The notes beneath the pieces were generated by a model. It did not search any database. It was given only the letters and a program-made list of their open reading frames with translations, and was not told where the DNA came from. The translations under genes and the position numbers were made by a program. Of a stretch of 64,000 bases of DNA, positions 1 to 64,000 are shown in pieces. The stretch comes from Saccostrea echinata (taxonomy: Eukaryota), in NCBI RefSeq assembly GCF_033153115.1, contig NW_026889758.1, forward strand, positions 53,568,001 to 53,632,000. The letters are read 5' to 3'. The first letter of the stretch is position 1; the number at the start of each line of letters is the position of its first letter.

Positions 1-3000
1 TTGAATAATTTGGGTTGTTTAATTTAAATATGTTACAAAAAATGAATTGTAATAAATAGTTTTGAAGTTAAAGGTTCTGACTGAACTTTTCTAAAAAGCT
101 GACGAGTGACATACCTTAAATCCAAAGCAAGCTAGCATGTACATGTAGGTGTCCCCTACCAATATTGACTAGTATATTATCACACCACATCTAAATGTCA
201 TTTGCAAAGTAGTGATAAGTATTATTTAGAAAAATTAAGAAAATCAATTTGCTTGAAAAAAAAAAATCCCTACCTATCTACCCTAATTCTTTTGGAGGTG
301 TAACCGGAACCACACATATTTTTTTGTTTGGCCTAAGGAAAAATTAATGCTTTTCCGGGCAAAGGGGTACATTTTATTCATAAGTATTGCTATGTGTAAC
401 AGATTATAATTTAGCAATAAATTTTAGGTAAATAAACTGGGTTTACCCTACGCTGGATTTTATTTCTTCAGCAAACTGTTGATTTTGTTTACAAGATAGA
501 GGACTATCGTTACTACTTTAAACTTATAGCTTTGAAAAAGTTAAATTTAAAAATATAATGACCGGAAAAACTGCCAATACCATACGACTCTCATAAGAAA
601 ATGCTCAAACTCAGCTGTTTAAATAAAAATTAATTCGTTCCTTTGGTTTGTTTTGATTATTTAATCTTGATACACAAAATCTGATTATTTATTTTACTAT
701 ATTCACTTACTTTTTTATGCTTTTCCACGTCTGTGTCGTAAGCAGCCATGTTTTTTCGTTCCAAGTCGACACGCCCTTTAAATCTTCCAACTTCTTCTTT
801 TGCACCTTGCATAAAAAGAAAAAAAACAATATTTTCCTCATAGAACGTGAACACACAGGTGTTTTAAACGAAAAAGAAAATATAAAACCAAAAAAAAAAT
901 GCAAATAGACTTACAATGAATGAGAGATTTTCACCCAATTCAAAACTCCAAAGAGATGATAACACCCGATTGAGCCAACGGCGTGTGACTTCTTAGGTTT
1001 ATAGAATATATATAACCCTTTTTTCAGGTCTTTCTTGTTCTATAGAAAGTCAGCCAGGCATGCAATAACAAAACGTTTAAACCCCCCTTTCTTATGTAGG
1101 TTCACCTTATTGAACTGTGTTCATACATTGAAGTATTTACCTACATTAGACTTTGTTTACTCTTTTTGCATTAGGAATTGAAATTGTTGTGTTTAAAGTG
1201 CATTATTATCTTTCAGAAATACTATATTGCACATGCATAATTGTCAAGGGAATGCGTTAAGTTTTTGATGAAAAAAAAGTCAAGATTGAAGTGCAGCGTA
1301 ACATGTGAAAACAAATTGAGATTTGCTGAAATTAAATGTACACAAATAATCATTTCAAAACGGAAAATTTCAAGAACATTTGTTTAGATAGAGATTAAGG
1401 AATGAATAAAAATAAAGCGCTTGTTGCCAAAAACACTTTGGATTTTAAGTCTTTACGAACAAAACATGGAGACTCATTGACTTTGAAATATCCATCCAAA
1501 TTACTCATGACTCTCTCAAAAAAAGCTATAAATGTGAATTCCTTATTGAATCAAAAGTCAAAACACATCATTGGAAAACATCTCTTTTTGATGACCGAAT
1601 TATGTTCAATTAGTTTAATACAGCCCGACATTAAAGAGCAGCAACATTGGTACAACTTGTTCTCTACCTTTAAGTAAGGACGAACACTTTATGCCATATC
1701 TTAAATATGTAAAACAAAACAGTATTCAATTCTTTCATTTATTATGAATTAGGTTGGCTGTTTTATAAATTGTAACTCGTTTAGCTCATAAAGAACCCCG
1801 TTTCAAAAATATCTATAAACACTGAATAATTAGCAGGCTAAGTGTCGCCATATTGTACTCCCATTTGCGGATACATTTTTTATTAACAATTTTGAAAATT
1901 CTTTTCTTTTAAAACCAGTACCACCATTAATATATATCTGCAGTTTATAACAAGGTTTTGAAGCAAGAACTTTTTCAGCAACATTTACAGTTGATCTGTA
2001 GACTGTTCAATAAATCTGTACAACAATTCTGACCAGTGTTTGTCCGTCAAGTGACAGTGACAGTCGGCATTGACCTGTAATCCATGTAAAGTCCCATAGA
2101 CCATTAATGATAAAGTTGAATTTCAAATTCCTGGACTATCATTGAAAAATGTCTTCAAGTAAGTTCTAACTTGCCCAAGTCTTTCTGGACAACTAAACAT
2201 TGTAGAAACTTCAAATTCTCTAAATTTGCCTTGCAAATGGTCCAGCATTTATAGTCTTAATAAAAAGCTTACAGACATTTTATTACTTAGAGCTTTCATT
2301 ATGTTCGGCATCTGGTATACATCCAATGCAAATATAGATACTTGAAACTTGTTATAATCGTGACCCTTAGATCTCTCTTTTATAATCAATGCAAGCGTAA
2401 CAAGCCACTGTCTCTTTTTATTACATTGTACGCATAATATAAACTTTTATACATAACCTTTTTTTTTAATTTATTAAATCGAAATAAATTTCATTGAATT
2501 ATGATGTACATCTATTATATAGTGTATCATGCACAATTATATTCCGAAAAAAAATATTTCTTTGTCAAAGTACTGAATTACACGGTTATATAAAGATTAT
2601 TGAAAACTACCTGTGTCTTCCTTAATATACATGTAATTATATCGAAGATAGGGTGCTTTGAATATACCATACACACAAGGAAATGCGATACCAAATCCCG
2701 AACTTAATACCAACACTGGCATTCTTTGACCTTCGTGTTTGTAGAGGACATGAACAAAAAGTGCAGATATAAATTGTCATCACGAATATATATGAAATAT
2801 AACTTGGTTACCTATTTCTTTTTCGCCCCCAGATTAAAATAAAAGGTGGATTGTTTGTCTTTATGTCTGGCTCTTTTTTCTTTTATCCCTTTCTTCGTAA
2901 CGTTAACGTTGCTTATATTATATACATGTAATTAATATGTGAGTAAACAGCAACAATGCATGTAGAACCTATTTCATCAGATGGTAGCTTATATGTGTGC

Positions 3001-3816
3001 CTAGTAGGTGCGTTATTACCTTGAATGAAGGTCATTTGAACAAGGTCAAGGTAAAATGAATCGGGAATGTAAAATTCTTGGCATTTGTAATTTTCTTATA
3101 ATCAGAAGGTATGATATTACCTAGAATCAAGGTCAATTGAGGAGAGTTAAATATTTCCCTCAAACTACAGGACTTGTCCTTATTATTGTGTTTTTAAAAT
3201 TTTTTTAAAAATCGTTATCGTGTATTCAATCTCTCACCAGAGGGCGCGCTACTCAAGTTTACACCTCTGCCACTGATATTCTTGAGTAAAAGTAGTCCCT
3301 GACTCTTCCTTTTTCATTTGAGGAGGAAATTGTGTAATAAAAAATACATGTTAAAGTCTACCGGTGTTATATAGAGAGACGCCTTTTCCTCCGCAAATCT
3401 GACAAGTATGTATAATGACCCCCCCCCCAACCTCCGGAAGATTGGCTTTGTAGTGAGAGTTCTCCCAGGAAGTCTCACTATGCAGCCGTTTTTCCTGGGA
3501 GGAAAGACTAACTATATAGCGAGCTTCCCCCTCTTTTTTAGCGAGGTTTCCCCCTTTAGTTTCCGGAAATTAGCCCGGTGATTATTAAAAAATAATCATA
3601 TTATAAACCTATTTTTCGTATTGTAAATTTTGTTCTCACTTATCCAATAAGATCAATTTTTGCAATTTTATTTTGCTGCAAATAGTGGATCATCGAGGGA
3701 CACCCCCCCCCCCCCGCAAATGAAAAGGAGAACATAAGAAACAATGCTAGATAAGTACTTATGCATGCATTTATTTAATAACAATGTGTTTTTAAAAGTT
3801 GTGTCGAGTTATTTAT

Positions 3817-5295
3817 TACGAAAGCCTATTAGGATCAATCTATAGAGAAAAAAAATTTAATAGGCGTTATAACGCCTTTCAAAAAGGCGTAATAACGCGA
3901 AAAAAGGCGTAATAACGCGAAAAAAGGCGTTTTTAACGCCTTTTCAAAAGGCGTTATTACGCCTTTCTAAAAGGTGTTATTACGCCTTTCAAAAAGGCGT
4001 TATTACGCCTTTCTAAAAGGCGTTATTACGCCTTTTTCAAAAGGCGTTATTACGCCTTTCTAAAAGGCGTTATTACGCCTTTTCAAAAGGCGTTATTACG
4101 CCTTTTTCAAAAGGCGTTATTACGCCTTTCAAAAAAATGTTATTACGCCTTTCAAAAAGGCGTAATTACGCCTTTTATTTTCAATACTGACTAACTTAGC
4201 CCACTCCGGGGGCTGAAATCTTACCCTCGGGACATGAATTTTACAATTAAATATAGGGCTTATTTCTTCAAAAATAATTTAAAGATATTGTTATTAGATT
4301 TCCAGGGAAAATTTTTTTAAATGTGTAATACATTTTCAATGTTAAACCAACTTAGTCCTTCTCTGATGCCAGGCACCTATACCAAGGGTCATGGATTTCA
4401 CAAATTTGGTTGAAGGCTAATTGCTGCTCATTTTACCCATGCAAATAGTTTGCTTGCTTTTTTCCAAGAGGAGAGAAAAATGTTTTCAAAATTGACATGA
4501 ATTTTCAATACATGGCAAGCAAAGCCCCAAGCTGCATCTGCTTGTATCCTGGATTTCTACAAGAAGAGTGTTGACTTCTCTTAATACGCATGCAAACAGT
4601 TGTCTGCGAGATGTACAGGAATATAGAAAATACTTTTAAATATTGCATAAATAAAGATAGCTTTGATTCAATCTTTCAAGTATTTATTAATATAGAATAA
4701 CGCATTTTCATTTTGGGATATAAAACCTTTTCAAACAGGCCGTTAGTACGAGTGCAAATGGGGGTGGGGGTCTCCCACCACTTTTTTTTTTTTAGGAGAA
4801 GAGTCTTGCTATAGTTTAAATATAAAAATTCATTTATTGGCTTTGGTCCCTGAACATTTTGTTGCAGTATGATCAAACTCTGGAAAATAATTGCATTTTA
4901 AAAAAAGTTTTACCGTAAAGTTATAAAAAGATCCCCGTCGAGTTTTAGGCAGTTTAGTATTGGGGGGGGGGGGTGTTTCTTGTTTTTTGTTTGCTTGTCA
5001 ATTTTTTGGGAGGTTGTTCCCCCCCCCTTTTCATAAACACGGGCCTGTCAAAGGCATAATAATGGCTCTTCAAAAGGCGTAATAACGCCTTTAAGAAAGA
5101 GGTAATAACGCCTTTTGAAAAGGCGTTATAACGCCTTTTAGAAAGGCGTAATAACGCCTTTTAGAAAGGCGTTATAACGCCTTTTAGAAAGGCGTAATAA
5201 CGCCTTTTAGAAAGGCGTAATAACGCCTTTTGAAAAGGCGTTATAACGCCTTTTAAATTTTTTTCTCCATAGATTGATCCTAATAGGCTTTCGTA
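3817..5295. mobile_element. Non-autonomous DNA transposon with ~40-bp TIRs, 6-bp TSD and subterminal palindromic arrays (IS3EU-like termini)
   Basis: TIR TACGAAAGCCTATTAGGATCAATCTAT(A/G)GAGAAAAAAA starts at 3817 and its reverse complement ends at 5295. ATTTAT flanks both sides. Arrays of ~20-22-bp AAAAGGCGTTATTACGCCTTTT units lie at ~3860-4175 and ~5070-5255. Confidence 0.85.
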
Positions 5296-5927
5296 ATTTA
5301 TTACCCTTTTTTATTTAAAAATTTCTTATGTAAAGATGAATTCCAGGGGATACCTAACATGAATGCACCTCATTGTCCCACTGATAACCATTTATGAAGC
5401 CAAAAGAACTCGTTTTTTTTAAGTATCCGAAATATGAAACCATCGTGCACTACCTAAAAAAGACAAGACAACATTTTTTTTAAGTAAATGGTTCATACAT
5501 GACAGCACAGGTTTAAAACACCAGTACACATAAATGTTTTAAAAAGGTTAACATTTAATTTTTTATGCGTTATCGTTCAGTGATACTTTAAAAAGGTACT
5601 GGCATTTTAGATTTGATCTTCAAGTATACACAGAATGATATTACATTGTAAATCAGCATGACTTGTTATGCAATCTTTGTTATCTGCTTACGCCATAATA
5701 AAAAAAAAATCTCAATACTTCAAAATGCTCGGTTCAGGGTCAGCTATGAAGGGATCCAGATAAAGCTGTGCATAGTTAAAAATTACGAGAACCAAATGCA
5801 CTAAAAATTATTATAACCATGTACAATACCATTCTGAGCCTGTTATTCCAAAATTACTGTCTTCGTAAATATGATCCAGCTCTATCTTTTAATTAATTAT
5901 ATTTTAATTGTTTGAGGACGCTTAAGA

Positions 5928-6080
5928 CTTATATAGTATACAGGTTTGGTGCTGATAAAAGGTGACAAAATATTTGCATAAATATGATCCCGATTGCCAC
6001 CAACGTTGTATGTACGCATTTCAAAGGGACATAATTTGAAATATCCAACTTTAGTAAGAAGGGACTTCATGAAAAAATAA
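5928..6080 (+). repeat. Partial copy of a local low-copy repeat (other copies from ~10024 and ~11258)
   Basis: acttatatagt...ggtttggtgctgat...gattgccaccaacg...tcaaagggacataatttga recurs at ~11258-11400. Its 3' part recurs from 10024. Confidence 0.8.
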
Positions 6081-6732
6081 GTTCAAACGTGGAAGGAGGG
6101 GGGGGGGGGCGCCGACGCTGAATCCGCATTTGATCTACCCTCATCGAGAACTAGGAGAAGACAGGTAGAAGGTTCCTCAGCCCAACTCTTTATTTTTTTT
6201 TCTACCTAAAAAACATAACTGGTATGACATTGATATACTTTCTCTCAATAAATTTGAGTTAACGCAAAATAGATGAAAAAATTGAGATAAGCTTTCCTGA
6301 AAAAAAAAAAAATAAACCCCATTATATTTTTTTAGTGGAAAAATTATAATTGCTTCCTTTTCCCTAGGAAAAATGCGATGCTTTAAGTCACTTATCGACC
6401 CTACATCTACCAAACTTATTACAGACGGTATAAAATAAAGAAAGAAAACGAAATTGTGCTATTAAACAATCATGAAACAATCCTCCATTATTTCCAAAAG
6501 ACCCATTTCCCTTTTATAACATTTACGAGAACCTTTGGGAGCAAGACAATTCCTAAAAATCATTAAAACGTCTATATCTCAGATCCTGAAGCGACGTCAT
6601 CACCGAAAAATTACATATGTATCCAAACGGATTTAGATAATTATTTATCATACCTAAAATTTGCAAGAGTATTGACCATTCGTGCACATTTATTTTTTCA
6701 AAGTGCGTTAATATGGTCGTTATTAACGCACT

Positions 6733-7674
6733 TTGGAAAGAAATATATCTTTTCAAAGTGCGTTAATTTTGAGTTTATTTGTAGAGCTTAATGCTCATCT
6801 AGCGCGTGATACTAGGAGGTCTCATGCTCTTCCTCCACCACTGCAAATCATGGTGGCACTCAGGTTTTATGCCAGTGGGAACTTTCAAACTGTCACTGGT
6901 GATCTTCATGGCATAAGCAAAGCTAGTGTTTCAAGAGTAGTAAATGCTGTATCATCAGCTCTAGTAACTTTGAGTTCACATTATATAAAATTTCCACAGG
7001 ACGATAGAAGTATAAATAACACCATACTTGGCTTTTCTCGCATTGCAAATTTTCCTAACGTCATTGGAGCGATAGATGGAACTCATATTCCAATTAGAGC
7101 CCCGAAAAATGACGAGCATCTGTTTGTTAACAGAAAAAATTTTCATTCTATAAATGTAATGGCAGTTTGTGATTCCAGGACACAATTTACTAACATAGTT
7201 GCCAAGTGGCCTGGTTCATCACACGATGCTTTTGTGTGGACAAATTCAACACTTAGTGATCTTTTTGAAAATGGATATATTAGAAGAGGTTGGTTGCTTG
7301 GGGACAGTGCATACCCTCTGAAAAATTATCTGATGACACCAGTCCTTAACCCAAGCAATCCCCGTGAATTAGCTTACAACGATGCGCATGCTAAGACGAG
7401 AAACCCTATTGAAAGAAGCTTCGGAGTGCTTAAAATGCGCTTTCGCTGCATTGATCATTCTGGTGGAACGCTTCTGTTTCATCCAACAAGAGCATGTAGA
7501 ATTGTGACTGCCTGTGTTGTTCTGCACAACTTGTGCACTGATCACAATGTTCCGGTGCCACAAGCACAAAATCCTGGGGCATATCAACTTAGTCCACCAG
7601 ATAACTACGTCTATCAAGGACCCAATAATGACGGAGCCGAGATCCGCCAAAGATTGATTCTCTCTAGATTTTAA
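6733..7674 (+). CDS. PIF/Harbinger transposase (HARBI1-like DDE_Tnp_4), apparently 5'-truncated
   Basis: Motifs RSHAL..LQIMVALRFYASG, IGAIDGTHI, WPGSSHDA, LLGDSAYP, RNPIERSFGVLKMRFRC and VLHN. The DDE residues are present. The ORF begins at a TTG and lacks the usual N-terminal stretch. Confidence 0.93.
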   Translation: MERNISFQSALILSLFVELNAHLARDTRRSHALPPPLQIMVALRFYASGNFQTVTGDLHGISKASVSRVVNAVSSALVTLSSHYIKFPQDDRSINNTILGFSRIANFPNVIGAIDGTHIPIRAPKNDEHLFVNRKNFHSINVMAVCDSRTQFTNIVAKWPGSSHDAFVWTNSTLSDLFENGYIRRGWLLGDSAYPLKNYLMTPVLNPSNPRELAYNDAHAKTRNPIERSFGVLKMRFRCIDHSGGTLLFHPTRACRIVTACVVLHNLCTDHNVPVPQAQNPGAYQLSPPDNYVYQGPNNDGAEIRQRLILSRF

Positions 7675-10021
7675 GGTCGCACCACCAAAAAAAATTGTGC
7701 ATTCATGAAATATGGTGCCGTTTTCATTTTATGTATTTAGTAAGCATGGATTCGGAACCAAATACACATTAATATTTATTAGAAATATTTTGTTTATCTG
7801 TATATTATCCAACTGTTTGTGAAATGGGGAGGAGTGATAGAAGGTGATTTGGTTTTTATAAAATATTGGTAACTTTTATAAAAAGCGTTTGATGTCCAAT
7901 TTTCCAATGCTCATAGTAAAATAATAAAGTGTTCAAGTTATCGAGAACAAAAGTAAAATCCATCTACAAGGTTGGTCCCTTGACCCACAACTTTCAAAAT
8001 TAAAATTCTATTATGCAGCAGCTGCTTACATACAATAATTGTTATTAATTATACCCTCTATCAAATAATTTTTAACACCAAATTTTGATGGAACAATTTT
8101 TGAACATCACCTTTAGCGATTGTGAATTTGTTCTGTATCAAGATTGTTGTGATTGTAATGAGCACAAAAATAAATAACATGCAGTAAATTGAACACATTT
8201 CTAGAGATTTCTTATTTATTTTCAGAGGGGGTGTTGACTGTTACTGTAGCGTCACGAACGATTCCCAGCTGACACAGGTGAAGAGCATGTTGTTCACGTT
8301 GTATTTGTAGTTCTTCAACTTTCAGTCGTTTTTCCTCCATTTCTAATCTTTTTTTCTCAACAACCAGCCTCTCTTCCTCTGTTGCAACTAGTCTCAATGT
8401 TATGTCATCATTACAAGAATCTTTGAGCGTTTCTTTGCTGGCTCTACATGTACATCGGGAAGTCTTTTTTCTGTAAACAAAATTTATATTATACAATCAG
8501 AAATACGAAGTTCATGTAAACAAAATCGCGAAACTTTTTTTTTCGTAAAATATATTAAAACATTAATTTTGTTATTTTATCTCAATTTCAAAATTTACAT
8601 GGAGTATTATAAAATGGTGAATAAATGACATATTTGTTTTCTCTTCATGCTAAATAATTGTATGAAGAATTAATAAAACTACAAAATATCAGACAAAAAA
8701 TTATCACTCAAAGTTGCATACGACTTTCCTTATAGTGTAGAGCATACCCACCTCTGTAGAAAAAAAAATCAAACACTATGTATCCTCTCGTACCTTTGTA
8801 AGACATCTCACTTCAGTGCTATTTATTATTCACTATTTACAGGATTGGTGAAATAGACCAAGTAGTTTTAGGAACACCCCCCTTTCACCGGGAAGTCTAA
8901 TGAGTATCACCCTTAAACCTACCATTTACAGCATCTGTGCTCTTGCTTGGTGACGTTTCCCTGGCCGACTCTGTCTCTAAAACGTCAATGCCCCCCTCAA
9001 TTCCCGAAATTGAGGTTTCCCCGATGATACCTTCTATTTTCTCATCTATTGGTCTTAAGGCGGCCCCTGATGGCAAGGATCCTCCCCCTCTCTTTTTTTG
9101 CTCCCTCCTGTTTAGTGCCAACTTCTTTCTGCTTTCGCTGCTCAAGCAGGTCCACTTCTTTTTCATTTCTTCTCCGGACCTGATGTGATCTGTAGTATTT
9201 ACAGCATTTACCTTGGTGGCTATTTTGTTCCATGTTTCCTTCTTCAAAGAATTGGAAACTGTTGAATTTTGCCTGGAAAATAGAATGTCTTTTCCTTTCT
9301 CCACTTCATCTGTTAACACAGTTATCTCAGCAGAGCTAAAATTTGGGCATCTTTTCAGAGACATTTTCTTACTAGAATTTTTTCTGAGCGCACGGACTTC
9401 GTACCCGTTTTGTGGACACAGATGAATGCATTAGAATACCATTCATTTCGTGTATACAAGCGCAAATGGGGTGGTGGATCAAATTTAAAGTAAATTCATA
9501 TGAAATATTTAACAATTCAAATTAAACATAATTAACTTTTATTTTATCAACAAACACAAATACTTTTTGTCACACAATTTTCTCATTCGAATTAATTCAT
9601 ACATAATCATGGCACAATTAGCATTATTGACTCTGCTCCTACATCCCCCGCCCCACCAAAAATTTGAACATTGTACATGTATTTGGTACATTGAAATTTT
9701 ATTTTCGAGCGTTTAACTCCTTTACAATATTTAAGATACACTTTTTTAAAAACAAAATTAAGAAAAAAAATAACATATCAGTGATTTGATTGGAAGAAAA
9801 CTTAACATCGAGCAAGAATATTTTTATTTTAATTTTTTATACAATTTCCTATAAAATTGTAGCATGAGATATATCTTAAGACTTGTCTTAAGATTTCTAC
9901 TACTTAAGATAGTTTTGTGAAACAGCTGTGACAGATGTTATGATTGTCGTAAGTCAGATCTTAAGATTGTCTTAAGATCTGTCTTAGGACAAATCTTAAG
10001 ATAGTTTTGTGAAACGCGCCC
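6765..10021. mobile_element. Harbinger DNA transposon, right end present, left end missing
   Basis: Convergent transposase and Myb genes. The terminus ...CTTAAGATAGTTTTGTGAAACGCGCCC has subterminal CTTAAG repeats (9870-10021) and is followed by CAG, a CWG-type target. No matching left TIR was seen. Confidence 0.8.
8212..9364 (-). CDS. Myb/SANT-like DNA-binding protein, the second gene of the Harbinger element (spliced, possibly frameshifted)
   Basis: Exon 9364-~8923 reads KRCPNFSSAEITVL...W..IA..VNAV...RS.EE.KKKW (Myb_DNA-bind_5 pattern). The 3' exon ~8470-8212 encodes a coiled coil (EEERLVVEKKRLEMEEKRL). The exon phases do not join cleanly. Confidence 0.85.
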
Positions 10022-10023
10022 CA

Positions 10024-12860
10024 GATTACCACCAACGTTGTAAGTACGCACTTCAAAGGGACATAATTTGAGTTGTCTAACTTTACAAGAAGTGACTTTA
10101 TGCAAATTTTTAAACATTATGCCCAAGTGCAGAAACAATGGTATAAAATTGCCATGTACAAAAAATGGTTGTGGGGTAACAAGTCCTTTACCGTTACAGG
10201 TAAATAATTTGTGCTTCTTTGACAGAAAGCTACCAACTGCAATGCACTCTTCCATCGTATTTTGTAATGTATTGCAATGCAATGTGTTGGACAACGTTCT
10301 TAACTGTAAATTCTCTTTCAGTAGTGTAAGAGTTCTTTCGATCGTTTTATTCGTTATATGATGCTTAATTCAAGGGAGTGTACATGTATGTATGTATTAT
10401 GCTGACTCTGCAAATGGGTTTTGAAAATGCTGGTTGATTCCTGGCTTGCAAATGAGTCAATTTTGTCAATAATTACCAGAAGTGCGTCATCTAACTGTAA
10501 ACCAAGGTTATTTGAATACACCTACCATAGTGCGATAGATAATACATAGAATTTTTTTTTTGATTGATCAGTTTTTCAAGAATTAATATTTAATAGAGAG
10601 AGGGGTGAATTTTAGTTGATATTGCTCCTTTTTCAAGTTTTATATACTTCTGAATCTTAGATACTGATGAATTAAGTTAAATTACCTCGCAGTCTTATAT
10701 TCAGAATGTATTGATAAACTGGCAACAAGCAATATGATTAATGCTCATTGTTTCATTTATGTACTTTATCTATTTGAGTAATCTTAAATACATTGTAATT
10801 ACTCATCTCAGAATTTTAATTGTTGCAAAATTGTATCTCAAACTTTTGGCCTTGACTTACATGGAAATGACAAAATAGTTGGTTTTATATGATAAGATTT
10901 TCAGTGGACATCCATGCAAGTAAAAAACAAACCTACATTCTAACGATTCAATACATACCGGTATTCATTGATGAGATAAACTCACTCTTCTAATCCGTCT
11001 CCCTTTTCATATTGTTAACTGATAGCTGGTTACCTTTATTGGGACGCTAAAGAATTCTGTTTCGTACATTGATTAATCTAAGAATTTTAATTGTTCAAAA
11101 TCTTTGCATATTGCGCATAATACCAAAATGGTGAATTTTGATAGAATAAGATTTCATTTGAAACCTTTATAAATAATCAAAAAAAAAATGTGTCTAACGT
11201 TTAGTATATGATGATAGAACCTCACTCTATCATTAAATTATTTTTCCCACCCATATACTTATATAGTGCATAGGTTTGGTGCTGATTAAAGGTGACCAAA
11301 TATTTGCATAAATATGACCCCGATTGCCACCAACGTGGTATGTTCGCATTTCAAAGGGACATAATTTGAGTTGTCTAACTTTATAAGAAGTGACTTAATG
11401 CAAATTTTAAAAAATTATGCCCAAATGCAAACAATATTTATATAAAATAGATATGTACAAACGGTGGTGTTGGGGTACTAAATCCTTTACTGTTACAGGT
11501 AGAATATTTGTGTTTGTTTGACAGAAAGTTATCAATTGCAATGCACATTTCCATCTTGCATTGTATTGTATTGCAATGCAATGTGTTGCAATTTTCTTAC
11601 CTGTAAATTCTCTTCAAGTAGTACAAGAATTCTTGCGATCAATTTATTGGTTTTTCAAAACTAAATATTTGATACTCACAGAGAGAGAGAGAGAGAGAGA
11701 GAGGATAGAGAATTTTAGTTGATATTGCTCCTTTTTCAAGTTTTCTATACTTCTGAATCTGAAATACTAAACAATTAAGTTAAACTACCTCGCAATCTTA
11801 TACTCAGAATGTTTTGAAATAAACTGACGACAAGCAAAATAATTAATGCTCATTGTTTCATTTGTTCTCATCAATGAAAAACCGCTATGAATTGAATCAT
11901 TAGAATGTAGGTTTGTTTTTTACTTGCATGAACGTCCACTAAAAATCTTATTACATGAAAACCAACTATTTTGTCATTTCCTTGCAGATAACGGCCAAAA
12001 GCTTGAGATGCAATTTTGCGACAATTAAAATTCTGAGATGAATAATTACAATGTATTTAAGATTACTCAAATAGATAAAGTACATAAATGAAACTATGAG
12101 CATTAATTATTTTAAGTGTTTTATTTTCTCTTCTAACCCGTCTCCCTTTTCATTGTTAACTGATAGCTTTTTACCTGTACAGGACGATGTTATTCTCTAT
12201 AATGTTTAATCTAAGAATTTTAATTGTTGCAAAATTGCATTAGCATTATGAATTGCAATGCACACTTCCATTCTGTATTATATTGCGCTGCAATGTGTTG
12301 CAATCTTCGTAACTGTAAATTCTCTTCAAGTAGTACAAGAATTCTTGCAATCAATTTATTGGGTACTAGTATATGATGCTGAATTCATGGAAGTATATGC
12401 TTTATGCTGACTCTGCAAATGGGTTTTGAAACTTGAAAATGCTGGTTGATTCCTGGCTTGCAAATACATACAGGTATTATAATGAACATGTAATAGAAAA
12501 GGCTCAAAAGTCAGGTGCTCTACCAACCGAGCTATTTGGCCACTGGCGATAGAACCCGTCTGACCGCCAGACAGAATCTATTGGTAGATAATACATAGTG
12601 AATATTTTTATTTGATTGGTTTTTACAAAAATAAATAATTTTATACAATTAGAGAGATGGAGAGGTTTGAATTTTAGTTGATATTGCTCCTTCTCAAGTT
12701 TTATATATTTCAAATTCTGAATCTGAAATGCTAAACAATTAAGTTTTACCTTTCTATCTTATATACCCAGGTTGTTTGAATACGCTTATCATAATAGACA
12801 GAATCCCTCGATAGACAGTACATAGTGAATATTGTTATTTGATTGGTTTTACAAAACCAA
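10024..12860. repeat. Locally duplicated and rearranged non-coding block (2-3 partial copies, one internal inversion)
   Basis: 10024-~11120 resembles 11320-~12240. Sub-blocks recur again at ~12250-12460 and ~12585-12770. 10740-10980 is inverted at ~11860-12110. Confidence 0.8.
12505..12570 (-). mobile_element. tRNA-derived fragment (5' half with A box), SINE/retroelement remnant
   Basis: Minus strand reads GGCCAAATAGCTCGGTTGGTAGAGCACCTGACTTTT. There is no T-arm/B box and no 3' acceptor strand. Confidence 0.6.
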
Positions 12861-14097
12861 ATATTTATTACACAGATAGAAAGAGAGACTCTATTTGTCA
12901 AATGTAAAATTCTGCAACTTCTACATCAGAAACTATGTCCCAGACAAAATTTTTACACTTTTGATTCCTGTTTCCTTGTCTATATGATCTTGGTTCATGG
13001 TCAGGCATGACTCCTTTAGGTTACACTTTTTTGAAAAGTATGAGCCTTTGCAAAATCTAATAAACTAAGTTATGAACCATCTTGTTCTGACCAGGACTAA
13101 AATTTGACCTTAAGGTGGCAAATGATCTTGGATTATTACAGTAACTGACATGACACCCTAATGTATACATATAGGTACCCATATACAATTATTAACTACT
13201 ACACAATCACTGCATTACTAAGTATGGCACTTAAAATTTTTTTTACAACTTTCATCTGTGAATTGTCTTGTTCAAAGGATATTTGGTTCAAAGTCATAAG
13301 TAACATTTGGGTAAAGTAATGTTTCTCCATTAAAGCCTGGACATATCATCAAACATGAGGATTCCAATCAAATAAAAATCAAATTCAATTCTGAACTCCA
13401 AATAGACATTGCCTATACATATATATCCTTGTATTTTCTAGATTCACTTAATCCTCTTCTTTGACACAATGGCAATTTAATTAGCTGTGACCAAAGTAAT
13501 ATCGGATTTTGTTACTAAGAGAGAAAGGGAGAAAACTACCTCTTTCAAGGTTTCTTTCAAGGAGGCATGTTTCTCCATAAGTATTTTTTAGGGGGAAAAC
13601 AACTCACATATATGATTTTAATTGTGGCTAAATCCATATATATTAGAATCATTGTCTTACATGGCGTGGTAGTTATGACACTTGATTCTCTGTAAACTAA
13701 TTTTTTTTTCCATATGAAGTTTGAGTCCAGCATAATATGCACTTATCTTTTTTTCCCCACGTTTCATTATCTAATGCATATAGAATTATTTTTGTTTTTC
13801 AATATTTTAGATTTCTCCTATGCTACATTTTTATAGAATATTTCAAGAACATCAATTCAGGTTTTTGGTTGTTTTACTGTGCAAGTCTTAGTAAATTTCA
13901 ATCAGTTCCAAATTCCAGCTGTAATTTTTGCACAAACGGAAGAAACCGATTTTTCTCTACACTTTGATTTATTCTAATTTCACAACAGTTTTATAAACAC
14001 CTATATCCATTACCTGCTTTAAGTGCAAATCAAATATGAAGCATAAAATGTAAATCAAATATGAAGTGTTATAACTTATTGATAATGGACCAAATTG

Positions 14098-14225
14098 GAT
14101 ATCCAAGGATCACATCCAACTGTCTCCATTCCTTTTTTCTGCTCTCCATTATAAAGGAGACATGGAGAGACAGAGCAGAAAAAAAGGAATGGAGACAGTA
14201 TGGTAGGACGTGATCCTTGGATATC
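14098..14225. repeat. Long hairpin / foldback element
   Basis: GATATCCAAGGATCAC..ACTGTCTCCATTCCTTTTTTCTGCTCT is mirrored by AGAGCAGAAAAAAAGGAATGGAGACAGT..GTGATCCTTGGATATC. Confidence 0.85.
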
Positions 14226-14321
14226 AATTACAGTTGGGCTCATTATTAATAATGCTAAAAAAAAGCTTCAAATTTGATTTACATTTAAACATGGGTGGTG
14301 TTTCTGAAACTGTTGTGAAGT

Positions 14322-15640
14322 AACAAGAGGCCCAAGGGCCACAACACTCACCTGAGTAACTCTGGCCCTTCTTGTCCTTCATTAACAGATTGTTTTTTTT
14401 ATAGATTCCCATGTAAAATTTGATCACCCTTTGTAGCCCCACCTTATCGCCAGGGGTCATGATTTGAACACTTGAACTATGATTGATGTTTTTGCTGTTC
14501 ATGGGAAATAGATTTTTTTGTTTTCCCATGTTAAACTTTGATCTCCTATTGTGGTGCCACCTTACCCCTGGGGTCATGATTTGAACAAACTTGGAATATA
14601 CACTACCTGTGGATGCTTTCATATAAATATGACTGATCTTGGCTATGCTGTTCTTGAGAAAAAGATTTTTCACAATTTTTTCTGATCTATTTCCATGCAA
14701 AACTTGATTGCCCATAGTGGCCCCACCCTACTCCCAAGGGTCATGATTTGAGCAAACTTGAATCTTCACTACTTGTGGATGCTTAGACATAAATATAACT
14801 GATCATGGCTTTGCTGTTCTTCATCATCAGATCTTTTAAATATTTCTCCTATGTATTCTTTGACCTCATTGTAGCCCCCACCCTCCACCCAGAGGTCATG
14901 ATTTGAACAATTATGATTCTGAACTATCTGAGGATACTTCCACATTAATATGATTAATCATGGCTTTCCTATTTTTGAGAAGAATATTTTTAAAGATTCT
15001 TTCTTATTTATCCAAGTCAATCTTGCTCATCCATTATTGCCCCACCCTACTCCAGGGTGTCATGTCATAGAATTCTCTTGGCAGGGATGTTGACTAATTT
15101 ATAGCAACCAATGTAATTATGGATATTTGTGCACTTGTCGTTGTCAAACATGTCCTTGAAATCTATGATAACATCGGTCCAAAAGAAGCATTTGTATGCT
15201 CCCAGGTCAAATTATGCAATATCTAACAAGATTTTATGACAAGTGGCTTCAAAAATGGCTACCCAAGGGAACCCAAAATTGTAAAACAATAAAAGCGATA
15301 GATTTACTAGTAAAAGCGGTAGGCGGGAGATGGAGTAAAAAAGCGGTAGAGTTAACATGTACAGTGTATGGTCATGATTTGAACAAATTTGAATCTACAC
15401 TATCTGCTGACACTTCCATATCAATATGACTCATCATGGCTTTGCTATTCTTGAGAAAATTTTTAAAGATTTTCCCTAGTTATACCATGTAAAACTTAAT
15501 TGCCCATAGTGGACCCATCCAACCACCAGGGGTCAAGATCGGAACAAATTTGAATCTACACAGATCATGGCTTTGATGTTCTTGAGAAGAAGATTTTTAA
15601 AGATTTTTCCTGTATATACTCATGTAAAATTTTGAAATCT
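14322..15640 (-). mobile_element. HINE/Helentron-like non-autonomous element carrying ~165-bp Cg170-like satellite units
   Basis: End motif AACAAGAGGCCCAAGGGCCACAACACTCACCTGAG (palindrome plus subterminal IR). Repeated GGGGTCATGATTTGAACAAACTTGAATCTACACT units follow. Confidence 0.75.
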
Positions 15641-16085
15641 ATAACAATGTAATTCTTGATAAAGTCCTTGATCAAATAATTTTTAAACATAAAACAACCA
15701 ATTTTAACTCATATCACAGTGTTATCCTTTCAACTTTTATCAGTTATCAAAAAAAAAAAAAATCTACAAGAAGCTTTTAAAATGAAAAGGATCTTATTTA
15801 TCTGAATTATCATAACAATTTGATGGTTCAAGGGTAAGCCAATGCCAGTTAACAGAGTTAATCTGGAAATGGTAAAATATTAATACATGTATATAGAAAT
15901 GTCACTGGACATAAATGGATATACATAAAACAATTTTGAAGAGGTAATTCAAGTTGTTTATTCAAGTAAACATTTTTAACAACACATGTCCTTTGTAAAG
16001 TTAAAATAATGTCTCTTTTCTTCCTAAATCAGACTCCATATTATACCACACTTTAATAGTCACTCCTGAAAAGAAGAACTTTGAC

Positions 16086-16771
16086 TGTAATCAGCATGTT
16101 CCATCATAATAAAACTATAATCTGCATGTTCTGTCATTATATAACTATAATCTGCATGTTCTGTCATTCATAAACTATAATCTACATGTTCTGTCATTCA
16201 TAAAACTATAATCTACATGTTCTGTCATTCATAAAACTATAATCTACATGTCCTGTCAATCATAAAACCATAATCTGCATGTTCTGTCATGCATAAAACT
16301 ATATCTGCATGTTCTGCCATTCATAAAACTATTATCTATGTCCTGTCATTCATAAAACTACAATCTACATGTTCTGCCATTCATAAAACTATAATCTGCA
16401 TGTTCTGTCATTCATAAAACTATAATCTGCATGTCCTGTCATTCATAAAACTATAATCTACATGTCCTGTCATTCATAAAACTATAATCTGCATGTCCTG
16501 TCATTCATAAAACTACAATCTACATGTTCTGCCATTCATAAAACTATAATCTGCATGTCCTGTCATTCATAAAACTATAATCTACATGTCCTGTCATTCA
16601 TAAAACTATAATCTGCATGTTCTGTCATTCATAAAACTATAATCTGCATGTTCCTTCATATTCATAAAACTATAATCTGCATGTTCTGTCATTCATTAAA
16701 CTATAATCTGCAAGTTCTGTCATTCATAAAACTAGAATCTGCATGTTCCTTCATATTCATAAAACTATAAT
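16086..16771. repeat. ~31-bp minisatellite, ~20 copies
   Basis: Head-to-tail CATTCATAAAACTATAATCT(G/A)CATGT(T/C)CTGT with no spacers. Confidence 0.95.
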
Positions 16772-17112
16772 AAATGTTTTTTTTTCTATACAATTATATG
16801 TACTCTACTCTCAGATTCATTACTTTATCAAGTTTTTTTCCTAACATCAAATTTCATTTCTAAATATAGCTCTTACTAATATCCTAATCACACAATTATG
16901 AATTCAATCATGTTGATATAGCTGATTTATACAATTTACACAAATAGCACCTGAAAGTGAACATTTGAGAATTAATCAGAAAATCTCTTATTGATATTAA
17001 CAGAGTTTATGCATCTCTTCACACAAAAAAGCATAAACAAACCATTTTGGAAAAAAAACTTCATCATTGCTTTAAAAAATATACGTAATAAATGAACCTA
17101 CCAATTTAGTTT

Positions 17113-18991
17113 TTACATATCATCTACTTTCTCTAGCCATAATTCTGGTTCTTCATATCCCATTTCTTTAAGAGTGCTGATTCCTAGTTCCTGTAATGTT
17201 GGTCCAATTTCCTGCATAAGGTATGGCCAGGTAACATTCATTGAATTTCCTCCCTTCAACTGAAATCAATTTTTTTAAATCTTAATTTTCTGTTTAAAAA
17301 AGTTCATTTCAAATTTTTGCAAACTTCTATTAAAATATAGTGCTTTAAATTACATATATTGCATTACTTTTTAAATGGCTTTAAAAAATATTTATTATTA
17401 TCATTTTTTTTAATACATGAAATTCAGGGTACAATCTTACCTAAATCTAAAATATGTATATACTGATGTTCATGTGCAGATAAGACAAACTGTTATTAAA
17501 TATTTTACAAATATAAGCAAATATATACATTGCAGAAATCCAATAGGCAAGTTTAAATTCCTACCCTTGCGACTTCCAAAAAGCGGGTGGCCAGGGCGTA
17601 GTCATTCTGGTTCCTGCAGCCCTTTAGGATCTCGATACAAATTTCTGGCTCTGGTACTCCATCATCAGCCTGTCAGAGATAGATTATTCAATAAATTCAT
17701 CACACATTTTCTTATACAGTAAGTTTATGTCAAATCACAAATTTGTTGAAGACCTTACTTACAGTTGGAAAAATGAAATCACATGATTAGCGTTTACTTC
17801 CAATTCTCTTTCTATTTACTTATTGATAAAAATATAAGAGCCATAATGGCTTACTCAAAGATAATTAGATTAATTGTACCAAAATTTAAAAAAAATCATA
17901 AATAAATTAAAATAAAGCCCTTGATTGACAAGAATTCATAAATTATTGTAAAACCTACAGCAATGTAATTGATTAGTTGTCTCAACTCCCACCCATCAAA
18001 CTGGGAGTAGTTGTTCTTCTGCAGCCAAGTTCCCTCGCTGACTACTGGGTAGAGTGATGTATGGGGTTTAGGACCAGCTTCAGAATATGCTCTCAATCCT
18101 GCTACAGCAGCTGAAATATAAACAGTTACAAGTATAGAAAACACAGTGTAGCAAGGGAGTAAATGGACAACACTTGCCATCTCAGATTAATGGGGTGGGG
18201 TGGAGGTGGGATGGGGTGTACCTGATTCACAAAATAGTTTTTTAAAATTCCTACACTTCTACATTTTGGCATTCTGATTGGTGAGATCTATCTTTGATAT
18301 GATTATATATATCAATATAAATTGGTACGACAGTAGACTTGTGTACCAAGTTATTTTCAAATTGTACTGTGGGAGGAGTAGCGTTTTGAAAGAATTTCAT
18401 AGAAATTTCTATTTTAGTAACCATGGCAACACCATTCATCAAAAACAAAACCCAAACAAACCATATATATAACTATGTATCTTAGTGTAGGCAACTGTTG
18501 TACCAAGTTCTAAAATTGTAGGACTGTACGAGGAGTAGCAATTTGAATGTTTTTCATAGAAATTTCTATTTTCAGTAACCAAAGTAATGCCGTTCATTGA
18601 AATCAAAAACTGATACAAAGAATTATGTATCTTTAGTGAAGTCTACTTGTGTAACAAGTATACTTCAGTCTTGGACCAAAACTGTAGGAGGAGTTGCATT
18701 TTGAAAACTCTGTTTACAAACAGACAGACGACAGACACCTTGTATTCTTGTCTCTGACAAGTAGAGCTTAAAAAAAATCAAACAACATGGTAAATTAAAC
18801 ACAGGTTCTGCCGGTGAAGGAACCCAGTTCGTATTCTTCGTATGGAATTCTAATAAATATCATATAATGGTAAAAAAATACAGGAATTTATGTAAATTAG
18901 GCACCATACCAGCGGGACATCCAGATTGAATTTGTTTGCTGACTGCATTTAGGACGGAAATGCCGACTTTTTTACACGAAGAGCGGATCAT
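17113..18991 (-). CDS. COX5A: Cytochrome c oxidase subunit 5A, mitochondrial precursor (161 aa, 4 exons)
   Basis: Exons 18991-18910, 18110-17959, 17669-17565 and 17259-17113 join in phase. Translation: MIRSSCKKVGISVLNAVSKQ...(presequence)...FDGWELRQLINYIAADDGVPEPEICIEILKGCRNQNDYALATRFLEVAR...WPYLMQEIGPTLQELGISTLKEMGYEEPEL. This matches COX5A motifs DxWELR, VPEP, CRxxND.A.A.R.LE and PTLxELGI. Confidence 0.92.
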
Positions 18992-19324
18992 TTTCTTCGA
19001 GTGTGTGACCTTCTCCGCTTAGTTGTAATCCAGATCAGCAGAGCTCTTTAATGGAATATCATGTACGTATAAATTTAAGAAAGCCGGATAAAACGTAGCA
19101 ACATTAATATCGATCGGCAGACATAAATATTGGTATGTATAACCAAGTTCCAGAAAGTAATTTTTCATAAGTATAGAAGAATTTTCAGTTATTTATTTAA
19201 CTATATTTATTAGCGCTTGTGTTGATTATACTGATTCCTAATTTCCCGAAATACGTTTTTATCCGTTTATTTTCATTTCAGTTGCAAGAGTATTTTCAAC
19301 CCAGAATTATGATGGCAAACAAGG
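18992..19324. promoter_or_regulatory. Probable bidirectional promoter and 5'UTRs shared by COX5A and JTB
   Basis: The two start codons diverge 333 bp apart. A candidate non-coding JTB exon has a donor (TTG|GTATGT, ~19131) and an acceptor (TTTCAG, ~19281). Confidence 0.6.
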
Positions 19325-22300
19325 ATGCTTGAGTTTTGTACGAAAAAGAAAATGGCCTTTGCCATTTTCCTACTCTTTAGGTAAGGATGTTCGAACATGT
19401 GAAGCCTTAAATGACATTTTATTGAGGATCTGAATACTGTATTGTAATGGTTACTAACTTACTTGTATCAATCCTAAAGACTATAGTCACTAGGACAAGG
19501 GACATACAACAGAACAGAATAAAAAGTATGTACACAAATAGTTAAAATATATGGTCCCTGCTAGGACTCAGAAAGTTTTTACACAATCTGAGCAACAAGC
19601 CATCATATATTCCACTGTTGCTAACTTCAACTGGTCAACCATATTTATAAAGAGTTTTACACCAAATGTCTATAGTTTCTTGTTTATCGATAAAAGGAGA
19701 AAGACAATTGGACATTGTAACTTATTTAGCGCAAAACTTTAGATATGATTGGACTCAGAGCCTAATTGCTGGTGAAAATGAATTTGATCTTCCAAGATGC
19801 GGTGGTGAAGACGGACAATCAACAGTTATTCAAATACAGTAGAGCCTTGTTATCAGGACGCCAATAATACCTCACCTTCTGGGTGATATTTGTTGAGAAC
19901 AGAATTTACATTTATATCTAAAAATTAAGGTCAAGATCTAGTAAATTATTCAAGACTGTCATTTTGGTGCTAGATCCATTATGACGCCATAATCAGTTTT
20001 AACTTTCTTTTTCCCGTACTTTACAGCTCTGGATACACTTCCTAAAGGAAGCTTTAGCAAATGTGTATTTTTTCAGAAAAACAATGCTTCTTATGACCCC
20101 ACAATGGCCAGTATAAAAAGTTTAAGTTGTTTGAATAATGAAGGAATATGAGCATGTTGACCTCCAATATGGCGGCCAACGGGAAATAACTCTTGCTAAT
20201 TTGGGCCTACTGAAAACTATCTATATGGGAGTTGTTCCCTTATCGAACAAAGGAAATGCTTTATTTCATAATTTTTATTCTATAAAGATTTTTCCCCAAA
20301 TATTTCCGCTACACCCTCTTAGATTTGGTAAGACAAAGAGGAAAAATTACCAGGTTGACCACCAAGATGGCGGCCAAGGGAAAATATGTCATATGAAAAC
20401 TATCTATTCATGACTGATTTTTCATTGAAAAAGACAGTTTAAGATATGATTTTTTGTCTTGCCTTCCTACAAAATATGCCCCACCATCTTATTTGATCAA
20501 GCATCATTAAAGGAATTTATTTTTCAAATTTGAGAAATCTATAGGCTCCTTTCATTTACTAGATCTTGACCTTAATATGTTTTCAGTGCCACCATTGGAG
20601 CAAGTGCAGTTGTGACAAGTTATACCATTAAAAAACTTTTACATAGCTTACAATTTAAACTTTGATCTGCCTCTTCAAACTAGACAGTCTAGACTTTGAC
20701 ATCACTTGATGTCATATGTAAGTTGCATTTCCGTAACTGAGGCTAAATAGGCCTTTTAATTAGCAATCTTGTAGTGAAAGGCAGTGTAGAGTAGATCTGT
20801 GTTTTCCCTAAGAAACGGCCATTGGCCAAATTGACTGCTTCAATTAATAGAAATGCCAGTTAGAAATTTTAAAGTTAAAAAAAAATTGAGGCAAACGTCT
20901 CGTTGCTAATAAACCTTACACGACTCAACGTAGCACGAATTGATTAAATCGACTGTATCCCAAATAATAAGAGGCATTATGGCGGAAAAAAAGACAATTG
21001 AAAGTCAAAGAAGTTTTTATGGGAAAGAGGTCCAAAAAATTGTCAGGTTAGTGAATGAACAGTGAAGCGATAGTTTTGATAAACATTTATACTAACAGTT
21101 TGTGACATTATGACTAAAATTTCAGAATTTCACTCCGACTTGGACGATCTTTTCTATTAACGTGATATGCATGTTTATTTTTAAAAACAAGCTGAATTTG
21201 TGTTTTCTCTTTTTCTATTATTATCGGGAATTTTTATTCGGCATTCTGTTATATTTTTCCTGGCAATAGTAGATTCCCTGTAGCTGGATGTGCAAATTCA
21301 TATTATCTATAGCAATTTAACATATTTTGACAGGGATATAGATGCAATTACAATTCTCACAATAAAAAAAAAAGATATTGAGAAATTACTTTAATATGTA
21401 AGACAAATTTATAAGATTTTTAATCTGTTGGAAGATGCCTAAATTTTTCAATTGTATCTGGCCTGAGAGCTCTCCAAAGGGTTCAAAAATCACATAAAAT
21501 CAATTTCTGCCAGGGGGCTTTGCCCCCTTGGGCCCCCACAAGGGCTTCACCCTCAGCCCACAAGGGGGCCTAGGCAGCCCCTTTGACCCCCAGTCTGTTA
21601 GAATTGGACTTTAAACCTTTTACTTTGAAATAAAGGGAAAACACTGGTAGATGCGATTATTTTTTGTTTCATTTAAGCTCCCTGCAAGAACTAAATCTTA
21701 GAACATATCTATGGGACTGTTTATTCACCATGATCGCATGGAATCTTGGTAGCGAAGGAATTCTTGGAAGGTTTCACAGAAAAATTTGCTTGATGAATAT
21801 ACAGATTTTAATTCAAATTTTCTCTGGTCTTACATGTTAGTCTATTGAGCTCTCTATAAAAAGTACATTTCAGTAGTCCAGGTGTTTCACTTATATGAAT
21901 GACTTGCTTGACCCAAGCAAGTCATTCGTATAAGTGAAACATCTGGACAAGCATCCAGATTAATGAGGCTCAACTGTATTATGAAGGTGACCAGAAGGAG
22001 TTATTTATTAAAATTTTACCCAAAGATGGCATTGCAACAGATGACATATACATAAAAATCAATGTTAAGATTGAAAATTGAATGGGAAAAATGGTATAGT
22101 ATTAATGACAGTGACCTGTTTCTCAGAAGTTCATATAATTTGTAAAGTTTCTTTTATGTCAGGTAATGGTCTTTATAAAATTATATATGTCAGACAAGGA
22201 CAAATGAAAAGCATCTAGAAGAGCTTCAGTTTCATCAGAAACTTTTTATTTGACAATGACACCTTCAATCTCACATTTTTTATTATTAATATGGGGCCAT

Positions 22301-25300
22301 CTTTAAAAAATTGTTTGTTTGCTAAAACCTATCTAAAAACTGCCCAACTCAAAACTTTGTTTAACCTCTAGGAAACAATATCTTTTTTTATTTATTCTGA
22401 AATTTTCACATCCCATTATTAACTATATTAACTTCATATTTGTAAGCTTTTCAAAATAATCCCCCCCCCCCACCTACCTACCCAATTTGTTTATCCCTAG
22501 TCAAGAGAGGGCAAGCAAACATTTGTTTAAAGATGGCCTGGTAAGAAATATACATTAATATTATTTACACAAGATAACTATCTTATTATTCAGCACACTT
22601 TTGTTAAAAAATGTGATTCAAATAAATTAATACCAGATGTACATGTATTATGGGTTTACATTTGCTCTTAATTGAGTCTGTATTTTCTGTTTGCAGTATT
22701 TCTGTAATAATATTGGTTGTTGAAAGTGCATGGCCAACACAACACAGAATAAAAGAAGTTAAGTTTCCATCTAATATTGGTAAGTCATCCCCATAATCAC
22801 AGAATAGTGAAGTATCCCCTCAGCCTTTTGACTTGTCTAGATATTTTCTTCGTCTTTCTCAAATGGCCTTTTATCACTACCTCTCATGTTTTGATTTAAG
22901 ATTTTAAAAACAGCAACAGTATATCAGAAGCAGCTGAAACTATAACTTGCAAGTATTTTAAAAACCCTCTGCAAACAAAGTTTTCGGGCTAACCATATAT
23001 AGGAATCACCTTGTATGTCTGTCTCGCTCTGTGTGAAATCTGGTCTGGGCCATAACTTTGCAATGGAAAAACATTGGGAGCTCATACTTAAAAAATTTGA
23101 TTGCTTATGACCTGAAAGTGTGGCATGACCTTGATCAGGGTCATTCCAACAGGTCAAGGTCACTGACAGGAAAAATCTTTTATCCTTATCCAGTCTTTAA
23201 CCTTCTAATGGGGAATCATTGGAAGCTCATACAAAGATTGCATTTGACCTGAAAGTGTTATTACCATGACCTAAGGTCATTTAGTCAAGTTCAAGGTCAC
23301 TTTGAGTTAAATGTACGTGTATAATTCCTGTCTTGATCATAAATTGCATTAGAGAAACATTGAAAGTTCATACTTTTTGAAAAACAATTGCCTATGATAT
23401 GAGGGTTTGACATGACCTTGGCCTAGGTCATTTTGGCAAGTTCAAAGTCACTGGCAAAAAAGTGCTTTATTCTTATCTAGTCCATTACCATCTATTGTAG
23501 AAACATCAGACTTGACATCAGATACTTGACACAAAAGTTGCTTATGACTGTAGAGTGTGTCCTGATCTTGACCCAAAGCCATTTTTGCAAGTTCAAGGTC
23601 ACTGGAAGAAGAACTTAAAAATTGGTGTGCAGTCCATAATTTTTATGGAAACACATTGGAGGTTCAATTTCACCCAGATATTACTTATGTCACCATTGTG
23701 TGTCATGACAATAAGAAAAAGAACTTTTTTTTTTTAGTAAAGCTGAACAAATCATGTCCTTCAAAGAAAGCAAAGGCTCTAAGCGAATGTGAAAGATGCA
23801 GTAAAGATGAACTGGTAAATATCTAAATTTTTTTTTCTGTAATTTGATTGTCATAGGTTGTTTGGAAGAGTCTCAGTGCCCTTTTTTTTTAGGATTTCAA
23901 AGAAAAAAATTGAGGAGAGGTTCTGGAAAGCACAACAGGGAATATTTTATACTGAAACGTTGTGTATCATTATGTCACATGTATATTAGGAAATTATAAA
24001 ATGATGAATTACAGGAAATGCATGTCATTGAAGTTTTAGTTGAATTGGTACTTTCCCCACCTGTAGTGAACATAGATATTTAAAGTTCACAATCAACCTG
24101 GGTGGATATGAGGAAAATTTGCATACATCACAACAAACTTAATACAGTTGAACTTCGGTATCTCGAACATTGATATCTGGAATACTATGGATATGTCAAA
24201 GTGAATTGGAAGTCCCAACCACTTATTTTTTAAGTATTTTATCCTTGATATCTCGAAGTTTTTTCTTGGTTCCATCTATTTTAAGATAATGAGGTTTGAT
24301 TGTAAGTTGCTCGTTTTATGTTTTTTTTTCTGAATGAGGAGAAAAACAAAGGTTCTTTGTTATAATATGTAGAAGAAACAACTACTCATTAATACAGTTA
24401 TTGTACTTTTTAATTATTTCATTTTATTTGCCATTGTAGAGGAAATTACAACCAGAGTGCCAAGAGACAGGATTTAAACAAAAGATATTGTGTGATGATA
24501 AAGATACATTTTTTCAGAAGTAAGTCTTTTTTGTGTTCAGGTTATTTCACTGCTGTAGAAAAATATTTTATGGAGAATATTTTTTCAACAAATTTTACCA
24601 TGAAATATGGAGATAATGAACAGTAATCAAGCTTAAAAGTCCATTGAAACAAAACAAATTGGGAGCAGAGCAAACACGGACCTCTAGATGCATCAGAGGT
24701 GGGATCAGGTGCCATGGAAGAATCCGTAGACAATTCAGTATGTAAAAATATGGCCTAACAATTAGTATGCAAAATGTCAGTCAGCATTCAACTTAATGAT
24801 AGATTGTATTCGTGACAAAGTCCTGACTTCAAACGAAAATGTTGATATCCTTGTTTCATCAACTTGTTTGTCAACAGCTTGTCTTGTTTTAGAAATTGTT
24901 TGTATGTAGAGCATGCTCTTGCATATTGAATCAACTGTGAAACATCATATGCAGGTGATAAGGGTATATTGTTACATAAATAAGGGAAGTTAATGATGGA
25001 AAAGTTGGAATCATCATGTTTATTATAAAGTTTTGCTGTTATGTTACCATTAAGGTCTTTTTCTAGTAAAATATCTAGATATGAAACAGATATGTCAGAC
25101 TTTGTGGAATCTTTTATTTGAAGTTCACTGGGATATATCGAATTGACATATGAATGGAAGTAACTATTGTTAACTGACAATATGTTGTCAATACATGTAT
25201 ATCTAAATGTCGAGTTGAATGCCACAGCAAGTGTTTTCCTCTTCTCATGTATAAGTTTCTGAATAAATTCTGCTTCATATGAATATGTACATCATGTTGC

Positions 25301-26488
25301 AAAAGTCATTGAATTCATTGATAATACAATGGTCATATAAAAGTTTTTCTCTAGGTATTTTAATGACAAATTCCATCAGAAAAGTCATGCACCTTAAACT
25401 AAAATTGTAAGGGAAAACGTTAATGAATCTAGAAAGTTGTTCAAAAGATTTGGAAGTTTTTTTCGGCTGACACTTTTTGTTGCCCATACCCTTTCTATAA
25501 AGTTGTTCTGTACAGCTACAGTCAAACCCAGTAACTCAAACTGACCAACTTAGCAGGATTGAAAAACACTAGATACTTGAGAGTTCAAAATATTAGAGAG
25601 ATATCAGGGAGTTGAATATATCAGTCTGAGAGAAATATCAGAAGGTTAAGATATCAGATAGTTCAAGATAGGGAGATCAGAGAGTTCAAGATGTCAGAGA
25701 GATATCAGAGAGTTCAAGATGTCAGAGAGATATCAGAGAGTTCAAGATGTCAGAGATAACAGAGAGTTCCAGATACATTGTACATGTATCAGGGAAATAT
25801 TAGAGAGTTCAAGATGTCAGAGAAATATTAGAGAGTTCAGTATATCAGAGAGATATTAAAAAATTCAAAATATCAGAGATGTCACAGAGTTCAAGATATT
25901 AGAGAAATATCACAGAGTTCTTGATATCAAAGTTGATACTTGAACTCATAATATAGTGAAACCATAGACTAACTTTAACATATTCTATCAGCATTATAAT
26001 AAAAGAAAGTTAAATGTACACAAACAAATACTTATCCCTTTAATATTTAATGAAGAGATACATGTATTTAAATTAAGATTACATTGGCTATCAAAAGAAA
26101 TAATGCTGTTTTAGGAAATTTAACAATATATAGTTTTATATATCTACATACGTTCATGTACATGTTGTAATTGATATACAGCAGAGATGATCTATTGATT
26201 TGTTTTATTTTTGCCAAAGATTCTAATTATTGTTAAAATATATCATCCCATCATGTACACAAGAAAATTAATCATTTGACATGATCTAATTAACGACTTT
26301 TAAATAGTTTATCTCTTTTTTTCAGTTGTGAAATTACACCTTATATGGATGAAAGGAATTTCTGGATTTTCCAAGCTGTGTCATTTACAATATTTGCTGT
26401 GACATATTCATTGGTTCGAGTGAGACAAAAGAAACTAGATGGACAGTTAATGGACAAAATTAATAGACAAATTGCATCTGGTATATGA
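19325..26488 (+). CDS. JTB: Jumping translocation breakpoint protein homologue (152 aa, 5 coding exons)
   Basis: Exons 19325-19380, 22697-22779, 23738-23814, 24440-24519 and 26326-26488 join in phase. They give a hydrophobic N-terminus, a Cys-rich domain (SCP..ECERCS..PECQETGFKQKILC..NC), then ERNFWIFQ, a TM helix and VRVRQKKLD..MDKINRQI, matching the JTB C-terminus. Confidence 0.9.
19929..20571. mobile_element. Kolobok-like non-autonomous element (TTAA TSD, GG termini) in JTB intron 1
   Basis: TTAA|GGTCAAGATCTAGTAAAT ... ATTTACTAGATCTTGACC|TTAA. A related copy lies at 36268-36745. Confidence 0.75.
21876..21948. repeat. Near-perfect 73-bp palindrome (tiny foldback element)
   Basis: GTCCAGGTGTTTCACTTATATGAATGACTTGCTTG-ACC-CAAGCAAGTCATTCGTATAAGTGAAACATCTGGAC. 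Confidence 0.9.
22295..22538. mobile_element. MITE with GGCC termini (Harbinger-like)
   Basis: GGCCATCTTTAAA..TGTTTG ... CAAACA..TTTAAAGATGGCC. Confidence 0.65.
22980..23720 (+). mobile_element. Degenerate HINE-like element with ~160-bp tandem units
   Basis: GTCTGTC microsatellite remnant, followed by repeated TGACCTTG...GGTCATTT..GCAAGTTCAAGGTCACTG units. Confidence 0.55.
24145..24302. mobile_element. Tc1/pogo-like MITE (TA TSD, CAGT terminus)
   Basis: TA|CAGTTGAACTTCGGTATCTCGAA ... GATAATGAGGTTTGATTG|TA. Confidence 0.55.
24600..25290 (-). mobile_element. Penelope-like retroelement RT remnant (3' part, degenerate), antisense in a JTB intron
   Basis: ORF 24788-25225 reads FRY..IDNILS..IYPSELQIKD..SYLDI..LY.K.DD.NF.IINFPYL.NNIP.SPAY..SQLI.YARACS, the YIDD/thumb region of a PLE reverse transcriptase. 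Confidence 0.8.
25575..25930. repeat. Degenerate ~27-bp tandem repeat
   Basis: Repeated GATATCAGAGAGTTCAAGATGTCAGAGA. Confidence 0.8.
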
Positions 26489-29077
26489 AAATTATACATG
26501 TATCTGTTCAAAGTATATATCCTATTTATTAAATCTAGTGTTTGAAGTTTTCCAGTTTGTGTCATATCATTGTGATTTATAACTAACTAATAACTGCAAC
26601 ATTTATTTTGTCAAATATCACGTATTAAGGAAAGTAATATTTAAAACTGTATTTACACTTGATCCACAATTCTGTTCATACAACCACATTTCATTAAACA
26701 CATGACTTTTCCATTGAACTATTTAGTCCTAATCATGGTTATAATTTTGCAGACTGATGCTTAAATGCATACACTTTATTTTCATCACTGAGACAGAATA
26801 TACACTGTACATGTGCATTACTTTCAAAATTCATGTTTTTATGAAACATTTTATGTATTCTGAGTTCGTAGGCAATGTACAATTAATTCATTCAGTTATG
26901 TTTTACACATGTTTTGTTTGATTTAAATTAAATGAATTTCACAGAATCAGTTTTACCAGAATTTCAAGTTTTACATGAAATGGGAAGATAGTATTTAAAG
27001 CTTTTTGAATGAATTCAAATTTCTTTAAAAGAATTTGTTAATGATTAAAAATGTTACTTCTTGTTGTACCATCCATTATCAGGATCAATAAGTTTCTTCA
27101 TTTCTGAAAAAAAAAGAGTGCGGAATTTGACCAAAAGGTTAAAGTTTTTTATTATGAACAGTAAAAATTAAAACAAGTAAAACTAGTGTGTGAGTTGTCT
27201 TAAGTGTCTTTAGTGTACAAAATGGATGTCTTCAGCTTCCTTCTTTACATTTTAACATCAACTTTGATCATAATGACATGACTTTTAATTTTAATAAAGA
27301 CCTTGGCAGGTCTAATGTCATGTCAACATACAAAAGATAACTGTCATTCTGATAGGTATCTGAAAGTTAAGGTATAGGACAAAATTAGTGATAGAAATGA
27401 CCATTGAGGTATAAATTACTTGGAGGGGTTAAATATGTTTACGGACTATAACTTCTGACTGAAATGAATTCAAAATTGAAAGATGTCGATGATCATGCCT
27501 ATCATGTAGGGATGTGTCAAGATATGCATTTGCTTGCAGGTAATTTCTCACAAACCAAATAAACTAGGCTATTACATCATAAATTGTGCCCAGAATATGA
27601 ATAAGGTTCCTTTAATTGTTCTGAATATATTGATTCCAACTATTAGAATAATAAATTAATTATGCTGTTGTCCTAGGCCTTGACCTTCATGTTTGCCAGG
27701 ATCTTTTCTCACGATATCTCTTAAGGTCATTGTCACTGCATATTCTGACAGTTGATGTAAAAAACATTGTTTTTGAAATTTTATACAACATAATATTACA
27801 GCTAGGGCAAAAAAAAAGTATGTCTTGGCAAACGCTACATGTATATCGGTAACTTTTTGTAAGCCACGAAGAAACGCTAAGAGAAGAGGTGGTTTTATGA
27901 AACAAAAAACAAACAAACTAGTTAAAACCTATGAATAATCGATCGATATAGTCAATGTATTATAAGTTTGTATTGCCCCCCCCCCCTTTTCAAGTTTCTG
28001 TAACAACGAATAAAACATCTAAAGATTTTATGATTAATGTTGTACATATACATGTAGTTAACGATAATGCCGATTTGAAATGCTTAATATACTATAATAA
28101 TAATCTTATCCAAGCTTCAAAAACATGTTATCAACAATTCCAACCTACAGAATATCAAATATAAGTAAATTGCTTGCATTATAAAGAGTTTTTTCCCTTT
28201 TCTGAGGGTCTAGATTTAAATATATGCCCACAATAGTTTCGAAAAATGCGAAGAAAAATATACACTTCAGAGGAAACTTCGATAGAGTTTACTTATTCCT
28301 TTTTGATTTTCGATGAGTCTCCGGTACCCTTATTCTTTTTCAGATTTTTTTTTTCTTATTTTTTTTACAAAGATGATAAAACCCAATTGTACACGCACAG
28401 CAGTCCTCGAGGTCCCTGATAATTTTTGCACATCACTGAAAATATGCCCCAATGTTCTTAACTATTTCTTTAGATATGCCCTACTGTTCTTAAATTTGAG
28501 AAAAGCTCCCTCCCCCCATCTACTCAGAGTTCCCTTTTTAAAGATGAAATTCTTCAAAATCACATTTTAGTTTTAAATACTTATAACATTCCAGCCAATG
28601 AGTTTACTGGGCTCCAAAGCTTCATAAAAATCCTTACAAACAAAGATATATTGCAGGGCCCAGTAAACATTCAACCAAGCCCCTATCTTTACTCCTCACC
28701 AAAATATTAACTGCAGTGAAGGAGAAAGTTCAAGAGTAATCGTGCAGCTATTCAAGAAGTGGCCGGTGTAAATCAAATATGGATTCTGAAAAACTCCAAA
28801 GAACTTTTGGAAAATTTAAAATCTCAACATTTCAAAACATCAAAAGCATCAAACCATTTGACTTTTCTACACTTTGTGCAACCATTTCTCACGATAAATT
28901 AAAAAGGAGACTTTTTGACACATAGACAACTGCTTCCTCAAGTAATATGGAACTGAATCATATAATGTGATTGGTTATCTACAAAATTATTTTAAAAATC
29001 AACAATACTCTGAAGTTGATGTTATAAAGACGCTGGAGCTCCTCATTGACAATGTCTATCTAGTCTTTGGAGAAGCA

Positions 29078-29295
29078 GGCCCCAAGACCATAAACTGAGA
29101 ACAAACTTAAGTCAAAATTTCAAATCAATATAACTTTTGAAATAATTTTGATAACAAAATAAAATTTTTACCATATGTTTAAATTGAAATATTATACAAA
29201 CCTGCAAATTTTGGATAACGTATGTATTATAAATGACAAGCTATTCAAAATCAAATTTTGACTTAAGTCTGTTCTCAGTTTATGGTCTCGAGGCC
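29078..29295. mobile_element. MITE with ~40-bp TIRs (Harbinger-like)
   Basis: GGCCCCAAGACCATAAACTGAGAACAAACTTAAGTCAAAATTT and its inverse AAATTTTGACTTAAGTCTGTTCTCAGTTTATGGTCTCGAGGCC. Confidence 0.85.
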
Positions 29296-29329
29296 TGTTT
29301 AAATCTAGGGGCACTAATTGTGCCCCTTA

Positions 29330-30642
29330 AAGGGATGGGGTCGATTACTTTCAAAAGTAATCGATTAAATTACAATTACTTTGGATTTTAAAAGTAATCG
29401 ATTACAAGCAGATTAGTCATTTTTTAAAGTAATCAATTACATCTGATTACTTTCCCATCATGTAATCATGATTACTTGTGATTACTATAGATTACATTAA
29501 CTTTTAAAGTTTTTTTTAAGTTCTTTTCTTTAATGTCTGGGAAAGAAACATTTTTTTAACAACACATTATATTCTAAAATCAATACTTTTAATTGCACAT
29601 AATCTTCATATACATTTTAAAGGTAGAGTTTGGACAAGGTTTGGTTACATTATTGTTCACATATAGATATTCGAGATGATTTATCTGATTATCTTATTTC
29701 TGTCCCATATACAAGTAAATATCTGTATTATTGTTGAGGGAAAAAACGCAATATAACTAATTTATCAATGAAAGTGGACAAAATTATAGCAAAAGATAAA
29801 AGGATTCAATAGAGAACTGTTTTATATGTAATTGACCATATTGATATAAGTGATGAACATTTCAATTAAATTGCTAATTATTAGATGTTTTAACTAGAAT
29901 TGACACTTTTACTGGACAAGCATTGTTTGTTCACTATTGTCATTACCCAAGCTGACCCAACATACATGTAAGTACATCTATGTTTTATTGCTATATCATT
30001 AATTAACTTTTTTTGTAAATTTAACAAAGTTGTGATTTTTATAATGCACATCATAAAGATACTCTTGATAAAAGATTCACATATATTCAAAGATTTACAG
30101 GGAAAACAAAATGCTATGTAGCGTACATGTTTATCATGTTAATTGGACCAAAAAAGTCAAACTTAAAAAAAATAAAGTGTAGTAATTTTCCTCAGTATCT
30201 AGCTATACAATGCAAATTGCTAAGGCACTCCAGCATTTTGAAATGACCACTGAATATAGCTAGTATGAGACGATTCACCCTCTGCCTGGTTAATGGACCT
30301 AATTATAAACATTTCTGAAAGCAAAAGAAGACGATATTGCTATATATTGCTTATAATTTTGAGAATAATTTTTGCTTATAAACAAATTTGCACACTGAAA
30401 AATATTCAATAAATATCATCAAAGATCATGTATTTATGCACTTCTTTTTAATCATTGTAATCATAAAGTGATCAAACAGTAATCATGATTACAAGACTTT
30501 TTCCAGAGTAATCGATTAAATTACGATTATTTGAAATCAGAAAAAAGATTATTACTGATTACTAGTACTCATCATGATTACACTGCAAACTGTAATCGAT
30601 TACAGCTGATTACGATTACTGATTACGATTACCCCATCCCTG
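29330..30642. mobile_element. hAT-like non-autonomous element with GATTAC subterminal repeats
   Basis: AGGGATGGGGT...ACCCCATCCCTG termini, imperfect 8-bp TSD GCCCCTTA/ACCCCTTT, and many GATTAC/GTAATC motifs near both ends. Confidence 0.75.
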
Positions 30643-33600
30643 ACCCCTTTTTTTTTTGCCGATACATTCCTATGAAGCAGAATTTATTGAAAACCTTCTG
30701 CATGAGAAGAAGAAAAAAACTCTTGCTGTGGCCTTCAACTCGACATTTAGATATATCGACGCGTTTTATCAATTAACAATAGTTACTTTCATTCGAATGT
30801 CAATTCGATATATCCCAGTGAATTAGAAATTAAAAATACTGCAAAGTCTGCTACATGTATAGACGATAACGACCAACTAATTATTTAACTGTATGACAGC
30901 TGTATTTTGTGACCTGACTTAAGGAAAATATTACATTAACCCTCGCCCTATATTTTATCCTAGGTAACTACATTTACCTCCTCTTGGGACCAAGTCGTCA
31001 TTAAAGACATTTATATTCCCTTTTATGAAAGAGGGCTTTATGGCAGGTTTGTTGTAAGAACCTATTGTATCGGAGTAATCTTAAGTATGTTTACACATTT
31101 GTATACTGCACAAGCTACAGGTAAGTTTTCATTGTACCTTATTCTGTAGAGGAACAGTTCATCTCTCTTTTCGTTGATTTCGTTAACTCATTTGTGATTA
31201 TGAGTCAGAGATACGTTATATGTTTTTTTTATTCTTGTCATTTTGTCCTCGCCATAAGTATGACCGAGACTACAGTGTCCGCGTCCTTCTGTCATTATTA
31301 GTGAAGAAAATAAGAAATATCTTGCTAAAATTGTTTTCAAATTTGTAGGAAGGAATAGTGACATAAAATTAAAAGTTGACTTTACAGCTCTTTCAGACAT
31401 TTGCACAAATTCAAACTAGACATTGATATCGTAAAAAATGATGCCAAGACGTCCTTATATTCAACTGTTTTATTGATCCTCTACTTTAAATGGTCAAGAA
31501 CTCATTGGCTACTATACAACGAATCCCCTTGAGACTTTTTAAAGAAACATAAATTTGATAAGAAGTTCACGTCCTTCTTGCACAACATGCCTACTTTCAG
31601 AACTGATAACTCACAGGTGATTTGATTAAATTTAATTTTTCGCAATCTTAAACTAGAATTACACTTACTACATATTTTTCTCTTGCATGACAGCATGGAC
31701 TAGGCTTTAACTAAAGATGTCGGCAGGATTTTGGAAACCAGGAGTGAATATTTTTGAAAAAAGTTTAATGTATATATTAATATTTTAATATGCAGGTGTT
31801 ATTATGGTTATACGCAACGTACATGTGCTTTAAAATGTACCTTTCTCACTGATAATTTTGAAAGATATTCTCAATTTATAAAGATATTACCGTCAGATGT
31901 TTTAAGAAAAAACGATCAGCTACATTACCTGGAGTTTTGAACAAATATCAAAAGACGAAAATCTTTTTTATGGTTACCGGTTTAAGATAAAAATATGGGA
32001 TACATAGCATAGATTCTTGTCTTAAAATGCAGTTCGCTGTAAAAAAAAAAAAATCTTTTTTTCTGACTTACTGTTATTATTTTTATTCTAATAGAGAGCA
32101 CTTGGGTATAGATGTATGAATTGAAAATTCCTTGAGGAATGCAAGGTAAACTTGCAATGATTGAATATCTGTGCATCAGGAGAAATGTCCCGGAGGCTTC
32201 AAACAAAAAGTTTTTGCAGTTTGCAAGGTGTAACGCTAGAGAATTCATTCTCATAAAAAGAGATGTCAGCATTTACTCAACTGTCAAAATATGTAGATTA
32301 CTTCAGAGTACAAGAAAATCTGAAAGCTGGAAAAAATTAAGATTTTCAACTATTGAAATTCATTTTTTTTTATTAATTTTTAAAAGATTTATTCATATTC
32401 TGTTTTAGAATATTGCAAAACCCTTACTTTGCATTATTGTGGGTATAATGTGGTCTGTTTCAAAGCTTTAAAAGTAATGAAAAGATTAAACACTACTACT
32501 GTTAACTGTATTATAATTCGGCTTTTTAATTTAGACGAACATTTGTGTAACGATGTTATTTAATCAATGAAAATTGTATGAATGACATAAATTTTCTATA
32601 AAGTAAGTTTGTTGTTTTCCTTTTTTGATTCCATGTCATGTATTTAAGGCGATGATAAATTTGATCAAACTACTAATGCTTGTATATAATGTAATGACAT
32701 TATGCACCTCAGTGGAGGAAAAAGAACAGTTTTGTATATAGCCACGGACGTTCTGAAAGTATTTTCTCTTGAATTAAACATGTAATATAATCACATTTTA
32801 CAAGAACTTTTTTTTTTCATTGTTATTCTTTGCAGAATAAAACATTACGACAAATAGTTTACCTTAAATGTAAAAATGCAAAAAGGGGAAAAGGCAATTT
32901 TCTTAAGTACATGTATGTGAAAATGGTATGTACAACACACACTGAGAGATACATGTATACGGTATCAAAGTCATTGAGAATATTTCGGGTATTCCCCGAT
33001 GAAGAGCAACGCCCTTTAAATAGTTTTAGACCTGGATAACCCTCTTTGACCCAATATACCCGAAAGAAGCTATTGGTTTAAATCTTACTTAGTTTGTTTA
33101 TAGACACTTCAGCTGACAATGCTAAAAATATACACATGACCTAGAGATTTAACCAATAGTAAGGAGGTTTAATATCAAAACAAGGAAGTAGAGGGGAACT
33201 TACCAGTTTATTCATCTACATTCATGGAGGTAAGGTGTGCTGAATTCTTGCACTGATGTAAGGTAAAATCATTATGCATACTTTTAACAATTACAAATTT
33301 CAATTTGGTTTGTTATGAAACTTAATTCACATCTTTTTGGTATAAAAAAATGATAAGTTGAAAGCATGAGGCACAGTACTTAATTGATATCGAATTATAT
33401 ATCACACATTCTTAAAACACAGATCTGAGAGTTCAAATAATACGATATGATACAATATATATAAAATGTCCTTATCCGTTAAAGTGTTTAAAGACTCTTT
33501 GAAAGCCCAACTATAATTTCAATAAGGGGTTAACATAAAAGAACGAAATTAGGGTCTGATAAACAACATACTCACAACGTAATTCCTAAAAGCTTTTATT

Positions 33601-33966
33601 TTCATTTTTTCCTAGGGTTATCGATCAGATTGTTATGTAATATATCTTGATAGTTTGTTTGTCTATTTTAAAACCCATTAACGTTCCTTGTTGAAAGTTA
33701 AAAGAGACAGGAAGTACTGTGTTAATTATGGAATTAGAACAACTTGTTACTTTCAATAAGCAATTTTTACATTCTCATTTACAACGTACAGATGTGTCAT
33801 ATTTACATTTAAACTTGAACATGATTTTTCATGATATTTATCTAAATCTGATGAATGCTACAGCTCAAAACACTGAAATGTTATTTTGGTGTTGAAAATT
33901 AGGCTATCATTAGCCATGTTAAGTACCAACGCGAGAAAATGCTAAGTATATGTATATATATTTTAG

Positions 33967-36015
33967 ATGATGAAAATGACAGACTACCTTAACATTTTCT
34001 ACACCATCATTGCACTGTTTGTTCCCATAGTGAATGCAACCAGCTGTGACACCTGCCAATCCACAAATGTTATAGACCTTTCGGGCTGCAATTTCCGCAG
34101 CTTATCCAAGGCAATTAACAAATCGTGCAGTGCCGCACGGAGTGCTCAAATTCTGAATTTGAACGGAAATTTTATAACAAACATTTCAAGTGGCGACTTG
34201 AAAATGGCGGATAGCACTAGCTATTTTTGGCAGCTCAGCAAACTTAATATAAGTAATAATTCAATTATTCATGTCGCCGAAGATGCTTTTTCGGCATTAC
34301 TCGTTCTTGAACATCTAGACCTTTCGTATAACAAGTTGAAAAAGTTAGCAAATGGAATTCTGCAAAATAAACCTGCTTTAAGAACTGTTGATTTCTCGTA
34401 CAATCAGATAGATTTTGTTGGAACAAACGTTTTTACAAAATACCACAATGCTCTTAAAGAGGTTTACCTTGCACATAACAAGCTTGTGTCCTTTGAACCT
34501 TGGCCATATATACCACCAACTTTGAGAAAATTTGATGTATCGTACAATGTCATCGTGAACTTTACCAACAGAATGAACTGGACATACAACTTGGAGGAAC
34601 CTTACCACGCAAGTGCAGATCTACGTCACAATCAGTTTACATTTTGGAACGATGGATTCTTTCAACAATACAATCCTAATAGTAAAGATTTTTACACCGA
34701 CTTTGTAACATATAATGTAGATCTGCGCGATAATCCGTGGTTCTGCGACTGTAAACTTCATAATTTTTCAAAGAGATACCAGAATTCATTCTTCAAACAC
34801 GCCGATTCAAATTTAATTGAAGTTAAATGCAATGGTCCACCAAAACTAAAAGGGAAATCTTTTGTAGAGGATGTTGACTTGAACGATTTGGTTTGTAATG
34901 TCACCAAGGACTGTCCACATAATTGTTTATGTCAAGACAAGCCAGATGACAATATGTTTCATGTAAATTGTAATAACGGAGGCCATACAAGTTTACCAAG
35001 TCAATTACCGGAAAACAGATATAAAAGACTGAAATTGGAAATGAATAATAATTATATCAACACATTATCTAGTAGGAACTATACATCTTATATCACCGAA
35101 CTCTCAATGTCTGGAAATGGACTGCAGGTGGTTGAAAGCGGAGCGATAGGAAATATGAAAGAACTGAAATATTTGAACTTGGAAAACAATAAATTGAAGA
35201 GCATTCCAGAAAACATTCAGTATCTAATTCGATTTGAAGAAACTGAACTAAGTCATAATCCTTTCAAATGCACATGTGATATGGTTTGGATGGCAGAATG
35301 GATTAATTTTGCTCCTGAAGACAATCCAAATCGTGATATCCAATGTACTTATGAAAATGACGACGTTTACAAGATTCGTGAAGTAACAGAAAGGTTACTC
35401 AACTGCACGTATGATGTTGCTATAGGTTTGACAATCGGCTTTGCAATTTTGCTTACATTAGTTATTGTTGCTGTTATCTGGGCCAAACGATGTCCTTATG
35501 AAACCAAAGTTATCTTATACAGGTTTTTTCGGTATCATCCGTGGGATAAGTATCGCGTAGACAGAGAATTAGTTGCAGAATATGACGCATATGTGTCATT
35601 TGATGACAATAATATACACATACGTCAGTGGGTGCTTAGAAAATTTGTGAAACGTCTTGAAGAGGAAAAACCCTGCTATAAGTTCTTTGTGCCTATCAGA
35701 AACCTGATCCCTGGGGAAGACAAAGCAGATGGCATCATAAACAATATGGAGAAAAGCAAAAGAGTAATTATCATTCTCTCGGACAAATATGACGAGAATG
35801 AGTGGTGCAAATTTGAGTGCCAAAGGGCAGAAATTTTGGAATTGAACAATGGACGAATCATCTTCATAAAATATCACCCTGAAGCAGACGATATGATAGA
35901 AAACGAACCGTGGAAGTCTCGAGTGAAAGGTCGGAAGGTTTTTTCTCCCGGAGAGAAGAAAAGCGAGCGCAGGTGGTTTTGGGGGAAAATTAAATATGAG
36001 TTACCTACTCGATAA
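33967..36015 (+). CDS. Toll-like receptor A (short, two-cysteine-cluster protostome-type; 682 aa)
   Basis: Signal peptide, LRRs, LRRCT (NPWFCDC), internal LRRNT (CPHNCLC), more LRRs, second LRRCT (NPFKCTC), TM (IGLTIGFAILLTLVIVAVIW) and TIR (YDAYVSF, RNLIPG, WCKFE, FW). The start is preceded by acceptor TTTTAG. Confidence 0.97.
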   Translation: MMKMTDYLNIFYTIIALFVPIVNATSCDTCQSTNVIDLSGCNFRSLSKAINKSCSAARSAQILNLNGNFITNISSGDLKMADSTSYFWQLSKLNISNNSIIHVAEDAFSALLVLEHLDLSYNKLKKLANGILQNKPALRTVDFSYNQIDFVGTNVFTKYHNALKEVYLAHNKLVSFEPWPYIPPTLRKFDVSYNVIVNFTNRMNWTYNLEEPYHASADLRHNQFTFWNDGFFQQYNPNSKDFYTDFVTYNVDLRDNPWFCDCKLHNFSKRYQNSFFKHADSNLIEVKCNGPPKLKGKSFVEDVDLNDLVCNVTKDCPHNCLCQDKPDDNMFHVNCNNGGHTSLPSQLPENRYKRLKLEMNNNYINTLSSRNYTSYITELSMSGNGLQVVESGAIGNMKELKYLNLENNKLKSIPENIQYLIRFEETELSHNPFKCTCDMVWMAEWINFAPEDNPNRDIQCTYENDDVYKIREVTERLLNCTYDVAIGLTIGFAILLTLVIVAVIWAKRCPYETKVILYRFFRYHPWDKYRVDRELVAEYDAYVSFDDNNIHIRQWVLRKFVKRLEEEKPCYKFFVPIRNLIPGEDKADGIINNMEKSKRVIIILSDKYDENEWCKFECQRAEILELNNGRIIFIKYHPEADDMIENEPWKSRVKGRKVFSPGEKKSERRWFWGKIKYELPTR

Positions 36016-36267
36016 ATTGTTTTAATGGGATACTTAATTACGTATATTTGTAACTGTTTTTTAAGTGTTTTACATTAAATCAACTGAAATCCGTCCCATT
36101 TGATGCATAGTGTAACTGATACTATAAAACACTTTTAAACATGACTTTTGTATGCAAAATGTAATTTTTATATGTCCTCTATAATTTGATATTTTAAAAG
36201 TTACTGCCACTTTTCATTCAAGAAAATACTTTAAAATTATGTTTCTGTAAAAACAATCTCAATTTAA

Positions 36268-36745
36268 GGTCAAGATCTAGTCAATTAGTTAATGATTTTT
36301 TTTTTGCCAGATCCATTATGACGTCATAATTAATTTAAACTTGACTTTTCTCGTACTTTTCAGTTATACTTGTAGAAATGAAGCATTTTCATGGATCGTG
36401 TCAAAAGTAATTCCAATATCTGTTCAATTTAAACTTTTTAAAAGTTATTTTAAAGAAAAAGTCAAGAACATATAAATTACTATTTACTTAGAGACTGTAG
36501 GCAATATGGATCCATTTCCTTTGTCTGATATGGAAACAATTTTCATATCTATATTTGGTTTTCTTCATTTTTCATTGAAAATGATAGTATAAAAGATGTT
36601 TTTACGTTGTGTTTACCGAGGAAAAGAAACCATGCCCTTCTTCAGCCTGTTTTTTTTTCAAGGTATAGTTTTGAACATTATTTTTAGAATTAATTTCTGA
36701 AATTTGAAAAATCTGTAGGCACCTTTCATTTACTAGGTCTTGGCC
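36268..36745. mobile_element. Kolobok-like non-autonomous element, second copy
   Basis: TTAA|GGTCAAGATCTAGT ... ACTAGGTCTTGGCC|TTAA. Both ends are similar to 19929-20571. Confidence 0.7.
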
Positions 36746-38059
36746 TTAAGCAAAAATAATGTTTTAGGAAATAAAAGATAAAATTCTGTATTATCATGGA
36801 AAGCTTGTGTGAAGGAATCTAGAATGTTCAAGAAACTAAGGTGATTAAAGAGGAAAGTAATTAGTAAGTTTGAATACATTGAAGAAAGTTATATGTTTGT
36901 CTTTTCCTCTTTGGAAAATTAATTGATTAACATGGACAGCTAATAGATACAATGAGTCAGAATCAAAGAAATAGGAAGCCTGAAAGAGAAAAAGAAGGGT
37001 TTTTTTTATATCTTAAAACTTATCAAGACACAAGTCTTAATCACGATCCTAACTTATGTAGATAAAATATGTGACAAAATGTCTAGTTATAAATAACTAG
37101 ATGATATTTGACATTGCAGCTATCATTTTTTTTTGTAGTATAACTACTAGTATTGCATCTTGTAGAATTTGTATGTACAAAGTACGAAGTATAATCTTCA
37201 TTTATCATGTACATTTTTAAGTTTTTCTAGTACAATATATTCCATGTGATATCTAATATTTTGTTTTTTGAAGCTTTTGTTTACGATAAAACAGTTAAGA
37301 AAAAAAAACAGTCCGAAGTGTTTGCTTGCTTTGTGCATTTATTTGGTGGGTAAACAAAGTTTTTCTTTAATGAAAGTTTAGCATAGTTTATTAACAACGC
37401 AACCAAAAGACCTTCTTATCTCTGAAACCAAGGTGTCACATTTATTGGAAGCTCTTGACAATGTACCTTACTTTTAGTCGATTGCATTACGCATATTCAA
37501 ATGCAGTTTGGTGTTTTAAACACACTTTCTTTCACACTTATTGAATTTGAGGAGAAAACTTAATGAACATTGCGATTAGTTCATTGATGATGATGATGAG
37601 TTAATGATAGTCGAATATTAAATTTAAAAAAAAATACGAGGAGGAATGTTGTACGGTTCTTCACCCTTCAGTTTACTCATAGGAAATTTTGCTTGAACGC
37701 TTCTGATTTTCCAAAAGATATGTCATTTCTAAGTAAAATGCAAACAATGTCAGAGTTGCTTGCGGGACAAAATATGACAGAAAAGACATTTATCTTGAGA
37801 ATTGCATAAAAGAATAAAAGTCATTTATCCCAGATAGAGTTATCTCTCTTATTAAAGTATCAATGAACCTTAACAAGAAATACTTCAGTTCAACCTCAAA
37901 TTACTTTTTGATTTTAAGTATCAACTATTGGCATTTTTATAATTATTTTGATTTGAAAAACAACATACAACCAATCAATCAATCAATCAATAAGACTTGG
38001 TACAGAATTTGAATTTCCATACTTATAACAGATTTCTTGACTATGTGAAAATCATTATG

Positions 38060-38245
38060 ATGAAAGATACATAGCGGGTTCAAGTGGGGGTTCTACCAAG
38101 CCTCTCTCTTTACTCTTCAACAAAATATTAGCAGCAGTGAAGGAGAAACTTCAGGAGTACTGTACACAACATATTCGAGAAGTGATGATAATCAGATGTG
38201 GTTACTCAAACCTGCAAGGAACTTTAAGAAAATTTGAATTCACAA
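38060..38245 (+). mobile_element. Short Penelope-like RT fragment
   Basis: STKPLSLLFNKILAAVKEKLQEYC, homologous to 28665-28830. Confidence 0.65.
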
Positions 38246-38635
38246 AATTTATTTTTTAAAATTATCTTTATAGCACAACACAAGAATGATCTCTTCAAAT
38301 AAAACAACATCATTGAATAAAGAAGCTGAGACATTACACTTTACAATTCTTATCCATAAACGTATGCACATTGCATGTTAAGTAAAAATTGTAACCACTG
38401 AATATGAATTTGAAAGACAATTTGTTTTCTTCAAAACACATAAATTTCAAGATTGCCCTTAAAAAAATTTACTAAAATTAATTATAGTAAAAATTTTGAT
38501 ATTTTGATTTACTATGAAACTGAACTCTGGAACTTGTTTTGAGATTCCAAAGCTTAAAATCTCTTAAATTCGGTAACAGTGATATAAATTTGAAAATAAT
38601 ATGTGAATAATTATACAAATAATAGTTCCATTTAA

Positions 38636-40829
38636 CGTAGGTCGCGGGTTTGCAGGCCATTTAAAAGTGTCCGAAAACATACCATGAAAATTAGTTATAT
38701 GAATCCTCTACCTTCGTTTTATATTCTCTGAAAATTTTATTAAATTTGTCTGTATCGTTTTTGTGTAATTAAATCCCAAACATGCCATTGTTGTCGTTAC
38801 ATTTTCGACGTTATTCTAATGAATTATATAAGAAAAACGTCGTTTTCGGCTCGTTTTGAGGCAAGATTTTGTTTCAAAAAATATCAATAACTTTTAAATG
38901 GTGCAGACGAAATTGTTTCCCCTTTGGTATTTTAACAAAGAATTGATTTGAAATAAATCAATGTGAAAAAATTAATATGTCTTCGGGTTAGTTTTCGCGT
39001 AATTTAAATGTGGATAATTGCTTTTATATCGCAAAATTAACATTTTTAAGAACGACGTCATAAAATATCGCGACGTCATGCTTGACGTCGTGAATATCTA
39101 TCCGGTATTCAGTGCAGAAAAATAAGATGAAATATTTTTTATAAAAAAGAAATTCACGTCTGTCTGCTTTCAAATGACCCGTGAATCGTATCATAATAAT
39201 TCAATATCAATGAAATGATTATTAGACATGCATGTTTCTCTTCAGATTAGGCTTTTTGTACGTCTTATATATATTAGTGAAAATTCTCGTAAGGGATGTA
39301 AAACAACAATCAATCCTTTAGTTTCTTTCTTCCAATTTATGTGTTGTTTTCTTACCGTTTCTTTTCTGTTTTTTTTTTTTCTAGATTAGACGTATCCTTA
39401 CATTTGGCTGTGTATTTTTCTTTTCCAGCGTGCTGGCGGAAAACGGTATCTCTCTAATTCAAGTACATAAAATGTTTTTATTCAGACAATTCAGCAAGGC
39501 GCTTAAATCTACGAATTTCTGCCAAATATCGTCCCGGCTAAATACAATATATTTTCAGTATATATTTAAACAAAATATTTATTTTTACATACCACATTTT
39601 CAGAGGGGTAAATGGGACGAGAATTTAAAAATTAATTTTGTCTGTAAACAAAAGCCAGTTTTTTGAGAACATTAATTCTACTTGTTGGACATGGAAAGCG
39701 AAGTAGCGAATAAAATCTGTAGGTAACAGCATTGCTAGCTGTTGCTTAGGGGACGCGATCATTTCATTCGGGGGGGGGGTACAGATTTTGGAAATAATCT
39801 GTCCTCGAAAATGTTGAAAATAAATAATCTGTCCTCGACTGGGCAAGAAAATAAATAATCTGCCCATGACTAGTTCTAGCACCCCCCCCCCCCCATGGGA
39901 GTTTTCAACCTTGATGTTTTCCTTTTTTTTTTGCTTGTCAGACTTTTTTCAGTGAAGATGAAATAAATAATATGTCCTTGTTTTTTTTTTTTTTTGGGGG
40001 GGGGGGGGATAAATAATTTGTTCTTCACCGACATGAAAATAAACAATCTGACTCGGTAAAATTTGCCACCCCCTCTCCCTCAGAATCAAATACTTGTCCC
40101 CTAACAGGAGGCCAGTGTCGCTAAAAATATGTCTTTATGTTTCATCGTACGTTAGCAGTATTTAATTTATGATAAACTTGTAGATCTATATATTTTAAAA
40201 ATATCCTTTTTAAAAATAAAGTTTAATCTTTTGATGTAACAGGTGTATTTGCGATTTTTCTTTTTAAATAATGGCTTCTTTATTGATCAAACAAACTGTT
40301 AATTCAAATACGATCAAAGGAAAAAAAGTCAGTTGAGACTTGTGCCCATATCGTTTCGCGATACCAAGTGAAAACAAATCGCAATTTCTCGGGCCTTTCC
40401 GACAAGCCGAAAAACAACCACTTGTTTTTCCAAGCTTGCAGGAAAGGCCCGAGAAGATGCGATTGATAACAAATATAATTAAACGTTTTTTAATATTTCC
40501 AGTGTCGATCATTCGATTCGTAATAAGCCTTCTTCACTAAATTACTAATTCCAACAAAAAGTTGTATCTAAGTATTGTATCGACTATACAAATCGTAAAA
40601 AGCCTCCATTATTTGTGGTAAGTTGTTGCTTAAATAATATAACACTAAACTGCCAATTCCAAGAAAAGTTATAGCTAAATAACGATATACTGAAGAATTT
40701 AATAAAACAAAAATCATCGCAGATTTCTTTTTCATTGTGACGTCATAATCAAATGTGCACAAGAAAATCGCCCAAATCATATAAATTGCGTACACAGTTT
40801 TAACGACGTCAGCAAACCCGCGACCTACG
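38636..40829. mobile_element. 2.2-kb non-autonomous DNA transposon with TTAA flanks; nested MITE at 39749-40101
   Basis: TTAA|CGTAGGTCGCGGGTTTGC ... GCAAACCCGCGACCTACG|TTAA, an 18-bp perfect TIR. The nested element reads TTA|GGGGAC...GTCCCC|TAA. Confidence 0.85.
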
Positions 40830-42413
40830 TTAATATAAAAAAAATGTGCATGTATGAATTGAAGAACAAAAAAATATAACAATCTGAAATGCATAGTGAA
40901 AATACTTTGATTTACTATAGTGAAGAAACTTAGATACTATAGTAAACTATAGTTGACATAGTAAACTGTAGTTAACTTTAGTTAAATATAGTATTTTTTG
41001 TTAGGGTGCATTGGTGGATATTAAAATAAAAAAAAGATGAAAAGAATTGTATTTAGAGATCGGCCATGACAGTATTACAAGGGAATTACTGGTATAAATA
41101 ATATGAATACTATTTCTTTTTTTCTTTATTCATTTATTTTATTTCTCCTTTTTGTTATCGATTTTATTCTCGCATTGACAAAATAGCACCCACACGACAG
41201 AAAAAATAGTACATGATATTTAGATCGCCTTTACCTTTCAGATTAAATAAAATTTTTAGAATGGGATTAAAATAAAACATAAAGTTAGAGTCCTTTATAA
41301 AGCCCTGTTGTTATATAAAAAAGGTTATCATGGCGAACTATTGTGTTGTAACCATATTTACATTGGTAGCATCCCTTGTCTAATAGAAAGCGGGTTAATA
41401 CGCAATGGACTATGCAAGGCTGTGTACATAAAAGATTTCCCATGAGCAAAAAATACTACTTAAAGTTGAATTTTTAAAATTTTACGTCTACTTGATTTAA
41501 GGAAGCTCTAAACACTGACAAAAATGTTTTTTTGGACTTTGAGAAAATTTTATCACATAAAGAAGTACATAATGAATTTTTCTAGTTCATTTTCAACATA
41601 GGGTACCTGTCATGTTTCTCCACAAAAAATAATTCAAGACAATGAAGTATTAGTGAACAGGAATCACTGTTGTTTACTTACATTTGGGATGTACATGCAA
41701 ACAATGTTTTTAATTAATTTAGTTTGGTCTAATATAATGTAAAGAATACTATAATCTATTCTAAATTGTGTCATTAACTGTAGAGTTTCATTTATTCCAT
41801 TTTACATCAAAGGGCAGATCACTCTAACTGCATAAAACTACCATGGAATTTGAACTCTTTACTGAGCAGTGTTTAAAGCTTCCTTAAAGCACAGTTTAAA
41901 AATTGGAGAGAAACGTCGTGTAGAAAAAATCCTCACTGTGTAGAGAAGGTAGAAGAAATATTTATTTAAATTCTGTTCTGATATGAACCCGAATCGCCAT
42001 TGGCTTAAACTGTTTTATAAATCTCTAGGTCATTGAATTTTCAATTTTCATTCTTATTTTTAAAAATACTCAGGCATTAATTGATATGGTCATAGTGCAT
42101 ATTTTAATGATGTAATTAGATGTATATCCGCCATAATTATTTGGATAACCGCCATTTTTTGTTTCTTAGAATTTCCTTTTATTTAGGTAGAACATCTAGG
42201 TTATCTCGGTAATTTATCAGTGAGAAGGGTTACTGAATAATGTAGTTTTCCATACAACAAACCTTATGCTTCTACCTTTTATTTTTGCCATGTTTTGAAT
42301 TGGGAAAACAGCCTACGTTTGCATATAAAGCATTAAATTATACAATGAAAAGGAGCAAACCAGAATATTTTTTTTTAAATTTAAAGGACTTTCTGACTAT
42401 TGTTATTTATTTG

Positions 42414-42631
42414 CAGGCCCGTAGGAAGCAAATTCAGTTTGAGGGGGCACAACCACACATTTGCAGTTGGGGGGGGGCACTATCAACTACCAAAATTCCT
42501 TGACAAGCAAAAAAAAAAAAGGTCATCAGACGTTATTATTGAGGGGGCACAAGCATATAGTAGCCATGTTTTCTATAGTATTATATACATCGGCAAAATT
42601 ATTGGGTGGGCCCCTGGTTCCTACGGCCATG
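42414..42631. mobile_element. MITE with 5-bp flanking duplication
   Basis: ATTTG|CAGGCCCGTAGGAA ... TTCCTACGGCCATG|ATTTG. Confidence 0.75.
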
Positions 42632-43207
42632 ATTTGCATTTACTAAATATTTTCGCTTTGTATTTTATGAAAACCAATTGTTGATTATTTTACGCTTAAT
42701 CATAATTTACTTCTTGGCTAGTTAGATCCTGTTTATGAAGACATCTGTATGAGAGACTTTTTAAGAAAAGCTATATAGTCAAAGATCATTTATTTCATGG
42801 ACCTGTCATTGATGTAATGTATGGATCGATGAAAATTATACTTTAAACCTATTTCGTAAATAACTCACCCCCCCCCCCACCCCCGGAAAAAAAACAACTA
42901 AAATTTCTTTCTCTGTTCATATTTTAATGAACTCTTGCAATAGTCGCAGAAAATAAATATATAAATTGCATACTCAGGTTATGTATTTTTCTTCAATGAT
43001 GTAAGCTTTCATCCCTGCAGGAAAAAGAATTCAAGAAAGTATATATTGTATTGTTTAATGTCTTTAAAAATCATAAGCAAGCTTTACATTTTTCTTTTCG
43101 CATTCTCTGTAGAATTTAAAATTTATTTTATAAAAATGATGAATAGATTACCTTAAATGTAAAACTTTAAACTTTATTAGTTGAATGAATTTAGTATCTA
43201 TAACGTA

Positions 43208-43426
43208 CTGTGGAATCATTTTAATTCGTGGGGGTCAATGTTCGTGGACAAGCAAAATTTTACTTGTTCGAGGGGACGTAATTTCGTGGGTTACTCGTTT
43301 GTACGGTAGATTCAATTAATAAATATGTTTACAAAACGAACGTTCGTGGGGATGTAATTTCGTGGGTAAGGGTGACCCACGAAATCCACGAACATTGATC
43401 CCCCACGAACAATGATGATTCCACAG
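43208..43426. mobile_element. MITE with TA TSD in the upstream region of TLR B
   Basis: TA|CTGTGGAATCAT..TTCGTGGGGG.TCAATGTTCGTGGA ... TCCACGAACATTGATCCCCCACGAA..ATGATTCCACAG|TA. It is absent from the paralogous TLR A upstream sequence. Confidence 0.85.
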
Positions 43427-43906
43427 TACGTGTACACTTTGAGACGTTTCATGGTCATAGGTAAATATTTCCCGTACTCTCTTTGAAGAACATGCTTATA
43501 AAAATAGGTGGTCTTATGTACCCCAAAGACATTACTTGTATAAACCTTACCAGGTGCTATTAGAAATGTCAACTGTCAATGCTAAAATGTACACCTGACC
43601 TAGAGATCTATAAAACATTTTAAGCCAATGGCAATTCGGGTTCCTATCAGAACAAGGAAGAAGAAGTGGGGACTTAATTTACTCATCTGCATTCAAAGAG
43701 GAGATATCACACCTTTTATTACTGATGTGAGGTAAAACCATTATATGTATATATCTATGAAGTATGTCTACAATTGTTTATAGATTCGAAATTCCACATT
43801 GCTTTTAATGAAACTGACTTTTTAAACTATTTAGTGAATGAGTACAAAATCGTATAAGCATGATATTCAATTCTTACGTGATATCGAGTTTGTTATTACT
43901 AGTATT

Positions 43907-44065
43907 TAAGCACTGAATTTTTATTTTTGGATGTCGTTGGTCCTATAACACACCTGGCCGTGCTGAGAAATTATCAAATCGCTCTTACGCGCGGTATTCA
44001 ATTTGTCGGCACGGCCAGGTGTGTTATATGACCGACGACATCCAAAAATAAAAATTCAATGCTTA
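43907..44065. repeat. ~160-bp foldback element in the probable 5'UTR intron of TLR B
   Basis: ~60-bp arms: TAAGCACTGAATTTTTATTTTTGGATGTCGTTGGTCCTATAACACACCTGGCCGTGC and its near-perfect reverse complement. Confidence 0.88.
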
Positions 44066-44325
44066 TATTTACATTCTCCAATTTTGTCTCTTCATAATTG
44101 TTTAATCTTTAATATGAATTAAGCAGTTCGATGCAATTCTTCTACTAAAAATGCAGTGGAAATGTAGATTCTTAAAGACTTCATTTTTACAGACTTATAG
44201 CATATGATGCTATACAGATTTATAGTTACATTACAAAACACTGTAAATGTATTGATTGCAGAAGTGAAATTCACACTAAATGGTGAAATCTAGAATGTAC
44301 TATTATCTATTTTTAGATTTTGAAA

Positions 44326-46365
44326 ATGGCAAACTGCCTTAACATAGTTTACATCATCCTTACGTCGTTTGTTTCGATAATGGCTGCAAACCACTGTGAC
44401 CCTTGCCAGTCCACAAATTCCATAGACCTGTCGGACTGCAATATCCACAGCCTGTCAGAAGCAATTAACAAATCTTGTAGTGCTGCACGAAGTGCTCAAA
44501 GTCTGAATTTGAAAGGAAATTTTACAACAAACATTTCAAGCAACGACTTTAAAATGCAGGATAACACTGGGTATTTCTGGCGGCTCAGCAAACTTAATTT
44601 AAGTAACAATTCAATCGTTTATGTCGCCGAAGACGCATTCTTGATCTTGCTCGTTCTTGAACATCTAGATCTCTCGAATAACAACATTAAAGAGTTAGAA
44701 AATGGAATTCTTCAAAATAAACCTGCTTTAAGGATTGTTGATTTCTCTTACAATCAGATAAATTTTATTGGATCTCACGTTTTTACAAAATACCACATCG
44801 CTCTAAAAGAGGTTCACCTTGCACATAACAAACTTGTCTCCATTGAACCGTGGCCATATATACCACCAATTTTGAGGAAATTTGATGTATCATACAACCT
44901 CATCGTGAACTTTACCAACAGAATGAACTGGACATACAACTTAGAGGAACCTTACCACGCAAGTGCAGATCTACGTCACAATCAGTTTACATTTTGGAAT
45001 GATGGATTCTTGCAACAATACAATCCTAATAGTGAAGACTTTTACATCGACATTGTAACATATAACGTGGACCTTCGGGATAATCCGTGGTTCTGTGACT
45101 GTAAGCTCCATGAAGTTTTAAGGAGATACCAGAATTCATTAATTAAATACGCTTATTCAAATATGATTGAAGTTAAATGCAACGGTCCACCAGAACTAAA
45201 AGGGAAATCTTTTGTGGAAGATGTTGATTTGAACGATTTAATTTGTAATGTCACCAAGGACTGTCCACAGAATTGTTTATGCCAAGACAAGCCGGATGAT
45301 AATATGTTTCATGTAAATTGTGATAATGGAGACCACACAAGTTTACCAAGTCAATTGCCTGAGATCGGAAACAAAAATCTGAAATTGGAAATGAATAATA
45401 ATCATATCAAGACATTATCTAGTAGGAATTATACATCTCATATCACCGAACTCTCTCTTTCCGGAAATGGACTTCAGGTAGTTGAAGTTGAAGCAATAGA
45501 GAACATGAAGGACCAGGTGCATTTGAACCTGGAAAACAATAATTTGCAAAGCATTCCAGATAACATTCAGTTTAAAACTCCATATGAAAAAGTCGAATTA
45601 AGTAAAAATCCTTTCAAGTGCACATGCGACATGGTTTGGATGGCAGAATGGATTAATTTGGCCCCTGAGGACAATCCAAATCGTGATATTCAATGTACTT
45701 ACAAGAAAGATGACTTTTACAAGATTCGTGAAGTGACAGAAAGGTTGCTCGACTGCGCGTATGATGTTGCTATAGGGTTTACAATAGGCTTCGCCATTTT
45801 ACTTACACTCGTAATTGTTGCTGTTGTGTGGGCCAAACGGTGCCCGTATGAAACGAAAGTTATCTTATTTAGGTTTTTTCGGTATCACCCGTGGGACAAA
45901 TACCGCGTGGACAGAGAATTAGTTGCAGAGTATGACGCGTACGTATCGTTTGATGACACTAATATTCACATACGCCAGTGGGTGCTTAAAAAATTTGTGA
46001 AACGTCTTGAAGAGGAAAAACCCTGCTATAAGTTTTTTGTGCCTATCAGAAACCTTATTGCTGGGGAAGACAAAGCAGATGGTATCATAAACAATATGGA
46101 GAAAAGCAAAAGAGTTATTATCATTCTGTCGGACAAATATGACGAGAATGAGTGGTGCAAATTTGAGTGCCAGCGTGCAGAAATTTTGGAATTGAACAAT
46201 GGACGAGTCATCTTCATAAGATATCACCCTGAAGCAGGCGATATGATAGAAAACGAACCGTGGAAATCTCGAGTGAAAGGCCGGAAGGTGTTTTCTCCAG
46301 GAGAGAAGAAAAGTGAACGAAGATGGTTCTGGGGGAAAATTAAATATGAGTTACCTACTCAATAA
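44326..46365 (+). CDS. Toll-like receptor B, tandem paralogue of TLR A (679 aa from the ATG at 44326)
   Basis: Same architecture as TLR A, colinear throughout. The TIR is nearly identical but the BB loop reads RNLIAG. The ORF track starts at TTG 44320; the first ATG after acceptor TTTTAG is at 44326. Confidence 0.97.
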   Translation: MANCLNIVYIILTSFVSIMAANHCDPCQSTNSIDLSDCNIHSLSEAINKSCSAARSAQSLNLKGNFTTNISSNDFKMQDNTGYFWRLSKLNLSNNSIVYVAEDAFLILLVLEHLDLSNNNIKELENGILQNKPALRIVDFSYNQINFIGSHVFTKYHIALKEVHLAHNKLVSIEPWPYIPPILRKFDVSYNLIVNFTNRMNWTYNLEEPYHASADLRHNQFTFWNDGFLQQYNPNSEDFYIDIVTYNVDLRDNPWFCDCKLHEVLRRYQNSLIKYAYSNMIEVKCNGPPELKGKSFVEDVDLNDLICNVTKDCPQNCLCQDKPDDNMFHVNCDNGDHTSLPSQLPEIGNKNLKLEMNNNHIKTLSSRNYTSHITELSLSGNGLQVVEVEAIENMKDQVHLNLENNNLQSIPDNIQFKTPYEKVELSKNPFKCTCDMVWMAEWINLAPEDNPNRDIQCTYKKDDFYKIREVTERLLDCAYDVAIGFTIGFAILLTLVIVAVVWAKRCPYETKVILFRFFRYHPWDKYRVDRELVAEYDAYVSFDDTNIHIRQWVLKKFVKRLEEEKPCYKFFVPIRNLIAGEDKADGIINNMEKSKRVIIILSDKYDENEWCKFECQRAEILELNNGRVIFIRYHPEAGDMIENEPWKSRVKGRKVFSPGEKKSERRWFWGKIKYELPTQ

Positions 46366-47613
46366 TTTGAATTTTACTGGGGGTACTTATTACATATACT
46401 TGAAGCTGTTTTATCAGTACTTAACATCCATCCCATTTGATGCATTACATTATCAAACACTACATAATTCTAAAATTCACGTTTGTTTTGCAATGAATAT
46501 TTTCATAAGACATTAGTTTTGCATTAAACATTAAATATAAGTTTTACTCATCCTCTTTATATTTAAAGTATTACAAGTAACCTTCTGTTATTTAAGAGAA
46601 TTTTATGTTATTTTAATACAATCTCTCGAAATTATACAAAAATGTAGTCTTAACTAATAGAGTGTGTGATATATACATGACTGTAATATCCTTAAAGAAA
46701 GAGGGTTTATCATCCAGGATGCTTGAAAATCTTTAACATTTTTAATTGCCTGTTATATAGGGTAATTAAACCTAACGCTAAATCTTTTCAGTATGAATTC
46801 TATGAAGAAATTCTTCATACGTTTGTTACTAGATCTGAATATCTTTTATTCATGGACAGTTACATGTAATTGATAAAATGGAAGGTTAATTGTTGAAGAG
46901 GATCGACATAGAAAACATTGCAAGACTTACGAAGGTTTGATCATGAAACAGAACATACACACACCTTGCATTTGGTCTTTTATGATTCATTGACCCTCTG
47001 ATAAGAGATAACTCTCAGTGGTAATAATGACACATCCTCACAAAAAATTCGTTAAAAGGCGATTTTTATCGAATTTTGTACTGCAACCATTGCTGAAATT
47101 ATTTTCATGTTAGAATAATTAAGATTTCTTTTGGAAAACCGTTATCATTGAAGCAAAATGTAATATGAATAAAGAGAGGGATGTTGTCCCTTAATTTTTG
47201 TTTTAACCACTGATACAGATATTCTCAACATCACGTGTCAAGATATACCAATATATACAGATATTCAGTTTGCAATTCTCTAAGAAAAAGCACCAATATG
47301 TCTGATATTTCATAACTTATCAACAAGCTAGTCTTTATATGATTCTGACATGTGTACAAAATACCGGGGGTATATTGCACATCTTATGTAAAGTAATAAA
47401 ATAATAATGATATTTCACAATGAATCTAGTATTGCATATTATTGTAGAATTTTAGAAATAAACATACCAAGGAAAAACTCTATTTTATCACGTTTATAGT
47501 ATTTATTTGTAATATAGAATATTTAATTGTTCTCGAAAGAAACAAAAATTTAAAAAAGAAATAAAAAATGTTTTCTTGCTGTTTGCACTTATTTGGTAGG
47601 TAAATCTTTCCTT

Positions 47614-48819
47614 TTTAGGTCGCCTGAGTCACTCAGGTGACCTATTGCTATCTGTTTTCGTCCGTCGTCGTCTGTCGTGCGTCGTGTGTTAACATTTGAA
47701 CATTTTCAGCTTCTTCTCGGAAACCGCTGAACCAATTTCAGCCAATTTTGGCATATGGCATCTATAAGGGGAACAAAAATTGTGTATTTCATGGTCCCTG
47801 CCCCCCTGGGGCCTGAGGGGTGGGACTAAAACCACCAAAATTGATGCAATCTTTAAAAATCTTCTTCTTTACTCCTGGACATCAAGCAGTCAAACTGTTG
47901 GCATGATTGTAATAAGCATTGAGCCCTCGACCAAAATTGTGAAATTCATGGCCCCAGGGTAAGGGGTTCTGGTGCTAGGGCGGGGCTATATAGATCATAT
48001 AGTGAAAGTGTATTATTTCTTTGAAAATCTTCTTCTTTACTCCTGGGTATTATTTAAACAAATTAAATACATACTTATGATAAGCAAGGATGCCTCTTCC
48101 AGAATTGTGAATGTCATGGCCCCTGGATCAGGGGTTCTGGTGTTAGGGTGGGGCTCTATTTATCATATAGTGAAAATGCATTAATGCTTTATAAATCTTC
48201 TTCTCTGCTCCGGAGTATTATTTAAACAAACTAAGTACATTGTAAAGATAAGCAAGGATGTCTCCTCCAAAATTGTGAAATTCATGGCCCCAGGGATAGG
48301 GGTTCTGGTGCTAGGGTGGGGCTATATAGATCCTATTGTGAAGGTGAATTATTTTTTGAAAATCTTCTCTGCCCCTGGGTATTATTTAAACAAACCAAGT
48401 ACATTGTCATGATACGCAAGGATGCCTCTTCCAAAATTGTGAATTTCATGGCCCCAAGGTCAAGGGTTCTGGTGAAAAGGGGGGAGGGCTCTATTGATTA
48501 TATAGTGAAAAGCAAAATTTCTTTGAAAATATTCTTTTCTCTTCTGGTTAAAAAGCAAGCTAAGTGTATAGTTATGATGAGCACGAGTGCTTCTTCCAGA
48601 GTAGTGAATTGCATGACCCCTGGGTCAGATGTGCTGGTGTAATGGTGGGGCTCTTGATAATATAGTGAAAATGCATGAATTCTATTAAATAATCCTGTCT
48701 GCTCCTTAGTGTTAAGCAGATAAACAAAGTGATTACTTATGATGAGCAAACTTCTGCTCCCAGGGTGAGAGGCTCTGGTGTTTCTCGATGGGGAGGGAAG
48801 CTCTATTGAAAATATCTGT

Positions 48820-48852
<33 letters not shown>

Positions 48853-49493
48853 CTGCACCTGGGCATATCAGAGACAAAAAGAGTAAAAGTTTTAGTAAGG
48901 AAGGGTATTTTTACCAGATATTTGAACATCTGGACCATTTGGTCAAGTGTTCTGGTCCTGGCTAGGGCTCTATTATTTTGTAATCTACTGAGAGGAGTTA
49001 TTCCTCTTTGCCATTTACTTTTGATAATTAATCACTGTAAATAATGTACTTGAAAAGTTAATAGAATAAGAGAATTATCCAAGAATTTTTATTGTATAAT
49101 ACAAAAAGTACTTTCATAGTTTTAATGATCAGGTAGACTTGTAAGTGATAGATAAATAAAAATGAGACAAAAATAACTTGTCTTATTAAATGTTCATCAA
49201 AGATCAAGAGAGGCCAATGTAAGAGATTTCAACAAGGAATTAAGATATAGTACAGAAGCACTGATAATTTGATAATATACTGTATGGTGATAGTGATAAA
49301 TGGGGAACAGATTAGAACATAATTTATGAACTGTTAATGAATGGTAGACTATTTATTTTGTTGATTCTGATCACCCTATTTTTCTTGCTTTTGGGCAACA
49401 AAGCTTCACTTCTCAGTTCATTTTATACTCTACGGATCGTCCAAATTGTTGTATTATACCCAGGTGACCGTTAAGGCCCTTGGGCCTCTTGTT
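47614..49493 (+). mobile_element. Complete HINE/Helentron-like non-autonomous element with ~180-bp internal tandem units
   Basis: 5' end TTAGGTCGCCTGAGTCACTCAGGTGACCTA (subTIR plus IR) and a CGT microsatellite. About 5-6 units of AAAATTGTGAA.TTCATGGCCCC..GG.CAGGGGTTCTGGTG. 3' end CAGGTGACCG..GGCCCTTGGGCC.TCTTGTT. Inserted in a T-run. Confidence 0.82.
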
Positions 49494-50317
49494 TATTTTA
49501 AGGATATTCGGATTATTGTATTACCATTCTGTTGACAATAAAATTAAATTTATATTTTCCAAATGAGCCTAAATTAAATTAACATACCTGTATTATAACA
49601 ATAAATTTAGAAAATAGTTACCAATATTCCATATTGACATTCAGTGCTGAAAGGAACGGGCTTTTTATGATAAAAATCATAAACTCCTATCAATTCACAC
49701 CATATGTTGACAATTAGTAACAAATTTGAATGATAAATCATAAAACAATATTTCCATGTCTTTTTTGAAAATGCGATTCCTAGTGAAATTATATCTGTTT
49801 TTTTATTTCTCATGCCTACATTACAAGCTATTAATCAAGCCAAAACCAATAGAAGTAGCTTATATAAATAGATGGAAGTAATGTAATGAATACAATGAAA
49901 TATTACAATAATGACGATTCAAGATTTATTTGTTTTTTTACTTAGTCATGAAATTACTTTCTAAAATAAAATAACGATTTTCCACTCTACCATTTGACTT
50001 AATAACAAAAATAATAAAATTCAAATTTATCATGCTGATTTTCAATAATTTCTAATGTTTTTTTTGTTTTTGTTTTGTTTTTTTTGTTTTTTTTGCCTTC
50101 ACTGTTGCATTCTTATTATGAGAGTGTTTTTTTTATTGTACATGTTCATACATCCAAACTCAGACACTTGTTTTAATTAGAAGCTCTGACTACAGCTTAT
50201 AAACGTTGTAAATTTTAGCTAGAAATGCTCGTTCAGACACTGTTTATTTTAGATAATGGATATCTAGATTAGACAATGAATGAATGTATTTATTGTACAT
50301 GTATTTAGATTTGAAAT

Positions 50318-50320
<3 letters not shown>

Positions 50321-50379
<59 letters not shown>

Positions 50380-50499
50380 TATATATAATCGTAAAAGAAA
50401 AAGAAAATGCACAGTTTCAAAATTTCATTCAACACAAGCGCTTTCTGGATTTCATAATCCGTCTTCAGGTGTACATAACATTTGAACTGTATTGTTTTG

Positions 50500-50575
<76 letters not shown>
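50321..50575. repeat. Two (AT)n microsatellites just downstream of the ARM-TIR-SAM stop codon
   Basis: (TA)n runs at ~50321-50386 and ~50501-50575. Confidence 0.95.
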
Positions 50576-50578
<3 letters not shown>

Positions 50579-50642
50579 TATCACAGTTAATGAAATTGGC
50601 ACAATCTTATAACAACCGAAAATCCAGTAAATTATACTGAAT

Positions 50643-53600
50643 TTAATGAATCAATCGATTAATGTCTGGGTATTCTGCTTGCAGTTTCTCTATAGCATCA
50701 CTGAATTTCATCAAATCTTCAAGACTTTTCATTCCTAGCTTTTCTTCAATGCATCTATAGAAATACTCAGGGGCCTGTGAGAATGATATAATTTTGGTAA
50801 AATATGATAAGAAATTAGATTACTATAAACAACAACAACCAAAAAAATAAATAAATAAATAAATAAAAGTTATAGAATCATTTTTTAAAAAATTTTATTA
50901 TTTATTTTTTCGAAATTAAATAAAATAGTCATAATCTTCATTAAAATAATTTCCTTAGAATATTTTTTTTAACTAAAGATAACTCTTCCAAGTTTTAGAT
51001 ATAGAAGGTATTGATGAGCATGTAATGTATCTAGAATTTCTAAAGCGCACACAAAAATCACATCTTATCATTTTCTGATTATCAAATGCCCTAAATGGAT
51101 ATCAACTTACCCTTCGGAATAGCTTGTAAAGAAATACAAGTTGTTTGCCAGATAGATTTTTCAATCCAGAAAATCTGCAAGGAAAAGTAAAAGAAAGATC
51201 ATGTTTCATTTTCTCTCTCTCTCTCTCTCTCTCTCATAAAGATGTAAATTTTCAGCCGCTTCATATCGCAGTTAACAAAGTTACTTCACTCATAAGTATT
51301 TTCTATAAAGATATCAAATGTTATCATTCAAAAATGCATTTCACTTCATATCGCCTCAGTATTTGATTTTCTTTTTTTTTTCTAGTAATCTCGAATGACT
51401 TACGCTGTTAATTGATTGTCATTAAGCCATTTCTCAATATCTTTTCTCGTCCAATCCATTAAGACAACGCTGTCGTCAGATGCAGGCATCAGGCTCGGAA
51501 CAGCATTCTAAAATATTGATAATTTGATATTTAAAGTTATTTAAAAATGTTTATATCAATAAAATTACGTGAGAAAGTGTATTCAATTTGTTTACATTAT
51601 TTTCAATATGGATGTACCAAGAGGGCATTCAGTTATCATACAGTAATCTATACTAATACCTTGAAAGAAAAGAATAAGATATACACTAAAATTCATGCAT
51701 TTTCTTACAATATATAAGTAAACTAGAGGCACTGTGAGCACTGAGCTCAGAAAATGATATCCCTGCTTCCATATGAGTATAATGGTAAAGTCCATATTTT
51801 GCTAATGAAAGCCCGAATATGTGTCCAATCAAAAAGAGAAATAGGAGGCCACAATGGCACTAGGTAATAAATTCTGCGGAAGTTTCATTAAATTTTAGTT
51901 AGTGATATCAATAAAGTTGCGGATAAGAGACGAGTATCCCCAATATTATGGAAAGAATGGCAGTGTCCATGTTTTGCTATTTGAAGCCTAAAAAAGTGTC
52001 CATCAAAAAGTTAAATAGGGAAGTACAATGGCACTATTTACCGGTAATAAATATCCTGTGAAAGTCTCATTAAATTCAATTCAGTGGTATAGGAGGAGTA
52101 CGGATAAGAGAAGGATACCCCAAAGCATAATTAAAGGACGGACGTAGAGACAGACAGACGGACGGACCCCCTCTCCCACTTTTCAAAGGGGGTGTATAAT
52201 GACGGAAACAGACCTCAGGAATGGCTGACAATGCCTTGGTCTTCTGTGGAAAAATTTTCCCAGTCAATGCGGTATAAAGTTCTCCAAATTTTCTGTCAAA
52301 ATCGTACTTTCCGCTAAAATCGTAAAACAGTTTAGCTCCTATCATGGCACCCAGCCATCCAGTTGCTTTGTAACCTCTCTCCATCAAAAGCGGAATAATT
52401 TCTTTCTTTTGTGAGTAAGCATATTCTGCCTCTGTCAAAGAATTTTCCGTTAATGTTTAATAAAAGTTTTATCATTCAGAACAATCAACCTACTTTATCA
52501 ACAAGAACAGACAACAATATCATTCGCAAAATTTTATGTTAGAGCTCTGTAAAATGAAAAGTATTAAGTTATTGATATTTTACAGTTTGCTGATTTTTTA
52601 AGTAGCAATGAAAGTATTAAAAGAAACAAGGCAGCAATTTTCAAAGGTACAAAAGTTTATAATTAATTACTTCAAACTATAGTAATGCCAGTTCCTAACA
52701 TCTCTACAACTTTGACATGAATTTTCAATAACATCTTCTTCTAACTGATGTTAAACCATGTTAAATTATGCGATATTCTTACCAGTTCGACAATTTTGAC
52801 TATCTTTGTACTTCTCAGAGTAGCACACTAGTATAATTCTAGCTTCTTCCACTGCTCGAGCCATGGCCTCTAGGATGGAACCTTCCATGTTGTCAACGTC
52901 CATCCAAACCGTGAAGCCTTTCTCTTGAAGACGATCCCTGATCTTAAAAATACATTCAACTAAATCACTGAGTGCTGCACGGAAAACTTAGTCACGTGAT
53001 AAATCACGTGATAAATTTTTGCTGTGTTAAAAGGGGGAGATACTGTTTAACTGATATCTGCTCTGTTAAGTGAACCTATTTTCAGATTTTAATTTTTAAT
53101 CAAGATCAGGTCAAAAAAAAAAAGAGAGAGAAAAAAAGACTTTTAAAAATAGTATTATACTAATACTACTTTGAATATCAAAAACTTAATTTTTTAATAC
53201 CTGTAAAAGAATTTTCTGGTTTGCCCAATTGTAGCTTAGCATGATATGTCCTGCAATAGCAGATTCTTCTGCTTTTTCTTCTACTTTTTCCTTTTTCTTT
53301 TTAGCTATAAATAATAAAAACATCAACATGCACATATAGATGACTTTTGAAATATTACAATTAGATACTTGTGGTTGATGACTTTTGTTAAAATTTATTA
53401 CATAGAAGATTTTGTATGAACAAGTAGATTTTGTAACATGCATACCTTTGTCTTGCCCCTCATTTATAACAAAACAAGCTCCCTGGGCTGCCTTTGATAA
53501 CTCTTCATTGTCGCTATTGTAAAGGTTTTGAAGTGTTTTCCAAACTTCTTTATCATTCTGAAATTTTATGCCAATTTTACCCTGAGTTTAACCTGTGTTT

Positions 53601-54301
53601 ACTTGCAAGTAAATGAATGGTACGACAACTCTGGATAGAGCTTTTATAAAATGCAAAGTAGCTCATTTTTCCCATAGAAGATATAGAAGAAGTAATGATA
53701 GATTTCTTCTTAACAAGGATTTTAATGGAAAGTCTTGTTACCCACCTTAAATAGTTCTTTATTCTTTTTTGCAAAAGACAACTCCCAAATGACGTTGACA
53801 ACTGCAATCTGTTCTGCTACATTTCCTTGTTTTAAAATTCGTTTTAGGGTCTGAAAGGCACCCTTTTTCATAATGGTTGTTTTGTTCTCATCATTTTTAG
53901 CCAATTTTGCCAAACCATTAATGAGCTCATGGATAGAAAATCCCCACTGCCTGCGATCGTTTGCTTTTTCAGCCTTGTGTACCATGTCAAGTAGGAAATC
54001 AAAAATGGATTCATCGGCAGTGATTTTTCTGTTTTGTTCCTCATTGACCATGTACGACAATGCCAACAAGACAACGAGCTTAACATCTGTTACAGAAAAG
54101 AAAGTCATCAAAGACAAAGGAGTTATTCATAAATATTATAGACCCAGCGTAATGGAGGTATTCTTTTTCAAAATGTAATTTCTCTGATCTTTTTTTGGAA
54201 TCACATCCTTAGTATATTAAAGCGATTTTCTGAAGTAATTGTTTAATGTATTTCCTTATATTCTTTACTTTTTTAAATACATTATCTTTGTTTTCCAAGA
54301 A

Positions 54302-54357
<56 letters not shown>

Positions 54358-57300
54358 GCACAATAAAAAAGAATAGAAAAAAATTACGCAAAACATTATT
54401 CAGTAGAAAATTGTAGTAGGATGATTTAAATATTGTACTACCCACATGTTATATCTGTTTTCAACAGCTCTTGTAATATTTCTACCATATTGACATCCTT
54501 TGACTCATGTTCGTCCTTCTTAGACAAACGCTTGATACTGTAAACATCTTTTGTAGCAGCATTACGAGCACAGTTATTGAGTATTCCAAGAGTGGAGTTA
54601 AATGGAAAGTGGTTTTCATTCTGAAAACATAAGAAAAGTTAAATTATCAGAGGACGAATTCCTTCCTAATCTGCATTTGTAAAAGGGGGAGGGTTGTTTG
54701 AAACTTATTGTAATCATTTTTATGATATTTCTTTGTGAAAAGGACAAAGTAATTTTTAATCCTTGAATTATAACAGCCAAAATGCCAACAGATTTAGAAC
54801 CTCTAAAAAGGATCAACATGTACGTATAAGAAAGTCCTATTGGCCTGTTTTCTCAATTACGTACCATACAGCAATAAACAATTTAACGTTCTCTTATTAT
54901 CCGTATAAGAATGCTTGTATTTTTACAAGCTGAAACTTTTCACCTTGAGAGTATTTAAAAAAAAAATTCGTATTCATTTCAATGTAAAACTTTGGACCTT
55001 TTTTGTGGTCCCATTCACTGTTTGACTGAGTTGAAATCTACATAAGATGTGGAAGCTACACATCATTTACAAACTAAGCATGGTTGTTGAAGAGAAAATT
55101 TTCATACAAATTTTGAAATATTGTTGTGACATTTTTACCCCAATGGCAACATTTGAACAATATGAAATTTACATTGCATAAGGATGATTGCGTATCAATT
55201 TCATAATTGGAAGTTTTTATATTTTTAATATTTTTCATATATTTCAGAGTAACTGGCTCCATCCCTGCTTCTAGCTCGAGGCTTATAATTTGATAAATTT
55301 TAACCTATACTACTACATGTATGTTTAATCTGAAAATGTTAAAACTTGCATTAGAAGGGGGCTTTAAAAGATTTTTTATGCTTTAAAGTAACACTATTTT
55401 TTATCGTTGTTTTAAGATCATTTTCCGAAAAAAATTGAATTATCATTACATGTATATAAGATTGTTAAATTTTGTCATTTCAATCCTCGTGATTCCAAAG
55501 AGGATTTAAAGAGGGTTTTCTTAAATGATGCCACTCTTTTTTCTCGATTTCTTCATTATCTCATTCGTAAATTACATGTTGCTGGTTCTTTACTTGATAA
55601 GCATGTGTATGTCTTCCCGATATCCAAAGATGTATTCAGTTACCAATGGTTGAAATGGTCCACGAATTAATTGGAAGATCTAGAGGTCTAAAATGTTTAA
55701 ATGTTTAATTACGAAGACACACAACGGTGAACAAAAACAGCAACAGGTCACCTGAGTGACCCAGATGTCTCTATAAAGATTCAGACACTTAACTCTTGGA
55801 ACTGAATTCAAATGTTTTTCCCCTTAATATTTACCGTAATTTCGTCCTCCAGTTCTTCCAGGTCCTGTTTCACAGCTAATAAATCTTCAGTCAGATATTG
55901 AAAGAACTGTGTGTCATTAACAATAGATTCGGCAAATTTGGGACTCCCATCAGCATAATTCCATAAAATTGTCCTGATTAGTGCTAAAAGCTTGAAAAAT
56001 TCTGATTCCGATTCCTCCTCTTCAAGGTCATCGTCAAACCATTCGAGATCATGATTAGACCAGACAGCCTGGTATACGTCCACTAAATGAGGGACGAACC
56101 TAAAGCAAACAAAGGTTCAGTTGCATTTTTTTTTGTTACCGGTATGCTATGATTTTAATGTAGCAAGTTGTGTAATACTTGCAAATATTAATTTTCAATT
56201 TGCATGCAACAGGTAACACAGGACCGAGGTTGAATAGACAAGGTGCTCAATGGTTAAGATATGATGATAAACTTGTAAAATTGTATATCACTGCTGATAT
56301 CAAATTTGACATCATAATTAAGGTTAAAAATTGCAAAAATGGTTGAAATTGTTCGCAGTGAGAAAAAAATCATGGTTAACTGTTTCTAGTATGTCGCATA
56401 CTGTAGAATCGTCATTGTTCGTTGGGGAAGAGTGTTCGGGGATTGGCTGGGTCACCTTTACCCAAAAATTTATATCTCATATCACGAACGATTATTTTGT
56501 CAAAGTATTGATTCATTGAGTTACCAACAACATTTTGTTCCCAGTAAAATTTTTTTTGCCCTAAACATTGACTCTCACTAATTAAAAATAATTCCACAGT
56601 ATGCTTAGCTACATACTCGTAAAACTTACCCATTTTTGGCCAAGTAGTTTCCCATCACCAGTCTCTGCTCCAGGTCTTGGTGGTCTTGAAATGGATCGTC
56701 TACTTTTTTATCAAGTAGTTCATATATTTTCGGGTACATCTCCTCCGTGATTTTATTCATGTTTTGAAGCTGTAGATAAACAACTGATTTGATTGTAGAC
56801 CTGTTATATGTATTAATTAATCAGACCCATTTATTTAACCATTTATTAAATCAGAAAGCATGTATTATAATGGATGTGTAAACGTCATTTGACTTTTATA
56901 ATAATTGCATCTTTTTATAGACAATCTGCCAACACCCCTTCTTTGGTCCGATCCTGAGGCACAACCCAATTCACAGAAAAATGAGGCTATAATGATTCTA
57001 TACTATATGAAAATGTTTAATTTGGGCAAAATTTATATCTATCAATATTTAGTATTCATGAGATCATTTGTTTGCATCTGGAATTTTTTTTAAAGAATTA
57101 AGTTTTAAATAAACTTCAATGCTGTTATTTGTCATCTATAAAACTGTCTTTCTAGTTGATCCATTTAGAGGATGTGGCTAGAACTGCATTCGTATACAAT
57201 CGGGAAAAAATGTCAATAAACAAAAATAATCATTCCTTCCGCTTTAAAATATAATCCGTAGCATTCCAATACACAATATTCTAGTAAAGGAAAAGATAGG

Positions 57301-58365
57301 CTAAGACCCCTTTTTGGCCCCCGGTTTTGGGTGTCTTTTAGAATGATGCAGCAGTTTCTCAATAAAAACCTGTTCTCACCCCGTCACAAAAAGAGTATTG
57401 GTTTTAAGTTATGGGATACACAGAGGTCACAGGAAGGTCAGAAAATATGTCAATTTCCGAAATTCCTCATTTTTTATGTAAATTTTCATCTATTTTACAT
57501 TACATTTTGTTTCAGAAAACATAGAGCACAAGCTTGCCTATCAAACAAATTTATATATTTCATACACTAGCATCAGATGCATCTTATGTATAAAAATCTC
57601 AGATAGGCAAGCTTGTGCTCTATCTTTCCCGTAGGGAAAAGTATCTCAATTCGACGAAATTTCACCAGAATTGAGGAAATTCAGGAAAACTTCCTACTTC
57701 TGCACCCTCCTGTGGCCTTCTTGTAAGCTTTGAATCAAAATTAGTGCTGGTTTTAAAACAAGCATCATTTTAAGTTCTTAACTACAAACTATCACAATTT
57801 TAACTGTGTTCTGATTTTACATCAAAGAAGGGACCAGATTCGGCCGTTTCCATACCTTGTCATTTCACATCGAAATACTAAGTATTATATAACTACATGT
57901 TAGGAAGGAAAATTATCAGATTACCTTTTTCAGGGCTTGATCAAATTCTTTTAGTGTTGGTTTCAGTTCACTGTGCCTCACTAACAGCATATCATATGCT
58001 TCTCCTTCTACAATGGACTTCGTTCTTACGGGTCTCCTCTTTCCAGACATGGTTGACGAATGTGAAGTGGATAAATGATCTGAAGAGAAATATATGTATT
58101 TTCATTCAAAATATATATTTATTTTTTCTTTTAAAATGTTTTTAAATCCATAATAAACTACTTTAATAAGAGCAGAAATAGTTTCCAGTCTTACTCTTTT
58201 ATGGACCTGCTTCTTTCATAAGTCATTTGAGCAAAAGTTTTCTAGTTCACCTTTTCTAGTTTTTTCTTTGTGGATACTTGTGTCAACGAGACTTTCGATA
58301 GGTGCGTCCTTGGTCTCCCTCGGGCTGACTTTAGGGGCTTCTTCAGAACTACATCCTGATCCCAT
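50643..58365 (-). CDS. ARM-repeat / TIR (TIR_2-type) / SAM-like protein, ~694 aa, 13 coding exons
   Basis: Exons 58365-58251, 58079-57925, 56769-56630, 56099-55835, 54620-54446, 54086-53746, 53557-53446, 53304-53201, 52942-52783, 52431-52214, 51507-51404, 51174-51111 and 50774-50643. All introns are GT-AG and in phase (2085 nt). ARM-like segments: ILWNYAD, LGILNNCA, LAKLAKNDENK, VIWELSF. TIR: IMLSYNW..VWMDV..MEGSILEAMARAVE..YSEKYKDSQNCRTEAEYA..IIPL. SAM-like: DWTRKDIEKWL..LSGKQL..L..KLGM...F.DAIEKL. Confidence 0.9.
51720..52200 (-). mobile_element. HINE/pearl-like element in an intron of the ARM-TIR-SAM gene
   Basis: AACTAGAGG end, two ~175-bp units, GACA/GACG microsatellite and a terminal stem CCC..TTT.AAAGGGGG. 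Confidence 0.6.
54311..54355. repeat. (CT)n microsatellite, intronic
   Basis: Perfect CT run. Confidence 0.95.
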
Positions 58366-59535
58366 CCTCCATCATTATATGTCGTCTGCTAAGGAAAATT
58401 ATAACTGCATGAAGGATAATATCTTTTATTGTTTCTCAGGACATGATTGCTACTTTGTCGATGGGGTTTAAATTGATTATTTTCTCTTAACACTTTGAAA
58501 TACTTTAAATGAATTGCATATCAATGTATCTAACTGAGATCCCTTAATTTTCCAATATGTAGAACTAAATTCATTTGAGGAGAATCAATCTGCCTCTCTG
58601 CAACATATTCATTTCAAACAATGGCAATATGCATGTATTTGGCTGTTCGCATCCACATTCTATTTTATTAGTAGTTTTTGCGTACTATATATGAAATCAG
58701 TTTGTAAGTATACATTGTGAGCAGAAATTTTTACCTTTACAATGTATTTAATTCATAGTATATACACTCAGGTTAACCTGCAACATGATTGTCAAGCTGT
58801 AATGAACTTTAAATCTATCGATTTTTTAAATACCCCCAACTTGTGTCTTCAATATGCCCTATCTAGATTATCTATCAAGCGGGCTTTATTCAGTTGTAAT
58901 AAACAACAATTATTTATGTCGACTTGAATAAGAAAATGTCATTAGGATCTTGAAAAGAAGTATTGAACTTACTCGAAAATCAATAAACTAATTTGCAACT
59001 AATTTAAACAATCAACAACTTTTTAATGCATCAAATTAAAGGAAGTCCCAGTCTACCGTGGTAATATTATAAATTCACAATGCAAGTGATTTTAGAGAAA
59101 TAAGTTCAGGACCACAGCAAAAATGTATACTAATCCAAATAAATTTAGAATTAAGCCTAATATCGGGCGTTTTAGAGTGATAGAAAAAGAACAGTTGCAT
59201 TTAACATTAACCCAAATCAAAGAATGATACAGAATGTTACAACATTACCTGTTTGTTTTATGTCTGCGATTTATGTATAACACAACGATCGGAATTTAAC
59301 TTCCGGGGTAACAAATAACTGTCAGTCGATGTCCCTAGTGCACGACGTTGTTTCTTTACTGCGGAATCAATATCTTTAAATGTTCAACAACGGTCTGTTT
59401 GTCACCCATTAGATTCACCAATGTTATGCTGAAATTCTTTATTATCAGTTAGTGGTTGATTAAACTATTAAACTAAAGCAAGATTTATGCATGCTGGTCC
59501 ATCCAGTCAAGTACTTGCCTTAAGATAGCTGTACA

Positions 59536-60040
59536 AACAAGCATTCTGAGAGTATTGCATTAGCAATACTAGTCCCCTACAGGCAAGTGTAATCTGGTTC
59601 CGTTCCCGTTAAGAATTGAAAATGCCATAATTCCGTCAAAAATTAATGAAGCGGGACGAAATGCAAACTTGATCTGTAACTAATCAAGGTAAAGCCACAT
59701 ACCAAAAATCAGCTCAATATCTACAAGCTTTTAGAAGAAAATTGCGGAAAACCCGAAAAAATTGAAAAGGCCGTAATTCCGTCAAAAATCAATGAAGCGG
59801 AACGAAATGCAAACTTGATCTGTAACTCATCAAGATACACTCACATACCAAAAATCAGCTCAATATCTGCAAGCGTTTAGAAAAAAGGTGCGGAAAACCA
59901 AGTGGGACAGACTGACAGACAGACAGAGGGACAGACAGACAGACAGACGGACAGACAGACAGACAGACGGACGGACAGACGGACGGACAGACTCAGAGGA
60001 AACCTATAGTCCCCTCCGGTTTCACCGGTAGGGGACTAAA
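59536..60040 (-). mobile_element. pearl/HINE-like element with two ~140-bp units and a (GACA/GACG)n microsatellite
   Basis: AACAAG..GTATTGC.TTAGCAATAC palindrome, AGTCCCCTAC subTIR, duplicated core, GACA repeats, terminal AGTCCCCTCCGGTTTCACCGGTAGGGGACT. Confidence 0.8.
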
Positions 60041-61290
60041 AAGAATAATATCCATGATTAAATTCTACTGGAAAGAATGATTCCCCTCTCCTACTCTGCT
60101 ATGGCGACGAATGAAGCTTATAACTGAATACTCATTTAATTCTAAACCTATATATCTTTTTTAGATATCTTCAAAGTAAAAACATTATAATTTATCCTTA
60201 AATTAAATTCTTGATTTATTTGTTTTTATATTGAAAAAATAAGATTTTTTTTAAGTTACAATGAATTGGCTGTTTTAGTAAATTTCATTCAAACTACTGT
60301 TTTCTTTTTTTTTTTTTTTCATTTTAAATATGGTAATTTGCCATAAATGTGGGTATTTCGAATAGAGTAATTAGCTATAAATGTAGTAAAGTTCTTTTTC
60401 GTGTCATACATTTGTTAAAAAGTATGCAGAGAAATGGTAAAAATTGCTGCATCTGAGAGATTTAAGCTGATATATAGGGTACTCTTATTGTTCATCAATA
60501 ATTCACTACGTTCCCTGTTAGATAAAAAAAAACATAAATGCAACGCAAAATGGCAAAACTAAACAGTAAAAGGCCCTTGGTGTATTCAAACCTGGAAATT
60601 CACACCTTTATATGTTTTTTTTTTTAAATTATCAATTAGATCGGGAGTGCTTATGGGTTTCCGGCACATAAACTCTGATAACTTTAATATAACGGGTTTA
60701 GTAAATAAAAAAGAATATAAAAAGCACGATTGGATTCAATGCCTGATCCTGAATTGAGCGCAATATCTGTCAAACTATTGAATGCTCTACTGTCTCGCTA
60801 TTGTCAAAATGGAATTCGAGAACTCGCACTTTTCAAAATGAAAACAAAAAAGACAAGATTCGGCCATAAATTTTACTTACATAAAGAGCATTGGGTTCTC
60901 GAGAGGGATTTTTGTGAATCTTTTGATCAAAAAACTGTATTTGCTCATTTTAAACAAATACCAATGTATCTGTCTTATTTAAGAACTGTACAGTTTTGCA
61001 CTCTTTATAAATTGACACAGAGATTTGAATTTGTGTTCGTTCTTTAATTGATCTTGCTACCCTATCGAATCCTTCTTGTCGTCAAGCTTGGTACTGTTTA
61101 GGAAATATAAAAATGACAAACATATGGAATGTAAACATGGAAGTTTTGTGAACGAAAAAATCTTTTAAGAAGGTAAATTATTGTGTCACTTCTTTAAATT
61201 TTAATTGTAAAACTTTAGATCATGACCCCTCTTGAAATAATTTGCTTTATATTGTAGAAAAATGTTCTGAAACTTTTGTACATAGAATTA

Positions 61291-63954
61291 ATGGGTGGAA
61301 ACAGCAGTAAACCCGAGGATAAATCATCTCTTCCAAAACAGGTATGGCTTTTAGTCTTCTATATCCTGACCATTCCAATGGCATCTTAATCAATTCCCTG
61401 AACAGCTGCTAATAAATATTTTATCAGCATAACAACTGCCTGAATTATTGTGAAACGCAATATTTTGTAGTCAAAGTCACAATAAGAATATGTTTCAGGA
61501 CAGAAATCGAAACAGAGAAAGTGATGGGAACACGGCAAGAACAAGCCAGATTAACCCCCATACGATACATAGACGTGGGGTAAAACCACTGCCCCCAACG
61601 ACAGCACGAAAAGAAATCTTCAACAAAGATTTGCTTAGGGAGGCAACCAAAAATGCTAATCAACAGGTTAGTACAATACAGTTGTATGAATAATACTACA
61701 AGTAATTTATTTCAAGGAGTTTATCAAGAAAAAAACACGTTTTGTTTTGGCATTAGTATTGTATTTATAAATTGATAAATTTAAAATGTTTGAACAGTTT
61801 GAAGGTTTGTTGAACTTTTTAAAAATATCAAAACTTTTGTCCGAATTTTATTTATATTATTACTACAGCTGAACGGATATTTCTTTAGTCAATAAACTGA
61901 GAAACGTTTGTAAAAGTAGGTTTCTTCAAAAGAACTGGGGTCTTACCAATCCCTTGCAGTAAATCTTACCAAAGGACTAAAGCATGATTTGGAGAAAGCA
62001 TGGTCTTTTTACCTCTGGGTTGTGAATTTAGATCTCAATAGCCAGGACTTTTCTAAAGGTGGAGCCAAAAACACACCAAAAGGAGATCTTAAGGACGTTA
62101 ACTGTGGGAAATCTCATATTGCAGACTTTTTCACAACTTTATGCAGGTGCAGTGTGCAAATATTCCTTAACATAGAACACTCCGTTGGTATATTTTACAC
62201 CAAGTAATAGATGTACTTGATTACATAATTCGAACCTGATAATGATGAAGCCATTACAAAAATTCATTTCAAGCTAATGTTTGTTTTAGTTATGGTGATT
62301 TGAAGTGTGTAACAATTGAAGGACTTAAAAAAGAAGACAACTTTGAAATTGGATGGACAGAGAAAAAACTAGTCAAAGGGAAATGGAACGCCGTGTTCGT
62401 TAAAGAAGAATGGAGAGTTGTTCAGCTGGAATTTGGAATTTCAACTAATTCAAAGGTTTAAGAAATATAAGAAAAAAATCATTTAGAAAACTTGTGGTAT
62501 TTGTTTGAAATATGTCGAATCTTAATTTGATTTTTAAATTTGCAGTTGTAAGTTTCGTTTATTTTCTTTCAGTGGAAATCTTTATATTTTTTCATTGATC
62601 CCGAAGACTTAATACACTGGTGTCATCCTAATGAACAGGAATGGCAGTTGCTATCTACGCCGGTGACAAAACATGATTTTCTCTCTATGCCAAACTGTAG
62701 ACGAAAATGTTTCGAAATGGGGGTCAAAATCGTTCAACCTACACTTGGAAAATTAAAAGTGGATCAGGGTAGAATAAGTGTGGAAGTGTTTATCGACAAA
62801 ACACATTCACAGAACACTGTTCTAAATTATACATTAAATAGCAAAAAGGCAAAGAATGGAAACCTGGAATCGAACACACCGAGAAGCATAGGAGATACAA
62901 CTGCAAGAACTGATGCAGAGCTGACACAAAAACGTTCTACAGAGAAGGATGAAAACCGAAATATAGAACATATGAGTAAATCAGAGACTGAACAAAATGA
63001 TAGCTCAAATTCGCAGTCTCCACCAGATCTTAGGAAATACGTATTTATGAGTCGTGCTGACTCGCGAGTAGTGTTTGACCTGGACTTTCCAGTTCCAGGG
63101 ACATATGTCCTTGACATCGAAGGGCGAACTTTAGGTGAGAAAGGAGGTCACAACACCGAGTCTGTACTATGTCAATTCAAGTTTTCTTGTAATAAATGTT
63201 CCTCACACGATGAGCGTTTCCCATTACCAGATACTCCTGAAATCGGATGGGGACCGACACCTCACTGTATGAGATATGGTGTCAGACCTGCATCTCATGG
63301 ATATGGACATATTTACATCTTACCTAGAGAAACTGTGAAAATTCGATTTGATTACACGGGGAAATACGAGTTTAAGACACATATTATTAGTATGAACTCT
63401 TCGATTAACACAGAAAAAATGGCTACATGCAGGATATCTCCCAATAAACTCACAGTTGAGGTTAATGTACCCGATGAAGGACACTATGCCCTGAAGCTAT
63501 TTGCCAAAAAGGAGGTCGATAGTGACTTTATCAATGTTATAAACTACATGCTTATATTTGACCAGAAAAATGCCGAGGTACTGATTAATTTTCTTTATTT
63601 ATGTGTGATTTACACTTATAGATCAGTTTTAAAGTTTCATTATGAATAGTTTTGAATACTCATTTCTTTCTTTAAACGAAACAATGTGCAATGGTCACAC
63701 AAAACGATACATTACAGTATCTCAAATTTTAAAAAAAGTCTTGCTAGTATTGTAAAATATACATGTTTTTTTTGTCTTTAATCATCAGAAGTATGATAAG
63801 CGAATGATGCGCGAACGATTATCTAAAGCAACAGAAAATGGAACGGAGCAGGAAGTAGAGGAAGCGTTGAAGAATTTCGAATTTTACAGAGTCCCTGACC
63901 AAGGGGAAATACAAAAGGCAAAGCGGAAGCTGAAATATTTTGAGTCTAGAAGAG
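61291..63954 (+). CDS. KY/hillarin-like transglutaminase-fold protein (5' part; continues beyond the window)
   Basis: Exons 61291-61341, 61499-61666, 61920-62146 (weak acceptor), 62290-62455, 62573-63577 and 63789-63954 join in phase. Motifs LT....DLEKAWSFYLWV, TPKG.L, FF..LCSY.DLKCVTIEG, WNAVFV..EWRVVQ, YFFIDPEDLI...HP....WQLL..PVT...F..MP, then KY-type repeats (FP.PG.Y.L.I; VP.EG.YALKLFAK). Confidence 0.85.
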
Positions 63955-64000
63955 GTTCAGTGACAGATAATTCATCCCTTTTTGTTTCTCAAATTTAAGC

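What the first reader, a model, noticed from the sequence alone, without database searches (positions are those of the whole stretch)
50643..58365. Lipid-anchored ARM-TIR-SAM protein: a domain-permuted SARM1-like candidate NADase
Seen: 13 exons splice into an intact ~694-aa protein. It starts MGSGCSS, with in-frame TAA-TGA just upstream fixing the start. ARM-like repeats follow, then a TIR_2-type domain with NCRTEAEYA, then a C-terminal SAM-like domain. Established: MGxxxS is the N-myristoylation consensus and a nearby Cys is a typical palmitoylation site. SARM1 (ARM-SAM-SAM-TIR) uses ARM autoinhibition, SAM oligomerisation and a TIR helix-C glutamate (E642) to cleave NAD+. ARM-TIR proteins have been noted in invertebrate TIR surveys but I know of no functional characterisation. 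Inference: the same three modules in a different order, targeted by acylation rather than a mitochondrial signal, could be an independent membrane-bound NAD+-cleaving immune executioner or second-messenger generator.
Basis: partly seen in the sequence, partly recalled or inferred. Interest (0 to 1): 0.8.

Follow-up and report, generated by a model that had tools for sequence, protein, structure and literature searches.

The report
Oyster lipid-anchored ARM-TIR-SAM gene
This is a real, expressed oyster gene for a probably membrane-anchored protein with armadillo repeats, a TIR domain that keeps its catalytic glutamate, and a SAM domain. It belongs to an old, already catalogued but functionally unknown ARM-TIR family, so the proposed NAD-cleaving role is plausible but unproven.

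Summary
On the minus strand, 13 GT-AG exons (58365..50643) give 2085 nt, or 694 aa. Every exon peptide matches RefSeq 'uncharacterized protein LOC133183961 [Saccostrea echinata]'. Spliced contigs from four runs in two studies confirm introns 1-8. A 2158-nt contig has the length expected for the whole model.

ARM repeats, a TIR_2 domain and a divergent C-terminal SAM are all supported. E523 sits at the catalytic position and is conserved in 91% of aligned relatives. An N-terminal MG..[ST] acylation motif is the family consensus.

- The family (ARM-TIR) is already listed in mollusc surveys. A 2026 preprint places it in a TIR cluster that reaches from green algae to gar.
- That preprint tested four isolated TIRs of the cluster in E. 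coli and scored none active. Sister clusters, one from an oyster, made cADPR or depleted NAD+.
- Neither the ARM nor the TIR is specifically SARM1-like, so this is an independent assembly and not a permuted SARM1.
- Two out-of-frame upstream ATGs overlap the start codon.

The scan's index holds only this same stretch; nothing was found on other DNA. Verdict: a new member of a known kind, of moderate interest.

The parts
50643..58388 (-). Whole transcribed unit seen here: 13 coding exons plus 23 nt of 5'UTR inside exon 1. At least one more 5'UTR exon lies further upstream.
58251..58388 (-). Exon 1. Acceptor AG at 58390-58389, 23 nt of 5'UTR, ATG at 58365, residues 1-38 (MGSGCSSEEAPK...), disordered in the model.
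   Evidence: X1 contig ends at 58388; X4 record 21 carries 133 further letters that do not lie in 58389-58879
58372..58377 (-). In-frame TAA TGA upstream of the ATG, inside exon 1, so they are present in the mRNA.
58349..58375 (-). Overlapping out-of-frame uORF ATGATGGAGGATGGGATCAGGATGTAG (MMEDGIRM*). Its two ATGs lie 10 and 7 nt before the main ATG.
   Evidence: read from the sequence
58345..58365 (-). Codons 1-7, MGSGCSS. Gly2 with Ser6 fits the N-myristoylation pattern, and Cys5 is a candidate palmitoylation site.
57925..58079 (-). Exon 2 (residues 39-90). It holds M49 (the next in-frame Met), the basic patch SGKRRPVRTK, and the start of the helical region.
53285..57996 (-). Armadillo-repeat region, residues 67-441 (exons 2-8, introns included).
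52253..53248 (-). TIR_2 domain, residues 454-582 (end of exon 8, exon 9, exon 10).
52430..52783 (-). Codon of E523, the candidate catalytic Glu. It is split by the phase-1 intron 9: G at 52783, AG at 52431-52430. Paralogous TIR loci in the genome break at the same residue.
50649..51465 (-). Divergent SAM domain, residues 610-693 (exons 11-13), a five-helix bundle with a short APEYFY insertion.
50643..50645 (-). Stop codon TAA.
57280..57880 (.). Multi-copy interspersed repeat inside intron 2; not part of the protein.
   Evidence: tables 2, 3 and 8: high summed depth, many short contigs 90-95% alike

Best explanation
SHOWN. The locus is the single-copy gene LOC133183961 of the rock oyster Saccostrea echinata. 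It has 13 coding exons, is spliced and expressed, and encodes a 694-aa protein with no signal peptide or transmembrane helix. The protein has five parts in order: MGSGCSS at the N-terminus; about 60 disordered residues with a basic patch; about eight armadillo repeats (67-441); a TIR_2 domain (454-582) that keeps the helix-C glutamate E523 within the family motif NCRxEAEYA; and, after a flexible linker, a divergent SAM domain (610-693). It belongs to an ancient ARM-TIR(-SAM) family found in molluscs, a brachiopod, corals, an echinoderm and tunicates. According to a 2026 survey the family also occurs in lancelet, gar and green algae.

INFERRED (most likely mechanism). Gly2 is myristoylated co-translationally and Cys5 is palmitoylated, which holds the protein on the cytosolic face of a membrane. 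The ARM solenoid acts as the ligand- or partner-binding part and keeps the TIR quiet. When ARM is engaged, the SAM domains and the TIR BB-loops bring TIRs together into the composite active site. E523 then cleaves NAD+, more probably producing cADPR or ADPR as a signal than fully depleting NAD+.

My odds: gene model and domain architecture 0.95; N-terminal acylation of this oyster protein 0.7; TIR catalytically active in vivo 0.5; the whole chain as written 0.3-0.35. The confidence figure given for this explanation (0.4) weighs the shown identity together with the inferred mechanism.
For: Gene model. Identity to the RefSeq protein. Single copy and no intronless copy in the genome, so the spliced contigs come from RNA. 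ARM: (Arm 32 of 73 members, ARM_ARMC5 44 of 73). TIR_2: (71 of 73). SAM: SAM_1/2/3 hits in family members; the family C-terminal HMM's top 4 of 1039 pieces are real SAM exons; hhalign 92.5%; 62 of 73 relatives keep the domain. Glu: E in 71 of 78 aligned rows, C520, R521 and Y526 equally conserved; E523 equals Lingula E511, listed as the catalytic-position GLU in Table S2 of bioRxiv 10.64898/2026.04.20.719644; HMMER aligns SQNCRTE with SDWCWDE of the NAD-cleaving CRISPR TIR Cat1. The family includes green algae, which have no TLR pathway, so a TLR-adaptor role cannot be ancestral. Related TIR clusters with the same HIMxSY / VWMD / xC+xE..YA / WLG motifs were active in E. coli and Glu-dependent: M. 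gigas A0A8W8J0Z4 made cADPR, Clupea made cADPR, and Latimeria (Asn at -4, as here) depleted NAD+. Acylation: the family consensus begins MGxxxS; 40 of 89 rows fit the pattern against 20 of 1536 internal Met, and 18 of the 40 have Cys at residues 3-7.
Against: Four isolated TIR domains of the same TIR cluster (Chlamydomonas, Branchiostoma, Lepisosteus, Phallusia; all xCRTE[AS]EY) have a blank 'Active' column in the E. coli screen: no cADPR isomers and no NAD+ depletion. The screen also left the known NADases RUN1, RPS4 and RPP1 blank, and its constructs lacked the SAM, so this is only weak negative evidence. The Trp four residues before the Glu in SARM1 and in plant and bacterial TIRs is Asn here (62 of 78 rows). 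Two out-of-frame ATGs with good context lie 10 and 7 nt before the start, and their uORF overlaps it. Crassostrea orthologues carry an in-frame upstream ATG (MYTRWR-MGS), and two related gene models start at the M49 equivalent. Non-acylated forms are therefore possible. ARM autoinhibition and SAM oligomerisation rest only on analogy and on pTM values (0.76 full length, 0.57 for TIR+SAM).
Confidence: 0.4

Rival explanations
1. It is a non-enzymatic, membrane-anchored TIR scaffold. In this view it is a sorting or bridging adaptor, or a negative regulator, for Toll-like receptor/MyD88 signalling, working like vertebrate TRAM. The ARM repeats would be a docking platform and the SAM would serve for clustering.
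For: TRAM is an N-myristoylated TIR adaptor whose lipid anchor and polybasic region are needed for TLR4 signalling (Rowe 2006, as cited in PMC3369926). This protein also has a basic patch after the anchor. Two TLR genes lie 4-17 kb away in the same window. The four tested TIRs of this cluster were inactive. The best structural neighbours include the adaptor or receptor TIRs Hydra TRR-2, TIRAP and MyD88.
Against: The catalytic-position Glu and its surrounding motif are kept in about 91% of relatives, including green algae without TLRs. By my own knowledge (not tested here), the vertebrate adaptors MyD88, Mal, TRAM and TRIF lack this Glu. TRAM itself is a weaker structural match (Z 12.4 against 17.7). 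No TLR was found in the sampled flanks of eight paralogous loci (partial coverage).
Confidence: 0.3
2. The TIR is an enzyme, but not a SARM1-style NAD+ depleter. It could make a different small signal (a cADPR isomer, or a base-exchange or ADPR-derived nucleotide), or it could act on nucleic acids as some plant TIRs do. An unknown downstream receptor would read the signal.
For: Most active animal TIRs in the 2026 screen made cADPR without depleting NAD+. The family replaces the usual Trp at -4 with Asn, a position lining the substrate pocket in SARM1, AbTir and plant TIRs (my own knowledge). A product outside the three isomers measured would explain the blank rows.
Against: No product is known for any member and no candidate receptor was seen in the window. 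Latimeria, with Asn at -4, simply depleted NAD+.
Confidence: 0.15
3. The lipid anchor is not used in vivo. The overlapping uORF, or initiation at M49, yields mainly a soluble protein lacking the first 48 residues, and the MG motif is not functional in this species.
For: The two upstream ATGs and the uORF overlap the start. The S. cucullata and C. angulata gene models begin at the M49 equivalent, and Crassostrea transcripts have an in-frame upstream ATG.
Against: The main ATG has A at -3 and G at +4. Exon 1 is joined to exon 2 in contigs of three runs (X1-X3) and is present in a contig of the fourth. The MG..[ST] start is the consensus of a family spanning several phyla, which is hard to explain if it is unused.
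Confidence: 0.2

Closest known systems
Invertebrate 'ARM-TIR' proteins. Listed for Crassostrea gigas (Zhang et al. 2015, PMC4346834) and Aplysia (11 genes, PMC9334734). Equivalent to TIR cluster A0A0B7AZE4_1 of Hurieva et al. 2026 (bioRxiv 10.64898/2026.04.20.719644). Probably one of the ecTIR-DC families of Gerdol et al. 2017 (paper not held).
   Same: N-terminal ARM/TPR-clan repeats followed by a TIR_2-type TIR with Glu at the catalytic position and the xCRTEAEY motif. Lingula A0A1S3J5V8 (P0036) and Pocillopora A0A3M6T9G3 (P0179) are both relatives found here and listed members of that cluster.
   Different: Nothing places it outside the family. What the papers I could read do not mention is the conserved N-terminal acylation motif and the C-terminal SAM domain.
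SARM1 / dSarm / TIR-1
   Same: The same three domain classes (ARM, SAM, TIR), a Glu on helix C, no transmembrane segment, and full-length SARM1 as the top Foldseek hit for the whole model (E=2.4e-6).
   Different: The order is ARM-TIR-SAM with one SAM, against ARM-SAM-SAM-TIR. It has an acylation motif where SARM1 has a mitochondrial targeting sequence (that SARM1 feature is from my own knowledge). The TM-score to full-length SARM1 is only about 0.19. The ARM is beta-catenin-like and the TIR is 18-19% identical, tying with non-SARM TIRs. SARM1 sits in a different TIR cluster (T1J6E6_2) in the 2026 survey. Asn replaces Trp at -4.
TRAM (TICAM2)
   Same: A cytosolic TIR protein held on membranes by N-myristoylation plus a nearby basic stretch.
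   Different: By my own knowledge TRAM has no ARM, no SAM and no catalytic Glu. It is a weaker structural match (Z 12.4) and no sequence relationship was detected.
Amphioxus TIR-SAM model Brafl1_131196 (Zhang et al. 2008, PMC2575513)
   Same: The TIR-then-SAM order in a deuterostome, backed by cDNA. Lancelet members of this TIR cluster exist.
   Different: I could not check whether that model also has ARM repeats or is an orthologue.
M. gigas A0A8W8J0Z4 (639 aa, TIR cluster K1QUY0_1)
   Same: An oyster protein of similar length with the TIR at 369-497. It shares the motifs HxMISY, VWMD, CRxEAxYA and GWL, and its TIR made cADPR in E. coli in a Glu-dependent way.
   Different: It is a separate TIR cluster, below the survey's 40% clustering threshold. 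Its domains outside the TIR were not checked here.

Membership tests
ARM-TIR family (TIR cluster A0A0B7AZE4_1) | Armadillo/TPR-clan helical repeats N-terminal to the TIR | tested here: met
   Family profile against Vac8 2.6e-34 and beta-catenin 1e-22. Pfam Arm in 32 and ARM_ARMC5 in 44 of 73 members. Model residues 73-431 against beta-catenin and designed ARM proteins, Z about 18.
ARM-TIR family (TIR cluster A0A0B7AZE4_1) | TIR_2-type TIR domain | tested here: met
   PF13676 E=4.7e-23, 82 bits against a cutoff of 28. 71 of 73 relatives match.
ARM-TIR family (TIR cluster A0A0B7AZE4_1) | Glu at the catalytic helix-C position within xCRTEAEY | tested here: met
   E523 lies in NCRTEAEYA. The column is E in 71 of 78 rows. 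It aligns to Lingula E511, which is 'GLU 511' in Table S2.
ARM-TIR family (TIR cluster A0A0B7AZE4_1) | About 40% or more TIR identity to listed cluster members (the survey's clustering rule) | tested here: met
   Residues 446-694 are 44% identical to Lingula P0036 and 41% to Pocillopora P0048 in alignment A2. This is MAFFT identity, not the survey's MMseqs2 procedure.
SARM1 family | Domain order ARM-SAM-SAM-TIR | tested here: not met
   The model and the Pfam/hhalign results give ARM 67-441, TIR 454-582 and a single SAM 610-693.
SARM1 family | TIR specifically related to SARM1 TIRs | tested here: not met
   SARM1 TIR scores Z 16.3 at 18% identity and ties with Hydra TRR-2 (17.7), TIRAP (16.3) and MyD88 (15.7). 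phmmer against the PDB does not reach SARM1 at E<=1. SARM1 is in a different cluster in the 2026 survey.
SARM1 family | Catalytic Glu equivalent to E642 | tested here: met
   Motif and profile alignment. No residue-level superposition was available.
SARM1 family | NAD+/NMN allosteric pocket in the ARM domain and an octameric SAM ring | not testable with these tools
   No coordinates or PAE are accessible and multimers cannot be predicted. The ARM is nearer to beta-catenin than to SARM1 ARM.
SARM1 family | NAD+ glycohydrolase activity | not tested
   This needs a bench assay. Four TIRs of this cluster were inactive in E. coli, and sister clusters were active.
SAM domain superfamily | A five-helix bundle of about 65-70 residues recognisable by SAM profiles | tested here: met
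   hhalign against ten own-genome SAM_1 exons: probability 92.5%, E=4.8e-7, 71 columns. SAM_3 in 9, SAM_1 in 4 and SAM_2 in 4 of 73 relatives, best E=5.7e-5. Five helices with pLDDT above 90. P0155 itself is below Pfam thresholds, and no fold search of the SAM alone was possible.
N-myristoylated / dually acylated proteins | M-G-{EDRKHPFYW}-x-x-[STAGCN]-{P} at the true N-terminus, with Cys nearby for palmitate | tested here: met
   MGSGCSS fits, with in-frame stops upstream inside exon 1. 40 of 89 relatives fit against 1.3% of internal Met. The lipid attachment itself was not tested.
TRAM-like sorting adaptors | Orthology to TICAM2, with a TIR that lacks the catalytic Glu | tested here: not met
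   The Glu is conserved. The TRAM TIR scores Z 12.4, well below the best matches.

The most novel reading that the evidence does not exclude
ARM-TIR-SAM proteins are an ancient, SARM1-independent class of lipid-anchored TIR enzymes conserved from green algae to fish. In this reading they sit on membranes through myristate and palmitate, are gated by a peptide- or ligand-binding ARM solenoid, are clustered by a C-terminal SAM, and release a NAD+-derived second messenger. That would be a membrane-proximal immune or stress signalling system in animals, parallel to plant and bacterial TIR signalling. The isolated TIRs would have scored inactive in E. coli only because the SAM and the activating input were missing.
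Probability: 0.25. Interest if true: 0.8.

Novelty: new member of a known kind. Interest (0 to 1): 0.45.

Why it matters
Outside SARM1, and perhaps oyster TIR-STING, no animal TIR enzyme has a known cellular role. A 2026 screen suggests that catalytic TIRs are widespread in animals. This family is large (hundreds of members), old, and keeps its active-site motif, yet its isolated TIRs were silent in that screen.

This work adds three observations: the native proteins carry a conserved membrane anchor, a conserved SAM clustering module, and a probable ARM sensor. Together these give a concrete reason for that silence and a clear construct design for re-testing (full length, ARM-deleted, TIR-SAM, E523Q, G2A, C5S).

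If the protein is active, it would tie NAD+-derived signalling to membranes in invertebrate immunity. If it is not, the family would be a case of a conserved 'catalytic' Glu used for something else.

Tried and rejected
- Exon-by-exon Pfam found the TIR and a weak ARM but no SAM. The SAM is split over three short exons.
- P0155 alone does not reach any Pfam SAM model, even at E<=10.
- The protein-atlas look-up of residues 603-694 gave a SAM_3 cluster at only 0.77, which is a lead and not evidence.
- phmmer of P0155 against the PDB reached Cat1 and ARMC4 but not SARM1.
- The profile search against the PDB was filled by ARM proteins, so TIR and SAM hits were not visible.
- Both fold searches of the TIR+SAM model were filled by TIR matches, so the SAM fold was never searched on its own.
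- Rejected: 'circular permutation or orthology with SARM1'. See the membership test.
- Rejected: 'the spliced contigs come from a retrocopy'. The genome search shows only the exon-by-exon locus.
- General ARM-TIR/TLR linkage: tblastn of the window's TLR against 16 sampled 10-kb pieces around eight paralogous loci found nothing.
- Gerdol et al. 2017, the ecTIR-DC classification, is not held.
- A words search of the scan's earlier findings returned nothing.

Full report
**How the spliced model was handled**

The exons were searched one by one (Pfam on ten stop-free exon pieces; exon 6 alone in the large HMMER search).

That search and the word search that followed returned a database protein, P0155. 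This is NCBI 'uncharacterized protein LOC133183961 [Saccostrea echinata]', 694 aa. A script then checked each exon peptide separately against P0155 and checked the six split codons one codon at a time. No joined sequence was printed or sent.

All full-length work used P0155 by its id. One unbroken part of P0155 (residues 446-694) was typed once as the first row of alignment A2.

**The observation**

The gene is on the minus strand. The only high-scoring frame-consistent GT-AG chain has 13 exons from 58365 to 50643 (coordinates under 'parts'). It sums to 2085 nt, which is 694 codons plus TAA.

All 13 exon peptides sit at the expected positions in P0155, and every intron is GT..AG. The start MGSGCSS is preceded by in-frame TAA TGA.

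Contigs of four public runs from two studies were laid on 52880-58879. They show joints at exactly introns 1-8. One 2158-nt contig at depth 46 covers all exons in that stretch. Its length equals 23 nt of 5'UTR plus the 2085-nt CDS plus 50 nt of 3'UTR.

The genome holds no intronless copy; all near-identical matches are exon by exon at this locus. The contigs are therefore mRNA.

Two refinements follow from the reads:
- Exon 1 starts at 58388 behind an acceptor, and one contig carries 133 more upstream letters that lie elsewhere. There is thus at least one separate 5'UTR exon. The TAA TGA lie inside exon 1, so they hold in the mRNA.
They rest on the RefSeq model, the contig length, and full-length Crassostrea transcripts (P0002, P0153).

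**Domains**

- *TIR.* PF13676 TIR_2 matches at E=4.7e-23 over residues 455-574.
- *ARM.* A profile of 89 relatives hits Vac8 (2.6e-34), ARMC4/ODAD2 and beta-catenin (1e-22). Pfam Arm or ARM_ARMC5 match 32 and 44 of 73 relatives.
- *Full-length model.* The AlphaFold model has mean pLDDT 85.6 and pTM 0.76. It shows a disordered stretch at 1-60, helical repeats at 67-441, an alpha/beta TIR at 454-582, a disordered linker at 587-605, and five helices at 610-693.
- *SAM.* The C-terminal domain is a divergent SAM. Family members reach SAM_1, SAM_2 or SAM_3 (best E=5.7e-5). An HMM of the family's C-terminus ranks real SAM_1 exons of the same genome as its top four among 1039 six-frame pieces. hhalign against an alignment of ten such exons gives probability 92.5%, E=4.8e-7, over 71 columns. 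62 of 73 relatives keep the domain.

I could not run a fold search on the SAM alone.

**The catalytic glutamate**

E523 is the first Glu of NCRTEAEYA, and intron 9 splits its codon. In the family alignment this column is Glu in 71 of 78 rows, and C520, R521 and Y526 are equally conserved.

E523 aligns with E511 of Lingula A0A1S3J5V8. The structure-based survey of Hurieva et al. 2026 lists that residue as the catalytic-position Glu. HMMER also aligns SQNCRTE with SDWCWDE of the NAD-cleaving CRISPR TIR Cat1.

One difference from SARM1 and from plant and bacterial TIRs stands out. The Trp four residues upstream is Asn here, in 62 of 78 rows.

**Is it SARM1-like?**

Only in its parts list.
- Foldseek ranks full-length SARM1 first for the whole model, but at TM about 0.19.
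- The ARM region matches ordinary beta-catenin and designed ARM proteins at Z about 18.
- The TIR ties with Hydra TRR-2 (Z 17.7), TIRAP and SARM1 (16.3) and MyD88 (15.7), at 14-18% identity.
- There is one SAM, placed after the TIR.
- The 2026 survey puts SARM1 in another TIR cluster.

This is an independent assembly of the three domain classes. It is neither a permuted SARM1 nor an orthologue.

**The family**

Exon 6 alone finds 370 proteins at E<=0.001. Named members come from:
- oysters, mussels, scallops, clams, abalone and whelk;
- the brachiopod Lingula;
- Pocillopora corals;
- the tunicate Clavelina;
- a brittle star.

All of them are annotated 'uncharacterized'.

'ARM-TIR' is an established class in mollusc immune-gene surveys of C. 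gigas (PMC4346834) and Aplysia (11 genes; PMC9334734). A TIR-SAM model with cDNA support was reported in amphioxus in 2008.

Two relatives found here, Lingula A0A1S3J5V8 and Pocillopora A0A3M6T9G3, are listed in TIR cluster A0A0B7AZE4_1 of the 2026 preprint. That cluster has an N-terminal 'TPR' clan region, has Glu present, and fills 595 rows. It also holds lancelet, gar, flatworm, rotifer and green-algal proteins.

Within the S. echinata genome the gene is single copy. At least eight paralogous TIR loci share the exon break at residue 522/523.

**Functional evidence from the literature**

The preprint expressed 154 isolated TIR domains in E. coli. The four from this cluster were Chlamydomonas, Branchiostoma, Lepisosteus and Phallusia, all with xCRTE[AS]EY. 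Their 'Active' column is blank.

Sister clusters with the same motif set were active in a Glu-dependent way:
- an M. gigas 639-aa protein made cADPR;
- herring made cADPR;
- coelacanth, which has Asn at -4 as here, depleted NAD+.

The known NADases RUN1, RPS4 and RPP1 were also blank in that screen, and the constructs lacked any SAM. The negative result is therefore weak. It is still the only direct data, and it lowers the odds of the NADase reading.

**The lipid anchor**

MGSGCSS fits the myristoylation pattern, with Cys5 available for palmitate.
- The family consensus begins MGxxxS.
- 40 of 89 diverse relatives fit the pattern at their N-terminus, against 20 of 1536 internal Met. 18 of the 40 have Cys at residues 3-7.
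- A basic patch (SGKRRPVRTK) follows in the disordered region.
- From memory, and not tested here, the motif resembles the SH4 motif of Lck.

Three caveats apply:
- The letters that give TAA TGA also hold two out-of-frame ATGs, at -10 and -7. These open an 8-codon uORF (MMEDGIRM*) that overlaps the start.
- Crassostrea transcripts carry an in-frame upstream ATG (MYTRWR-MGS).
- Two related gene models start at the M49 equivalent.

**Surroundings**

Two tandem single-exon TLR genes (33967-36015 and 44320-46365, + strand) end 4.3 kb from this gene's 3' end, in convergent orientation. This suits a TLR-adaptor reading.

However, TLRs are very numerous in oysters. No TLR was seen in the sampled flanks of eight paralogues (partial coverage).

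**Verdict**

The gene, its 13 exons, its expression and its ARM-TIR-SAM architecture with a conserved acylation motif and catalytic-position Glu are all real.

The gene is already annotated, though unnamed, and belongs to a catalogued but functionally unknown family. The membrane-bound NADase model is reasonable and testable. I put the TIR being enzymatic at about 0.5 and the full mechanism at about 0.3. The main rival is a non-enzymatic membrane scaffold, at about 0.3.

Novelty: new member of a known kind. Interest: 0.45.

Noticed in passing
window 58349-58375 (minus strand): An 8-codon out-of-frame uORF (MMEDGIRM*) has two ATGs, 10 and 7 nt before the main start, and overlaps it. It may throttle translation of the main protein or shift initiation to M49.
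   Followed up: partly
window 33967-36015 and 44320-46365 (+): Two tandem single-exon Toll-like receptor genes (LRR plus TIR, 682 and 681 aa). Their TIRs are near-identical.
   Followed up: partly
window 6733-7674 (+) and 8897-9364 (-): A PIF/Harbinger-type pair: a DDE_Tnp_4 transposase ORF (E=1.3e-37) and a Myb/SANT-like DNA-binding ORF (E=1.5e-18).
   Followed up: partly
window 57280-57880 (intron 2): A multi-copy interspersed repeat. Many short contigs at 90-95% identity pile up here in all four runs, with loose ends on both sides.
   Followed up: no
window 62648-63649 (+): An open frame of 333 aa matching the KY-like immunoglobulin-like domain (PF23265, E=2.2e-29), probably an exon of a neighbouring gene.
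   Followed up: no
G000: C62:2.29 Mb, C64:5.59 Mb, C34:1.16 Mb, C17:4.57 Mb, C14:20.78 Mb, C45:3.53 Mb, C9:11.88 and 14.85 Mb: At least eight paralogous TIR loci break their exons at the same place as intron 9 (inside or just before the catalytic Glu codon). This points to an old intron shared by the oyster ARM-TIR expansion.
   Followed up: partly
P0157 (Crassostrea angulata isoform X2, 491 aa): This annotated isoform reads through into the intron after the exon-9 equivalent. It stops before the catalytic Glu, and so lacks half of the TIR and the SAM. It may be an intron-retention product or a model artefact.
   Followed up: no
window 50505-50575, 51215-51235, 54300-54355: (AT)n and (CT)n microsatellites just 3' of the gene's stop codon (the AT run) and in its introns.
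   Followed up: no
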